Part shown: in pieces, positions 1 to 64,000 of the stretch
Layout of the letters: every line of letters begins with the position of its first letter
How positions within the stretch are numbered: the first letter of the stretch is position 1
Assembly: GCF_964204645.1 (NCBI RefSeq)
Contig: NC_134026.1
Span: 13,080,050 to 13,144,049 of the forward strand
Origin: Tubulanus polymorphus
Taxonomy: Eukaryota > Animalia > Nemertea
Reading direction: 5' to 3'
Length of the DNA: 64,000 nucleotides
Made by a program: the position numbers and the translations under genes
Notes under the pieces: model-generated
What the model was told of the DNA's origin: nothing
Databases searched by the model: none
The model's input: only the letters and a program-made list of their open reading frames with translations

Positions 1-1639
1 TAGGACTAGTCCAACCCCTAAATCCACTTGCATTCAGTCTCAACGTTAAAACCTTCACCGGCCTCCTACTCAATTTTTTGAATAAATGTAAAACTTATGG
101 CAGAATTTATGGTTGATTCCTTGATTTTTGAATCCCAAAGAATAATTTTTGAATTACGCAGTAGGATGACACTTGAATAGCCGGTATTCAAATTTTCCAA
201 TCAATGTGGGAGGTGTCAAGGTCTATATGCGTTTCACAAACGAACGTCCACTTTTAAAGTTTCTTTCTAGTTGGAGTCTTGCAGCGATTCACCCGTTCCA
301 GAAGAACGTGGGCACTACACTTCTACACTTCACACCGATACAACTCGAGATGGTAGGAGATACAGCTGTCTATACTGTGGTGGTAACCATACCCCCACTC
401 TCAGTGATAAGGTCATGGATGTCCACAAAAGATTTGAAAAGTTTGTGAATCTAATTTGTGTTTTAATAAAGAAGTTTCCAGTTTCTAGGCGCCGCCATTT
501 TGTGGCGGTCCCTCGACATTTAACACATATCCCTCTCTGGTAATCCCTCATTCAGGGATCATACGATGAATTTACTGAATCTCAACCTTCTTGCTGGAAA
601 ACTTCGACCCCTTTTGCGCGTAATCTCAAACTCAAGCAGGTACAGATCAGTCGTCAGGAAAGATATTCAAAAGATTTCAACGCAGGCTTAAACTGCAAAT
701 AACCCACTTTAACCTCTCTGAAAAAAGGAAATATAGCTTCAAGGGATACTTAGATATTTCAAAATTTATAAATATATCGATTTGTTTTACGCACGGTTAA
801 GATATGCGGTCCTTGGTTTCACATCGTCACTGTTCTCAATTGTTGCGTTCAAAGATTCCAAGAATCGCCAGCAAACATCTGCATTTCATTTCCTTTAAAA
901 TGCTGTATAGCTTAAGTTCATCGAGCAAGGGGCTGCAGAACTATATGATATTCAATCTAAACTTATGTTTTAAAAATGAATGCAAATCATTGCAACAATG
1001 GGGACAAATGTATTTTTTGACATTAGCGAGTTTTAACAAGATAACTTGAAAAGTTTTCATCCAATTCGTCTCAAATTTTGCAGGCATACGGCAGGAATGC
1101 GTGTTTAGCCCTATTACTTTTATCCAACTTCATTTGAAGTTGACAAATTTATGCAGCTTCCAAGAATTAATAAATTTTCAAAATATTTAAAAAATCACAA
1201 AATCAAGGATAAAATATTTGAATTTTGGGTTACATCTCCAAAAGTGGTAGGCTCCTGCGCATTAGTATTCTAAACATTATGAAAAAAGCTCCATCTTATT
1301 ATTATGAACCATTCATGAGATATCCTGTAAATAAAAACCCCTAAAAATGGTAAAAATTGGGTTGCCATGTGGCAACGACAAATACTATTTTTTTTCATAA
1401 TTTTTTTTTCAACTGCTTTGGGTATTTTAAGACGAGGGCTTACATGTATTAGAAAAGTATGAGCCTCAATCAAAAAATAAAGAAAACAGTTGAGTTACCT
1501 CGAAGCCCCCTATTAAAGCACTTAACTATAACTTTACTTAACTACTACGTATCCGTTCTAAGGCCACAGCTTTAGCCTTTCTCATTGGCCAATTAATTTG
1601 TTGTTCGTTACAATAATTTGATCTTTCTTGCCTATTATC

Positions 1640-2445
1640 ATCAAACACTCCCAATGGATACAATTTCGATACTGGTCTATTCGTGTAACCGTTTGCCGTT
1701 TTGAGAGAAACTGATCGTACAATGTTATCATTCCCTTCATGAAGTTCAGTAATTTTACCTAATTTCCATTTAAGACTAGGTTTTGATTCTCCTTGCTCTT
1801 TTTCTAATTCAATTTGTTTTAGAATTAGAATATAAATGCGATTCCCTTAAATTCACTAGGTATTCATGTTTCCACCTTGACCAAAATCAGTTTACCAAGA
1901 TGAACAAATCGTCTGATTCAGATTGTGAAGAGTTGGAATCTGGATCAGTTTCCTCCATAGGATATGGCAACTCAGTAACACGTCTACCATATATTAAATG
2001 GGAAAGGGTTAACGCTGTTAGAATTGACATACATCAACGGGCGATCATTTAGTACCGATTCAATTTCTGTAATAATTACACATAACTCATCAAAGGTGAC
2101 AGCTGAATTACCAAGTGTTTTCTTCAGGGCATTCTTTGTTAAACCAATTAACCTTTTGTAGAACCCCCTTCTCAGGGGGCCCGTTTAGTTATAAATTTCC
2201 ATTCAAGGTTGCAATTAGAAATATGATTTTTAACGTTAGGCGACTCAAATAAACTCTTCAATTCAGAATTAGCACCTCAAAAAGTTGAAGCATTATCTGA
2301 AATCAAGAGCCCTGGCAAGGAACGTCTGGCACAAAATTTTGTATAAGCCCGAAGAAGATTCTCAGTAGTATTACTACCAACCAATTCTAAATGTAGGGCA
2401 CGAGTGACGCAACATGTGAACAAAGCAATGTAACATTTCTTGCCA
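1640..2445 (-). pseudogene. BEL/Pao retrotransposon integrase C-terminal relic
   Basis: Minus strand reads KCYIALFTCCVTRALHLELV...RSLPGLLISDNAST, the BEL/Pao integrase core; many stops. Confidence 0.75.
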
Positions 2446-3749
2446 TATTAAGTCAACGAGGTGCCCATGGGCATGGTTAGATTCAGCGCAGATGTTAGTG
2501 AATTGAAGGAGTTAATCATATCCACCATACTAGACCATACATTGGTTTAGTAAGGTGCTCTATCAGCTTATACTTGACACAAAAGAAGGTGCATGTTATA
2601 AAAGTATAAGGTAATTAAATTTTAAATGACAAACAGTTGTTTATACAAGGAAAGAAGGTAAATACATAACACATTTAAAGTAGGCCTAAAATATATTGAA
2701 ATGAAATACGTACATAAAAATCATTATAGATTATAAGCCTCCTAATGAATTATAAGGTTTCGTTAAATCAAAAGAATCTCAGATGTCACATTTATATTTT
2801 AGTTGCTGAAGCTGAAATCAAATCTAGCTGTATCGGGAGAGGAGGTATTCTTTAACGAACTCTGTCCGGATTTTCAGGATTCAAAGCAAAGACCTAAGGC
2901 TAAAAATTGATACCTTGTCCCTCCACTCATTGCTGATCTTAAAAGTTGACACAGCTGGCCACCCATCTAACCTGTACATTTCATTTTAAACCATGAACTG
3001 ATAAATATTATAACATTTTACAACTAAACAGATTATTTCTGTGTGTTCGGGTAAGTAACAAGTTCAACATTCTAATAAATTGTTTATCTTATCTCACACC
3101 AGTGGGACATGAGCTGTGTACGTGTGAGCGGTATCTATTCGCCGGATAGAGACGACAGTCGACGTTCCCTCGTAGTATCATTCTACAGGAGATGCACCGT
3201 AAACAACGCCATATGAGTAAGCGCGCGAATCGCGACTACCCTACTAAAGTCTGTGTCAGCCCAGTTTGCCACGGCATTTGTTAGGCAAAGGATATCAAAT
3301 GTACACATTTTAATTGGTACTGACAGCTGAAGTGGTTGGACCTCGCGCAAAGATTCAATGAGTCAGCAAAATCAGCGGACTGTTGCTATAGTAACGGCAA
3401 AGAGTGGGTAACAGGAGCAAGTCTCCAAACGAATCCAGTTATGCTTTACTACCTTGTTGCATGTCAGCTATATTTTAGAATGACTTTATGAATTTTTAAT
3501 TCTTGGAGTATCCAAGAGTGCATAACTTTTATACACAGTTTTCATGTTTGTTTTGAAGTTGTCAGGAGTGTTTTGATGGACCAATTTCCTGGAATCTGTT
3601 AAGATTTAGAACATACAACACAGCTGGAGAGGCAAATAAATGAGTAAAATATAAAAATATCACTCCTGGAGACACACGATATTTGTTATTTATTCAATAC
3701 AAATAAATTAATCCACCAGAGATCCAATTCCAAGCGCATTGATGTCATA

Positions 3750-4450
3750 ATCATAGTCCATCTCCCAGGATTCACCCTAATCACTGTCGTATGATTTCGA
3801 TTGATCTGAGTAATCACTATCGTCTCCAAGGTTGATAACAATTTGTTCGATGACATAGTCCATGATGCCCTCTATCTCGATCATTTTATCCTCCACTTTT
3901 ATGACATGGGCTATATAGTTATTCCAATGATCGGCGGTGACACGAGGCGTGGCATCAATTAAAAGTAAGTTTACATCATCCAGCTTAAAGGTTTTATTGT
4001 TCGCAGCTGCGTATCCTTTGATGTTGGCCCATACATCTCAATCGGATTCAGTTCACAATGGTATGGGGGCAACCTCAAAACTGAATGGCCATTTTCTTCC
4101 GCCAAAACATCCACTTTGTACGAAAGATAACGCGGTTTGTGCTGAAGAATTAAACTATATAGCACCGGTTTCGGCATGTCAGGTGACCAAAATATGCTTT
4201 TCTGGCTCAACCAGACCTGCATATCCTATTTCAGTGAATTTGAAGTTGGAATGCTTTCCATTCTCACGGAGTGGTAACTCGCATTGTCCATGAAGATCAC
4301 TGAATTAGGTGGCAACTTAGTTAAAAGTGTCTCTTTGAACGACTTTTCAAAGTTTTCTGCGTTAATATCATCGTGGTAATCGGCATTTTTCCCTCCTGAT
4401 TAAAAAACGAGTTCGCCACCTTCCAAAAGGGTTAGTTCTAAACCCGGCAT
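3750..4450 (-). pseudogene. Tc1/IS630-like DDE transposase relic
   Basis: ORF 3971-4222 contains GHSVLRLPPYHCELNPIE, the typical motif around the catalytic Glu; degraded. Confidence 0.75.
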
Positions 4451-7224
4451 GTCATGGCATTTGGCATATGGCATGGCATTTGGAATTTTTTCTTTGTTTT
4501 TCAGAATCAACTTATTATACAGAGTTATAGATAACCAGTGTATTGATAAGTTAGATAACCATTTCGAAAATGAAATAAAGAATTTGAATTGAATTGAATC
4601 AGAGGCGCCACAACTACAGGTGGCGCTACAAGACGAATTCTCTAGTTTGCCTGGCCACGTGCTTCATCAACGACATTGTCGGTTGTAGACTACAAAAACT
4701 TGATAATATCATGGTAAGTGTACGACCGGCGTGGGCATAAGTAGCTTGGATTTATCACATCCCCCGTCACAGTCCAGGCCCTTTCTTGAGATTAGAAGTA
4801 AATCCAAAAACATGCAACCCCCCAAAAAACTAGCCTGCTGGGTGCTGTGCTGAGCCCTGGCCAGTGGCAGAGCCTTGTAAGTGTAGCTATGTCTGGACCT
4901 GGCTTTGCAAGGCCTCAATTTAAAATAGACTGAATTATCAAAGAAATTAAATTGATTTAAGATTTAAACCTACATACAGGTCCAGCCCGGTTTCACAAAA
5001 AAGTTGAACTCTTAAATCGATTTAATTTCTTTTTTGATAATTCAGTTTATCTTAAATCGATTTAAGCCTTCCTTTCGTGAAACTGTGTGAGAGGGCATTA
5101 GAGAATGAAGTGAGAAATTATAAATCATTCACACTCCTTGCCCTTAGGCTATAATTCTTCGAATTGCTGGTTACTTTCACTTGCAGATTTTTCATAAACC
5201 ACAAACCCATCAAACCACATTGATTTACATTAGAAAACCTATGATTAGGAAACAAACTAGGCGTATGATCGAACAAAAATGTTGAAGGAGTCTTTGTTGA
5301 TTAAGCATGCCTGCCTTGTTGTTAGGACAGGCTTAGCGTATCAAAGGCCTAAAGAATGCTCTAAATTAAGGCCTCTTCATAAGTTGCACTCGGACAAACA
5401 ATTTTCAAATTTCTCACTTCCAGCTTTTTTCTTCACAATTTAAGTGAATAAATATGAAGAAATTCCAACTACAAAAATGGAGAAACAAAGAAGATGAGAG
5501 GTATCTTCCAAATTCCATGATCTAAATGAAATATTTCAAGCTTACCGGTACCCCTCTGTAGTTCAGTAGGCATTAGGCCTATTGAAATGTAACTCAACTC
5601 AAGTAAACCTAGTTTAAACTCAATAAATTAATTAAGGTTCATTGGCTTTGATGAATTATTAAAGCTAGTTATAATTACCATAATTGTATTGAATTCGCTT
5701 AGCTTTTCTGCTAACTTTTACAGGAATATGGAGGGTGACAGCTATCAAACTGTTGATCATGTGAGTATAGATTGCTTTCTGATTTTCTTTCCCCCTTCCC
5801 CATAGATCCCCTCACTAAAACTGAATTGAGGCAACAACAACTGTACATACCAGTCTCAGATACACAATTCTCTGCCAACTTTCCAATTTAAAGACTCTCA
5901 CTGACTTTCCCGGCATAAAAAAGGAATTTAAGACCGCTAAGGTATTAACCCTTGGTGCAAGGTGCCCATTCAAGCCAAGTGATGTAGTCATCCGTACACT
6001 AATTCACTTTGTAAAATAGATTTATCTGAACGAATTAGCGTATTTAACCCCATTTATCAGATCTTGCGTTATTTAAATGACTGAAAAATTGGTGCGCTTT
6101 GGTTCTCGGTAAACACGTCCTTAATAGCTCTCTCACTCGTTGAGAGCTAAAAATATGCAGGATATCGAATCGTTTTCGTGAAAATCTAGTGAGAATCATG
6201 CGTTCGAAAACTAGAAATGCTTGACAGAGTTCCGTGTTGATACGTGAAAACACCTGTTTCTACAATTGTTGGAACAAGTGAAATTTCCGTGTTTTGTTGT
6301 TCTGTTTTCAGCGTGTTGAGGACAAAGTAAAAACTCAGAAAAACACGTTTAAAACCACCTAAAATACCAAACGTTTTTTAGCTAATTTTTACTTTTTCGA
6401 GCTAATCTCTTTCAATTTCAGAAGTTCTAAGTCTATTTAGGGGATGAAGACAGAGGTCCAGACTAATCATTACTATAGGTCCAGGGATAATAATCACTTG
6501 AGCGTATCATTAGTCTCAATGATCATTAACTAATCCTTATATTGTAGTCCACACAATCATTATTCAATCAATCTTCGCCTTTGCAGCGATTCTCAATAGA
6601 AATGATACTTACATAAGTGCATAAGTGTAAGGATACTTCAAACGAAGCATTTCAGTTACACGACCATTCTTTAGTTCCTGTTCAATTCTTCTGGTCAGTT
6701 TTGGACTAACTGGACGATAGTTTAATCGCCGAAGATATGTTGGATCTTGAGTTTTCAGTGTTAATGGTGGGATGTAAATATCTAATTCCGAACCTTGAAA
6801 GAGAATTTTTTTTGTATAAGATTCATATTTTCTACCAAGTACTCACCTCTAATATGCTTTCAGCGGAAGACCTAATCCACCAGATACTTGATCATACATT
6901 TTTTCTAAACAGCCATAAACTGTGAGCTAGGCCCGGCGTTCTTGTATTATTTGATTCTGAAGCACATGATGAAGTTTTCTGCGTTTTGACGTTGTTACAG
7001 TTGACGAGATCGTACTTTTTTGTTTTTCACGTTTCTTACAAGGAACTATATTAGCGTTGCGCACTTGGCGAGGCATTCTCAATCAATGATCTTGAAGCGA
7101 GCGCGACAGTGGCGGCGCGAACCGAATACGGACCGGAGCAAATTCAATTATATTTTATTTTGTGAACCGATCGGGCGGCACCCACAGACATTTTTGAACT
7201 AATTGTTTGCTCGAACTACTGATA

Positions 7225-7607
7225 TCTTGGCCGAGTGTGACTGCAGAATTTAATAAGTCACTCGGCAGAGTAGATTGGTGAATTCTATCGTTTACTCGGC
7301 CGAGTAAAGAACTTAACTTTTACTGAGCTCGGCCGAGTGGATTGTCGAATTCGAACAATCACTCGGCCGAGTAAACAACTTTCTGACATAATGCTCGGCC
7401 GAGCAAATGCCCGAGTAACTTGGATAAATTCAAGAATAGGGGACTAGTGGTTAGGTTTGGGGTTAGGGTTAGGTTTAGTTCCCTAATCTTCATTAATTAC
7501 TATATATATTACTATCATTATATATCATCATTATCAATTACTATTATTATCACTAATTTGATTACTATCACTACATGTATAGTGCTATAGTCCCCTATTC
7601 TTGAATC
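7225..7607. repeat. Array of palindromic (A)CTCGGCCGAG(T) units followed by an inverted repeat enclosing a GGTTAG-rich tract
   Basis: About 6-7 copies of ctcggccgag at 7225-7415; attcaagaataggggacta (~7428-7446) and its inverse tagtcccctattcttgaat (~7588-7607). Confidence 0.7.
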
Positions 7608-8299
7608 GCTCCGTAACTTGTCAATTGGGACCGTATTTTATAGCTCATTCAATAGGAAAATCCCTACCATTCCTGTCCATATTACGTTGATTTGAGCCAG
7701 AAATCTTCACGAAATGTAGCCAACGTAAATTTATTCACTAATAGAATTAATCAATATACTCATTTTAGGGATCATAGTTCATTAAAGTCCTAAAACTCGC
7801 CATAAATTTGTGATAAATTTAAGCTGAAAATGATTTCAACCATCCACCATGTTGGCTGCATATTGTTCGCAGTAAATGACGGATCCTAGACTGGTTACCG
7901 GTCTCTATCTTCAATTAGAGACCGGTTGTGCCCATCCTCCATTTTACATTTTCGATGCATGTCAAATAAGGTCAAACATGTAAAGTAGAAAGTTACTTCC
8001 TGGTTAAGATGGCGTCATTTTGAATCTGCTTAGCTTCGAGCGATATCAAAATTGCCCTTTACAATGGATGGAAAGACATTAATTGCTGTAACTATCTGAT
8101 AAATCCGCTGATAATTTACCTGGTACTCGGAATACAAACTAACAAGGATTGAAATCTAATGCGAGGTGAGCTCTGCCGCGACCGTCACTGACTACAGAAC
8201 ATTCTGAAGGAACAGGGGACATCCTTTCTATATCTACCTTTCTATATCTATCGTTCGTGAGATGTATTTAGTGAATTGATGTTTTAATATAGTGTTGTA

Positions 8300-8900
8300 A
8301 AATGACTATATTTAGTATCTGAATAAGTTTACAATTGTTGAAGTCCTTAGTGCTTTGTGAGATCAGCTATTTGGATCCACCTCAGCCAACTGATTTCTTG
8401 ATACAGACAGCAAGTTGGGACAGTCAAATTAAGAGACTTGGTCAAGACATGTTAATCAGACCACACTGGAAATTTGCAATATCCTCTCTCCTCATGGACC
8501 ACACAATGTCAATGTTGACTTTGCTAGAAATCGATTACAAAATTCATCACGACCAATTCTTCTTCACTGAATTCAATATCTATTTTTCACTTCTGGTACA
8601 AAATCTTGTTCAGCCCCTGATAAGCAATGACACTACGTATTTCATGACATAGAACAGCATTTCTTTTTTTCATCGACAAATTGGGCCGATCCTGATATCC
8701 CTGATTTGAATGATAGTGTCTTTAGAATCATAAAGACCATGTCTTGACCAGACAGATAATCCAATCACAATTCAAATTGAAGGCTCGCTAGTGCAGTTAT
8801 TCACTCTTGCTCTTTAAACCTCATCAGTTTATCAGATTGTGAGCAGTGGAGAAATAAAGTACACAACATCTTGGCGCAGTGGCGCTTGCTGATGTAACTG
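8300..8900 (-). pseudogene. Possible highly decayed LTR-retrotransposon (BEL-like) integrase 3' remnant
   Basis: Coding-like minus-strand stretch with weak resemblance to an integrase C-terminus; no clean motif. Confidence 0.25.
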
Positions 8901-9799
8901 ATGATGATGGTGAGTTTATCAGAATCAAGGAATTTCACCGCCTGTTATTTGGAATCTCATTTCATGACAGCTAGTGCTGATTCTTTATTCTCTTTGATTA
9001 CTCCATGATGTTATCATTCTGAAATTAAAATATATATCACACTTACAATTAAACCTGGATTGAATTTACAATTAATGGTTCAGAATCCATTTTTCATACT
9101 TACCTTGATGCATTGCAATCTATTCTTTTCATGTTGAGCTAATTTGATACGCATTATTTCAATTTCTTAAAACATCCTCCGAGTTGTGACTCACATAATC
9201 ATCACTAATACCCAATGAATACCCATATTTTCGGTACCACACGCTTAACAAGTGCCTGCAGAAGCGTAACCTAGCAGTTTTAATGGAATTTCCTTCTTCA
9301 TTGATATGAAAAATGACTTTAAAGAGGTCCATGGAACGTAAATCGAGACACTGTGTAGGCGGCCATGTTACATTGTTCACGTGATGAAATACTAAAATCT
9401 GATTGGATCCGTAAATTCCGCGGAAGATAGCGGACAGGCAAAACCTGTCCCATATCGAATGGGACAGGCGGCTAGTCTATGACGGATCCGGACTAATAGT
9501 AAGTCTGAATTCGCGATTTACGGTTGAGTTTGACGCCCGAGGTCGTCCGGTAATTTGTAGGCTTTTCGGGATGTACTTTTATCAATGGATGACAATGCTT
9601 TGTGTTATTCTAGTCGCTGTTTAGACCCGGTAATTATGCGGGATTAATTCATAATAGATTACTATACGCAAATTCAAAACGGTCAGGCGCTGAGTTATAT
9701 TTCTGACAGAATTTAAAATTACGTTTATAAGCTGTTGGTAGTCGAATCTGAGAGGAGTTACATTTTATGAAAAATTTTTGGCTGGAAAGTGGACAATTT

Positions 9800-10015
9800 A
9801 TAATAATAATAATAATAATAATCAACAGAAATACAAGAGGGTTTCTGCGAAAGCAGCAGAAACCCTAATAATCAGTACAATTACTATAGGGTTTCTGCAA
9901 AGGCAGCAGAAACCCTAATAATAATAATAATCGGCACAATTACAATAGGGTTTCTGCGAAAGCAGCAGAAATCCTAATAATAATCATCATCAACAGAATA
10001 ACAATAGGGTTTCTA
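9800..10015 (+). repeat. AAT microsatellite plus tandem ~50-55 bp units carrying the hairpin AGGGTTTCTGC..GCAGAAACCCT
   Basis: Three full hairpin units and a fourth partial unit, read directly. Confidence 0.85.
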
Positions 10016-10604
10016 ATGTGAAGCGTCGGGGGCCCGGCTTCTACTACACATTTCGATCCATTTTACTAGCATTGGTATGACATCACAGAGGTCAACCAAT
10101 GTAAACACATAGATATATAAGATATAGATAAGCAAACTATGAGAAAAATGAATGGCTAGGAAACATAGTAATACATCTCATCGATATGTGAATAGTACTT
10201 TGTAATCAATCAAGGTTTAGCCAAGATTATTTTAGGAGTTTTCCATTTTAGGAGTCAGTTCAAAGAATTATCATTGGTGGTTAGACGATGCAAAATAAGT
10301 CAACCAAGTGATAACCACTGGGAAACTCGAGTAAAGCGCAAAAAGATTTATTAAATAAATCAAATGTTGCTACGTGAAATGATTGATAATCAATGATCAG
10401 TGTTGTGACGATAATATAACGAGATTCCACGATAATGATGAAAAAGTCCGAAAATGTTTCCTTGAGCTGTAGAGGTTTATTCCAAAGTTTCAACTCTATA
10501 CTATTAGCCATATTCAGCAATAATGAGTTACATCAGAAAATCATAAAATATCGACCCAGAAGGTGTGATCAGTCATGAAATGTATCTACCAAATGTTTCT
10601 TTAA

Positions 10605-11930
10605 CCCTTACAATACCACTACCGTATGGCATATGGTACAAACTGAAGCTAGCATACCCGCACCGTGATACGGTATCGCTTAACCCTTCTTCTAGAAAGG
10701 CATATCTATCAGTATCAGCTGTTGCTGCCATCTGCATAAAATCCAATATGGCAACAGCCAGGAAAATACAATTTGGCTGGATGAAACGGTTCAGCAGCTC
10801 GTATAAGATGCTGACAGTGATGCTGGTGACCTGGAATTTGGTAGTGAACAAATTGAGAGTGACAACGAATATGACAGCAGCAGTTCAGATGATGAGACTT
10901 AGTCAGAAAATAGGTTTATAGTGCCGGCAATGATTTTGATGATGAAAATGAAATCAGTGACAATTTTTTAGACCCTGTTGATACGATTGTCATGGCAACA
11001 GACACCAATAACAATTATGAAGAACAAGAAACCGTCCCTCCTCAAGGTCACATATATCCAAATTATTTGTCTTATTTGTAAGCCCAAAGGTTATCAACAC
11101 CATGGTTTACAATGTATCAGTGTCAAATACATAGGTATCAATTTTCTGAGGCCTGAAATTATACCCCAATGAAACCCCTTACATCCTGCCTTCCGTCATA
11201 TCGGTGGAAAAGGGGTAAATCAGTGGAAAAATAAATCTTTTAGTTGTGCTATTGCTTTGAAATTTTTACTACATAAAGTAAGGATATATGGCATACAATT
11301 TCAGTTGGAATTGAAAAGATCAGTGCATTTTGCTGGGAGACAGAGCAGTTTATCTGAAACTTTTTAGTGAATTTTTTTCATGGCGGCCATCTTGGAGTAT
11401 GTGACCTTGACCTCAAGTTCACTTATACCCACATTATTTATGTCTACTTTGTTGGCCCAAAAGTTATCAACAACATGCTATATAATTTTTCTGTGTCAGA
11501 TACCTTGGTAATTTGGTTTCCATAGACAAGTGGCAGTCCAATATCAATAGTCGACAAAAACCCACGATAAAAAATAAAAAAAAATAAATATGAGTCAGCT
11601 TTTATTCTAAAAAACTCTGACTTCAAAGACAATTCCAATTTAGGTTTCTGCCCCCCAAAATAAACTCCTTAGTCTCTATATACTAACAGCTATAGGGATC
11701 ACTTAGTTACCTTGTTGCTAAATTTTATATTGTTATAACTGTACAATAAATCAGTTTTTGAAAATGGCTCATAGATTAGAGTCGAAACGTCAAACTACCA
11801 GATAGTTTTTCTTTTTATTGTGGGTTTTTGTCGACCTTGGTACTTATTCCATGAAGCCTCAAATATACCCCTATAAACCCCTAAATTTCCTCCGGTACAG
11901 CAGCGGAGACACTATGTGGTATTGAAAGGG
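10605..11930 (+). mobile_element. Internally deleted piggyBac element
   Basis: TTAA on both sides (10601-04, 11931-34); TIR CCCTTACAATACCAC / GTGGTATTGAAAGGG; remnant acidic N-terminus (DADSDAGDLEFGSEQIESDNEYDSSSSDDE) after ATG ~10748. Confidence 0.8.
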
Positions 11931-13211
11931 TTAAAGCTGTTCATATCCTAAAATAAAGAAAAATCTAATATCAATATTATGAGCAGAATGTCAAAGGTCG
12001 GCAGAAATTGCTTGAGACGTTGTTGAATAAAATGTGGAGACTATTGAATTATTCCATCCACTAGCTGGCTTAAGTTAAAAATACTCAATCAAAAGTCAAA
12101 GGAATCTCTGTTACGCCTATTCAAATACATGTATGTATTAAGATATTTTTTTTCTTGTTTGTCTGCTTGCATTGCGGACGTATACGTCTAATCACACAAT
12201 TTAGAGGCATTCATGAGGATTAAACTATACACACCAATCGCTGACACTCACCTTAGACCATACAGATACAATAACGAAGAGTAATGCACGTCACTAACGA
12301 TCGACGCAGTACAACATGGCGCGGCTTACTTGTCATTAAGAAACTTCTTTTGTACATTTATTCAACAGAATGATAGATTTTAACTGGTATCATTGATGTA
12401 TATAGCTGATGAATTGCAGAACTATTCAACCGAATCACAACTTAATGTTTTGTTTTCTCCGATGCCATTTTGAACGAACCTCTTTCGTCGATACGATAAC
12501 TATGGTTCGAAGTTGTTTTACAACTTCAAACCAAAAACTAGAAAATCAGGTGGTATTAACATAAAAGGTTCCCCGACCTTTTTGCCACGTATGAGAAGCT
12601 GGCTCATCATAAATATGTCGCTTAATGTAAGTATTGATACAATACTCATTGCTTATCGTTATTACCTACGACCGCATAGCAGACAACTCAGTTGAGATTC
12701 TTTCTGAAAGACACTTTTGCCAGTTGGTTTGAGTCATTGGACATTTGGTGATGGGCACAGGATGGGCATTATGCAGACTCAATTTGGTTATGGTAGGAAT
12801 TTATGAATTATATCTCCAACTATATTTGTAGACAAAACATCATAATCAAAAACGGCCAATTAAAAGGAAATGATTTTTGGAATGTTTTATTTGTTTTGAT
12901 ATTTTGGCTTGAGGGCCCAGCACACAAGTCCAATTACATTTGCAGTGAAAAGGGTTGCTTAATAATGACGATAATATATTAAATTCTGTTGATTTGAATT
13001 TTTCTTAAATTCAGTTTTTAAATGTTTAGTATTTACACATTTTCTTTTTGATATAGAACTTACCATCTGAAATATTTACTATTTTTGGTTGAAAATCTTC
13101 TGTTGTTTTACGAAAAACCTATAAATATAAATAGACCTACTTGAAAAACATTGTTGAATAGGTAACAATTACTTCAGAGCTGTCTTTATACAAGGACAAA
13201 ATTAGGGAAAC

Positions 13212-13492
13212 AAACAAGAGGCCCATGGGCCTCGAAGCATTGGTAGATTATATTGTGGTAAGGTATTAAGTGGTAAATGTATTATTACATCTGCCGGCAA
13301 ATGTTCTATGACGATGTTGATTGGGAGGACCTAACTTAAGGTCAATTTGAGTTTTTGTTGATACTGAAAATGAATTTCATTTTTCTGCCGAACAATGTAG
13401 CCTAGGCTATTTGTATTGTTAAACCTCATTAATGCTATTCTGTGAAAAAGACAAAACTAGTTTATTCTGATGTTTTCCATCATGCCCCAGCT
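13212..13492 (+). repeat. Dispersed repeat starting AACAAGAGGCCCATGGGCC (Helentron-associated non-autonomous type); second copy at 60956-61197
   Basis: Direct similarity between the two loci over ~250 bp; palindromic GGCCCATGGGCC terminus. Confidence 0.65.
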
Positions 13493-14036
13493 AAAAAATT
13501 AGCATCAATCAAGATTTGGATACAAAAACCCATCTAAAACAACATTTTGGCACTTTCGTCTGTACAGCCTGCAGTTTTCCCATGTCCCTGAGAAAATTGT
13601 TGCTAGGTATGAGAATTGAACATAAGCTCAATGATAATTCTAGACATTGTGTCAATAGATAGGTAGGCTAATATTCCTCAGTGCCGTATGTAGATTATAA
13701 ATACCCGTAAATTTTTTCACTATCATGCATGATTTTTAACCAATTTTTTAGTCAAAATCTCGAACTGTCAGCAAATAAACTAAGATATTGTATCAATTGT
13801 GGCATTTATTATCATAGTTCCACTAGCTTCATGCACACCATTAAGCAGAGTTTTGATTAAAATATTTTTCAATTTATTAATTAATTCTTGGTTGAAATTT
13901 TAATGGAATCAATGACCCTTTGAATCATATACCACTGTAAATTTGTCATAAACTGCATACCAAGTCCTCTGAAAATATAAAACAGATATCTCATAAAGTT
14001 ATGATAATAAGACTAAGAATTGCCTTTCATTCACAG

Positions 14037-16674
14037 AAAGGGAAGCAGATATGTACAGGCACGTATAAGTGGGAATCGTGAGACAATTACAATCATGGCT
14101 TGCGGTAATGCGGCAGGGCAGATGTTAGCGCCGAATGTCATCTTCAAAGGGAAAACTGCAGCATCCCTGCAGTGTGTTGATTCCAACCGAGCACCTCCCG
14201 GAACCACAGTGTCTGTATCTGAAAGTGGATGGACAAAGCAGGTTACAAATAATAGGCCTATACATAACCAGGAATCAACAACTTACTTTTAATCTATCTG
14301 ACTGTTCATAATTTGTATCATAATAGGGAATCGCAACACTGTGGTTTAAAAAGAGCTTTTTGCCAGCAATTGGCCGAGTTCGTCCGCAAGTTCTGATTTC
14401 AGATGGCCACAACAGCCATAATTTCTTAGAATTGGTGGAACTGGCTCGCGAAAATAACATCAAATTAGTTGAATTACCAGAGCACACATCACACTGGCTA
14501 CAGCCTCTAGATCGGTAGGTCTTCTTGCCCTTATTGATGTATACAATGTTATTTGATGTTTAAGTGTTCTTTTTTTTTAGAATGTGTTTTAAAATGTTGA
14601 AGTCCTTATGGAATGGCCTCTGTCAAAACTTCTCAAATCAAGATCCAGGACAAATCATCAATAAGAGTTGCTTTTTTGAGATTTTTACACCAACCTGACA
14701 AAGCATCTCACCTGAGTACTTGATTAATGGATTCAGGTCGTATGGAATTTATCCATTCGATCCATCGATAATTCCACCAGAGGCATTTCTACCATCCACC
14801 ACTACAGTTGCAACAGTCATCGCTGATGTAGTGAGTTATTTTCTATCCGTGTCATATGATCTTACCAAGTTGAATGAGAATACAATGATGCGTATTGGTA
14901 TTTTAGATCGCCGATCGTACACCATCTAGTGATGTTCTGTTGTTGGGATCAAATAAGGTATGACTTTTTACACTAAAACATATAAAACATAAATATAGTC
15001 AAAAATCATTTAAAATATTTTGCAATGACCTGTAACCTTAATTACTATATAGAATCAATTAACGAGTGAAAATCCATCTCAGGTGTGAAACAAAAAAATC
15101 TTTATCAATTAGGTTCATTGTTTGTTAATTAGTTGAAAAACCATTTCATGAGGTGTGAATAGTGATTTAATTTCACTTCAACTTTTTTATGATTTATTTA
15201 ATTTGTTAGACTAATGACCTGTTCGAGTATTGTTCGAGTATTGCCTTAAAGGCAATGGAATCAGCCATTTCATCGGAAATGAAGAAAAAATTTGAAGAAC
15301 GTTACACCGAAGGCTGTGACTTTACTAATGATGCACTGTATTGAGCATGGAAAATTTTGAAAACTAAATCATCAGCTGAAGTTATCGGTAGCTTCCCGAT
15401 CGAAAAAAACTCATTCCCACGTAAGAGTTAAGATCATTTTTAAAACAATGATAATACTTATTCGCCATGTAAATATGCAGTATGAATAATATATAATTAC
15501 AAACAAGTTGCATATACTTACTGATTAATTTTTATGTACTTAGCTGATCCGGACTATGATGTGCTGGATTATCCCGTACTGCGATGCCAACTGAAAAGAA
15601 AAGAAAACGCGATGATAAGCGTTATTTCATTCTAACTGCGGATGATGCATACACAAGTGCGGTTTCAAAACAGAAGTTGAAAGAACAAAAAGAAAAGGAA
15701 AAAGTGGAAAGAAGGAAAAAGAAATGTTTCACAACAGTAAGTTAAAGAACAGTTCTACGATTCATATCAAACGGTGAAAAACACACATCATAAAGAAATT
15801 AATTCAATAATTAATAAAAACTCTTGCAGGCTTCAACAAGACCAGAAAATAGAACTTGCTCCATTAATCCTGTAAGTTGAAAAAGATCTCTTGAAATGAG
15901 CTAATTTAATGAAAATTATATTCATACTTTGTATTCCTTTATTGTACAGGCTCTATCAAGACCAGACGAGGAACCATCATTCGTAGCTCACGTAAGTAAA
16001 AGAAGATCCAAAATCATACGCTCAGGGCTGTAGTTAACACTTTTCACATAAAAAAGGGTAGGCTAAAAAGATAAAAAAAAGTTTATCAAACAGTGATTAG
16101 GCACGACGATTTTACGTGAAATCAAGAATGGGTATAATGTGTAATTTTGAATATCTTTCAGGATCCTGAGTCAGAGACGAGTGGTTTGAATATGGTTCAT
16201 GAGATCAACATAAGATAAATTGCTTGCTGGGCTTGGAGATATAAAATATAGATAAATGGTCAATAGTAATAAGTAATTCATCTGTACCAGGGTACTTTGT
16301 TTGTAGTGAAGGTTCATATGTTGCTCTGTATCAGGAAGGTCAGAAGGGAAGGAAACACCTTTACTTCGGAGTGGTATGTATAAATCGGCTGAATTTTATC
16401 TGAAAGGAAAAATACAATTCATTTGATTGTTAAATTTTACTACTTGCAGATTCTAGAAATAGTGGATTATGGAGAATCGATGTCAGTTCAATTTCTCGAA
16501 CAATATTGCCAAAAGAATCTATTCGTTTGGCCTAATGTGGAACTAATTGAAGAGCATCCAGTTATGAAAGTCTTGAATAACTTGGAACCACCAGAGGTTG
16601 TCAACACGAGGATGCAGATGGCGTTCAAAGCTGCAGAATTTTCGAAAACTTGCGATTTGTTTGTGTGTATCTAA
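14037..16674 (+). pseudogene. Multi-exon pogo/Tigger-like (DDE_1) transposase pseudogene
   Basis: RETITIMACGNAAGQ...IFKGK...SESGW, then after GT-AG introns [10 protein letters not shown]...[16 protein letters not shown]; later exons carry stops; last exon (16423-16674) has FVWP motif. Confidence 0.8.
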
Positions 16675-16719
16675 TTCTATATTTTGTTACGATAGGCCTT
16701 CAGTTGTTTTGTTATTATT

Positions 16720-16900
16720 ATATAGGTATCTATGTGTAAGTATGTAGATGTTATATGTATACATTAATGTTAAAATATTTGTATGTATGTGATAATGTTT
16801 GTATGTATAATGTATGTTGTATATATGTATGTATGTTAATATGTATGTATGTATTTATGTTAGTATGTATGTTTATATGTATGTATGTATGATATTCAGC
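16720..16900. repeat. Degenerate (TATG)n microsatellite
   Basis: Repeated tatg/tgta units. Confidence 0.85.
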
Positions 16901-17556
16901 CTATGTTACAAGTATCTATGTTGTTTGTTACTCTTATTGTTACTCTCTAGTCTGTTTAATATTTTTAAATATTTGTGCAATAAAAATTTATGACTTTCTG
17001 TCAGGCCTTTTAGGCCCACATGTTATAGTTATTTAGTTTATTTACGTGTACCTTCTTGACGGCTTGCTGCACTTTCAAAGGTCTTCCTTTTATCCTGATG
17101 AACACTAACGGACAAAATTTTTTCATAATATATCAACCATCTAGTAAGTTGTAGAGATTTTTCCGCTCCATTGAAAAATAATTATTTATGGGATTCGAAC
17201 CCAAATGATGTGTTTATCCATAGAAGTATCCGATCTAACCAGTTATTACTCAATAATGCTACCACCCCCGTAGAAGCGATAAGTATAACCCAACTACGTT
17301 CTTATAGCCTAGTTTCATAGAGTACAGGCACAAAAGTAACAAATATTTGAATTTCCGAATTTATGTTGTGTCTGTAAATGTCTCCAACTGGTAAGTAATT
17401 TTATTAAATATGTTTCAAATCGATTCTGGAGTAATAAATAGAAGTAGAAATATCTGGCTGTTAAAATATCCGCCTCTCGGCGCATTTGCTCATGCCGAAA
17501 AATCATCCGTCAAAACAGCGCATCCGAAAATTACGTGGACTTACCCTAGGTAAACC

Positions 17557-18797
17557 AAACTAGGGGTCCAGGGACACCATGCCCACTTGGGAAGTGGTTT
17601 CAAATGCTCAACAATCTAACAATTTCAATATTCGACGCCCCCGGGTGACCATATACAAAAACCAATGACCTTGAAACTCACCACAATCATAGAACATGTC
17701 AGCAGCTACGATTTTGTAATTGATTGTGATAACAAAATATGCGTCGTTACCAATTTAATATGGAAATACTAAGTTATTCTACTATTCAACGCCCCCTGGT
17801 GACCATATTCAAAACCCAATAACCTTGTCACTCACCACAATCCTAGAACATGTCATGAACTTTGCAATTGATCATGGTAACAAAATATGCCTAGGTACCA
17901 ATATGATAAGGAAATACAAGGTTATTCTACTATTCAACGCCCCCTGGTGACCATATCGAAAACTTATTTCCTTAAAACTCACCACAATCATAGACGATGT
18001 CATGAGCTACAACTTTGCAATTTATTGTGGTGACAAAATATGTATTGGTACAAATATAATATAGAAATACTAAGATATTATTCAATGCCCCTGGTGGCAA
18101 TATACAAAAACCAATGAACTTGAAACTCACCACAATCATAGAACACGTTATATGCTACAACTTTCTAATTGTTCCATTGTCGTAACAAAATATGCTTAGG
18201 TATCAATATAATGTCGAAAAACTTTTTCCCACATACGATGAGTACTGGTGACACCAAGATGGCCGCCAATTGCGTCGTAATTGGCTGATCAAAAATACAG
18301 GTCTCAGGTATAAAACATCCCTTTCCAAAGAATACCCATCACAAATCGCAATGAGAAATGGCAAACCAGTAGCAAGCTACAGGACTCAGAATTCGGGCCA
18401 AAATTGACATTTTTGGGCACTTAAAAGATCCTAGGACGACCATCTTGAGTCCGATCAACCCGATTTTTCTTATGCTGATGGGTCCTGGGAGAGTTCAAAC
18501 GTACAAAAAAGATCAAAGTAATTGATCGAGTCTTCTTCAATATTTCCCTCAAAAAATTCAAAAACGTGTAAAAAGTGATGATTTTGGCGAACAACAATGG
18601 CTGCCAGTTGACCATCTTAATTCTGACAGGGCCAGTTGAAGATGTGTCTAGGGTAGATACATGTATAACCCAAATATCAAGACAAGAAGCGTCTTCAAAA
18701 CTTCCCAAAATAACTGGATTCCGTCTACGGACGGACTGACGGACGAAAAATGAACGCAATAGCCTGCTGGGACTAAAGTCCCCAAGTGGGCAAAAAA
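17557..18797 (+). mobile_element. Non-autonomous Helentron-type (HINE/pearl-like) element with an internal ~150-bp tandem array
   Basis: Subterminal IR GCCCACTTGGG (17581) / CCCAAGTGGGC (18781); 3' hairpin GGGACTAAAGTCCC; GACG microsatellite near the 3' end; 4 units of ~150 bp at 17628-18230; A-run flanks. Confidence 0.7.
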
Positions 18798-18833
18798 TTA
18801 CGGAAAATATTATTTATATTTAGCAGTGGCATA

Positions 18834-19165
18834 TTAATTGGGTGCTCTTCGATTAACGGAAATATTCACCCGCATATTCTTTATTGCGACAAGTCTGGGG
18901 CACAAACACGGCACTTTACTATGAATTACAGAAACATGAAAAAGGGCAAGCAAGAAGTCTATACGGGGTACCAGTAGGATATTAAGCGTGAAGCCGTCTA
19001 AACCCTTTAATAGTGTCAGTGGTGATAGTTTGAGGCCTCTGTTAATATTCTCGCTATATAAGAATTCTTTTTTTGTCAATATATCGTCTAGTACTAAATT
19101 CTCGCCACAGTTATGATATAGATCTTTTGCACTGGTAATAACCATGCCTCCCGCTATTGCCCGCA
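18834..19165 (-). pseudogene. Sola-like transposase fragment
   Basis: RAIAGGMVITSAKDLYHNCGENLVLDDILTKK aligns with RAIAFGKVIIKHAQDMYDYCNNCLVLNDDLTKR of the transposase interrupted at 33828/51046. Confidence 0.55.
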
Positions 19166-19889
19166 GTTCCATTCCCCTTGTGTTAAGGGAATCGTTTAAC
19201 GTATTCAGATGTGTTAGCTGCATGATAATCATGTTTAGGCCCTTTTTTATAATAAGTTGGATTACAGATTTGACGGGGAAAAAAATGAAAACAAAGAAAA
19301 TATTGTTTTCTCAAAACATTGAATTTATTACTAATTTAGTGATTGGGGGCGGGATTTGCAAAAAAAACAAGAAATTCTAAAAATGGGCTTGCTGACATGT
19401 TCGTACTAAGAGCTTGGTGGTTTTGTATTTCTGTTGTAGAATTAATCGAACTGATAACTTTTTAAAGAGCTAAGAAATCGGTGTTGTCTTACATTCATGT
19501 TACATGAAATATCATACACCCGCACACCGGGAATCGGAATGGTTTTATTGTAGACATGGACCAAGTTAGTGCAAGCTTTTAGATGGTTGTTATATGATGG
19601 TTGCCGAATATTGCGGTTTCTTTTCGGAATGTATCATATGTTGATAATTGCTAGAATACTAACGAGGACTGCGCTGAAATAATTTTGCATGCTGCATAGA
19701 CAAATTTACAGCTCAAAGAGAAAAGGGGACTAACTCGAGTGACTTCAGGTGAAGAAGCGAACACGAAAACAGACAGGAGCCACAATTATTTTTTCTTATT
19801 AAATGATAAAGACATAAAGCAAGAATAAGTTGCATTTCCTTCAAATGAAAATCCACTATGATCATCCGATAAAGTTAAAAGCCACCACA

Positions 19890-20754
19890 AACTATCGCCC
19901 CCTGGCTCTGTGGGACTAGGAATTCTGGCCAAAATTGACATTTTTGGGTACAAAAAGGTCATAGGACGGCCACCTTGAGTCTGATCGACCCAATTTTCCT
20001 AAAGGCTCATGTATCCTTGTGGGATTCAAATATATAGGAAAGACCAAGGTAATTGATCAAAGTATCTTCAAAATTTCCCTCAAAAACTTCAAAAATGTGT
20101 AAAAAGAACTGATTTTGGCGAACAACAATGGCTGCAAGTCGGCCATCTTGATTCTGACAGGGCCAGTTTTTCAGCTTGAAGATGTGTCTAGGGTAGATAC
20201 ATGTATAACCCAAACATCAAGAAATAACATTGAAGCGTCTTTAAGACTTCCCAAATAACTGGATTCCATCTACAGACCGACAAACGGACGGACGAAGGAC
20301 GAAAAGTGAACACAATAGCCCACTGGGACTTAAGTCCCAAGTGGGCTAAAAAGGCATAAAAAAGGTCACATTGAGGGCCATCTTGTGTCTCGATGGCACA
20401 ATTTTTCTCATGCTGATGCATCATGGGGGAAAAATTCTGAAAGATCAAGATAATTGATCAAAGTGTGCTCAAAATTTCCAAAATTTAAAATCTTCAAAAT
20501 TTCATAAATATGCAAAAGTGCTTATTTTGACAAAAAACAATGGCAGCCATCTTAATTCTGATCGGGCAAGTTTTCAGTCAGCAGATGTATCGAGGGTAGA
20601 TACATGTATAAACCAAAGAGAATAATCTATTGAAGCAACTCCTAAGTTTCCCAATATAACTGGATTCCGTCTCAGACAAACAGATGGACTAACGGACAGA
20701 CGAAAAGTGAACGCAATAGCCAGATGGGACAAAACGTCCTAAGTGGCCTAAAAA
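19890..20754 (+). mobile_element. Two tandem Helentron-type non-autonomous element 3' portions, same family as 18380-18797
   Basis: Shared sequence with 18380-18797 (gatgtgtctagggtagatacatgtataacc; gggact..agtcccaagtgggc); ends at ~20352 and ~20754. Confidence 0.7.
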
Positions 20755-22131
20755 TGTGATAGGACCTAAGTTAAAACATATGGCCAGAATGATCTACAAC
20801 CGATCTGACCCTTAAGCGACCAACTGTTTTGTTTCGACCTTTCATTTATCCTGTGTATTTCTCCCTGAATTTTAGTTGGACCCATTTCAATACCGCTATT
20901 AAATCAAACATGCTGGATTACCTGTGGAAAATAGGTCTTGTGACATTTATCAGAATGTGGAAGGCAGCTGTCATTTCTATAAACACCATACAAACCAGCT
21001 GTAATAAAAGATATATACGCTTGAAATTAAAGTATAATACTAGACCTAGTACAATATTAACCATTTTCTACAACTAAAGGTTCGATCAGGGGCCTCGCTT
21101 AGTTATTAGCGCATTTTAGTCACAATAATCAATGAGGCCTCATGATAATATTTGAAAACAGCATCCAAAAATTTTTCGCCTTTTCAGCATTTCGAGGATA
21201 ACCAATTACTTATTTTTCTAATAAATAAATGTGCTTTCCTTTCAAATAGAAATACATTAAGTAGTCCTTATAAGAATGAAACCACAAAAAGGCTAGGTGA
21301 ATTGCCAGTGAATTGTTCCAAAGTTTAAGTTGACACTGACTTAGGCTAGATAAAAATGTCATCTCATTCTGGTGAGTTGATGCACTAAACAAATATACAA
21401 ATGAACGAGATAACAAGGTAGGTAGAGAGAGGTATCGTTGAAAAATGCGAGCGCACCCCGGCTTCGATCCAGAAACCTACTACACCACACACGAGCACAT
21501 CATCATACTTGTTCGATAAGCAATTAGACGTAGCTTAAATATCAAAATCACCCCTACATACATTCTTGTTCACTCATCTGACGCGGTAAAGTTCTTTTAC
21601 GTGAGATTAATTCATGATACATGACTACATGCACAGTTGGAATGGGGCAATGGGAGATTACATATCTGTCTGAATTTAACAATACCTTTGCTGTTACTTA
21701 TTGAATCTGAGGCTGCTAATATCACTTAGCAGCGTATTCAGACTTGAGTAAATCTATATACTAATCTCATCATAAGTTAACCTGGGGGTGGGGGCATGGG
21801 CATTCATGTCCAGAAATTACACAGAACAGAAAGTAATAACTTCCCGAGGATTTTTCTCCGGAATTGTGCCCGAAATTATCGGATGATTTATTTCCAGAAT
21901 ATTTCTGGCCAGAGGTCAGATTTCCGGAGGATTTTTTTCCGGCATATTTCTGGCCGGGATGAGGGGTGGGCAGAATTCCGGAGGATTTCTTTCCAGAGGG
22001 GTTTTGATGTTTAGAAGTGTGAGGGTGTAGGGGTTAGGGTTTCGATGTGTTAGGGTTTAGGGAGTCTGCATTTGATGCGTTAGGGTTTACTGGGTTAGGG
22101 TTAAGGTAGGAGCACACGAGCGTTTTTGTTT

Positions 22132-22327
22132 CACCTGATCGCGGCAAATTTAAATCGCCCGAAAAATTCGCTCATGCTGCCACTCATGGCGACGATTTTG
22201 TCAGCCGACTCGATTGCCTGGCGAATCTCCCGTATCAAACATGTTTGATATTTTCAGCTGATTATTTATGCCCGCTCGTATCGGGCGTACGAATTCGCAG
22301 GCGAATTTAATCGTCGCAATCAGGCGA
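22132..22327. mobile_element. Small MITE-like inverted-repeat element
   Basis: cacctgatcgcggcaaatttaaatcgcc at the left is an imperfect inverse of ggcgaatttaatcgtcgcaatcaggcg at the right. Confidence 0.45.
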
Positions 22328-22992
22328 AAAAAGGAACTTTCCGGAATTTTGCGGAAAATTCTGTTATGTGTAATTTCTGAACTTAACTGGGCACGGCAAT
22401 CTAACAGGGCATGAAATAGGTGCAAGATTGCATTAAGCATACCCTGGACTGTGAAAATTGATGCAATCGGATAAAAGAAACTATAAGATATATTTAAAAT
22501 ACCTCTCATGATTCTGTCTTGGGATGGACTTATTGAATGCGATGAAGCATTCACACTGCAAGAACGTTTGTTCTTTTTTTTCCTACATCTTCTTTGTTTG
22601 GGAGCAGGCATACCAGATACTCGACCAATAAGACTTTCATCAACCTGTAGGAAAAAGGGCTCAAATTCATATAATCTGACCTTGCGAACACATGCATATC
22701 CCAGCTCCCAAACTCAGGTCCAGCATCAACCTTGCATTTTATTGAAAATTGCAATGTAGTTATTTGGCATGTAATCCGTTATTCCCCAAAAAATTATTAA
22801 TTGATAAGATACCATTGCCATATATGACATCAATTAACAGATATAGGACAAAATGTAAATCTGTGGAATCAAAAATCGCTTGCAATCTTGGATGACACAA
22901 TGACCTAGAATCATGTTATGGTAGTCATCTAACATTCTTGAGTGAAATATCAATGCTCTACATGAGGCCAAGTAAAAAAGATGCCTTCCTTT

Positions 22993-24099
22993 TCAGCAAC
23001 ATGTAGATATCAGACGAGAGCAGGAGTCTTTTATCTTTATTTTAGCCTGGATTAGGGTATCAACTAAGTCACAGATATCGTCCATGTAGGTATTACTTAA
23101 CAGCACCTCTGCAGCTATCGGATATTGCTCTTTGGCTTCTATGGCCATTTTACGGAACGTGGTCTTGGGCATCGCTACGGCTGGTTTGTCTCCGAATGGG
23201 ACGACTGACATCACATAAACGTCTTGCTCCTTTTCCGCGTCAAACTGTCCCCATCAGAAGCGATGAACATGTTGATCTACCTCGAGTATCAACACTCCAT
23301 TATACATCTTCGATATATCAGCCACAAGCGCAATTAACTTCTCGCAAAATCTCAAAACTATTCCCAACAGGTTGTTGAGCAAATCAGGGCCCTTCATCCA
23401 ATAGTCATTCAACAAACCTTGAAATGACACAGATGTATTGAAAACAATTCTCAGTACTAGATTTGTCCGGTCTCATAACTTCTCGATGACATATGTAATG
23501 ATTAGGACCCGTGTATTTAAAAACCGCCGAATCGGTCAGCTTTCTAGCGAATTTTTCTTTTACCATCATTTCCATTTGGTCATTGTAGGGGCGAGCATGT
23601 TCTAGAGTTCTTAAGAGCCTTTCTTCTGGGGACTTAAGTTTCCGTTCAACTTGTTTTCTATTATTCTGTAAGGACGACGGATCTCTAAGCCAAAGCATCA
23701 GGATCATCCACTGATTTCCGACCTTCTGACAAGACTGTTCGATCAGTTTAGCCTCTTCTCGTTTGACAGGGCTATTTTTATCAGGTTTCCATGTACAATT
23801 CTTCATGGTGACTCCCATCGATTCGGTGGTCGAGAAGTTCCGCAAATCAACTGGTCTATCAGCGTTTAAGTCTACGTGGAGTATTCCCATCGGACGAGCT
23901 TCCCTACTTAGCGGGTTTCTCCTCCGTGCATTTTGGCATGGTCGATCCCGATAAGGATGTTAACGGATCCAGTTCCACGGTATAAACAATTGCGTTTTGA
24001 TTTAAAACATCCCTCTAAATCTGGGAGATTGACCCTTGACACTTCTTCGGTAATACAAGGAATGCCAATTACTGGTACAGCGTGAACATAATCGCTCCC
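22993..24099 (-). pseudogene. BEL/Pao retrotransposon protease-RT relic
   Basis: ILIGID, FGDKP and NTYMDDI motifs in ORFs 23908-24111, 23405-23890, 22993-23214; frameshifted; cut by the LTR at 24100. Confidence 0.85.
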
Positions 24100-24455
24100 T
24101 GTTGAAGGCACATGCCTCGTTGACCATGGGCAGTGTCATTCACGGTCCTGATCACCGTGATCTGATTTTACAATAAGTTTGTACCTGCTGCCCTTAAGGC
24201 TTTCAGTGCCTGTCCAGTAATCCGGCACTATTTAAACAATAGAAACTTGTATGTGTAACCTGAACCTGGCTATATAAACCCTGTATACTATGTCACCTCA
24301 CTTCACTTATTTGGTAGCAATACATAATGCTAGATGTACATTAAAAGTTTGGTTGTTTTTTGCTCATGTTTGTTCCTGGCTGATGCTGCATTCTACTTCG
24401 TCAATATTCGCTGTTTGCTGTCTACAATCGCAAAAGTGTGGCTTGACCGCCAACA
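24100..24455 (+). repeat. 5' LTR of a BEL/Pao element
   Basis: TGTTG...CAACA termini, TATATAA at ~24271, followed by PBS. Confidence 0.7.
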
Positions 24456-24460
24456 TTTAT

Positions 24461-24478
24461 TGGTCCCTCGAGCCGGAT
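24461..24478 (+). promoter_or_regulatory. tRNA primer-binding site of the BEL element
   Basis: TGGTCCCTCGAGCCGGAT just downstream of the LTR; the same motif occurs at 53825. Confidence 0.75.
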
Positions 24479-24529
24479 GTCCGTACCTACTGATTTGAAC
24501 CAAAGGCAGCAACAACCACGATTTCCACG

Positions 24530-27500
24530 ATGGCAGAAGGCGGAAGCAGCAAGCCCATAGATGTTCTAAAAGCCTTGGAACGAGAGCGAGGATCCCACAA
24601 ATCTGTTTTCACGAGAAGATGCAACACTGCTGATGATATCGTTCATGTGAAAGGAAGCCGACGTGAGCTGCGTGAGTTACTGTTGCAGATTGATAAGAAT
24701 GAAGAAAAAATCCACGCAATCAATGAGAGATATGTCGCGATGTTGACTACTGACCAGGAGGTTGCTGAAGCAGATAGTTATATGGCTGAAGTTGAAACCC
24801 GTCATTGTCTTGTTTCTAAAACCATCAAAACTTCAAAGCTTCAAAACTGAATGATGGTACATCAAGTATCTCAAAGGCAAATTCTACAACCTCCACGTGC
24901 TCTAAGACCGTTGATGTTAAAGCCAAGCTGAAAGTTCTGCAGCTTACTCAACTGAAAAACAGATTGGAACAGGAGAAAAAAGAGCAAGAACTCCGTCGAC
25001 GTCGCCTGCTCCAAGAAGCCGAAGATGCAGCTGAAGTTGCAGCACTTGAAGCAAGTTTGATGAGAAGTGGAATTACTCTGCTAGAGGAAGAGCGTATGCA
25101 TGACTGTGATGATGTTGAAGAAGCTGATTCCACTCATGACCCGCCGCTAGCTACTGAAACTATGAGACTGCTCCAGCCTCGAGATGTTGACAACAGCTCC
25201 AGAAATTGCCATGGAAATGACCGAAACGTTGATGATACCCGAAATCGAGACGACCAAGACTTTTGACGCCATCAAAGCGATGACCGAAATAATGATGACA
25301 CCCGCAACCGCCTACTAGACTACCGAGATGATGACGATGACCGCCGTTTTGCTCGACGAAATCTGCCGTAGAGAGCAGTACAAACATCGCCATTTTCAAA
25401 GTCGCTGCCGATTCAGCTGAATGGCTACGATGGAATTTTCTCTTCCGAGCCTTGATTCATGACCAGCCAAAACTGACGGATGTTGAAAAGATGACCCACT
25501 TACAATCAAGTGTTGGTGGTACTGCCCTTCAACTGATCTCTGGTATGCTTTATGATGGACGACAGTACAACGATGCGATAAGAGCACTTCAAGACGGATT
25601 CGGGAAGGAAGAAGACATCGTTCATGCCTGCTTACGAAACGTGTTTGACCATCCACCAGTCAAGTTTCATGACACGACGTCCCTAGAGAGATTTCAAGGC
25701 ATGGTGCACGCAGCTGTAACGACGTTAGATACGCTTGGATACATTGGTGACATGACGAGTGCCGAAAATCTGAGAAGAATGATTCAGAAATTACCAATAG
25801 AATTGAAGAGAGATTGGGGTAAAGAAGCTGTGGCGTTAGAGGTCAACGGAGGACGTCCAAACCTCCGACGGCTGGATGAATGGCTGTCGCTACAAGTATG
25901 CATAAGTCTCAGCTATGCAGAAACAATTCCTGTGAAAACACTTGATGTCACTTCGAAGTTACCTCGGCAGAAATATGGTTTTTCTAGAACAGTGAACCTC
26001 ACTGGTGTGGAGCAAGAGCCATCCAACACTGAAAAAAAATCCGATGTCTGCCCCTGTTGGAGGACTGCCCAAGTTTCAAGAGGAAGACTGCGAATGAGAG
26101 AGCCATTTACAACGGTGAAAATGGTCGATGCTTTGCTTGTCTCCGACAAGGTCACAGATCAAGACGATGCAAGTACCGGAAGCCATGTGGTATCACAGAT
26201 TGCAAGTACAGACACCATCCATTACCACTACACCACTGGAAATGATAAAATCCAACAGTAAACCTGTAACTTCGTCGGCACCTGGAAATACAGCGGTCGG
26301 TGATAGTCATGCTGTCTCAACTCAGTCCGGTGGTGTAACCTTGTTACAGATCGTTCCTGTAAGAATTCATGGTAATGATGTTTCCTGTGATACATTTGCT
26401 CTCCTCGACCCTGGTTCGCAGACGTCGTTATGTACCGACAACCTCACAGAAAGGCTTAAATTAACTGGTGAAAGAAAACTCCTACGTCTTGGTATACTGA
26501 ATCAAGTGGTAATCCGAAATATACGCTGAAGCTGAAGCTCTACCCGACTCCGCTGGCAGATGGTGCAGCTGATTAGAAGATTCAAGTAGACGAAGTATGG
26601 TCAATCCCGCGTCTGAACATTTCCATGCCACAGGTTCGAGGCAAGAACAAGCCAAGATGGCTCCACCTAGAAGATATTTCCATTCCTGATGTCGATCATG
26701 GCCAAGTGGAGGTTTTACTTGGGGCCAATGTGATCGAAGCTGTGATACAACATTACATCCGAATTGGTAGCCCTGGTCAGCCTATTGCCATTAAGACTGA
26801 TTTTGGTTGGGCTATAACGGGTCCTACAAGAATGGTTACAGAAGCTAATCGAAATGTCCAGTATCTAAAGTCCATGTCCCTGAAGTCGATGTCCGACGAA
26901 TATGAATTTGACGAGATAATCCAGGAATGGTGCACTACCGAAGCCTTTGGTACAAAATACAACAAGCCGATAGCTGCATCCAAAGAAGACACCCGTGCAT
27001 TGAGTATCCTGAAGTCTAGGCCAAAAAAGATTGATGGTCAAGACCGCTACGAGACAGCTTTACTCATGAAGAAAGATGATACGTCACTGCCAAACAATAG
27101 ATTGATGGCTATGAAGCGCTTGGTATCTACAGAGCAAAACTTGCATCGACATCCTGACAGAATTGAAGCATACGACAACACTTTCAAAGATTATGTCGCC
27201 AGAGGGTTTGCACGAAAGCTGAGTCCAGAAGAAGCTGCCAAACCTAACCCGAAACGCTGGTTTTTGCCTCACCGTGCAGTTGTGAATCCGAATAAAGTCA
27301 AGCTCAGAGTTGTGTTTGATGCTGGAGCCACGTGCCAAGGGAAGTCGCTGAATAGTGAATGTTAAACGGTCCGGATTTGCTTCAGAATCTGAGCGGTGTG
27401 TTGATACGTTTCCTAAAGGCCCTGTAGCGATTATGGCTGATGTAGAGAAAATGTATCACCAGGTGAAAGTTGTGGAAGAAGATCAAGTCACACTGAGTTT

Positions 27501-28690
27501 TCTTTGGTGTAATATGAACACTGACCGTGAACCTGACGCCTACCAAATGCTGGTCACTATTTTTGGCGCAAAGTGCTCCTCGGCGATGGAAAACTATGCT
27601 CTGGGAAAAGCTGCTGAAGAAAACTGCAAAGAAGATGATCCCCTATCCGTAGCTGTGGCCAATGCTGTGATGTCCAATTTCTACATGTATGATTTTCCGA
27701 TCTGAGTTTGACATTCACCAAGGCAAACAGATGCAAGCCATGGTTACAGAACTGGTGGCCAGAGGTGGTTTTCGTCTGACGGAACGGCAGAGGTGGTTTT
27801 CGTCTGACGGAATGGCAAAGTAATTCCAGGGAACTGTCAACGAAAGTCGACGTTTACATTCGTTCATTGCTAATAGAGTTGCTGAAATTTGTGATGAATC
27901 AACTCCAGACCAATTGTCCCATGTTCCAGGTGTACTGAACCCTGCTGATGTCTGCTCTCGAGGTGTGTCTACCTCTGAACTGGCTACTGATAAAAGATGG
28001 CTGAGCGGTCCAGAATTTTTGTTGGATCCAAAGGATTGGCTAGACCAAGACGAAGATGCGACTCCACTCCGATGCTCGATGATGATGGTCTACTCCGTGC
28101 AAGAGGGTGCTTAACCAATGCTCCGGTGAATTTTGATGTTAAACATCCGATAATCCTGCACACAAAACACGATGTCACTAGGTTGGTCCCTTTGAATCAG
28201 CACTACAAACTATCTCACACCGGTGTTGAGCATACGCTTAATGAGATACAACAGCTGTATTGGATACCCAAGGCCGGATCAAGAATCTGGAAGCTGATTT
28301 ATGACTGCAAGCTGTGCAAGAAAAGACGAATAAAGCCAAATCCGCCGTTGATGGCTGATCTTCCGGCCACAAGAAGTCATCCCTTCTGTTGTACTGGTAT
28401 CGACTACTTCGGACCTTTCAGTGTCAGAAAGTTCCGTACGGTGTCTTGATAACTTGTTTGACCACCAGGGCTGTCCACCTAGAAGTTGCTGATACCCTTG
28501 ATACTGACAGTTTCCTGTTAGCGCTCAGACGTTTTATTGCAAGAAGAGGAAATCCGATTATCATCTACTCAGACAATGGTACAAACTTCAGAGGAGGCGA
28601 GCGAGAGCTTCGAGATTCCTTAACCGAATGGAACCAAGAGCAGTTCACCGATGAGTTAATTCAACGTGGTGTCCAGTGGCGTTTCAAGAC
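24530..28690 (+). mobile_element. Decayed BEL/Pao retrotransposon gag-pol (3' end truncated)
   Basis: Gag DUF1759-like region (EKMTHLQSS), CCHC knuckles, protease ALLDPGS, RT (RVVFDA, MADVEKMYHQ), NPAD, integrase (TCLTTRAVHLE, YSDNGTNF); many frameshifts; RNase H largely deleted. Confidence 0.92.
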
Positions 28691-29039
28691 AGGTCTAGAG
28701 AACAGGACCCTGACTGGAACCAGCCAAGAGTTGATGAGAACAAACTTCAAAATAAAGGTTAATCATCCGATTCATGGATTTGCTTCAGTGACTAAAGCTC
28801 AGAGCAAAAGGCTCCAGATCTATTAAGTACTCTGTTGTTGGCGACGAAACAGAAAATGACGCCGAGTTAATTCCAACTGATTTTGAAGGTAAACACTGAT
28901 TTTTCAGAGAACGCTTCATGGCTGGTTTTTGGATAATACCAAAAAAGGGCCGTAATCAATATGAAATATTCAACATTTCAGACCAGCGTTAAAGGCCCTT
29001 CTTAAGGTCGCGTTGTAATCATGTTCAGAAAAGGCACGG

Positions 29040-29380
29040 ATGATCATTTCCAGATTTGAACAACTCAATTATTCTTCCTGGGACGGAAGATGGAGAGCCC
29101 AGCCAAAAGCGATGAAAATGAGAGAAAAACAAAACAAGAAGATTACAAGGAAAACAATCAGAAGCCGGGTCAGAGATGCTGATGGCAAAAATATCATGAA
29201 GCCTCCATGCCTCATTGGTCCAAGATGTACATCTCAACTTTGCAAGAAAAGGAAGAATAGTCGCTTTTGTGATTCGTTCTCGAAGGAAAATTTGTTGGCA
29301 ATGTTTCATCACTTTTGGACAAAACTTAATTGGGATGGTCGAAAGGCCTATTTACGTGGTCTCGTGGATAAGATTATCGA
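29040..29380 (+). pseudogene. DNA-transposon ORF fragment, Sola1-like N-terminal region
   Basis: GPRCTSQLCKK...FCDSFSKE...MFHHFWTKLNWDGRKAYLRGLV pattern. Confidence 0.45.
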
Positions 29381-30961
29381 TAGCTTACTACCCTACACAC
29401 AGTTGACAAAAAGTGTTAGGCCTGTGCCGGTTGGTGCGTACTACTGAGACTAATATATACTGGTTGAGTTGGTTCAGTTGTGAAGTGTGGAAGCTAAGAA
29501 AGCCTACCGGTATTTATAGGTCTAGGCCTATTGTAGTAGCCAATATCATTTTAAGTACGAAGTTGTTACCCGAAAGTGACGGTACGGTGATCTCCACAGG
29601 TTAACCGTACGTGAGTTCCCTACAAAAGCCGTACGTGAGTTCCTATAATCTAAGTACGCGCATGTGTGAAAGAATAGGGTTCGGGTTAGGTGAGGCTATA
29701 CGTAAATCAACTTTTATCAACCCTGCAGCTATGTTGTGGCTCACTGGACTACTACTGGAATTTTTTTTTCATTTGGTTTCGAATCCCAATATTGCAAGTC
29801 AGAGCGTCAACGTACTCACATACGGCTAACCTGTGGAATTCACCATACAGTCATGTATGGGTAACAACAGCGTTTCAAGTATTAGGTGAGTAAGATAAGC
29901 CTACGATGCCTACGTACTACAAACACAGGTTTTTCCCTCTCGTCGGCCCTGCACTAATGTTACTATACTGGTGCCATTATCACATCGATAGGATTTGGTC
30001 AGGACTAGCCTTAAGTCTAATTCAGTTTATGCACTATTTACACAATATTATTAAAACAATACGGTGAAGTATTCACACGCAGAAAGGCTAGGCCTAATTG
30101 ATTAGAGCCATGCGATTAAATTTTTCGCTGGCCTTGTCTGACCTGATGACATTTAGTCAAACCTAGATCCAAAACGTTCATGTGGTCACGGTTTGTATAC
30201 CAGAAATCATTATGTAGGCCTGTACATTTTGCTGTACGTAGGTTTGGTATACCGATTTCTCCAGTCTCGACTGATAAGTGTATGGCACAGCTGTACGCAG
30301 TATACCAATGGTAATAGGGCCTATTGATTGGGCTTATTGTTGGAAAGGGGGTAGAACCATGGAATGAGACGAAAGACAGAGTACTCTATATGATGTATAA
30401 CTAGCAACTAAAGTTTATTATGGACCATCTGCCATTAGTGTAATGAATTTCTATAACCAAATGAACATTATTTTTCTAATGACTAGGAGTGACTGAAATG
30501 GTTTGATATTTACACACATGTTGCACGTATAAATTGTTTATCAGTATAGAATTTGTTATCCATGAAAGCCGGAATCAACATCGGCCTGATCACCCACACC
30601 AAATCAATTCATAATGAATTGGTTGCATTTACACTACAGTATATGTATTTTATTCAAATATTTCAATAAAAAGATAAATTCCTTAAATCTATTCCAAATC
30701 CTAATACGTTCTTATCTGTAAATTTACTCAACCTATCGACTCAGCAGATTATTAAGATGAGTTCTTAATAAAACAGATCCATTTTTTAAGCGTGGTGATA
30801 ATACAGTATCATTAAGTTTGAATGTCATAATAAATGCCTGTTCAAATCAATTCATTTTTATTGATTGAACATCCGCTTAAGTTTGGTTTCCAAGCTGAAT
30901 CACATTGGACGTTAACACAGAACATTAACACTTTGCAGAAAACCCGTTATCGCTGCTTTGC

Positions 30962-31435
30962 AGCTATATTTTCATTAGTTACTGTATCATATTATAAACA
31001 TACATTTGATAATCTATAACCCATATGTTTAATTACCCTCAATGAAACTATTTCTTTACAGGTGCAAAAGTTATTTCGAATATTAAAATATCGAATATCG
31101 GCCAACATTATCTACAACATAATTATTATTATCACCAGATAATTCTATATCAGCTGATAAATAAATACTATTCGGAACATTAAAAGTATTTAGTGTTAAT
31201 CTCAGAATTCTAACATATAAAGTTTTATTTGGATTAACATTACTAGGATCACGAGTAATTATATGATGACATCTTTCTGCTTTAATTGCACAACATATTC
31301 TAGAATTTTTTGAAGGATCTATATATTTTCCATCCACCATTTATTAAGAAAAAAAATTACTGATTTTTTTACTATGTTTACTAATCCAAAATTGATAGCA
31401 CTTACAACTGAGATTAAAAATAAAATTATATGTTC
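30962..31435 (-). pseudogene. Relic of a second, diverged Polinton-like element: end of the membrane-protein gene plus deleted major capsid gene
   Basis: YVRILRLTLNTFNVPNSIYLSADIELSGDNNNYVVDNVGRY and FEITFAPV..MGYRLSNVCL match the capsid gene at 38381-39628; the upstream sequence matches 39690-39755. Confidence 0.9.
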
Positions 31436-33449
31436 AACAGTGAATCTAGTACAGTATCCCAATCACATAAATATGCCTTTCAGTTATCTGTCTTTTCAGG
31501 TAAAATCTTGATTCAGCACCTAACACAGTAAAAGCTAATGGAAGTTATTGCCTTACGAGCAAGTTATCATTCCCTTTGATGGCAAGATGGGCTTGCAAGT
31601 TTATCAAAATACAATACATGTAATAGGTCATGAAGGCGTTCTTCATTCTCTTCACTCTACCTACTCCTTACCCAACTTACCAGTTTACCTACTACCCTAC
31701 CTATATTGCAGGATGCATTAGATGCAAGTACATGTACCTTTTTAATGACAAATGGAGGTCTTAGGCCATCTACATCAGGTGAAAATTTAGAGGCAAGGTC
31801 ACTATCACTTGTAGAAAGGTCACTGAGGTAGATGATCGGTGACTGTGACCTGAGGATGAAACTCCATGTTAATGATTATGACACATAAAGTATCTAAGTA
31901 ATAGCTTTGAATATTGACTCACTGAGTTCAAAATGTTTTCAATTACAATCCAATTACAGTAATATATACCTAGTTCGATCCTTCATCCTCCTAAAACATG
32001 ACATTCGCACATGTACATCATCCTTTAAGTAAAATAATTCACAAAGATTAAGACTTACACTTGATCAAAATTTCAATATGCAATCCCTCAAAACATGACC
32101 ATTACCTCACAATAAAATGTCTGGAAATTTTTCTTTCAATGACATAATATACTGTAGGGTTTGCCATTTATGCATGAACACGTGAAGTCTGAAGGGAACA
32201 CCCCCTGCTGCAAGTGCGGTCCTTTTTCAAATTTAGCTCTGCTCTAAGGTTCTTTTTAACAAAACTAGAGGACCAAAGGTCCCGAGGCTCGAGATATGTA
32301 AGCTCGATCAACAAAATCGTTGTTGGTATGGATTTATATTTGCCTTAGATACGATAACAGGGGTGGAGAAATGAAGGTATCGTTTTAACCATGGAGCATG
32401 TTTAATCCATATACTATCAAGTTATACTTACTACCATGACCACAGGATACAGTTTGCTTTCGGCACAATCGCCAAGAACCCATGACATAGGTCAATGACC
32501 ATCCAGTCCATGGGGTACAAGCTTAACGTCCATGTGTTAACATGGTTGTTTTGAAGCTGTTCACTGACTAAACCAAAGGCCAACTACTAGTTGTACCCTT
32601 AGGGCCAGGAGCTAGTCTAACGATCGACCAAGTGGAACAGAATGAATATTTCACCAGCAGTCTCATTAGAATTCTTGAATGATATCTAATCCGAACGTGA
32701 AACTAAACAGGCCACAGTCGAGGTTAAAACTACTTAATGGCGAAATTAAGTCTACACACCTTTTTTGTTTTTAATGGTTTCACAATAGAATAATTTAGTA
32801 AAAGTAGTAAAAATCGTGAATAATATTTCTTCACTGACTCAAGACCTTTTTGACAAAACGAGCATGTGGATTGTAGCCTATGCGGGACCCGCACTGTAAC
32901 GCGCATTATCATTATTGATACATACACGGTGAATGCCCTGTGTATAAGGCAATATTGCTGATGGGACATCCTCCCTTGGCAGGGATTCAAGCCTGATGGC
33001 ATCGCTACACTCAGCCACAGCACGTCCAGTGGCAATCTTGATGCCATCAGGTGTGAAATGTTATGCCATCAATGTTATATATGCGCACTCTCATCATCAC
33101 TGTGCCGCAAACTAAATACACATGGCATATTTCATTATATGATGTATCGATTCCGTCACGCATGTCTATGGTGAAAAATGTACATATAATGTATAATATA
33201 TTCTCAATGCATGTCTTATAGATTGTTATATACCGGTATGTCATTTTCATGAATGAATTTTATTTAAAATTCGTGCGGACGCAATTTTTTGACGGAAAAT
33301 TTTACTGCACTATGTGGACTTGCATTGTTTTTGATAAAATCACCCATGTTTGACATACAATTACTCCATTGAGAACGTTCTTTAAAAACAATATAAAAAA
33401 AAACTAATCAAATTTGGTAACAAGGAGCCTATCGGCTTATATAGCTCCG

Positions 33450-33828
33450 CTGTGTGATTTGAAGAAATGCAAGCGACAAGACACTACTCATCCCTGTGTG
33501 TTCTATTAACGACTTCATGGGAGCACCACATCCAAACGCCATAGCATCAGCGTAATTTCTTCAGATACAAATCATGATTTTCATGCTGTAAATTATTATT
33601 TCCACTAAGCTTATGCCTTCTTGACCGCAACTACCGAATTTGAATTCGAAAAGATTTTGATTTTTTCGGATGGCTGTTCATCCCAGTTTAAAGGTAAAGA
33701 TGCCTTTGGTGACCTAGCTCTTTCTGGTCTCTTATCAGACGCCATTATTACATGTCTTAACATGGAAAAGGAGAAGGTGACAGTGAAATTGGTGTCATGA
33801 ATAATTGCTTAGATCGAGCTATCGCGTT
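33450..33828 (+). pseudogene. Sola(2)-like transposase, 5' part (interrupted by the Polinton-like element)
   Basis: FSDGCSSQFKGKDAF and HGKGEGDSEIG motifs; the frame ...LDRAIA continues after 51051 as FGKVIIKHAQDMYDYC. Confidence 0.7.
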
Positions 33829-33914
33829 AGTAATAGGAAATGTGTTGTTTCATACCGGAGGTCGAAGGTCGAGACACCACTCATCACCAAGTAATTTTTT
33901 CCCTAATAAATGGG
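33829..33914 (+). repeat. Left terminal inverted repeat
   Basis: agtaataggaaatgtgttgtttcataccggaggtcgaaggtcgagacaccactcatcacc... is the near-perfect inverse of 50957-51045. Confidence 0.95.
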
Positions 33915-34234
33915 AGATAGAAAAGCATTCTTAGCAACAATAAATAACAGAATAAAACCAGCAAAAAAACAATTTGAAATAAAAAAGTTAATTGATGTTA
34001 CAAAAGAAATTGAACATAAAATATTAAAATTAGAAAAGATAAAAACTAAATATGGAGAGAAAGTATCAGCGAATTTAAGCTACTGTAATGTTAGTACATC
34101 GCGAGAATTTACAGTGTGTTTACCTGATAAATGGGTTTCATTGAGTACAGAGGAATTAAAAGATTTAGAAGGATTTAAAATAATGAAGACGGAAAAAATG
34201 AAGACGGTCATCATGATTTAGAAATTGTTGATTA
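33910..34234 (+). CDS. Small Polinton protein with TKYG...VCLP motif, unknown function
   Basis: ORF 33910-34221 begins at TAAATG inside the TIR; probable frameshift near the C-terminus. Confidence 0.65.
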
Positions 34235-34884
34235 AATAAAAAATAAAAATAATGAATATCTAGAATCCAAAATGACCTTAGTCGTTTTACGAACAACTAT
34301 AATCATGCTAGCCAAACATCTGTTACATGTTATTATAAGAGAGTACTTCATTTGAATATTGATCGATCAAACAGGTGTTGCAATTCAACGTTGTTGTTAT
34401 ATTGGATAGCTAGCAGTTATATAATAAGCGCGCAGTACATACAACACACACAGGATACATTCTCTCTCTTGTGATTAAAAGGAATATTTCAGTGTTTTTA
34501 AGGTAAGTTTTAGCAAAATTGCCCTATCCTCGACCTACAGAGTTTTCAGGGGATAAGCATCCCATTATTGAAAGGCGCCACGGGACGCTTATCCCCAGTC
34601 ATTTCTACACCCCCGCGACCCACGTCATCCGGGATCTCCTTCAATGATCAGCAGAAATCACATTAAAGGCGCCTAATGTAATTTCTACCAATCTCGAAAT
34701 TCGAAACCGACGGAGAAACCCGGAGAGTGGACGAAGGTGCATTTTCAAAATGCCTCTGCTGGCCAGAGCTACTCCAGTGCTCGAATGAATTGCCTTATAT
34801 ACTTAGCTAAAACACCTAAGTAAATGTTGTTGGTGTTTACTAAAGAAATATATGAAATTTGAAATTATAAATTATTCCGAATGA

Positions 34885-35385
34885 AAAGAATATAGGAATG
34901 AAAACTGATAAATGAATTATGGATTTTTAACTTAATTAAGATATAATTTTTAATCAAATTAGTAATCAATTATCCATGTTAATTGATTAACAAATTCAAA
35001 TTCAAATATTCATTTTAGCATCACACCCAGTGCTGCCATCTTTCAATTTAAGAATAAACTAATAATAAGAAACGACTGTAATACAATATTCAAGTAAAAA
35101 CTTCAAATTAAAATTAAAATAAATTAATAAAAATAAAGAATATAGGAATGAAAACTGATAAATGAATTATGGATTTTTAACTCAATTAAGATATAATTTT
35201 TAATCAAATAAGTAATCAATTATCCATGTTAATTGATTAACAAATTCAAATTCAAATATTCATTTTAGCATCACACCCAGTGCTGCCATCTTTCAATTTA
35301 AGAATAAACTAATAATAAGAAACGACTGTAATACAATATTCAAGTAAAAACTTCAAATTAAAATTAAAATAAATTAATAAAAATA
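34885..35385. repeat. Near-perfect 250-bp tandem duplication in the Polinton non-coding region
   Basis: tataggaatgaaaactgataaatg at 34891 and 35141, colinear throughout. Confidence 0.95.
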
Positions 35386-35410
35386 ATGAATATCTAGAAT
35401 CCGAAATGAC

Positions 35411-35869
35411 TTATCTGGACAATTTAATTGCTCCGCATAGATAGACAAAAGTAGTGTCAATTAAATTTAAAAAATTATTTTTTTGCTTTTTTTCTAAAAT
35501 ATTAATCCATTTTTTTATTATCAATTTTGGAATTTCAGAAGTATTTTCATTTTTGATAGCAGTTGTTTCAGAATTATAAATATCATGAATTTTATTTGAT
35601 TTCTTATACCAATTACACCCAATAAAAATGAATACAATTACAAATCCAACCGTAAAATATAGACATTTATCAAATATTCTATCATTAGAAGGAGTAGAAA
35701 TAACAATATTTTCACTATTTTTATTAACATTTTTATTACTTATTTTTTCTTTTACAGCTTTTTTATATTCTTGTGATTTAATTCCTAATTGCCGAGACCA
35801 TTCAATTTGTTTCTGTGATCTCGGTTTTTTCTTTACAGTTAATTCCTTCACTTCTTCCACCTTGTTCAT
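35411..35869 (-). CDS. Polinton protein with basic N-terminus and one TM helix
   Basis: 152-aa ORF, TAAATG start, hydrophobic LYFTVGFVIVFIFIGC. Confidence 0.65.
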   Translation of the reverse strand: MNKVEEVKELTVKKKPRSQKQIEWSRQLGIKSQEYKKAVKEKISNKNVNKNSENIVISTPSNDRIFDKCLYFTVGFVIVFIFIGCNWYKKSNKIHDIYNSETTAIKNENTSEIPKLIIKKWINILEKKQKNNFLNLIDTTFVYLCGAIKLSR

Positions 35870-35874
35870 TTATT

Positions 35875-36405
35875 ATAGAAATATTTTTACTTTCAATATT
35901 TGAAAATGTTATAACTCCAGTTGATAATAATGTCATAAATCCACCTAATTGAAATGATAAATATCCAATCCATTTATTTAATTCAGTCATGACTAAATAA
36001 TCATTTTTTAAATCAGCATATAATCTATTTTCATCTTGAATTGGTAGTATTTAATTACATAATTTACTATAACCTTTTACTACATTTTCTGATATCGCGT
36101 CATTAATTCTAGCTGTTCTCGCGGCTTCATAAATCTTAAATAATCTAATAATTTCATCTGAGTTCATTGTATCTAATTCATTATGTTAAATTTTTACCGA
36201 TAAAATTTTTACATTTTCCAGATGCTATTAATATTTCTAATTGATGTTTACAAAAAAGATAATATTCATAATTATTATTTGTTGTAACATTATTTAAAGC
36301 ACCATCATCTGGAGTTAATTTTGTTTCTGTTATTCCTAAATCATCTAAAGTTTTTTCAATTGGAACATCACTTTTTTTAGATTTTATTTTCTTTTCACCT
36401 CCCAT
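35875..36405 (-). pseudogene. Polinton hypothetical protein disrupted by stops/frameshift
   Basis: ORFs 36181-36405 and 35802-35990 are joined by coding-like sequence (NELDTMNSDEIIRLFKIYEAAR...); TAAATG start. Confidence 0.6.
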
Positions 36406-36437
36406 TTATATAACAAACAAATTAGTTGTGTTGTTGC

Positions 36438-36612
36438 AACTAGAATTCAACTAGAATGTAACTAGAATTCAACTAAATTAACAAGCTAGTTGAAATATTG
36501 ATGTTTTTATTTATTTCTTGTTAAATCTAGTTGATTTTTGTTCCAACTACTAATAACTAGAATTCAACTAGAATGTAACTAAAAATATACTAGATTAACA
36601 AGCTAGTTGAAT
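36438..36612. repeat. Intergenic 11-bp AACTAGAAT(TC/GT) repeats in two ~117-bp blocks
   Basis: aactagaattcaactagaatgtaact at ~36438 and ~36555, each followed by aacaagctagttgaa. Confidence 0.8.
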
Positions 36613-37221
36613 TTAAATAAATTCATATTTAAATGGGTGTTGTAATCTAAATAGTAATTTTGATCTTTTAATATTTTTCAACTTATGCATATATTCATTA
36701 TGTAAATCATGTGGAATAATATCATTTTCTTCAAGCGCATTTTTCATCGATTTTCTGTCTTTATTGTAGAATAAAACTAGAAATCTAATGTTTTCTCTAA
36801 AGTCTTTAACAATTGAATCATATTTTTGATTTAAAACACAAGTTGTTATCCTAAAATGTCTGCCAGAAAAAGCTAAATAACATAACTCACTCTCTCTAAT
36901 TTTTGAATCATGTAAATTTGCACAATCATCTATAATGAATAATGTATTTGATCCTTTATAAATATCTATTGCTATTTTAATACAATTATCTAAATTTTCT
37001 TTTACTGTTTTAGGATCTAATATAATAAATTTATTATTTCTAGTAATATTTCTATCATAAGGTTGATTAAATTCATATGTTGGACAAAATAATACTATAT
37101 TATCAAAATAGTTTTTATAAACAGTTTCTAATAAATTTAATATAAAATAAGTTTTTCCACAATTTGTAACGCCAGAAATTAACATATTATGAGGCTCAAA
37201 TATAAATAATTCCTTATTCAT
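36613..37221 (-). CDS. A32/FtsK-HerA-type genome packaging ATPase
   Basis: Walker A GVTNCGKT, Walker B LFIIDD, GRH motif, downstream Q sensor; intact 202 aa. Confidence 0.92.
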   Translation of the reverse strand: MNKELFIFEPHNMLISGVTNCGKTYFILNLLETVYKNYFDNIVLFCPTYEFNQPYDRNITRNNKFIILDPKTVKENLDNCIKIAIDIYKGSNTLFIIDDCANLHDSKIRESELCYLAFSGRHFRITTCVLNQKYDSIVKDFRENIRFLVLFYNKDRKSMKNALEENDIIPHDLHNEYMHKLKNIKRSKLLFRLQHPFKYEFI

Positions 37222-38350
37222 TTATAAATTTTTAATTTTACTTGATAATATCCATTCATTGAATTATCTGGCCATCCAACCCATTTTACTAAAGAATATT
37301 TTTTTCTTTTAATAGTTTTTGTTTTTAATACTTTTTCAATTTTATATTCTTGTTCTAGATTTTCAGTAGTTAAACTCAATTCTTCTTCATAAAAATACCC
37401 ATCAACTTCTTCACTATCTAAATCTTCTAATTTATAGACATATGGTTTTGTTGTTATTACCTTTTTTATTTTATATATTTCTCTAGTAAAATTTCGATCG
37501 TATCCTTTATCAAATATCTTTTTATACTTAGAAATTCTAACATTTTGACCAACTTTAGATTTAGGTTCACCAAAATCATCTACAAGAAATGCTCCATATA
37601 AATTATTCCAAACAATTTCAGCATTTTCAGGTTTTCTAGCATCAATAGGTTTCATTCCAATAGAAGAATGATAAGAATTATTATAACCTTCTATCAATTT
37701 TGGTAAAACATCAATCCATTTAAAAGTATTATTTGCTGTAAAATATTTCCACATTCTTGTTCTTAATGTTCTATTAAATCGTTCAACAACTGCTGCTTTT
37801 TTGTCCGATTTTGTTGAAAAATATTTAATATTATGATTGTCTAAGAGTTCATGAACAAGTGAATTATCAAATTCTTTTCCATCATCAAATTGTATTTTTT
37901 TCTGGTTTTAGTTTATCATCCGAAAGAAATTTTCTTAAAACATTTGATGTTTGTACAGCATCTTTTCTATAAAGTGGGAAGCTCCATACATAACGACTAA
38001 AAATATCAATTATATTCAATATCCACCAATAATCATCATTATCTTTCTTAACATTTTTCATATCAATTAAATCTCCTTGCCACTGTTGATCTACATAACT
38101 TACCATAGTTTTACGAATTTTATATTTTCTAACAATTTTTTTATGTGTTGTATATGTTGGTTGTTCTAACATAAATTCATTTATATCTTTATATCTAACT
38201 AAATTTTGTGGGATTATCTTATCTAATTTATCTTGTTTTACATGACGCCATATATTTTTGTTAGAAGAATAAGCAACCGAACTCTCAGGGTTGTAATATA
38301 AATTTCTTAAATATTGTTCTTTAGTATTAGAAGTTTTTTTTACCGTCCAT
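37218..38350 (-). pseudogene. Retroviral-like (RVE) integrase with C-terminal chromodomain; frameshifted at homopolymer runs
   Basis: LYYNP, QWQGDLIDM, IDIFSRY, QFDDGKEF, KAAVVERFNRTL, YHSSIGMKP, LVKWVGWP; frameshifts near 38335 and 37895. Confidence 0.93.
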
Positions 38351-38380
38351 TTATATATCCTTAATTTTAACTTTATATTT

Positions 38381-39628
38381 CTAATATTGAATACTATCTA
38401 ATTGTGAATTTACAATATTTAATTGTGCGTCAGATATAATATAAATGTGCATTTTAAAATTTAAGCTTCCTTTTTTCTTTTTCATGAATAATTGTATTCC
38501 ATCTTTAGTGTTCTGTAATTTTTTCCCAGAACCATGTAATGAATTATCCTCTGTTGTTCTAAAATCTAACCATAATGCATATCTATTACCGGTATAATAA
38601 TCAATTTGATTAATATCACAATTTTCAGATGATTTCACTTTTTCATTCATAAAATGTTTTCTAATTTCTTGCCATTGATCTATCATTCTCATTCCTTGAC
38701 AAAATATTTTATTTGCTATTCCTTCGATAGCTATTTCTACTTTTGTTATTTCAGGATTATAATAATTATCTACCTTTATTGCACCATTAGAATATGTTGC
38801 AATGGTAAAAAATATTAATATACCTTTAATAGATCTTCTTGGGAAGTTAATATTCTCATTAATTATTTCATCATTTGCATTAATAGTTACACTTTTAAAT
38901 TTATCAATATAATCATATAATAATGAAAATCCTTGATTGTATTGTGTTTGAATTGTGTTAGCAATATTTTCATTAGTTACTGTATTATATTCTAAACATA
39001 TATTCGATAATTTATAACCCATATCTTTAGCAACGCTAGATAATACAATTTCATTTACAGGAGCAAATGTTATCTCAAATATAATATCTTCTTGAATTAC
39101 ATATTTATATAAAGGTGCATTATTATTTGTCAATTCAAAATCTAATGGAATTTTATATTTGCTTCCATAAATCTTTTTAATCAAATTATCTACGTCATTA
39201 GTTACTACTGCATTATTGGCTTCAGATCTTAATTTATTTTGGTTTTCTTATTGGATACCTTGAAATATCATATTATTTCTATTTTCTTTAGTTAACCATA
39301 AATCTTTATAACGCGCAAATAAATTATAATCATCTAATGAGAAAACTGTTTCTGGTCCAATCTTTATAGTTAATTTTTTAATCAAATATCTTCCAACATT
39401 ACCGACAACATAATTATTATTATTACCAGTTACTTTTATATCGGCTGATAAATAAATACTATTTGGAACATAAAAAGTATTTTGTGTTAATCTAGGAATT
39501 CTAACATATAAAGTTTCATCGGGATTAATATTTGAAGGATTATGAGTAATTATATTATGTGATCATTCTGCTTTAATAGCATTAGATATTCTAGAAATCT
39601 TAGAAGGACTTATATAACTCGCACTCAT
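38381..39628 (-). pseudogene. Putative double-jelly-roll major capsid protein (one stop, one frameshift)
   Basis: ~415-codon beta-rich frame (NPSNINPDETLYVRIPRL, YKIPLDF, YKLSNICLEY, INENIN, YALWLDFRT, LHGSG, HIYIISDAQLNI) next to the integrase and ATPase; resembles capsid ORFs of invertebrate Polintons (from memory). Confidence 0.75.
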
Positions 39629-39648
39629 TCATTTGACAAAAAAATTAA

Positions 39649-41106
39649 TTATTTATTTTTTATTATTTTTTCTTGATATCTTTTTGATATCATATTCACT
39701 AACCCAAAAATAATAGCACTTACAACTGTAATTAAAAATAAAATAATATGTTCAGCAGCAAAGTTAATAATGTTTCCTGCAGATTTCAATATAAAACCAA
39801 CAATTGATGCAATAACTCCGGGCAATGCTGCAGCAGATTTTTTAGATATTTGCCATAAATATTTTGCAAATTTCTTTAAACCATCCTTAACTTTATCTTG
39901 TATAGAATTATTATCATTCGGGGATTTATCCGGTTTATTGGGAGTAGGAGTAGATAACAAAGAATTTGATATTGCTAAACCAATTGTTGTAAATAACATA
40001 GTTACAGCTGTTAGAATTGAAAGAATTGTGATTCCTTCTAATTTACATAATAATTTTATTCTATCTTTCAATGATATTTCAGAATTTGGTTTTATCAACA
40101 AATCTTTAAAAATAACTTTTAATCTATTAATATTATAATCATATGATTTTAATAATGATTTAATTTCTTCTTTTTGTAATTCTAAACTATCTTTTAAATT
40201 ATTAATTTCTTTTTCTAAACGTAATTCTTTTTGCCTATATTCCATTTCATCAATTACTTGACGATCAAGATCAGACTTTAATTGTTCTATTTCTTTATTT
40301 TTATCGGTTAATTCATTTTTCTAAAGTTCTAATTTTAATATCTCTTATACTTTTATTATGTGCAATTTTATCAGCTTCATTTCTTATACTAATAATTTCT
40401 CTAATTGCTTCATCAGAAAATATATTTAAATCTTCTAATTGTTGATCTGTTGCATCAATTAATCCATTCGGTAAAAGTTTTTCAATTGGAACCTTATTTG
40501 ATTCAAGTTTACTAGTTTTGGAAGTTATATTCTGTTCAGAAGTAGTTTCTGTTTCTGTTTTCTTTTTGATTATTTCAAATAATTCATTCTTTGTTTAAAT
40601 ACGTCTATATCATTATCAGTTAATTCTTGTTTTATAACATCAGTTATTACATTACTATTACTAATTCTTTTAATTCTATCTGGATCTAAAATACTCAAAG
40701 TTGATTTTGTTAATATTTTATTTTTATTATTTTTATAAGTGATATCAATATAATAATCACCTTTCAAATGATAATACCATTTACCATTATTTAAAAATTT
40801 TAATTGATCTGCTAAAGGTCCAAAGTCTTCATCATTTATATTAAGTTTAGAATTTTCAATTAAATGTTCTAATTTAGGTATTTTGTTTAAATTATCTAAA
40901 CCTTGTTTTACTAAATCTGGGTCTAAATTTTCAGGATTTAATTGTGATTCTGCATTTTTAATATAATCAGGTATATTTAAATTATTATTATGTCCTGGCT
41001 CATTACTGTCATAAAAACTTTTTTCACTAAAATCAGATTGTTGTTCATCAGTTATGCCAGGTTCATCAAAATTATCCATTCCAATATCTTCACCTTCTAC
41101 ATCCAT
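39649..41106 (-). pseudogene. Coiled-coil plus multi-TM Polinton protein, split by frameshift
   Basis: ORFs 40570-41106 and 39649-40245 with coding-like linker; hydrophobic GITILSILTAVTMLFTTIGLAI and C-terminal helices. Confidence 0.65.
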
Positions 41107-41128
41107 TTATATAATAAAAAAATTAAAA

Positions 41129-42400
41129 TTAAAAATATAATATTCCTCCTATAACAATTCCTATACAAGTTAAAGCTAATTTAGTATTTTCATGGAATTT
41201 ATTATCATTATCAGTTTTAATTATTTCATGTTGAATATTATCAGTTTCAATATTTTCTGATGTATTATAATCCGGTTTAGAATCATTATTTAATTTAATA
41301 TTCTTAGTTTTAGTTTCTGTTGATTGAATGATATTAAATGAAAAAAAAATTAATCCAAATGAATTATTTATTGTTGCAGTTTTAATTAGATTATTATAAC
41401 CAATTCTAATTCCCATCTTTAATACTAAATCATTAGAAATAATTAATAGATTAGGGCCTATACAATAATTTAGTCTTACATGAGATTTATCTAAATAATT
41501 TTGATATCTTACAATGTTTTCTAGAATAGATCTATTTTTATCATTATGAATTGAATCTTCAAATAATACTTTGAACTGTTTCTGCGCATCGAATGAAGTG
41601 TTATCATTTCCAACTATTGGTGATCTTGTTTCAACTTGCGCACCTAAAATACATATCAAATAAGTTCTAATAGATTGATTTATTCTTTGTACACCTGATT
41701 TTGTAAAACCTTCACTATTTTCTAAAATGAAATTAACCCAACCATAATTGTTTTGTTGTTGTATATTATTATAATATTTTGGTAATTCATTCCAATTTAG
41801 TGTTCTTATATCTGAATTTGTTATTATTTTTCCAAATTCTTTAGTATATAATATTCCTAATCCGCCCATTGTACCAATTTTTGCTCTAAAATCTTTATTT
41901 GAATTAATATTAAATTCATTACATATTTTATAAAACTTAGAAAAATTAATATTATTATTCAATTCTTTAAAATATTTTGAACCTGGAAAAGGACATTCTA
42001 ATTCATCTAATATTAATTTGATTTGAAAGTATGTATGAAATCTAAAAAGTGATAACATCAATGGTAAACTTGGTTTATTCAAATGATCATTCGAACTTAT
42101 TCCACATCCTGTTGTTGCGCAATAAACAGCAAAATTTAATTGGTTCTGCCAATACTTCATATTAGATTTTAATAACCATTGTTTTGCCTCATTTAAATTT
42201 TTAAAATTAATTGTATACACATGAAATATATTTTCCATCTTAACATGAAAATTATTACTTTCAGTAACATAAATAAATAAATCAATTAATGAATTTAAAA
42301 CTTCATTTCTATATGTAATATCTTTATTAAAATCTATTGCTGGAATATTATATTTAATTGATTTATTATATTGGAAAGCTTTTGGAAAACTATCTACCAT
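41129..42400 (-). CDS. 423-aa Polinton protein with C-terminal membrane anchor, unknown function
   Basis: Intact ORF, WQNQLNFAVYCATTGCGIS motif, TAAATG start. Confidence 0.8.
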   Translation of the reverse strand: MVDSFPKAFQYNKSIKYNIPAIDFNKDITYRNEVLNSLIDLFIYVTESNNFHVKMENIFHVYTINFKNLNEAKQWLLKSNMKYWQNQLNFAVYCATTGCGISSNDHLNKPSLPLMLSLFRFHTYFQIKLILDELECPFPGSKYFKELNNNINFSKFYKICNEFNINSNKDFRAKIGTMGGLGILYTKEFGKIITNSDIRTLNWNELPKYYNNIQQQNNYGWVNFILENSEGFTKSGVQRINQSIRTYLICILGAQVETRSPIVGNDNTSFDAQKQFKVLFEDSIHNDKNRSILENIVRYQNYLDKSHVRLNYCIGPNLLIISNDLVLKMGIRIGYNNLIKTATINNSFGLIFFSFNIIQSTETKTKNIKLNNDSKPDYNTSENIETDNIQHEIIKTDNDNKFHENTKLALTCIGIVIGGILYF

Positions 42401-42416
42401 TTATATAATAAAAAAA

Positions 42417-42836
42417 TTAATAATCTATTAATTCTTTTAATAATTTATCTTGTTCTTCAACTGTTATACGGCCATTTAAACTTATTATATAATCTAGTGT
42501 ATTCTTTAATTTATTAATTTCTTTTATATTAGTTTTAATTTTTTCTTTATTACTTTTTATATTTAATTTTGAACTTATACCGGTTAATACACTTGATGAT
42601 AATCCTAATACGCCAATTGATATAGCTAAAGGTGTTAATGGACTGAATATTGCTAGAAATGTTATTACATAACTAATTGTAACCGAACCACTTATAATCA
42701 AATAATATATAATTTTAGATTTTAAATATTATTTCTTTTTAACTTTTAAATCATTTTCAAATTCTAAATATATTGTTAATTTAGCTTTATTTATATCATG
42801 AGGAATGATATCAATATTATCAACTTTATCTTCCAT
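42417..42836 (-). pseudogene. Small membrane protein (probably frameshifted; real start ATG at 42836)
   Basis: ORF 42417-42701 is hydrophobic; upstream TAAATG start at 42836. Confidence 0.6.
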
Positions 42837-42855
42837 TTATTTAGCAAAAAAATTA

Positions 42856-43278
42856 CTAATTAGTAAATTTATAAGCAACAAATATAACAATAACTGTTCC
42901 GCCTAAAATCCAAATTATTTCATATTTCTGTTGTTCTTTACTTGGGGTATAATAATCTGATAATTTAGGTTTGTATAGATGTAATTTTTCTTTATTGGTT
43001 ACTGCGTTATATAAACTCATTGCATCATCAACTGATTGAAAATCTATATGTGAAATTTTCTGATCATATAATTCCTTGTTAATATAATCCATATAGTTTT
43101 GTCTTTTTTCTCTATATCCTTCTGCTGCTTTATTGTATTTCTCTAATGCTAAGTTATGTCTTTTTTGTTCTGTTAATGATCGATTTTTATCAATATGCTT
43201 AAATAAATAACCGCCGCCTGTATATGCTAAAGCGTTAACAATTGCCGATCCTATAATAGTTATAACTGCAGAAGCCAT
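42856..43278 (-). CDS. 140-aa protein with N- and C-terminal hydrophobic helices flanking a coiled coil
   Basis: Intact ORF MASAVITIIGSAIVNALAYTGG...EQKRHNLALEK; TAAATG start. Confidence 0.75.
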   Translation of the reverse strand: MASAVITIIGSAIVNALAYTGGGYLFKHIDKNRSLTEQKRHNLALEKYNKAAEGYREKRQNYMDYINKELYDQKISHIDFQSVDDAMSLYNAVTNKEKLHLYKPKLSDYYTPSKEQQKYEIIWILGGTVIVIFVAYKFTN

Positions 43279-43520
43279 TTATTTAGCAAAATAATTATGT
43301 ATATGGGAGGAATATATTTTTGTTTTTCTAAATAATCAATTGTTAAATTAGATAAAGTTACTGCTAATGTTAATTTTAAAATATCATTTATATCAAATCT
43401 ATCAACATTAACACTTCCCCTTTTGAATACTTTTTTTAATACCATTGAATAACCAACCGTTCCAACTGATAGCAATGCTCCATTATATAATCCAGTTTTT
43501 ATCCACTTATTATCACTCAT
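43260..43520 (-). CDS. Small hydrophobic Polinton protein
   Basis: 86-aa ORF, TAAATG start. Confidence 0.65.
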   Translation of the reverse strand: MSDNKWIKTGLYNGALLSVGTVGYSMVLKKVFKRGSVNVDRFDINDILKLTLAVTLSNLTIDYLEKQKYIPPIYIIILLNKWLLQL

Positions 43521-43529
43521 TTATTTATC

Positions 43530-44640
43530 AACCAGAAATTAACTTTAAAATGTAGAATTTCTGGGATAAGCTAATGTGGAATCGAAGTTTTAAGAAATTT
43601 GGGGAATTATGAGACTTGGCGATTGGGTAGATGATACAGTCTTCGACTGGTCTAATTTAAAAAAAAATTGTCAACTTGTGACCGACTTCGATTTACTTTT
43701 GCCTCTAAGCTGGTCTGCAACTTCATTGCCTCCATGGTTGAAGAAAGAGCTCTTCTGATGTCTGCTTCATCATGACTTCGAGCATATCGTGTAGCCAGCC
43801 GGCCCGGTCACGGGGCCCGGTTTGGCTGTCACTCGATATCCTAGACTTGAGTCTGTGTTGAAGTAGACATTGTCATTTAAAGAACTTATTAATGTTATTC
43901 TGTATGAATTACCCGTGTGTCTTGTATTTTGTATTTTCTTAGTTTAAAATTTGTAACTTAATTGAATTTGGGAATTTTATCCCGGAATTTCAATGTAATA
44001 AGGATCAATAAAGTATTGAATTGAATTGTCACCTTATACACATGCCATCAGTGGACGCGGAGCCGTATATGACAGCTATGCTATTATAAATTGCTAATCT
44101 CATGAAACCTGCATACCCCTAATGTCAAACATATTTTCTAAAACATTTGAATATTGAAATTATATGTTAACACGTTTTTATATAGACCGCTTGTAGCCGC
44201 CGATGAAATTCACGCCGGCCCAACTCAGATCGTAGATAGCTTCGTCATTCCACCAGCATCCCCATGACAGGGTCTGACTTTTATATCAGACTTCCAAATC
44301 GTGTATACATCCGCCATTTAACCGAATAATCTGATTTACTTATCATTTCTATTTATGCCTGCCGCTCCTGATATAATCATGCATCATTTACTATTACAAT
44401 ACGTCTTCTCATGATATTCAATGCAATATAACATTCCGACGTTCAAATAGAGGTCATTATATAATCACAGGGAGCCATTCTACATCTTTATCAATAATAT
44501 TTTGCCTAATGGCTTGTATGTGTACACATAAACCTGTGACGTTTTGCACATCGATTTGCGGTTGTCGTTTGTAAAATGACGCTGAATGGTTAGCATTGTT
44601 AAGGTTTCATTATGGTAACGTTTTATAAGGCGTCAAAAAA
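43530..44640 (+). mobile_element. Non-autonomous Helentron-like insertion, copy A, inside the Polinton
   Basis: Higher-GC 1.1-kb block homologous (inverted) to 51451-52591; AAC(A/C)AG 5' end, AGGCGTCAAAAA 3' end; inserted in an A-run. Confidence 0.75.
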
Positions 44641-44645
44641 AATTA

Positions 44646-44960
44646 CTATCTTCAAAATATTTAGTTAACTTATTTATGATTAAATCAACATTTATTTCAT
44701 TACTACTTTTATGATTATCATATATTTTGGTTTATATGTTTTTAATATCATCAATAATTCCATCTTCATTTAATTCATAATATTCTAAAGATTAAATCCA
44801 TTAATTTTTCTATATTACAATTTTCTTTATTAATCATTGATGCATTGTTAAATGATTTACTTTTTATATCAGTAATTACATCATTTAGTTTAATTCTCAT
44901 TTCTTTACCATGTTTAAAATCAAACCCAAAACATATACTCGGCCCAACAGTTATATTCAT
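44646..44960 (-). pseudogene. Small Polinton hypothetical gene
   Basis: ORF 44775-44960 with canonical T-tract/TAAATG start; coding-like sequence continues past the stop. Confidence 0.5.
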
Positions 44961-44977
44961 TTATATAGTGAAAAAAA

Positions 44978-45735
44978 TTACTCTCTACATCTTATAACTA
45001 ATTCATAAATTACAGGGAAATTATTTAAATCAATTAAGTATCCATTGTGATTTCTAATTTCTAATTTAAAATTATTAAATTTAGGAATGCATGGTTTGAA
45101 ATCACATTCTGTTAAATTATAATTTATTTGCGTTCCAAATTCTTTAACATTCTTCAATGGTAAACTGTTTAGTAAACCAGAATTACAAGTTATATCTTTA
45201 GTTGCTTCGAATGTTTTTGTATGATCGATTAAATTGAAATAAATATAAAAGTGTGTAAAAGGTATTAAGTTTGGTGTAGCATCAATATTTGTAAAAGATT
45301 TATCTGGAGGAATTCCTAACAGTTTAGCTATAGGTTTTTTACCATAAATGCATGTTTTTCAATATCAGACAACCTTATCTTTATTTTGTTAGAACTCTCA
45401 CCTTTAAAAAATCTAATATTAAACCCGGAATTATTACCTGACTTGTGCCAGGCTTTTCTATTAATTTCTTGTGCCAATGTATCTAAATTATAAAACCCCG
45501 GTTTTAAATATATATAGGCCCATTCATTTTTGTTTTTATTAAAAATTAAAAAGGCTCTATGTTCAACAGTTTTATCCGTTATATTATAAAAAGAATAACA
45601 TAAACTTATATTTACTAATCTTAAATCTACACAATTTTTATATTCCCAATCTAATTGAACTAGTAAATTATGAGATTTAGAATTTGTAAGTCTTCTAGAA
45701 TCAACAAATATTCTGTATTCTTTTAATTCACCCAT
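44978..45735 (-). pseudogene. Putative minor capsid (penton, single jelly roll) protein, frameshifted near 45330
   Basis: N-terminal IFVDSR..LVNISLCYSFYNI..PGFYN; C-terminal FKLEIRNHNGYLIDLNNFPVIYELVI, typical of Polinton/virophage pentons. Confidence 0.65.
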
Positions 45736-45803
45736 TATTTATAACATAAAAAAATTACCGCTCATCACTAAAAATTAATTTTAATAAAATTTTTCGTAAA
45801 TAA

Positions 45804-47000
45804 ATGGATGAGAAGATACCATGCGAAATTTGTGGTGAACTTCTAAGAAAAAGTAATATGGCTCGACATATGAAAAAACATGATGAAAATTATAAACCCC
45901 CTAAAATAAACTGCCCAAAATGTAATAAATTATTCTCAAGAAATTATGTTAAAAAACATTCAGAGAAGTGTAAAATTAATGGCGCAACGGCTAATGTTGA
46001 TAGTAACGAAAGTAATAGTAATTCTGTTGAAGTTAAACCTGAAATTATTTGGAAAAGACCTTTCTTATTCTATGACAAGGATAATATAAAAGATCATATC
46101 TGCGAGCCTTGTCGAAAAAAATATAACCCTGAAAATATAGAAGATTGGGAGAATCATCAATTCCGTAAAGTACATATAGATAAAATTTCTAATAAATTTG
46201 AAGCAGAATTCAATGAAAGAAAAAATAGTTTATTAGAAAAAATAAAATATGAGAAAACGTAACCAGATAATAAAGAAACAGTTGAAAAGTTAGAAAAACA
46301 ATATAATGAATTAACAAGAAAAACATATCATTGTAAATATTGTAAATTGATTATTACAACAAGTAATTCAAATCTGAATAATAGAACAATAAAACATAAA
46401 GAAAACGTAAGAAAATACCAGGAGCTTAATGAAGATCTATTACCAATAAATTATAAACAAAAATGCCCACAATGTAATTATGCGACCTTAAGGCAAGAAG
46501 GTACTGTGTTATTTTGTAATGAATGTGGATGGCAAATAAATTTATGGGGTGAAGAAAAAACTAGAGATTTTCTCATAGAACCAAAATTAAATTATCTAGA
46601 TGAAATTTTTAAAATATTTCCTGTAGAAGATCATACACCAGAATATATGCAATGGCTTGAAAAAATGAAAATGATAGAAAATAAAAATGGTGAAATAACT
46701 AAAAAAGATATTATAAAAACAAATATTCCATCAACATTGAACACAAAACAAAAGAAAATGTATTTATATTTATTATTTAACGATTATTATGAAAAACCTA
46801 AATCAACAGAAGAAGATATGGAAAATATAAAAAAAAACATTCAAACAAATATTAATGTATCATTTGGAAAATAGAATAACAGATTCAATTAATTATGAAT
46901 TCTTTTTAAATAAGATTGTAAATTATCTAAACATCGATATTATAATTCCATTTGACGAATTAACAAACAAAAAGAAACAAAGAGAGCGAGATGAAATGTG
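45804..47000 (+). pseudogene. C2H2 zinc-finger array fused to a VLTF3/A2-like late transcription factor domain; one stop, one frameshift, C-terminus cut by hAT insertion
   Basis: ORFs 45804-46262 and 46347-46874 are in the same frame; Zn ribbon CPQC-x14-CNEC; after removing one A in the run at ~46830: TFKQILMYHLENRITDSINYEFFLNKIV. Confidence 0.7.
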
Positions 47001-50000
47001 CAGGGTTCAAAGCTTCCATGACCTATCTGATTCAATGACTTTCCATGACCTTTTCAATCCCAATTCAATGACCTCTCCAACCCTAATTTCATATCTGAAA
47101 CCCCGAGGAATGACCATGAAACGACAAACTTAACTATAAAAGAACAAACGTTAAAAAGACAAATTATTAATTTGTTAGAATATTAATTTTATTTCATAAT
47201 TATATACTCATATACTTCATGGTGCAGACAAATGATTAATCTTTTATTTACATAAACCTAAACCGGTAAAGCATTGATATATCAAAGTAACATCTTAAAG
47301 TCCTTTTAGTGCTTCTTGTTTTTTATCAATAAGTTCTGAAATGTCATTAATTTCTGCACGTTTATCATTGGCCGATTTGCGGAATGACACTGATTTCGTA
47401 ATCAGTGGACGAACATCTTTTAAAGCTGTTGCCTGTTCTGCTTGCTCAATAAACTTATTTGCGGAGGTGGTGAGCGACTCGATGTCAATTTCAAGCAATT
47501 TCTTTTTTCGTTTTAATTTCTCCAATTCTTCACATTCGGCTTTACGCTTAATACCCCTAGCACTTTTTTCTGAATCAGCCTTACATTTCTCCAGATAGGC
47601 CTTGTACTTCGAATATGCCTGAGATGCGGAAAGAAGTAACTCCTTGGTAATTTGTACTTTCAGCACACCACCTACGGATCGAATGTGGTCTACAATCATT
47701 CTTTGAGCTTCATACGATTCATTAGCTAGGTTTTCAACCTCGATCTGCTTATTTACCGAAAACCCTCTCTCTACAGAAGCCTGCCCATGAGATAATAACA
47801 GCAGGTTGCTTATAACTGACCATAATTTATCAAATGATGAATTGCATTGCATATGTTTATGATAGAAAGTATCTAATCTATCTGTTTTTTTGTTGAAGCT
47901 CACAAAATCCGATTTAGTTTTTACGACTACGCTATTGATGAATTCGTCCATTTGGTTTAACACGGTATCACAATCCGAATCATCTATATGATTCGAGCTC
48001 GACAATGAACTTATTATTCTCTGGAACTGAGCGCGACTTTGGTCACAATTAGCGGCAAGCTCGTTCGGATTTAAACATACCATATTTCTAACCAAAGAAT
48101 ATTGGATCGGCGCTTTGGCTATTATTTTATCCACTAAACTGATAAGAAATTTTCGAGTGTTCATTCTCAGATCGAGAAACTGGCGCTGACTTGCTTTTCC
48201 AACTGCAATAAGTTCCTTAACTTTTGCCTCCGCGATAAATCCGATGTCGATTTTAGAATGAACGCAATAATTCGATTCCTTTTTTGTATCTATCTTGATC
48301 AACTTAGTGAGAGTATCTGCTTCCCGAATTATATCACTTTTGATGAATCGCTTCATCAGTAATCGGAGAACATTATGTATGTCTTCCGCCAAAAATGGCA
48401 GCATTGGCCTGTCCGTCTGGTAGATGGTTAAGAACGGTGTAACTGTTTTTGCAATAGATACATACGCACGCAGTCTCGGCAATACCATATCAGATGACGC
48501 TAAGTCTTTTATGTATAAATATGGTTTCGATGTCGGTATGTTAGCCTTTTTCAAAGTTTGAACGTGCTCCACAAATTTTATGATATACGGCCATAGTTCA
48601 ATCGCACGTTCTGCAGCTGGCAGGTTATCCAGCCATCTAAAACAAAAATAGAAATGTTGAGTTTAACTGCTAACATACGGCAAGGAGATAAAACAATAAT
48701 TGATAACCAGGGTAATTTGGATTGCCTAATTAAGTACATGTATTTTAATAACAACTAAAATCCAATTCACTTACCTAGTAGAGCAAAATTTATATGGAAA
48801 CTTCTGACTACCAGTGACCTCAGTAAACATTTCTCTTCTGACAGGAGCATCTTTGAACAAATAACGCAGGTTGATAAGAAGTGACTCCAAATCCCAGTCA
48901 GTAGCATGGTCGCCGGCTTTAAAGGCATTATGCATGACATGTAAGCCACAGCTGCCTATGTTCAGAATAGACTTTCGAGTATTACACATACTTGAAATTT
49001 CTTGTTGCAACAATTCATAAAATTTCCAATTCACATTTGGACCATCCATGGACAGTTGATAAAGATTGGAGTAATTGAGATCTCCAAATGTGTCCATAAA
49101 TGAATGCAGCATATCGTCTGCAGTCGCTCGTCCAATGAAGTCTGAACCGTAATACGAAGACCTTACTACATCATGGTCCCAGAACCTAATTAACACATCC
49201 AACTGTTTAGTTTGCGTACGCTGATTCAATGATTCGTCGAATAGTAACACGTATTGTTGGTCTTTGATTTTCCGTCTCATCAGATCCTTTACATGTGGCA
49301 TAATACCAAAACGAACTAGATATGCTGCTTTCTGTTGACTAAGTGAAAACATCTCGGCTATTTGACTGTCTGGAAAGCATGCCTTAAGTATGTCATTCAT
49401 TCCAGAACAGGAATTGTAACTGTGGTGATTGTTTATCATATTCCAAGCATAAATTATCTCGGATTTCAGGACAGTATCTTTTGCAATATATGAGTCCATT
49501 ATTGGCCTGCAAAATAAAAATAATAATTGTAATAACTAACATAGTTGTAATAAATTCAATTGTAAAATATTAACAATTCTGTATATTAATGATTAACTTA
49601 CCTTGATGTTTGACGATTACTTGCTGTCAAAATACTGCTTGTTGTATTACTCGAAAACATGTTAGGAATACCTCTTGTTGAATTAGCCAAGGTCATCGAT
49701 GACACATGGAGTTTACTTTTAATGTGACTTTTCAAAGCAGCCTCTCCCATATTTGCGATGCTGAAGTTCCGAAGACATTTTATACATCTGGCTTCATATT
49801 CTGATTTTGTTTTTCCTATCCAAGGACTATAATCCTCATGATTAAGCCAGGAATCTTTAAATCTACACTTTGCGGGCATACTGAATATTTCTTTAAGGAC
49901 TGAACTCTGATGGATGTTTCCTCATGCAGATGCAATACATATCTAATGAAAGGCCCAGTTTTGCTAGGCCTATTATTTAGTTTCAGAGCTATTGTAAGAT

Positions 50001-50150
50001 TAATAATTAGGAAAAAATTTTGAATGAAATATTTAATAAATTAACCATGTGAAATGCATTGTTCTAACAGACCCAGTTTATGTCATTTAGAAATTAATCA
50101 CAGTTATATATGTTATAGGTAGGCATAAGTAGAGTCTGAACACTGAAACG
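47001..50150 (-). mobile_element. hAT-superfamily DNA transposon nested in the Polinton (one end not recognisable)
   Basis: Terminus CAGGGTTC at 47001 with subterminal (T)TCCATGAC / CAATGAC repeats; transposase gene; no matching TIR/TSD found near 50150. Confidence 0.8.
47295..49879 (-). CDS. hAT transposase, 3 exons (49879-49602, 49506-48775, 48636-47295), ~783 aa, apparently intact
   Basis: Two phase-2 GT-AG introns restore the frame; N-terminal Zn finger, LLFDES, SMDGPNVN, SCGLH, TRW, QASVERGFS motifs. Confidence 0.88.
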
Positions 50151-50158
50151 CTACTGAT

Positions 50159-50961
50159 TTAACTGCTAATTACCAATTTCATTACAATTGTTATTACTGG
50201 AGATCTCGTATATTTTTTCTGTCCATCTGCTGCGTAGAATCCAATGAAGAACCATTTTCTAAAATTATATTTTGCATTTAATACATAATCTGGTACTATC
50301 TTTTCTTTAGTTGAAGTATTACTTTTCACTATTGCATGAATATAGAATTCATCACTATATTTTATAGCAAAATCTTTAGGATTATTTACATGTATTCTAT
50401 AAACTGCTGATGATTTCATAACATCCATGATTCTAAATTTTTTATGTGAATAAACTTCTTCGCAGAATTTCTTAATTCTTTCTAATAATTTTAAGTCTTG
50501 ATTGCATAAAAACCAACAATATTTATTACCCCAAACATAATTATACACACCTGCTGAACCATCGCCCATGAAAAATCCTTTGATAAAATATTATAAATAT
50601 ATTATCAATAAATTTTTATAATTTCTATATTATAAATATTATCAATAATTTCATCGAATGACATATGATTCATTCAAATTTTGATGGTGTTTTTGTGATT
50701 CGAGATGTCTATTATAATTCCTTTTTACTATAAATTCATTACAAACTTCACATTTTATTTCATCCACATTCATATCATCTAATCGTTCTATTCTTTCATT
50801 TGTATTATCTAGTTTTCAAAATCTATTACATTTTTTATAAGATTTGCAGTTTTTTCATGTCGTGATTTTTGGGATTTATCGATGTATTTTTTACAATATT
50901 GGCAATAATATTGATTTTTATTAACATTATTATTTTCTGGCTGGTGTTCATTCTCCCCCAT
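50159..50961 (-). pseudogene. Zinc-finger region followed by a two-motif LAGLIDADG endonuclease domain, degraded and truncated
   Basis: Start MGENEHQP at 50961; CQYC..H and CEVC..RHLESQKH fingers; then FIKGFFMGDGS and FFIGFYAADG about 110 aa apart. Confidence 0.65.
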
Positions 50962-51045
50962 TAATTAGGAAAAAAAATTACTTGTGGTGATGAGTGGTGT
51001 CTCGACCTTCGACCTCTGGTATGAAACAACACATTTCCTATTACT
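50957..51045 (-). repeat. Right terminal inverted repeat
   Basis: Inverse of 33829-33914; ends CCTATTACT, followed by TSD CGCGTT. Confidence 0.95.
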
Positions 51046-51450
51046 CGCGTTTGGTAAAGTCATTATCAAACATGCTCAAGACATGTACGATTATTGTAAT
51101 AACTGCCTTGTACTCAATGATGATTTGACCAAAAGATCTTACATTTACGTGGGTGTCAATGACGGCGATCGTGATAGGCCTCTGGCAAGTTCAGTTAAAA
51201 CAGTAAACGGCAGCAGAAGATTGCATGCATTTCGTAAATGTGGTGATTGGACGCTGTAAGTTCGAGACTTCAGCTGTTTTTGTGATTTCTGTGTAGGTGT
51301 TTCGCAGATTGCGCAACACTGTGTAAATTCCGAGAACGTTGGGGATTTCGCCAAGTGAAAACTAAAACGTCACAATGTATGTTTATAATATATCCTTAAT
51401 TCATTCAAGTATCCCTGAGAAAGTCCATTCTTTGTAGGAAAAAAAATTAC

Positions 51451-52591
51451 TTTTTTGATGCCTTATAAAACGTTACCATTATGAAACCTAAACAATGTTA
51501 ACCATTCAGCGTCATTTTACAAACGACAACCGTAAATCGATGTGCAAAACGTCACAGGTTTATGTGTACACATACAAGCTATTTGGCAAAATATTATTGA
51601 TAAAGATGTAGAATGGCTCCCTGTGATTATATAATGACGTCTATTTGAACGTCGAAATGTTATATTGCATTGAATATCATGAGAAGACGTATTGTAATAG
51701 TAAAGGATGTATGATTATATCAGTAGCGGCAGGCATAAATAGAAATGATAAGTAAATCGGACTATTCGGTTAAATGGCGGATGTATACACGATTTGGAAG
51801 TCCGATATAAAAGTCAGACCCTGACATGGGGATGCTAGTGGAATGACGAAGCTATCTACGATCTGAGTAGGGCCGGCGTGAATTTCATCGGTGGCTACAA
51901 GCGGTCTATATAAAAACGTGTTAACATATAATTTCAATATTCAAATGTTTTAGAAAATATGTTCGATATAAGGGGTATGCACGTTTCATGAGATTAGCAA
52001 TTTATAATAGCATAGCTGTCATATACGGCTCCGCGTCCATTGATGGCATGTGTATAAGGTGACAATTCAATTCAATACTTTATTGATCCTTATTACATTG
52101 AAATTCCGGGATAAAATTTAAAAAACTTACAAATCTTAAAATAAGAAAATACAAAATACAAGACACACGGTTAATTCATTTAGAATAACATGAATAAGTT
52201 CTTTAAATGACAATGTCTACTTCAACCCAGACTCAAGTCTAGGATATCGAGTGACAGCCAAACCGGGCCCCAGGACCGGGCCGGCTGGCTACACGATATG
52301 CTCAACGTCATGATGAAGCAAACATCCAAAGAACTCTTTCTTCAACCATGGAGGCAATGAAGTTGCAGACCAGCTTAGAGGCAAAAGTGAATCGAAGTCG
52401 GTCACAAGTTGACAATTTTTTTAAAATTAGACCAGTTGAAGACTGTATCATCTACCCAATCGCCAAATCTCATAATTCCCTAATTTCTTAAAACTTCGAT
52501 TTCAAATTTGCAATTCCACATTAGCTTCTCACAGAAATTCTACATTTCTTCGCAGGCGTCAAATAATTGATTAAAGTTAATTTTCTTGTTT
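51451..52591 (-). mobile_element. Non-autonomous Helentron-like insertion, copy B
   Basis: Inverted homolog of 43530-44640 with substitutions and indels; keeps the 5' subterminal IR (aggcgtcaa at ~52555) that copy A lost. Confidence 0.75.
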
Positions 52592-52933
52592 CTTTTCAGA
52601 CTTCAGTTGAACCTTTGCAGGTCGAAAGCACTGAGTTGAGGTATCTGTGGTCGTCGAAATCCATGTGTCGGCAGCGGAGGAGATATTGCAGTAATATTGT
52701 AACTATTCATTGTATACATTGTATATGAAATCAATCTCAAATAAAGTATACATTTTTCAGGTTGGCGAATATCATGCGGCGTTTTATGATAAAAAGTTTT
52801 ATGTCGGTGGGATTCTTGCTGTTGAAGATAAAACTTCAAACTTCTGATGTAAAATTTTTGCACAGAATGGGCTCTCATTTTGACTGGCCGAAGAGACCAG
52901 ATGTTGAGACCATAAACAGGCGTCTCTTGTTAA

Positions 52934-53594
52934 CTCTTTCCTGCCCGCTCCCAGTATGTACCGGGTTCAGGGAACCCGTCCATATTGTCCGGTATATACC
53001 GGGTTGACGTCAGCACTCATTCATTAGCGGCTGTGAGCCATACCAGGCACCGTGCTAGCTAATAATCGTCAGAAAACCATCACACTAGGACGTGCTGCCA
53101 TCTGCAGAATTGTTACAACACTAATTCAAGAGTTTTAGGTGACGTTTTATAAATATAATTGTCGATTGTGGAGCCGTTTTGTGGAGCTGTTATTTCATGT
53201 ATTTCCTGGTTTCTACATCGACACGGACAGCTGTACAGCTATCTTTTTGGTATGTATCGCTAATATACCTTACTGAGTATGCTTGTTTGATGCTTGACAG
53301 TATTTTTTTATGATAATAGCATGATTATTCGGGTGTTCTACGTCCATTTGTGGGCAAAAAATAGGGGTACTTAGTCATATATTTTATTCACAGAGCCTGA
53401 CAGAGGCCTGTGGGAACTGGTGGAATCATGTAGCTTTGGATGTTGCCATTATACCCTGAAAATATCATATACATATTCCAAGTAATAATGTTTTTATAAC
53501 AATTTAGCTGAAAAAGGTTATTTATTTAAATATTGTGAAAAAGTATGTGGGCACAGGATACTGGATATAAATAAAGTATCCGAGCACGAAAGGG
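52934..53594. mobile_element. piggyBac-like non-autonomous element
   Basis: TTAA flanks; imperfect TIR CTCTTTCCTGCCCG vs inverse of CGAGCACGAAAGGG; removal rejoins the Sola-like frame. Confidence 0.6.
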
Positions 53595-53624
53595 TTAAAG
53601 GGCCCTCTGGAGATATGCGGACAC

Positions 53625-56600
53625 TGTCCTGAATTGTGTTTGGCTTATGTGTATGTGGTAATAACTCTGGATTTGGCCTTTATTTCTGTAAGCCTCCTTC
53701 ATGCCTGACCAGGCATTATATTGTGTATGTTAAGTCGTTGAATAAAGTTGAGTCAGTGTTGTACAGAAAATCATATGGGTTAGTTCGTTCCTATCTATAT
53801 ATATTCCTGCAGAATTTAGGAAATTGGTCCCTCGAGCCTCGAGAACGATGTCAGAGAATAGAAAGCGTGGTGCCCAACTGGGCCATGTTAAAAGGCTTAC
53901 TGATCAAGCAGACGTTCTGGTTAACAGTCAAACCTCGCAAAAACCAGATTTGGAGAAACTACAGAGATTATGCTCTCAGATCAGTGAGAAATTGGCCATC
54001 GTCAGTGACTTAGGCGATGATATTCTGTCAAGTATAGCAGATGACACAACTTACTATTCGAAGGCAACCGAATACGAGATCAAGCTGGAACAATATCGCG
54101 ATCGGATTTTATATTATAATCAGTACCTGAAACGAACTGATCCCGTGTCAGCATCTACCAAGGCTGAACGTCCATCATCAAATCTACCAAAACTTTCATT
54201 ACCAAGATTCAGTGGCAATATCATGGATTGGCAGAATTTCTACGATTCTTTCTGCGCAGCAGTACACAATGTTAAATCTGTTCCGGTTATTCAGAGATTC
54301 CAATATTTGAAGTCGTTATAGGACGATGAAGCAGAATTAAGCATCAGTGGGTTGTCGTTGACGGAATCAAATTATCACACTGCTATGGACATTTTGCATT
54401 CACGATTTGCTCAACCGCATAAGATCATAGACGCCCATATGCAGGCCATCGTTGCATTGAACATTCCGAGTTACTCTGCCTTCGAGTCTTCGTCAATTTC
54501 GCAGGGTCGAATCACATATTCGATCTTTGATAGCTGCCGGTCGCGATGAATCGTGTTTAGGAGATATGCTCATGTCAGTTTTACAGAGTAAACTCCCATC
54601 CAAAATCCGAAAGAATATGTTCGTGAACATGGTAATACATTTTTCACGTTAAAGCAAATTCGTAAATTTATAGCCAAGGAGGTAAATGTCTTAGAAGCAG
54701 GTGTGGGAAGTGAAGATAATTTACACTCCACAATTCTGTTCGCGAGTACAACTGGTCAAGATCGTCATATCGGTTATCGTAAATCGAGCGCATCACAGAA
54801 AGCGAATACAGCAAGGCAGAAATCATGTGTTTTTTGGAAGAGTAATGACCATTTTTCGAGCGACTGTAGAACAGTGTCCACTTATGGCGACCGAATAGCG
54901 TTCATTAAAGCCGAAAATCTGTGTTTCAACTGTTTTGGTCATCATCGTATTGAAGATTGTAGATCCCGTTATTCATGCAAAAAATGTAAGTGCCGACATC
55001 ATATTAGCATATGTCCACCGACTAAACCCGAGAAGACCACCGTGGTAGCACTTTCAGAATGTGATAAGGCGAAGACAATCGCAGCTCAGCTAACGGATGG
55101 AAATACAGCTTAAAGAGGTCTTTGGTGGCTTGACCCCTACGTCACAACGAGATTAAGTCTAGCTAATAAACCGCGATCGTGCCTATTTCTGGTGGAAATG
55201 CTTCAAGGGACTCTACCGTTTTGCAAGAAGATGGTGCGCAGCGGACCTTTATTTGTCAGTCGGTTGTTGCTGAACTCGGATTAGAGCCAGTTAGTAAGGA
55301 AAAGATTAGTTTGTCTAATATGGGACTAGTGAGAAAAAAGTTACTACATTAGATAAAGTGAAGATCGAAATTCGTTGTACCGATAACAGCGTTATATCGT
55401 TGGAAGCACTCGTGATCCCGAATATTTCAGTGCCTATTCGTGTTTCCGCGAGGAAAAAATTAGAACACTATGACTATTTGCGAGGATTGAAATTAGCTCA
55501 CCCCTTAAACCGCGACGACTTGTTGCGAGGATTGAAATTAGCTCACTTCTTAAACCGCGACGACTTGTTTGACATTACGTTACTGATCGGATCGGACTAC
55601 TATTATGAATTTGTTATGGGTGACCAGATTCGCGATCCGAATAATGAAGGCCCGACCGCCGTTGCAACTAAACTTGGTTACGTAGTTTCTGGTCCGGTCA
55701 CCTCTACGGAACGTGAAGATGCGTCGATATTCAACACGTTAGTCGATCAGCGCGTAGATCTTGATCTTCGTAGATTTTGGGACTTAGAGACAATAGGAAT
55801 TAAAGCGCCAATGGATCGACGGGCAGATGAAACTGGATTATTGTGAATCATCTGTGAACTTTGACCTTGTCGAAAATCGCTATGTGGTGCACTTGCCGTG
55901 GAAAGCGGAGCACTCATTGTTGGACAATAACTTCGTGTGTAAGCGTAGAACTATATTGACTATTCATCGGTTGGTAAAAAGCGATACTTTGTCGGATTAC
56001 AATCGACTTATTGCCGAACAAGAAAATCGGGGCTTCATCGAACGAGTTACAGATGCAAAAGTGTCGGACATAAATTCACACTATTTACCACACCACCCCG
56101 TCTATCGTCCGTCGAAGAACACACCTTTACGAATCGTCTATGATTGTAGCTGTAAGTCGCCATAGAATTCTGTTAGTTTAAACGATTGTCTGGACCAGGG
56201 TCCTCGTATGCAAAACGACATCACAGCGATATTGATGCGTTTTCGTCTACACAGTATAGCTATAACATCAGACATTGAGAAAGCGTTCTTGCAAATTTTG
56301 TTGCCAGAAGCAGACAGGAATTTTACGTGTTTTCTGTGGCTCAAAGATTCGAATGATCCTACTAGCGAGTTGATTACGTATAGATTCAGAGTAGTTTTGT
56401 TCGGAGCCAGCAGTTCGCCGTTTATATTAAATGCAACTATCTATAAACCTTTGATGCTACACTCATCACGTATATCTGATATCATCATGAAGAATATTTA
56501 CGTGGATAACGTTATAGTTTCGGTCTGGGATCGATCTATGGCCGAAAAGTTTTACGTCAAGTCTCGTTCAGTAATGAGTGAAGGAGGATTCAACCTACGG

Positions 56601-58950
56601 TGCTGGAACAGCAATGATGGGCACATTAAAGAACTAGCGTCTGATGACGGACTGGCAGAATCCGTTACAAAAACGAATGTGTTAGGTCTACATTGGAACA
56701 CTGAAACGGATTTTCTCGCATTAAAACCAGTTCACCAAAATTCCGGAATTTAGAAAGGGGGTCCGGAGGCCCTCCCCCAGAAAAAATTTTGCGTTTTTGC
56801 ACCGCCAGAGATGCGTTCTAGAGCGATCTGGGTGGTCTCGGTAACTGTTACTACATTTTCAATATGCGGAGCAGCACCATACGGGACGGATACTTTTCCT
56901 TGTGTCGATGTACTAGCGGCAGTATCACGATCGGCATCTTCCATCTGAAAATACGACGGCAGGCATTCGTTGTGCTTCACACCCCTCGCTGCCTTCTTAT
57001 GCCGCGCGCTATGCGGGTGACGAAGAATATCTTTTTTCTCGCCACTACCATATTTGACCTGGTCTTTACAAACGACGCAGTACGCCACGCCAGCTAAGTT
57101 TAACTTACGAATGTAGTTCGATAAGTAGTCCCCGTTACTGTCCTTACACTCTAGCCAGTGCCAGTTAAATCTATTTTTTATACCGCTGTCAATTGCCTTT
57201 ATATCGGCCGACTCCCGACTGACAATCTTTCCGTGCGTGCCTATTTTGCAGACCGTCCCGCTTGACAGCTGCAGGTAAAAAGAAAGTTACAACGCTGCGT
57301 GCCTCAGGACATAGCACGCACGTGCTAATAATTGAGATGATATTTATTAAATATAATCTTAATTACCACGTGCATCTTCACATTGTTGGCCGTCAGCGGG
57401 ACGATGTACAACGGCGCGTAAAGATTTGACTTTTAATTGGAAATGGCGTCACAACAGTGGCGCTCCGCCTACGCACGCACAGATACCACAACAAGCACAC
57501 GTATATACATTGTAGCAGAACGTCCAGAGACCAAGATAAAATAACACAGAAGCGACGACGAGTACAAGCAAACGAACGCTTTTACGGTCCGTGCCATTAC
57601 TGGTCGCCGCGAGGAATTCTCACCCAATTTCCGGAATTGACATCGGCGATCCTAAATTTCCGGAATTCCGGATATTTCCGGAAAAACTAGCATCTCTGAA
57701 CCGTGGAATTAGATAATGACGTTACCAAGCGTATTGTATTACGGCAAGCATCTAAGTTATTCGATCCGTTGGGTTTCACGACCCCGGTAGTAATCAGGGC
57801 GAAACTCTTCATTCAGAAGCTTTGGAAGTTAGATCTAGACTGGGACAATGTTTTGGCGCCGGACTTATGTCGTGAATGGAGTTTCATCGCGCGCGATATA
57901 CAGGAGATTTCCGGTTTATCCGTACCGCGTCAATACTTCTCACATTCTGTGTCAGAGCCGTTCGAACTACATTTATTCGGTGACGCAAGTATATCATGCT
58001 ATGGAGCAGTGGCTGATTTGGTCAATGGAAATAGTTCCGCGTTTATGATAGCTAAAACTCGCGTAGCACCCGTAGCGAAACGACTTACAATTCCACAGCT
58101 GGAATTGTTGGCGGCTCTTGTTGCGGCTAGTCTCAGTCGTCACGTGGTGGCTGAATTAGGAATTCCTGATCTGAACGTTTGCTTATGGAGTGACAGTAGA
58201 GTTGTACTAGCCTGGTTGATTTCAGCGAAATCGCTACCTAGATTCGTATCCAATCGCGTTGTCGAAATTCGGAAATTAACGAATATCGCGAATTGGAATT
58301 ACTGTTGTTCGGGTTCCAATCCTGCAGACATATTAACTAGAGGTACAACAGCGTCTAAATTGATGAGCAGTAAAGACTGGTTAAACGGTCCTAGTTGGAT
58401 TAGCGAGAACAAACTACACGCAGTGAATTTAAATGAAGGGAACAACGAAATCGTAAATGAGAGCGAAACGTGTTTAGTCAACACCTCTGCAGCAGAACTA
58501 CATGAAGTTGAATCTCGTTTACCGGACATAAGCGATTCGATATATATACATTTCTCTACCCTGAAAAGGTTAATGCATATTACAGCCTTAGTATTACGAT
58601 TTATTAACAATTGCAGAAGTAACGTCAAAAATCGAAAATTAGATGTTCTTGGTTCGTGCGAGTTAAAGACTGCGGAATTATATTGGATTAAATTGGTTCA
58701 GAGGCAGCATTACAATGAGCTTATATCGGATATTCGAAACAGCAAGAAAAATCAAACCGTTTCACATTTGAGAATGTACATTGATGAACAAGGTGTCATC
58801 AGAAGTGCCGGTCGTATTCATAATTCAGCGTTAGATACCGAAGCAAAGAACCCAGTATTGATTCCTAAATGTGAGTTTGCAGCTTTGATCGTCAAGGAAT
58901 CACATAGAGCGTGTTTTCATCTGGGAACAAACAATACTATAGCCTTCACA
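53625..58950 (+). mobile_element. Decayed BEL/Pao retrotransposon (5' LTR remnant, PBS at 53825, gag-pol, 3' truncated)
   Basis: LPKLSLPRFSG, CCHC knuckles, LLIGSDYY, RIVYDCS, SDIEKAFLQ, FGASSSP, YVDN, FDPLG, HLFGDAS, TIPQLEL, WSDS, NPAD motifs. Confidence 0.93.
56728..57698 (-). mobile_element. Truncated DNA transposon (hAT-like) inserted in the BEL pol gene
   Basis: Interrupts LALKP|VELDNDVTKR; terminus CAGAGATGCTAG with TTCCGG repeats; N-terminal Zn-finger fragment FNWHWLE..IRKL..AYCVVCKDQVKYGS..H..H. Confidence 0.6.
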
Positions 58951-60639
58951 TGGACCTATTTCCGCCTTATCACAGGTGCACTCTGCCGCAGTGATTCACC
59001 CATTCATAGATAATAGCTTTCCCACGGTCTTACTATCGGCATTTTCTAATAATTTAGGGAAATTTTTAAAAAGCGAAATTTCACACTCTGCATTGATAAG
59101 ATTAAAGTATTTATTCGTTTGACCATGGACGTATAAACTAGAAGGACGAAGCACCAGCCTAGTTCAAAGGAATCAACTGTATTTCTGACACACGTTACCA
59201 GCGCTGAGTTAACACTTCACACATCTTGCCTATTGCGTAATTACATCTGGGGAACAATGATATCGACAGCTTTGGCTGTGATTCAGATATATTCGGCTAG
59301 TTCCGACAGAAGATAGTTTTTTTTAACAAGCTAGAAACAACAATTTAATCAATCTATAAAATCAAATATTATATGATTTAAAAGATATTTTGTGTTAAAT
59401 TCTAAATTTCATTGTCTCCAATTTTAAGCTTTACTTAGACCGCAAAAATACCCACACTCAAGAAAGGTATCTGAACGAACAAATATTTTTCTTTATAACA
59501 TCGTTTATTAATTATACAATATGAAAATAAGAAATACAATCAGTAATGTGAATACAATGACTATTAATTTGTTGTTTGTAAATTTGTTATAACATGTGAT
59601 ACTACGTGAGAAATTTTAAGAATGACCCTCCGTCAACAACCATTGTTTGAAATTTCCCGAACCTCATCTGAAAATATAAAATGATTAAACAAAACCATGA
59701 TTTATGATTTTAAAGTTTGTTCATAAAATAGTCTTTTAGCTTGGTATGCATATTATACGTATGTGCAGATTATTCTTATGACTGAAAACTTCAGAACGTT
59801 ACTCCTAGAAAATCCGAAAAATGGAAGGCAGAATTATTAAAACACTTCGATCTTCTAGTCAGAATTTCGACAATTTGGCATCATTTGGCGTTCAAACCAT
59901 GTGGACTAGCTTAAAGATGAGCTCTTTCTTCATTTAAATGCATAATTCAAAAATGGAGGAAAAGAGTGTGACTATGAGAAATTTGGCTTTATATTTACCT
60001 TAACTTATTTACCTTAAAAATGTTACGATGTGCATCGGTCACTTGATGTGCCGTAGATTCGCTAAAAATTGACGTATTTTCGAGAAATTTTCACTAAAAT
60101 GCCAAGCACATGGCCATCTTTATTATTGCAACGACTGCGCATGTCTATTACGCATATAAATAGCATCAATTACGCTTGCCCATTCCTGTAACTCTGTTCC
60201 TGGAAACGAGACGCTAGCCAGTTGCCCGTAATAACGGGCACCTGTTCAGCGCGCACTAGCAAATACAGTGCGAACGGCTGTTATCAGCGGGGCCTTCGAT
60301 TTTATAGCTGGTGCGCCGTCCTTCTAGTTTATGTCCATGGTTTGACAAATTTTCCTCTGAACTCCCACCAACAAGTTATAAATGGCGACACGAAAATGAC
60401 GTCATCGACTCACTACCATCTTATAACCTTCATGACTACGTCATGAAGGTAAAAATAGTGCCGGTTAAAGAATTATAACAGTAGCCTCGCACTCTGTGAC
60501 TGAATGCCACTGTATGACAAAATAGCGCTCCCATACCCCTCCCAAATGACTAGCTGAGGGAGGGTTAAAGAACCACTGGATCTGCGACTGAGTGAAAACT
60601 CAGCGATGCAGTGTTTATTGAACTCTCTGAGGCATCGTC

Positions 60640-60832
60640 ATAATTCAGCTTCACCGGACATTAGATTTCTACCAATGTCGGAGTATACAGTTGATGGTCG
60701 ACCTCTGCAACTGATGAATCTGCAAAATGCCATCAGAAAATTGTCTGTATCAAAGGAGTAGCTGACCTCTAGGTGTATGGCACGTGTACTTAGACAGGTA
60801 ATCAGTAAACCATATCTGGTACAAACTCCGTA
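60640..60832 (-). pseudogene. BEL/Pao integrase fragment
   Basis: RYGLLITCLSTRAIHLEV...RFISCRGRPSTVYSD. Confidence 0.85.
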
Positions 60833-61765
60833 AAAATCGCAAAAGTCAAAGCCGCCCTCGGAAGGAGAAAGATCACCAATACTCGACATACAGAACCCAA
60901 GAAAAAACGAACACGACGAAACTGAAATGGATGATACGAGTGAAGGTGCTGCAAAAACAAGAGGCCCATGGGCCTTGAAACATTGGTATATCATACTATG
61001 GTAAGGTAGCTTTATATCTGCCAGAAATTGTTCTATGACAATATTGATTGGGAGGACCACAGACTTAAGAATTGAACGAATTTCATTATTCTGCTGACCG
61101 ATTTAGCCTACGTTATTTGTATTGTTCAACCTCATTAATGCGATTCTGTTAAAGACGAAACTAGTTTATTCTGATGTTTTCCATCATGGCCCAGCCAAGA
61201 GATTCCATCGATTTAGAAATGTGTTACATATCAAGACTATGCTTGCTTTTTTATTTCAATTACATGTATATAAGAATATGTGCAATCATTTTTTAATTCC
61301 AATGATCTAAGAATATGTTGTATCTCAATATCATCTTGTGCGAATAAGAATAGACATTACAGACGCGCGCTGCATTCAATCAGTGTATACGCAATTCATT
61401 CAAAACACAATTCATTTTACCATACACCATCGCATTTCAAAGATGGATGTGCCCACGGATAAGAAAAGGACGAAAGTGTCCTTAGAATTTCTATGGAATC
61501 AAACATCAGAAATAAAACGTTTCGCTGCATCGATCATCGACGATTTACTTACTGAGTGTGTGTGGAAATTGTATATTCCTGAATAATATTTGTTGTATAA
61601 ATTTTGTTTCTGTTGGTCTTGTGTATATTGATGTATTTGTGTTTATGTATTTTCAATCTAAAATATGTCCACATAATCATGTGTACTACATATTTTTGAT
61701 TGAAATTCACCTCACAATGGTGTGATAAGGATTTTTAATCTTGCTTGTCCAGGAAATTTGAATGA

Positions 61766-62946
61766 CACTTTCAGTGCCAAACGACGTAGATCTACATTTT
61801 TACTAAAAATGCGTTGAGTACCGAACGACGTAGATCTATGTTTAAATCTGAAATAGCCACAGGGTTTTACCCGCTGGTCTATTTCTATCACAGTTAGTAC
61901 ACAGTCGTTTCTACGCGCCTTACATAGACATACTAATAGTACATAGACACACTAATCATAGTAGGCGATCAATATAACACAAAATGGCGCAGCGCTAAAG
62001 GCTTACAGCGGGTGCCGTGGAACTTTTGTTGGATTCTGACTCCGATTTGGAATTGAATGAGGACCCTGATACACGTCATCGAACACAGACGATCAAGAAC
62101 CCGATGAAGGGGATATTAACGACGGAACCGTGAGTTATAGCGCTGATATGTCGTCAAGTAGTGATAGCGATAACGGCCGCGCCGGCGCGCTATCCCACAA
62201 TGTTGTTCCTTGAGCTCGTGGTCGTGGCAGCGGTCGTGGCAGGCCAGGCCTACCTTAAGCCCGGCGCACACGAGGCAATTTTCAGTCGCCGGTTGCTGCG
62301 ACCGATTTTTGAGCAAACGTTGAGCAATCGTGTCGCCCGAGTTCTACCACTGGAGACGGAGAGGCAAAGCAAGAAAGCACAAGAAAGTGTTTTTCTACTT
62401 ATTAGAAATCCCAATACACAATGCATACATTGTTCATAAGCTGAAGAATAATTATCTAGAAAAGACACTTCTGTCCTTTCAAATGAAAATCATCAGAAAG
62501 TTGTGTCACGCCGATGACCCAGGAGACATAAACTCGTCTTCCGAAGATGAAGACCCTGCTCCACCCCCTGCTAGGATCCAAAAAACATGATCCTATAACT
62601 AGGTTACATTGGGATACAACAGACACCACATGGAAATATTTCCAGCTACAGAAAAAAGGAAATAACCCCAAAGAGCTTGTCGTGTTTGTAAAAAACGTGG
62701 AATTCGCCAGGACACAAGATACTACTGTTCCACCTGTGGAGTCCCCCTGTGTACAAAGAAGTGCTTTGTGGATTATCATTCAAAGAAGCAGATCTAACAT
62801 GTAGAAGATACAAAAAACAACAATGAAAATTTCATGTAAGTACCTTTATTCTTTCTACTTTTTCTAGGCCCATGAAAATAGGTAAAATTGGGGAAATGTC
62901 TGGCCCCGGGGGGACAATCACACATATTGGCCCGGCACTGAAAGTG
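61766..62946 (+). mobile_element. Internally deleted piggyBac element
   Basis: TIR CACTTTCAGTGCC / GGCACTGAAAGTG + TTAA; acidic N-terminal remnant; KKVFFYLLEIPIHNAY and C-terminal Cys-rich CRVC..TRYYCSTCGVPLC..CFVDYH. Confidence 0.88.
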
Positions 62947-63041
62947 TTAAGGTACACCTTCAGTTTTCATCAAAGGATTGTGTACACCCTTATGAAAAAA
63001 ATTATATGTAGCACTGATAAGCATATCAGTCATTATGTTAA

Positions 63042-63634
63042 CCCTTTAACCGGCAATCGGTCGCTAGCGACCGATTTGAATAGACAAGCTATAGTGAATA
63101 GAATAGTCAAGTATTGATTTCAGTGAAGCATTATAACTCATTTTCCTATTGGTAGATGGCAACACCAGACGGCCTTCAATGTCTAACAAGGTTGGAAAGT
63201 GATATATCATACATTTGGCATGTAGAAGGGGGTATGGAAACCATGTGTCACGTGGGTCAGATTTCCAAAATTGAGAATATCGTTAGTAGTAATGGCCAAT
63301 GCACTCAAGACGTTCTCTAGTGAGTTTGGCTGATATTTTGGACATAGTAATGAAAGATTCTGATGATAATTCATATTGGGATGAATCTCATGACAGTTTT
63401 TTATTATTGGTGGCCCAAAAATCTGGATGACCTTGGGATCTGTGACCTTGGGATCAGACCCTGAATGTAACCCCCAAAGTTCGCAAACATGGTATCATTT
63501 GAAAGCTTGTGAAAAGAGCTTTCATAAAAAACATACAGTATGGGGTTATCCCTCATATCAACTGAGTTATTAAGTTTTCCCCTTGCAAGGTCCAAAATCA
63601 CTCACAGGCCGAAAAATACTTGCCGGTTAAAGGG
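63042..63634. mobile_element. piggyBac-type MITE
   Basis: Perfect TIR CCCTTTAACCGGCAA with TTAA on both sides. Confidence 0.88.
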
Positions 63635-63638
63635 TTAA

Positions 63639-63870
63639 TATCAACCCTAATGAGCATACAATAATAGCTGGAGACTTTAATTGTATAGAAAGTCCCATAG
63701 ATCATGATTCAACATCTGTCATTTCATCAATACGAAGTGGTTCAGAACAATTAGCCAATTTATGTCAACAAAACAGATTAGCAGACACTTACAGACTTAA
63801 AAACCCAGACACACCAGCTTTCTCTCGAGTAGCAAAATGCAATTACAATGTCATTAAAACAAGAATAAAA
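63639..63870 (+). pseudogene. L1/Tx1-like LINE endonuclease (APE) fragment
   Basis: TIIAGDFNCI...LADTYRLKNPD motifs. Confidence 0.75.
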
Positions 63871-64000
63871 ATCCACAAACCCTGGCATGTAACTGGCTAG
63901 GTAAATGCAAAGACCATGGTACCCCAAGACCTTTAAGTGCGATTCTTAGCACCACCACAGAAAAAGAAAGAATTTTGCAGGCCTTCTTTAAATTAAGTAA

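Follow-up and report, generated by a model that had tools for sequence, protein, structure and literature searches.

Structure and gene content of the integrated element

The window, by which we mean the whole 64,000-nt stretch of Tubulanus polymorphus DNA that was analysed, contains an integrated, decayed copy of a multicopy Polinton-like virus. The element is bounded by 61-nt terminal inverted repeats (33829..33889, beginning with AG, and 50985..51045) that are 98% complementary, and the repeat homology stretches to approximately 90 nt, taking in a promoter T-tract; at the left end this inner extension, to about 33917, holds the T-tract promoter of the first gene. A 6-bp target duplication, CGCGTT, flanks both ends (33823..33828 and 51046..51051), as is typical of Mavericks/Polintons, and in the reconstructed empty site the host reading frame stays open and in frame through the insertion point. 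The element-proper segments have a GC content of 23.8%. Both the repeat-and-duplication boundaries and the strong AT richness had been recognized in an earlier note on this DNA, which was silent on the decay of the copy and on its three nested inserts, together approximately 5 kb. The first (about 34242..35410) is an inserted or duplicated segment with a 35-nt direct repeat at its borders and a 250-nt tandem duplication inside; the second (43548..44640) is a 1.1-kb host repeat with an A-tail, of which an inverted copy with 93% identity lies at 51451-52547; and the third (about 47001..50145, minus strand, right end approximate) is a nested host DNA transposon with transposase-like frames lacking a Pfam match and with no target duplication seen, occupying the place where the window copy lost element sequence. 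Read depth in the element arms (2026 genomic run from another study; region 45700-51400, which lies outside the capsid/integrase core) was approximately 57 times that of the flank, and read depth and loose ends revealed that other copies run on into sequence absent from the window copy. In one further run, guessed to be RNA, a single 35-nt piece aligned, which carries no weight for or against expression. Outside the repeats, a separate fragment of a related element (30962..31459, minus strand) comprises the 5' part of a capsid gene with a T-tract and TAAATG.

Stops or frameshifts interrupt the capsid, integrase, candidate minor capsid, VLTF3-like, and other genes. The first ORF (33910..34221, plus strand), encoding 103 aa of unknown function and 69% identical to the first ORF of the closest relative, L001, starts at TAAATG, as do, on the minus strand, a membrane-type ORF with an orthologue in L001 (35411..35869) and a conserved gene of approximately 206 aa with one frameshift and one stop (35802..36405). 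The A32-type packaging ATPase (36613..37221, minus strand) retains an open frame and a TAAATG start and lies above the Pfam cut-off (PF04665, E 2.6e-13). Frameshifts and a stop break the rve-chromodomain integrase (37218..38350, minus strand), in which the rve and chromo matches fall under the Pfam cut-off, whereas those of the L001 orthologue, 73-76% identical to the window copy, exceed it (rve E 1.5e-10, chromo E 1.2e-6). The double jelly-roll major capsid gene (38381..39628, minus strand) has two in-frame stops and a start 1 base off TAAATG; the model of an intact homologue (pLDDT 90) matched double jelly-roll capsids in Foldseek (E 7e-17). The packaging ATPase, integrase, and capsid-like gene named in the earlier note were thus all corroborated. 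The capsid family gave weak Capsid_N matches in 24/62 members and none to PF21738, which we take to be the capsid profile covering Maverick/Polinton groups 1 and 2 (0/62 members at E 0.05; 0/5 genomes at E 0.1, run without a positive control); the label Mavpol group 2, first favoured from pPolB/SF1 variation, was therefore dropped.

Also on the minus strand and starting at TAAATG are a broken coiled-coil/membrane gene (39649..41106; 485 aa in L001), a conserved 423-aa gene of unknown function present in 40/80 related loci (41129..42400), a two-TM gene with one stop (42420..42836), the L001 orthologue of which is weakly SLATT-like (E 0.001, below cut-off), a conserved 140-aa membrane-type gene (42856..43278), a small hydrophobic gene of 86 aa (43260..43520), and a small ORF with an N-terminus resembling a 126-aa gene of L001 (44775..44960). 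A candidate minor capsid gene, proposed from size and position only (44978..45735, minus strand), is frameshifted and has TAAAT 1 base further upstream. Near the right end, the LAGLIDADG endonuclease remnant noticed earlier (50159..50590, minus strand) has a weak Pfam match (E 0.004) and Atlas support of 0.93, and a broken zinc-finger ORF (50654..50961, minus strand) runs from the right-repeat promoter with a start 1 base off TAAATG. That these two pieces once began an intein-bearing polymerase now lost is a guess, unsupported among the loci. The LAGLIDADG match in L088 was a 15-residue chance match in a locus without such an ORF, and in a dNK scan a single 37% match did not identify a donor. 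That no polymerase is visible holds for the window copy but is unsupported as a trait of the system, since a fragment of pPolB is present in the clade member L005 (tblastn E 1e-52); because of this fragment, the absence is probably a deletion. Relatives with the same capsid module carry pPolB or SF1 helicase. IMG/VR scans with the terminal repeat, the capsid, and the VLTF3-like protein gave no match.

The zinc-finger and VLTF3-like gene (45804..46998, plus strand) starts at TAAATG, contains a stop and a frameshift, and has its 3' end cut off. A VLTF3-like domain in this element is probable, with moderate support: Atlas favoured it (0.93; 27/30 matches in Pox_VLTF3 clusters), as did Foldseek, in which poxvirus VLTF3 took ranks 1, 2, and 4 (best E 7e-3, on a model of pLDDT 56), but Pox_VLTF3 (PF04947) scored 20.2 bits on the window piece against a cut-off of 25 and had no Pfam match in three intact orthologues, which puts the earlier assignment on a weaker footing than the earlier note gave it. 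The gene escaped a profile built from three giant-virus VLTF3s, word-index searches returned zero homologues, and a HMMER search returned one true orthologue. Among the related loci, the gene occurred only in the window element and one other element family (L001, P0113 cluster), the remaining clade loci being short. PLV clusters also hold VLTF3-like genes, and stony-coral polintoviruses have already been published with VLTF3, as the accessible part of PMC11131425 states; the gene alone therefore does not imply a helper, and its presence in an animal Polinton is not new.

The TAAATG start motif across the clade

Our comparison of start codons revealed TAAATG at 12/15 gene starts of the window element, the integrase start (38350) being chosen partly by the motif, against 21/443 other ATGs (Fisher p 9e-13). 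The earlier note had described nearly all genes as starting at a T-tract plus TAAATG and had set enrichment over the AT-rich background as a test beforehand; both agree with these counts. With first-ATG starts, L001 showed the motif at 15/15 starts versus 22/388; in this count its split integrase is represented only by the upstream half, and short antisense frames are excluded. T occupied positions -14, -13, and -12 in 14, 12, and 11 of the 15 window starts, with a peak 10 nt upstream, and this spacing agrees with that of vaccinia late promoters, in which a conserved T lies 10 nt upstream of TAAAT according to the available text of PMC11980589. Counts of T5NT (19 on the coding versus 53 on the non-coding strand) track strand A-skew and were unused.

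At orthologous starts, TAAATG was present in 28/28 cases in the clade L001-L011, compared with 5/179 in 69 outside loci; several clade loci have a common dataset prefix, so that the loci amount to fewer than 11 independent samples, and the motif counts as one evolutionary event. The capsid clade received an SH-aLRT of 99 in a quick tree including 10/11 loci. The base at -3 was T in all 28 clade starts, and a Kozak-like purine in 156/179 outside starts. Base composition was rejected as the cause of the motif, since clade members with 30-44% GC retain it (18/21 ORFs) and AT-rich outsiders have it in only 1/24 cases; stop-start coupling was likewise rejected, the motif coinciding with the stop codon of the upstream gene in only 1/46 cases. 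Replication/integration, structural, and accessory genes have the motif in common. From these comparisons, the start motif is a non-random, clade-wide initiator resembling that of vaccinia late genes, the reverse of the Kozak context of the sister lineages.

The motif might be a relic of a former helper-dependent life, present copies being inert or spreading within the genome only, an idea with which the decay of the window copy, the loss of the exact motif at 3/15 of its starts, and the lack of an IMG/VR match to the repeat sequence would agree. We consider it very improbable, as the motif is exact at 28/28 starts over capsids only 42-84% identical, and also at those accessory genes in which one member differs from another, a pattern pointing to continued selection in the clade.

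Proposed transcription by a helper virus and competing readings

The clade is probably a Polinton-like lineage of animals that relies for its transcription on the RNA polymerase of a helper nucleocytovirus rather than on host polymerase II. Under such a scheme, the integrase would have inserted the element genome, and integrated copies would be mostly silent until infection by the helper, when its late machinery may initiate within TAAAT at every start codon, yielding mRNA that is probably leaderless or carries a 5'-poly(A)-leader. The VLTF3-like zinc-finger protein of the element could aid or redirect this late machinery. Genome replication would fall to pPolB, which the window copy has lost, and packaging into the element's own capsid to the ATPase. 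The earlier note had proposed a pox-like helper, and a pox-specific reading of the motif was rejected, because two contigs with invertebrate-iridovirus-type genes showed TAAATG at 18/38 starts with the same upstream profile. Three giant-virus bins showed it at 8/23, 9/20, and 8/22 starts; all five loci had been selected for holding one match each. The helper therefore need not be pox-like, and a candidate could be either poxvirus-like or iridovirus-like.

Autonomy in the nucleus, with host polymerase II and the element's own zinc-finger/VLTF3-like protein reading a compact promoter that resembles a viral late initiator, appears unlikely to us. Access to the nucleus is implied by an rve integrase that bears a chromodomain, the copy number is high, nuclear replication is described for the PLV TSV in the accessible part of 10.64898/2026.06.19.733378, and sister lineages that have this capsid module in common start their genes in Kozak-like contexts, suggesting that polymerase II use is probably ancestral. 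AATAAA within 60 nt of 12/14 L001 stop codons would be compatible with host-type 3' ends, yet is expected at 20% GC. Against these points stand the invariant T at -3, opposite to the purine of the relatives, the vaccinia-like spacing, and the architecture of L001, in which no TATA-box-like word occurs 25-120 nt upstream of 7/12 starts and intergenic gaps are often 3-20 nt.

A helper would also be unnecessary if the segment lost here supplied intact members with a cytoplasmic RNA polymerase of their own, as in yeast linear virus-like elements; in the pGKL elements, a polymerase encoded by the element itself uses a TAAAN initiator (available part of PMC6211774), and the window copy did lose a segment. 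ORF profile scans of the window element and L001 found no RNA polymerase gene, and the scanned ORFs of the clade contained neither a polymerase nor a capping gene. Transcription genes could lie in the approximately 3.7 kb of L001 that is unseen; at most this length, about one pPolB, is left after the known genes if two 16,883-nt records are one contig, as their equal length suggests. We regard this arrangement as very unlikely.

Transcription by a helper thus remains our favoured reading. A bolder version, put forward tentatively and less probable than not, holds that the whole integrating animal clade gave up host polymerase II for the late transcription of nucleocytoviruses, its members living as provirophages on poxviruses or iridoviruses of invertebrates, whose late machinery is hijacked by their own VLTF3-like factor. 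If true, dozens of copies in the germline could serve an animal as an inducible defence against viruses, the provirophage idea would reach from protists to animals, and the start motif would mark helper-dependent animal Polintons and indicate a helper virus not yet sampled.

Relation to known Polinton-like systems

The motif bears on the expression of animal Mavericks/Polintons and on their possible dependence on larger viruses; no virions have been observed according to the accessible portion of 10.64898/2026.06.19.733378. The clade-level shift from a Kozak-type to a vaccinia-late-type initiator offers a sequence marker separating probable host-transcribed from helper-transcribed lineages. 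The element shares AG-starting terminal repeats, the 6-bp duplication, an rve integrase, an A32 ATPase, and a double jelly-roll capsid with Mavericks/Polintons (Polintoviricetes, adintoviruses; PMC8502044, PMC4028283), as well as pPolB or SF1 helicase in relatives with its capsid module. It differs from them in its capsid profile matches and in having no cysteine protease or phospholipase among the ORFs scanned in the window and in the seen part of L001; TAAATG starts are not described in the literature searched. Cnidarian outlier Polintons such as Polinton-3_NV (PMC4028283, PMC10120064), compared by description, likewise have capsids outside the main Maverick-Polinton cluster.

The statement in the earlier note that similar PLVs are linked to insect poxviruses proved correct as to their existence, but their gene set is different. 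The entomopoxvirus-associated PLVs (AHEV_PLV1/2, CBEV_PLV1, Ca_PLV1; PMC11296320) are also small animal PLVs, proposed as nucleocytovirus parasites, and own a cysteine protease, phospholipase, and L2-mu, with a tyrosine recombinase or no integrase, whereas the window element, compared by description (supplement table S2), has an rve integrase and no Pfam matches to protease, phospholipase, or L2-mu. Their capsids measure approximately 365-375 aa, no VLTF is annotated, and the main text and supplementary tables of PMC11296320 mention neither promoters nor VLTF; they have physical evidence in occlusion bodies, which sets them apart from the window element. Stony-coral polintoviruses resemble it as animal elements with VLTF3, and the word promoter has 0 occurrences in PMC11131425, which contains no promoter analysis. 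Yeast pGKL1/2, Polinton-derived according to the available part of PMC11161782, share linear DNA and a pox-like TAAAN initiator and, unlike the window element, have no capsid, no integrase, and their own RNA polymerase (accessible text of PMC6211774). Mavirus, Sputnik, and the PLV Gezel-14T are integrating small dsDNA viruses with promoter motifs in common with their helpers, as given in the available part of 10.1101/2022.07.28.501842, and a motif of this helper-dependent satellite type, in common with nucleocytoviruses, is present in the window element and its clade. Those viruses have protists as hosts and promoters of the Mimiviridae type (AAAATTGA early, TCTA late), whereas the window element probably has an animal host and uses a TAAAT initiator.

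Integrity of the element and its gene content

Inverted repeats of 61 nt, 98% complementary, bound the element at 33829-51045, with the target duplication CGCGTT on either side. The interrupted host frame is continuous in frame over the empty site, and the boundaries are therefore exact, in keeping with the repeat- and duplication-bounded element of the earlier note. Nested foreign DNA accounts for about 5 kb of its length, namely a segment at ~34242-35410, a 1.1-kb A-tailed repeat at 43548-44640 (second copy at 51451-52547), and a transposon-like insert at ~47001-50145 without a target duplication. The element's T-tract promoter sequence occurs directly next to both copies of the 1.1-kb repeat. 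With the nested DNA removed, 12.0 kb remain at 23.8% GC, which agrees with the initial impression of a very AT-rich element. Relative to L001, an intact close relative among the metagenome loci, the capsid gene of the element is interrupted by two stop codons, and the reading frames of the integrase, candidate minor capsid, 485-aa, 206-aa, and two-TM genes are disrupted. The element is genuine, belongs to a Polinton-like lineage, and is decayed. Decayed BEL/Pao retrotransposons, which are mainly metazoan, lie on both flanks (24494-28826 and 53633-59013; DUF1759 E 8.5e-16, Peptidase_A17 E 9e-44).

The integrase, packaging ATPase, and capsid genes named from the sequence were recovered by profile and structure comparison: the element ATPase passed the Pox_A32 threshold (Pfam), the L001 integrase passed those for both rve and Chromo, and a capsid homologue modeled from a 62-sequence alignment (pLDDT 90.4) matched iridovirus and PBCV-1 capsids (E 7e-17, TM ~0.65), with BFVD structures also compared. 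There were 112 capsid homologues; PF21738, searched without a positive control, matched none of the 62 family members and none of five relative-holding genomes. Relatives were confirmed in 360 metagenome stretches, and among the best 80 of these 360 the capsid was common to all, the ATPase was present in 65/80 and the 423-aa gene in 40/80, other genes were shared as well, and distant relatives carried pPolB or an SF1 helicase. Between the window capsid and that of L001, identity is 73%. Capsid relatives also occurred in bacterial-labelled records (L081, L084, L085, and protein P0009), which are probably eukaryotic contamination of assemblies.

The TAAATG start motif and its origin in one clade

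The claim that nearly all genes start at a T-tract followed by TAAATG held on counting. Within the window, 12/15 gene starts bear TAAATG versus 21/443 of the remaining ATGs of these segments (p 9e-13) and 39/1659 ATGs in the flanks, so that the enrichment over the AT-rich background is real, and the three exceptions are each one base away. T peaks at -14 to -12 of these starts; in vaccinia late promoters, a T is conserved 10 nt ahead of TAAAT (PMC11980589). With short antisense frames and the downstream part of its split integrase set aside, L001 bears the motif at 15/15 starts versus 22/388 other ATGs. Promoter copies also lie at the inner ends of both terminal repeats (33829-33917 and 50954-51045), and each of them drives an ORF that points inward. 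Another fragment of this family, diverged in sequence (30962-31459, 2.4 kb beyond the left repeat), comprises the 5' part of a capsid gene with 75% identity to L001 and likewise has a T-tract and TAAATG. Non-coding sequence following the ATPase gene (36438-36611) holds a direct repeat of 57 nt that includes short units of the AACTAG type.

A quick capsid tree (60 rows) grouped L001-L010 as a clade (SH-aLRT 99), to which L011, too partial for the tree, was assigned by identity. Orthologous starts bear TAAATG in 28/28 cases in these 11 loci, some of which have a common dataset prefix, versus 5/179 in the other 69 loci, where -3 is a purine in 156/179. Across all ORFs, the motif was found at 44/50 clade starts, at 18/21 in clade members with 30-44% GC, and at 1/24 in AT-rich outsiders; it coincided with the stop codon of the upstream gene in only 1/46. 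The trait is one change on the capsid tree, in which Kozak-type starts gave way in this clade to a TAAAT initiator that overlaps the start codon, in an integrating, capsid-encoding element. Beside these counts, the idea that TAAATG is a relic motif appears very improbable, and transcription by host polymerase II, aided by a factor specific to the element, appears unlikely. Start contexts differ in AT-rich relatives that fall outside the clade: TATATA-ATG in L045 and L066 and TATAAAA-ATG in L052, L044, and L072. The former is similar to the late TATATA element of ASFV (PMC5294985), a hint that different lineages may be matched to different helpers.

The VLTF3-like gene and the missing polymerase

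The VLTF3-like gene reported earlier fared unevenly. In the window, its remaining piece scored 20.2 bits against Pox_VLTF3, below the Pfam cut-off of 25, and the intact orthologues matched neither Pfam nor a three-sequence giant-virus VLTF3 profile. These orthologues form one cluster, P0113 (697 aa, E 4e-34), whose N-terminus corresponds to the final ORF of L001. On the positive side, P0113 residues 320-525 scored 0.93 in Atlas (200/256 features), with 27/30 matches in Pox_VLTF3 clusters spanning Nucleocytoviricota and Preplasmiviricota. A pLDDT 56 model of the region ranked cowpox VLTF3 first in Foldseek (E 7e-3) and entomopoxvirus VLTF3 second and fourth, with no match below E 0.001. The gene probably encodes zinc fingers joined to a divergent, predicted VLTF3 domain.

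The observation that no polymerase is visible proved correct for the window copy, which has no pPolB, SF1, or dNK remnant, but not as a trait of the system, since L005, within the clade, carries part of a pPolB adjoining its capsid block. An RNA polymerase subunit was likewise not found in the element. In L001, a TAAATG-type promoter also precedes a deoxynucleoside kinase gene (L001:10340-10981; Pfam dNK E 1.7e-31). In a 2026 genomic run from another study (X5), of which ~12% was read and compared with 45700-51400 at 85% likeness, mean depth was ~261 over the VLTF3-like arm, 36 over the nested transposon, and 4.6 over the unique flank, an arm/flank ratio near 57 that refers to a short, shallow flank of 350 nt and to integrated and free copies alike. 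Depth drops sharply at ~47000 and recovers at ~50200, and loose read ends lie at both 47000 and 50674, from which it follows that other copies run on into sequence absent from the window copy; the polymerase absence is most simply a deletion. Where the VLTF3-like gene is interrupted by a stop, most reads disagree with the window copy. The bin over the right repeat had ~5x the depth of the arm, which suggests many more element ends or related families. Two 16,883-nt records carry an L001-type capsid and the VLTF3-like protein, leaving ~3.7 kb unaccounted for if they are one contig. That the element's own polymerase, in an unseen segment, transcribes these genes seems a slim prospect.

Candidate helpers and known systems

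Vaccinia polymerase starts transcription within TAAAT, and slippage adds a 5' poly(A) leader (PMC6211774; PMC5294985); virophages and Gezel-14T have promoters in common with their helpers (10.1101/2022.07.28.501842). From its start contexts, the clade would rather probably be transcribed by a co-infecting nucleocytovirus, and helper dependence of the lineage is plausible.

Scanning IMG/VR for the full motif gave 60 loci, each picked because it held one motif match; giant-virus bins ranked highest by share of TAAATG starts, together with two contigs (198 and 206 kb). These contigs (L098 and L100) encode MSV199, RNase III, XRN, SNF2, PCNA, and Bro-N, a set that we take to be invertebrate-iridovirus-type. 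TAAATG stands at 18/38 of their starts, about half, with a T-tract; A at -18 reaches 67% and T at -13/-12 61-67%, close to the 77% and 77-86% of the clade. Three giant-virus bins have it at 8/23, 9/20, and 8/22 starts. A pox-specific reading of TAAATG was rejected because these contigs use a similar profile and the bins share the motif, the pox side of the comparison coming from the literature. The "pox-like helper" of the earlier note becomes one candidate of several: a pox-like virus, an iridovirus-like one, or another nucleocytovirus could serve. The portions of the review literature consulted contain no description of T-tract plus TAAATG as an iridovirus late motif.

Among top-ranked matches in the open-access literature, no TAAATG promoter was described in animal Polintons, and no printed description of this well-controlled promoter signature was found. 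The literature covered also included further related work (PMC8502044, PMC11161782, 10.1101/2024.03.23.586382, 10.64898/2026.10.13.758929, PMC5499653, PMC10120064, PMC4028283, PMC8363768). VLTF3 is described in coral polintoviruses (PMC11131425) and in some PLVs, with animal elements outside the main groups (10.64898/2026.06.19.733378). The PLVs that the earlier note links to insect poxviruses do exist, having been found in entomopoxvirus occlusion bodies (PMC11296320); that paper offers occlusion-body evidence and no promoter or VLTF analysis, whereas the window element is known from its sequence.

Follow-up and report, generated by a model that had tools for sequence, protein, structure and literature searches.

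A T-run and TAAATG motif at the gene starts of a decayed Polinton-type element resembles the poxvirus late promoter

The 64-kb window (the whole stretch of DNA analysed here) holds a 17.2-kb Polinton at 33829-51045, flanked by a 6-bp target-site duplication (CGCGTT at 33823-33828; right copy at 51046-51051). Its terminal inverted repeats (TIRs; 33829-33912 on the plus strand, 50959-51045 on the minus strand) match over 61 ungapped nt at 98%, and similarity runs on with small indels through a motif that, with the ATG at 33910, forms the inner end of the left repeat. Alongside the TIRs, the 5′-AG end and the 6-bp duplication, the Polinton/Maverick hallmarks present include an rve integrase gene, now broken (rve E = 1e-5, chromodomain E = 0.007), and an A32-type packaging ATPase. 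The window's own capsid gene is broken, so the double jelly-roll hallmark is seen through an intact relative (73% identical), whose model (pLDDT 84.7) matches the capsids of iridovirus, PBCV-1 and mavirus (best E = 8e-16); the modelled fold of these capsid relatives is a double jelly-roll. Comparison of the capsid profile with PDB sequences gave no matches, and capsid searches of viral contigs and of prokaryote genomes returned no relative.

We filed the element as a Polinton-type copy without a protein-primed family B DNA polymerase. The polymerase of L094, a related Polinton, found no tblastn match in it at E ≤ 0.01, there was no Pfam match either, and the region at 45804, considered as a polymerase N-terminus, was rejected. 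The right arm holds a 3-kb foreign insert, and loss of a polymerase is here indistinguishable from its native absence. This GC-richer insert (47130-50160, borders approximate, minus strand) contains ORFs that we infer to be transposase-like, none of which matched Pfam. Among the scanned ORFs of the element, no Pfam match to a cysteine protease or a minor capsid protein was found. A repeat of ~1.1 kb (43548-44640; second copy at 51451-52547, 93%) has also inserted, and several genes of the decayed element are broken. Pao/BEL retrotransposons occur in the surrounding eukaryotic genome.

Reading inward from the left TIR, a 103-aa ORF (33910-34221, plus strand) has an orthologue in the related locus L001 (69%) and a putative product without an assigned role. 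A series of minus-strand genes follows: an ORF at 35869-35411 (TAAATG start at 35867-35872), a broken membrane-protein-like gene running from 36405 to ~35805 (TAAATG at 36403-36408), the intact packaging ATPase (36613-37224; Pox_A32 E = 2.6e-13; TAAATG start at 37221), the broken integrase with its rve domain and chromodomain (37218-38353; TAAATG start at 38350), the stop-interrupted major capsid protein gene (38381-39628) and a broken coiled-coil/membrane gene (41106-39649; motif at 41104-41125). Beyond these lie a 423-aa ORF starting at 42400 (motif at 42398-42419), to which no family was assigned and for which an atlas search returned nothing at 0.9 or above; a broken gene starting at 42836, whose L001 orthologue has 144 aa (motif at 42834-42856); a conserved 140-aa gene starting at 43278 (motif variant at 43276-43297); and a broken gene at 45735-44978, minor-capsid-like judging by its size and position. 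On the plus strand, a broken gene resembling VLTF3, the poxvirus A2 late transcription factor, occupies 45804-47040 in three pieces, begins with N-terminal zinc fingers and is cut off at ~47040. A 50-aa zinc-finger ORF (minus strand) lies behind the right-TIR motif.

Most of these genes begin at a T-run followed, after a short spacer, by TAAATG fused to the start codon. The motif points inward from the left TIR at 33891-33912 (plus strand; T6, 6-nt spacer, TAAATG) and from the right TIR at 50959-50981 (minus strand; T8, TTAATG), and it recurs at 44960 (44958-44981, minus strand). At 45804 (45786-45806, plus strand; T5, TAAATG) it diverges from a variant at 45735 (45733-45758, minus strand; T7, TAAATAATG). 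The motif strings given in the original prediction were all found in place, with some corrections to their reading. A variant assigned to a start at 39632 does exist (39626-39647, minus strand; T7, TGAATG), but homology puts the capsid start at 39628, with 39632 out of frame. Gene 43520, taken to have a plain TAAATG (43518-43523, minus strand), does have a T-run: comparison with L001 places it at 44646-44635 on the same strand, displaced by the ~1.1-kb repeat, and the same upstream bases directly adjoin the start of the L001 orthologue. A leading G, proposed as part of the motif, precedes TAA in only about 20% of cases in relatives.

A strict form of this pattern, TAATTWTTTT-N(2-10)-TAAATG, matches six times in the 64 kb (shuffle mean 0.04; none of 100 shuffles reaches six), five times inside the element and once, at 31338-31359, in a diverged fragment of another Polinton that the original prediction had missed. 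On the element's own AT-rich DNA (12,175 nt, GC 0.24, insertions excluded), the five observed matches were never reached in Markov simulations of order 1, 3 and 4 (0/300 each). TAAATG stands at 12 of 14 homology-supported starts and at 22 of 459 other ATGs of the element (p = 2e-13); with a run of at least 5 T, the counts are 6/14 and 2/459 (p = 5e-9). The motif described in the original prediction is real. Chance occurrence in DNA of 22-24% GC, for which the 22 TAAATG words at non-start ATGs speak, is practically nil as a source of the motif: none of the 900 composition-matched simulations attains the count, the start and other-ATG counts differ as above, and the motif is both kept in relatives with a GC of 0.44 and missing from sister loci that are equally AT-rich.

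Those relatives comprise 13 metagenomic loci (GC 20-44%), in which TAAATG is found at 47 of 57 ORF starts and at 80 of 1949 other ATGs; in four sister loci it is found at 0 of 12 starts. Conservation is limited to one capsid clade, within which the motif persists where GC is 0.40-0.44 and where genes have been shuffled. Its core consists of an A at -15, T at -12 to -9 and then TAAATG; the T-run spans -13 to -7, peaking at -9 (93% T; 76% at -10). The genes sharing it encode integrase, ATPase, capsid, kinase (L001), polymerase (L094) and the VLTF3-like protein. A split into A-core and T-core promoter classes, like intermediate and late ones, was considered; a single blended profile emerges from the relatives.

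Does this motif start transcripts or end them? Its T-tract is present where no gene lies upstream, at both TIRs and between divergent pairs, as well as in GC-rich relatives and not in the motif-free sister loci, which upholds the original preference for a promoter over a pure terminator. Divergent starts make up 14 of 54, with only 19-30 nt from ATG to ATG in L003, L009, L010, L011 and L013. We therefore regard as very improbable an account in which the T-run ends the upstream transcript, TAAATG is a stop-start junction and tight packing of the genes yields the motif as a side effect, since nothing ends at the TIRs or between divergent genes. That account draws on three cases in the window where the leading TAA coincides with the stop of the upstream gene or lies next to it (42419, 44980 and 42855) and on a single TAA-ATG junction joining integrase and ATPase in L001, but in the related loci only 3 of 54 such TAA words are stops of an upstream gene. 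It also draws on the depletion of TTTTTNT, the poxvirus early terminator, from coding strands (14 versus 44 expected). Other coding-strand runs are likewise depleted, however (other T5 contexts 52 versus 88; A7 26 versus 54), and depletion also shows in the motif-free sister loci (3 versus 9) and in some unrelated loci. Because the depletion extends to all homopolymer runs and to the sister loci, the proposal that the T-run doubles as an early terminator is left unsupported. Three of the motifs (33910, 43278 and 45804) do not contain TTTTTNT.

An ordinary host signal is improbable too, be it a compact core promoter for Pol II, the context of a translation start or an acceptor for trans-splicing. 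It would suit an element integrated into the genome of a eukaryote alongside Pao/BEL retrotransposons, and 70-72% of starts have G at +4, in keeping with a Kozak context. Translation starts, however, favour a purine at -3, and here that position is T in 49 of 57 related-locus starts; the sister loci, which lack the motif, have T in 3 of 12 and a purine in 8 of 12. An AG within 12 nt of the ATG occurs in only 10 of 57 cases and a TATA-like box in 4 of 57, and just 19-30 nt separate divergent ATGs. The T at -3, this close spacing and the rarity of TAA as a stop fit initiation inside TAAAT with leaderless transcripts.

The vaccinia late promoter consists of a T-rich core, a 5-7 bp spacer and a TAAAT(G) initiator (PMC5294985, PMC11980589); a T at the 10th position also marks it. 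The element shares its layout, with TAAATG fused to the start codon and a T-run ~6 nt upstream; a frequent G after ATG and tight divergent pairs are likewise found in both. TAA precedes ATG in 84% of 55 starts in that clade, 40% of 589 in poxviruses, and 19% of 935 and 12% of 256 in two non-pox groups, and the correlation of T-profiles with the Polinton clade is 0.48 for poxviruses and -0.20 and -0.09 for the other two. These comparisons support poxviruses as the closest match among the groups sampled, in which irido-, asfar-, pitho-, ego- and mimivirus groups are not fairly represented. The likeness to the vaccinia layout stands. The T peak at -9 contrasts with -11/-10, 1-2 nt further upstream, in three chordopox T-type families, and the A at -15 also sets the clade apart. 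The motif is on nearly all genes of the clade, against ~40% of poxvirus starts, and is far sharper than in any sampled poxvirus locus, among them two from entomopoxviruses and two metagenomic ones (correlation 0.29-0.41). Non-pox giant-virus loci also use TAAATG: the unclassified bins L198 and L191, selected by pattern, have T-rich TAAATG starts in 6/12 and 8/21 cases. Because of the offset peak and these loci, the attribution to poxviruses is not established. Unlike a poxvirus, moreover, the carrier is an integrating 17-kb element without an RNA polymerase, and its start site within TAAAT and its poly(A) leader are predicted.

The broken VLTF3-like gene accompanying the motif is new here and was missed in the original prediction. 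It scores 43 bits on a pox-like profile, matching positions 4-180 (500 shuffles reach at most -0.5), and has the architecture of VLTF3 (PF04947), an N-terminal zinc ribbon with a collinear C-terminal domain; the C-terminal piece alone gives a Pfam E of 5e-4 (20.2 bits, under the cut-off of 25). On a non-pox profile the gene scores -0.7 bits, an asymmetry that comes partly from profile breadth, as pox proteins score near 0 on the non-pox profile and non-pox proteins 15-42 on the pox one. In a tree the protein is not nested within poxviruses, on a long branch with poorly supported placement. No VLTF3 domain was demonstrable in the related loci, all of them partial; a weak match in L009 (E = 0.006) seems, when the sequence is read, to be unrelated. 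Among 457 candidates, no longer homologue of the middle piece was found, which is weak evidence.

Together, the motif at nearly all starts and the broken VLTF3-like gene suggest transcription by a large helper virus rather than from host promoters. The reading we favour, with confidence evenly divided for and against, is that T-run and TAAATG make up a late-type promoter used by the RNA polymerase of a large DNA virus that infects the same cell and has poxvirus-like late transcription. It accommodates the motif with its fixed spacing, the copies at both TIRs and in closely spaced divergent pairs, the conservation within one capsid clade and the VLTF3-like gene. The element would then be an integrated satellite (provirophage) switched on by its putative helper. 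By analogy with vaccinia, late factors would bind the upstream A/T tract as a core, initiation would fall at the AAA inside TAAAT, and slippage there would add a non-templated 5′ poly(A) leader, placing A instead of T at -3. With a separate promoter for each gene and only one class of promoter, the programme would need an outside factor to start it; the element's VLTF3-like protein may then boost the helper machinery or bias it towards the element's sharper promoter. Our tentative best guess for the helper is a poxvirus lineage, and another nucleocytovirus is possible. A kinase of L001, taken as a pointer to the helper, had 38 homologues, none from a named virus. We counted against the helper reading the offset and sharpness of the T peak, the non-pox TAAATG starts, the tree in which the VLTF3-like protein does not nest among poxviruses and the retention of VLTF3 by viruses without an RNA polymerase (PMC11253617).

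The VLTF3-like gene also opens a serious rival, unlikely on balance, in which the motif is a late promoter belonging to the element itself, whose VLTF3-like factor recruits host RNA polymerase II to it in the nucleus with no need of a helper. Mriyaviruses, thought to be nuclear, keep VLTF2/VLTF3 without an RNA polymerase (PMC11253617), and the non-pox giant-virus group with TAAATG at 19% of starts showed no RNA-polymerase motif among its 61 partial loci. Co-evolution with a private factor would likewise be expected to give a motif that, as here, is sharper than the poxvirus promoters sampled and shifted relative to them. However, the VLTF3-like gene and the integrase bear the same motif as the rest, which leaves no visible early class that could begin the cycle. 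In vaccinia the viral polymerase itself reads TAAA (PMC12917281), no VLTF3 domain is demonstrable in the partial related loci, and L094 has TAAATG at 7/7 starts with no VLTF3 in its 9 kb.

Helper-based transcription has precedents in mavirus with CroV, Sputnik with mimivirus and Gezel-14T with PgV, where a virophage or Polinton-like virus (PLV) shares its helper's promoter. Like these, the element is small, capsid-encoding and integrating, with one promoter word before single genes; unlike their mimivirid words in protists, it has a pox-like word, a Polinton-type structure, an animal-like genome and a helper that is putative. PLVs have been linked to entomopoxviruses (Barth et al. 2024, PMC11296320), one lineage having capsids next to those of animal Maverick/Polintons; unlike our element, two of these PLVs have no detected rve integrase, and the main text holds no promoter analysis (0 matches for TAAAT, motif or upstream). 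A VLTF3 homologue on a Polinton-type element, as here, was already reported for polintoviruses (Stephens et al. 2024, PMC11131425; Starrett et al. 2021, PMC8502044), in main texts where the word promoter is absent and VLTF3 is not tied to a start-site motif. The linear yeast elements pGKL1/2 use a TAAAN initiator, similar to the TAAATG start, that yields 5′ poly(A) leaders by slippage (PMC6211774), such a leader being only predicted here; unlike our element, pGKL2 encodes its own RNA polymerase, has an upstream element resembling pox early promoters, lacks a capsid and does not integrate.

In full texts, mostly open-access and exclusive of supplements (notably those of PMC11296320, PMC8502044 and PMC6401483), we found no description of TAAATG or a pox-type late promoter in Polintons. 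Prior studies, in the portions available, concern gene content; the motif bears on how animal Polintons are transcribed and on any helper dependence, a question that a clade-wide, position-fixed start motif and a VLTF3-like gene make directly testable. If a helper is required, provirophage biology would reach integrated elements of animals, and pox-like viruses not yet sampled would be indicated; if none is, the role of VLTF3 in elements without an RNA polymerase would come to light. A more specific proposal, doubtful as yet, is that this animal genome-integrated Polinton clade consists of provirophages of an undescribed poxvirus-related virus, their own VLTF3 drawing the helper polymerase to the pox-type late promoters of all their genes; in that case the motif could serve as a sequence tag in the search for helper viruses that have yet to be isolated.

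AATAAA lies close to stops in 24 of 52 cases, which is uninformative in such AT-rich DNA. Nearby, a second, diverged Polinton copy retains a capsid-gene fragment with 76-82% DNA identity to the element, preceded by the same motif (31338-31360, minus strand).

The decayed Polinton at 33829-51045 spans 17.2 kb, has terminal inverted repeats (TIRs) and a 6-bp target duplication, and encodes an A32 ATPase, an rve/chromo integrase and a capsid protein 73% identical to those of intact relatives, one of which yields a structure model that matches double jelly-roll capsids. Many of its genes are broken and three insertions lie within it; a search of the element for a polymerase gene found none. Pao/BEL retrotransposon pieces occupy its flanks and point to a probable animal host.

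The original prediction of a T-run, a spacer of 4-8 nt and TAAATG at this element's gene starts was borne out, and the motif is real. Using starts set from protein comparisons with related loci, independently of the motif, we found TAAATG at 12/14 starts compared with 22/459 of the remaining ATGs in the element's own sequence, and TAAATG together with the T-run at 6/14 compared with 2/459. Among TAAATG sites alone, the T-run accompanies 6/12 starts and 2/22 non-starts (p = 0.013). Simulations with the element's composition never attained the observed count of strict matches (TAATTWTTTT-N(2-10)-TAAATG), which leaves chance a vanishingly small share of the explanation. The two starts without TAAATG are near variants (TGAATG at 39628, TAAATAATG at 45735). 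At the gene starting at 43520, a 1.1-kb repeat separates the T-run from TAAATG, and the same bases are adjacent in L001, the closest syntenic relative. A second, diverged Polinton copy, present as an isolated capsid fragment at ~31.0-31.4 kb (31000-31440, −), still bears an intact motif; it comprises the capsid start and the end of the upstream gene, and is 76-82% identical to the element.

We retrieved 24 metagenomic loci with a capsid alignment, and compared a motif group of 13 (L001, L003-L011, L013, L014, L017) with four sister loci (L015, L016, L018, L019), leaving out near-duplicates (L002, L012) and distant fragments (L020-L024). This grouping was first drawn after seeing the starts and later checked against a capsid tree without L016-L019, in which the window and 12 motif-group loci fall within one 22-row clade (98/94; 9/22 rows have no DNA) and L015 falls outside. 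In the motif group, TAAATG occurs at 47/57 ORFs of at least 100 aa versus 80/1949 other ATGs, and in the sister loci at 0/12 ORF starts versus 13/348. The capsid start reads TGAATG in both L014 and the window. In the group profile, numbered from the T of TAAAT, position -15 is A in 81%, positions -12 to -9 are T in 60-94%, position -1 is A in 85%, and G follows the ATG in 70%. The leading G initially proposed as part of the motif did not hold up, as it precedes the TAA-T-run in only ~20% of the relatives' starts. The motif is kept at GC 0.40-0.44 and across rearranged gene orders. L094, a more distantly related Polinton that encodes a polymerase, has TAAATG at 7/7 starts, one of which the search pattern imposed, but T at -9 in only 4/7.

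Several features of these relatives are recorded here. L001 carries a deoxynucleoside kinase gene (10343-10981, −; Pfam E = 2e-31) that opens with a perfect motif and forms a divergent pair with the orthologue of gene 45804; the window lacks this kinase. An extra 280-430-aa gene, with no Pfam family, follows the capsid in L002/L003 (1748-3040) and L005 (from 2287), with an A-run instead of a T-run before TAAATG. Several Bartonella sp. assemblies include capsid proteins of this clade (cluster P0009), annotated as hypothetical and located on short contigs; these are probably eukaryotic or viral carry-over.

We then considered what kind of signal this is. TAA closes an upstream frame of at least 60 codons at 3/54 TAAATG starts, while 14/54 face a divergent gene, with only 19-30 nt between divergent ATGs in five loci. 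Base -3 is T at 49/57 starts, an AG lies close to the ATG at 10/57, and a TATA-like box lies upstream at 4/57. These features speak against a coupled stop-start junction, a splice acceptor or an ordinary leader. An ordinary host signal thus appears improbable, and a terminator or by-product of gene packing slightly more so. As predicted, promoter is favored over terminator, since each TIR also has the motif at its inner end; from its sequence context, the motif would fit transcripts starting right at the start codon's doorstep. The suggestion that the T-run doubles as an early terminator is not supported: coding strands contain fewer TTTTTNT than expected (14 observed, 44 expected), yet the same holds for other runs and for the sister loci.

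Vaccinia late promoters have a T-containing core 5-7 bp ahead of TAAAT(G/A) (PMC5294985), with T conserved at the 10th position (PMC11980589). Their TAAA is read by the viral polymerase (PMC12917281), and slippage there produces 5′ poly(A) leaders, likewise in yeast pGKL elements (PMC6211774). We compared Polinton starts with a poxvirus-type sample of 41 loci around VLTF3 (the poxvirus late transcription factor A2), including Amsacta moorei entomopoxvirus (L036/L201) and two loci bearing pox genes (L204, L205), and with a non-pox giant-virus sample (80 loci retrieved, 79 used). TAA precedes the ATG at 84% of 55 Polinton starts versus 40% of 589 pox starts, and at 19% of 935 and 12% of 256 starts in two non-pox groups. 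Upstream T-profiles correlate with the Polinton profile at 0.48 for pox and at -0.20 and -0.09 for the non-pox groups; T at both -9 and -10 is found in 33/46 Polinton, 50/235 pox, and 14/181 and 5/32 non-pox starts. In three chordopox T-rich-promoter families, a class set by T-richness and hence partly circular, T peaks at -11/-10. Based on TAA share, profile correlation and T peak, poxviruses are the nearest of the groups sampled, yet no match; the proposed likeness to vaccinia late promoters thus survives as a shared T-run/TAAATG layout, not as an identical one.

A pattern search also turned up two unclassified giant-virus bins with T-rich TAAATG starts. A non-pox giant-virus group (L243-L303) shows an A-run at -21 to -14 and then TAAATG, which stands at 19% of its starts; the arrangement resembles vaccinia intermediate promoters. 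The late word of pacmanvirus is TATATA (PMC11788076). L204, a metagenomic poxvirus-type contig, encodes a reverse transcriptase (6269-7297, +; Pfam E = 4e-20) beside core genes, and pox relatives occur in marine sediments (10.1101/2024.03.23.586382).

The element itself contains a broken VLTF3-like gene, whose last piece (within 45804-47130) matches Pox_VLTF3 as its sole family (E = 5e-4). On a pox-like VLTF3 profile, the middle and last pieces are collinear (E = 2.7e-4 and 3.5e-5) and rank as the top two among 3316 six-frame peptides; when they are read as one sequence with X marking the break, the score is 43 bits across profile positions 4-180, compared with -0.5 or less for 500 shuffles. 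A narrow non-pox profile gives the protein a score of -0.7, and pox proteins fare similarly there, but in a tree it forms a long branch separate from the pox rows, a weakly supported placement.

All gene classes, VLTF3-like gene included, bear the same word, and so no gene looks early. A single common promoter word is likewise seen in virophages, which share helper promoters (10.1101/2025.10.09.676808, PMC6401483, 10.1101/2022.07.28.501842, PMC11464507), and entomopoxvirus occlusion bodies are known to contain PLVs (PMC11296320). By this analogy, the motif may be a promoter that the late machinery of a helper, a co-infecting large DNA virus, would read, the explanation we favor, at about even odds. 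That the helper belongs to a poxvirus lineage is a tentative suggestion. The element's own VLTF3 might instead act on the motif with host Pol II, consistent with the retention of VLTF3 by viruses without RNA polymerase (PMC11253617), though we think this rather unlikely.

Helper-shared promoters are already known, as separately is VLTF3 in Polintons (published for some polintoviruses; PMC11131425, PMC8502044). Our full-text literature searches brought up no clade-wide pox-type initiator in integrated Polintons adjoining a VLTF3-like gene, and the portions of PMC10748475 consulted contain no promoter analysis. Such a clade-wide candidate initiator, beside a VLTF3-like gene, would be new; the Polinton copy in the window is decayed.

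This copy shows further peculiarities. A 35-nt direct repeat (34242-34276 and 35376-35410) lies on both sides of a GC-richer insert and also brackets an exact 250-nt tandem duplication (34885-35384). The right arm holds a LAGLIDADG-like homing-endonuclease fragment (50159-50590, −), with a Pfam match at E = 0.004 and atlas scores of 0.91-0.93. Such a fragment is unusual in animal Polintons; it may be the intein remnant of a lost gene. An 18-nt, low-complexity stretch (51435-51452), 390 nt beyond the element, repeats the inner T-run segment of the TIR. It adjoins the second copy of the 1.1-kb repeat and may be fortuitous or may indicate that A/T runs are preferred as targets.

Follow-up and report, generated by a model that had tools for sequence, protein, structure and literature searches.

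A zinc-finger/VLTF3 fusion gene and a poxvirus-late-type start motif in an integrated animal Polinton

Homologues of the poxviral late factor VLTF3 have been described from several Polinton-class elements, namely polintoviruses of stony corals (PMC11131425, citing Krupovic and Koonin 2016), MELD viruses (PMC8502044) and Zephyrvirus PLVs (10.64898/2026.06.19.733378), and the presence of VLTF3 in a Polinton is therefore not new in itself (PMC11131425). In the sections of these descriptions that were consulted neither a finger fusion nor a promoter motif is mentioned, and one supplement of PMC11131425 contains no VLTF3 term. Gene flow from relatives of poxviruses to Polintons is likewise described (10.1101/2024.03.23.586382), as is a PLV that shares its helper's early promoter (10.1101/2022.07.28.501842). 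In the mavirus/CroV system an integrated provirophage, with a protist host and a mimivirid helper, carries gene promoters that copy the late promoter of the helper, and activation by the helper's late factor has been proposed (10.1101/068312), whereas the element described here carries a late factor of its own. Polinton-like parasites of poxviruses in animals are known from entomopoxvirus occlusion bodies, in lineages highly diverged from known PLVs, and the words 'promoter', 'TAAAT' and 'VLTF' have no occurrence in that text (PMC11296320).

The window analysed here, a stretch of 64,000 nucleotides from the nemertean Tubulanus polymorphus, contains an integrated Polinton (Table 1), as the earlier note on this DNA had assumed. 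The terminal inverted repeats (33829-33917 and 50954-51045, 92% identical) start with AGT, and these repeats, the 6-bp duplication, the capsid, the A32 ATPase and the rve integrase are the features of group-2 Mavericks/Polintons, the group being assigned from gene content rather than from a tree. The group-2 gene set is described as occurring almost always in animal genomes (10.64898/2026.06.19.733378) and, taken with the BEL/Pao retrotransposon domains on either side of the element, suggests an invertebrate host. Of a presumed protein-primed family-B polymerase only a finger-bearing 5' end remains, and neither a capping gene nor, in a difference from chordopoxviruses, an RNA polymerase gene is present among the ORFs seen. 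The two polymerase-type fingers are followed by a LAGLIDADG-like stretch (50159-50590, minus strand, E 0.004) that has no counterpart in the intact relative described below. This stretch could be an insert, of intein type or from a homing endonuclease, or else a separate gene for a finger-nuclease.

Several rearrangements surround these genes. A 250-bp tandem duplication (34885-35384, 99% identity) lies within the Polinton, and one of two oppositely oriented copies of a 1.1-kb high-copy repeat (43548-44640 and 51451-52547; depth up to ~2500 in read run X5) interrupts it between two genes. This repeat was considered as a terminus of the element and rejected, being high-copy and GC-richer, and also because the genes on its two sides are direct neighbours in the relative. 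Some 8 kb from the main element lies a further Polinton capsid region (30962-31459), fragmentary and 76-84% identical to that element, and decayed BEL/Pao-type retrotransposons lie on either side of the Polinton (24494-29447 and 53633-59013).

Table 1. Features of the Polinton and of its fusion gene (positions in the window).
Feature	Position	Strand	Basis and remarks
Integrated Polinton (Maverick) of group 2; 17.2 kb with its later insertions	33829..51045		ends AGTAATAGG...CCTATTACT; 6-bp duplication CGCGTT on both sides
A32-like packaging ATPase	36613..37221	-	Pox_A32, E 2.6e-13
Retroviral-type integrase, broken	37218..38397	-	rve, E 5.6e-5; compared with relative
Major capsid protein, broken	38381..39625	-	Capsid_N, E 0.002; 73% to the relative's 415-aa ORF
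Putative minor capsid gene, divergent neighbour of the fusion gene	44978..45735	-	presumptive label; no family match
Poxvirus-late-type start motif of the fusion gene	45785..45806	+	A at -18, T-tract -14 to -10, ATAAATG; same in relative, 14/14
Zinc-finger/VLTF3 fusion gene, pseudogenised, 3' end cut	45804..47000	+	ORFs, Pfam, intact relative, X5 reads
Finger 1 (CX2CX11HX3H) and finger 2 (CX2CX11HX3C)	45822..45974	+	Pfam, pattern; conserved in P0004
Finger 3 (CX2CX14HX5H)	46101..46175	+	pattern; conserved in P0004
Premature stop, private to the window copy	46260..46262	+	other letter at the stop codon in 195/206 X5 reads
Finger 4, of U1-like type; degenerate in the window copy, intact (CX2CX11HX5H) in P0004	46332..46397	+	zf-U1, E 6.5e-4
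C4 zinc ribbon, start of the VLTF3/A2 module	46464..46526	+	four cysteines, spacing to motif
Helical VLTF3 domain, split by frameshift (A-run 46829-46837), last helix lost	46581..46998	+	Pfam, P0004, profiles, model
Inserted DNA-transposon-like element, adjacent Polinton sequence lost	47001..50145		ends CAGGGTTC / CAGTGTTC; no target duplication
5' end of convergent gene: two fingers, then LAGLIDADG-like stretch	50159..50961	-	fingers match N-terminus of the relative's polymerase

The fusion gene opens with an ATG at 45804 and is divided into three reading-frame pieces, 45804-46262 (152 aa), 46263-46874 (203 aa) and 46831-47133 (100 aa). The in-frame stop and the frameshift reported in the earlier note are both present in the sequence, the frame change falling inside the A-run, and the motifs that it quoted are spread across the three pieces. 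Stop and frameshift are lesions of the window copy, because most reads of run X5 (organism A) lack them, the length of the A-run differing from that of the window in 150 of 263 reads. The end of the gene, placed near 47000, did not hold up, and a third break had been overlooked there: a 3.1-kb insertion at 47001 removes the 3' end, as judged from a step to higher GC at its start, from 181 X5 reads and the contigs of three other runs that carry a different continuation at 47000, and from the intact relative, which extends ~190 aa past the cut. With the insertion the fusion gene lost its last VLTF3 helix and its tail, and the greater part of the convergent neighbour gene disappeared. The insertion has short inverted ends and ORFs that lack a Pfam match, and is presumably a transposon. 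Compared with Pfam, piece 1 resembles zf-C2H2 below the cut-off (E 7e-5), piece 2 gives weak U1-finger and ribbon matches, and residues 4-58 of piece 3 match Pox_VLTF3 with 20.2 bits (E 5e-4; cut-off 25), while pieces 2 and 3 read through with X give no Pox_VLTF3 match.

A search of 1.84 billion protein representatives returned three matches, one of which is a true homologue (P0004, 697 aa, E 1.9e-18), an intact natural protein whose cluster holds three near-identical records (P0004 and two members); P0005 and P0006 were discounted, since they probably match the zinc ribbon by chance. P0004 aligns, in the order found in the window, with piece 1 (50% identity over 56 aa, and 41% over a stretch of 75 aa), with piece 2 (43% over 179 aa) and with piece 3 (61% over 56 aa), and spans the fingers and the C-terminal domain in one ORF. 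The fusion reconstructed in the earlier note is thus real, and the window gene is, on this comparison, a decayed copy of a true one-piece gene. Word-based searches found no homologue among 1657 candidates or among 88 shorter proteins, and P0004 itself was the sole homologue among 3539 candidates; ATPase, P0004 and capsid queries detected no close relative in viral_contigs, and a motif search of genome_contigs was without a match.

The two loci that encode the relative, L001 and L002, carry the same Polinton module together with a deoxynucleoside kinase gene and a 1336-aa polymerase-like ORF, which in L001 shows family-B motifs (by eye) and is related to pPolB-type ORFs elsewhere but has no Pfam polymerase match. 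In L002 the kinase gene (9287-9928, minus strand, dNK, E 2e-31) and the fusion gene share one short intergenic region; a kinase gene is absent from the element of the window. The divergent orientation of the fusion gene relative to the structural block, to which the earlier note had drawn attention, is true of the window and is not conserved, the relative's gene lying downstream of the block, in the same direction and at the other end of the block. Its convergence with the finger-bearing polymerase-type gene is conserved between the two.

In the X5 reads the depth is 210-315 on the fusion gene, up to ~630 on its neighbouring gene and 23-30 on the insertion, and the lowest bin between 44700 and 64000 has a depth of 9, although this bin need not be single-copy. 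We infer a family of tens of copies, since the depth on the gene far exceeds that on the insertion and in the lowest bin; the reads and contigs are too short to show a whole intact copy in organism A.

The fusion protein resembles chordopoxvirus A2/VLTF3 (PF04947) in that a C4 ribbon is followed by a helical domain, the two proteins being colinear over 174 columns. It differs from A2 in the four fingers added in front and in a tail of ~180 aa, and the identity to pox A2 is ~20%. The C-terminal 98 residues of the relative match Pox_VLTF3 above the 25-bit cut-off (28 bits, E 2.2e-6), while full-length P0004 gives no Pox_VLTF3 match. The distance from ribbon to motif, ~140 aa in the window and in P0004, compares with 144 in chordopox A2 and ~157 in megavirus-type VLTF3. 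The homology, colinearity and similar spacing that the earlier note had proposed are supported by these comparisons, and the Pfam A2L zinc-ribbon profile, suggested as a further check, matched neither the window pieces nor the relative. In the Atlas, P0004 residues 325-520 are placed with VLTF3 clusters (0.93; 198 of 256 features in common).

The reference sets for finer comparison, 120 megavirus-type loci and 38 chordopox-type A2 genes, were fetched by motif, their group labels being assigned in this analysis from motif and contig size. By hhalign, the family aligns with a profile of 21 chordopox A2 sequences at 93% (E 3e-7, 174 columns) and with one of 40 megavirus-type VLTF3 sequences at 27% (77 columns), the pox and megavirus-type profiles themselves aligning at 92%; a megavirus-type profile of 73 cores did not detect the family. 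The pox profile scores 25.9 bits against 11.9 for the best of 500 shuffles. Most of this HMM score is carried by a 10-residue motif that also served to fetch the pox set: when it is masked, the score falls from 26.9 to 5.7 bits, which was reached by 4 of 985 scored shuffles. Piece 2 of the window alone scores at chance level against the pox profile (73/985 shuffles). In a tree of 20 of the 40 megavirus-type sequences, excluding the window sequence, entomopoxviruses and asfarviruses, the grouping with pox has support 0 and the branches are very long. As far as profile comparison goes, the C-terminal domain looks nearer to chordopoxvirus A2 than to megavirus-type VLTF3.

A model of the relative's domain built on a 62-row VLTF3 alignment reached pLDDT 82. 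Its best fold match is cowpox VLTF3 (TM 0.79), followed by entomopoxvirus VLTF3, a result that is partly circular because of the alignment on which the model was built. Among solved structures it comes closest to TFIIB, at the first cyclin repeat (rmsd 2.9 over 90-92 aligned residues; Z 5.6-6.3, too low for the tool to be trusted on helical folds), and cyclin-fold proteins fill 36 of the best 50 rows (VIA), as read from row titles and chain names. Foldseek found no similar PDB entry for the model down to E 0.001, and neither the family nor the VLTF3 profiles matched a solved structure by sequence, the TFIIB ribbon reaching E 0.085 against the megavirus-type VLTF3 profile. No solved structure of VLTF3 itself was found in the structure searches, and a published structural assignment of A2 may exist. 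The predicted layout of the fusion protein, an N-terminal zinc ribbon and a cyclin-like helical repeat, would be that of TFIIB, Brf and TFB, from which it differs in having one repeat only and no significant sequence match. Because the predicted cyclin-like fold stands behind a ribbon, the model suggests an initiation factor that recruits a polymerase.

The fingers in front of this module were described in the earlier note as DNA-binding, an attribution that their form does not favour. Compared with a classical C2H2 array (CX2CX12HX3H, with a TGEKP-type linker), the four have 11- or 14-residue spacing, one is of C2HC type, no such linker is present, and two end in HX5H like U1/matrin fingers; to judge by these patterns they are not a classical DNA-reading array. 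Fingers of the same pattern precede the ribbon in none of 65 complete megavirus-type and none of 38 pox proteins, and no finger-fused VLTF3 was found described in the literature searched, which covers few subscription journals. With the two N-terminal fingers of the relative's polymerase they have in common the 11-residue spacing and a degree of sequence similarity, and on this ground they were probably shuffled within the element. In the Atlas, fingers 3 and 4 have weak matches (best 0.81), and a single-sequence model of P0007 reached pLDDT 37.

The likeness to the polymerase fingers would also suit a captured passenger that has no role in transcription, that is, a chance fusion of fingers to a VLTF3 remnant, or a protein repurposed for packaging or replication. 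In its favour are also the rarity of the family in databases and 320 X5 reads that depart from the window sequence at 45736, a sign of another subfamily in which the neighbour at this place differs. Such an origin is nevertheless very improbable, as two lineages only 41-61% identical both retain all the fingers and the entire VLTF3 module, and the family has reached tens of copies with a promoter motif unseen in the other Polintons compared.

This motif is the second distinctive feature of the element. In L001 and L002, ATAA at -4 to -1, A at -18 and T at -13 occur at 14 of 14 chosen gene starts, small overlapping antisense ORFs and one internal ATG of the integrase being left out of the choice. 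Without selection, TAAATG begins 13 of the 14 ORFs of at least 100 aa, compared with 39 of 636 other ATGs. The window, despite its decay, keeps TAAATG at 11 of 13 tested starts and the full motif at seven, that of the fusion gene included and that of the capsid gene excluded. Among 49 other pPolB (Polinton-type) loci, found by polymerase motif, some of them overlapping and many of their ORFs not true genes, TAAATG begins 8 of 296 ORFs and the full motif none; in L236, which has the same structural module, the count is 0/29. Megavirus-type loci have TAAATG at 11 of 154 starts (2/50 in an AT-rich subset) and chordopox loci at 71 of 221. In one chordopox gene family, with products of 75 aa, TAAATG is preceded by TTT at -14 to -12, spaced as in the element. 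An origin of TAAATG in stop-start overlap was rejected, only the ATPase start directly following a stop. At 33910-34221 and at 50961, the terminal inverted repeats both end in the late-type start motif, and each end therefore begins a gene, the left one being a 103-aa ORF of no known family.

The uniform motif of the element matches the poxvirus late type. In vaccinia, TAAAT is described as the intermediate and late initiator, where the RNA gains a poly(A) leader through slippage of the polymerase (PMC6211774). The relative has T at -3 in all 14 starts. This letter is the opposite of the animal Kozak context and is disfavoured by animal ribosomes, and so fits an initiator that acts at the level of DNA; it would do no harm to an RNA that begins within the A's. 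The new finding here is the T-tract and ATAAATG at fixed spacing at all 14 gene starts of the relative, the promoter evidence as a whole coming from two lineages only, and no description of TAAATG or of a late poxvirus promoter in animal Polintons was found in the literature searched, judged by titles.

The same signals might be read by the host. In a nuclear, helper-free scheme, finger-VLTF3 would bind the conserved upstream motif and, as a specificity factor in the manner of TFIIB, bring in RNA polymerase II of the host, which would suit an element that integrates in host chromosomes, the predicted TFIIB-like layout, and the T/A step at -19/-18, which resembles the metazoan Pol II initiator. 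Furthermore, mriyaviruses (PMC11253617) and ariadnaviruses (10.64898/2026.08.29.747986), which are without an RNA polymerase and are thought to replicate in the nucleus, keep VLTF3, so that VLTF3 alone implies no helper. Transcription by Pol II is unlikely all the same, because it leaves unexplained the invariant TAA before every ATG, with its T at -3, and the spacing match to the chordopox gene family, and because in L223, a Polinton whose megavirus-like VLTF3 stands alone, just 1 of 5 ORFs begins with TAAATG.

Building on the fusion seen here, on its homology to VLTF3 and greater resemblance to A2, and on a start motif absent from the other Polintons compared, we consider transcription by a putative helper, in whatever form, to be probable, and we lean, at slightly better than even chances, towards a form in which the Polinton is transcribed by the helper's poxvirus-type polymerase and its own finger-VLTF3 favours element promoters. 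The earlier proposal that the fusion protein redirects the RNA polymerase of a helper gains independent support from the uniform start motif, the helper itself staying hypothetical. Before infection of the cell by a poxvirus-like virus the element would be silent; the late machinery of that virus would subsequently transcribe every gene of the element, the fusion gene included. Because the VLTF3 gene has the same start motif, the helper's own late factors must act first and would fire this gene, the product of which would then be an amplifier, joining the initiation complex and biasing it towards element promoters. Transcripts would begin in TAAAT and, like those of vaccinia, carry a poly(A) leader produced by slippage, and the fingers would form a tether to element DNA, RNA or protein. 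The helper model requires an integrated nuclear copy to meet a cytoplasmic polymerase; for mavirus, where the helper's late promoter is used, a helper factor entering the nucleus was proposed (10.1101/068312).

Dependence on a helper could also take a hostile form, in which the protein, a decoy or dominant-negative, would bind the polymerase or the late factors of the helper and thereby suppress its late genes, protecting the host or winning shared resources. The promoter evidence is the same for this scheme, the low identity to pox A2 and the large added N- and C-terminal parts would agree with it, and endogenous mavirus is described as an antiviral defence (10.1101/068312). We regard a decoy as quite unlikely, in that a general block would silence the element's own genes, which have the same late-type motif, and that the ribbon cysteines and the C-terminal motifs are retained.

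Under the preferred reading of a helper-transcribed element with its own promoter-biasing factor, the Polinton might tentatively be called an endogenous 'poxvirus virophage', present in tens of copies in an animal genome, with a captured, finger-armed late factor and every gene set under a late promoter, a description that we hold at somewhat less than even chances. If true, it would imply an undiscovered poxvirus-like virus of an invertebrate group, and VLTF3 would point to a TFIIB-like role for a core giant-virus gene. The expression of animal Polintons and their need for a helper virus are a long-open question, which the combination of a uniform late promoter with an element's own late factor makes directly testable; the finding also predicts the class of the helper and offers a compact system for VLTF3 function.

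The VLTF3 of L223 is a stand-alone protein of 174 aa that is megavirus-like (89% versus 1% for pox) and does not align with the finger-VLTF3 family, which hints at separate captures of the two genes. It is encoded (9668-10192) directly behind a pPolB-type gene on a Polinton contig filed under an archaeal MAG, and its cluster has 16 members, some of them on contigs near 1 Mb. In all, 37 stretches of Polinton-type polymerase DNA (L212-L248) occur in bacterial and archaeal MAGs, where they are probably eukaryotic contamination.
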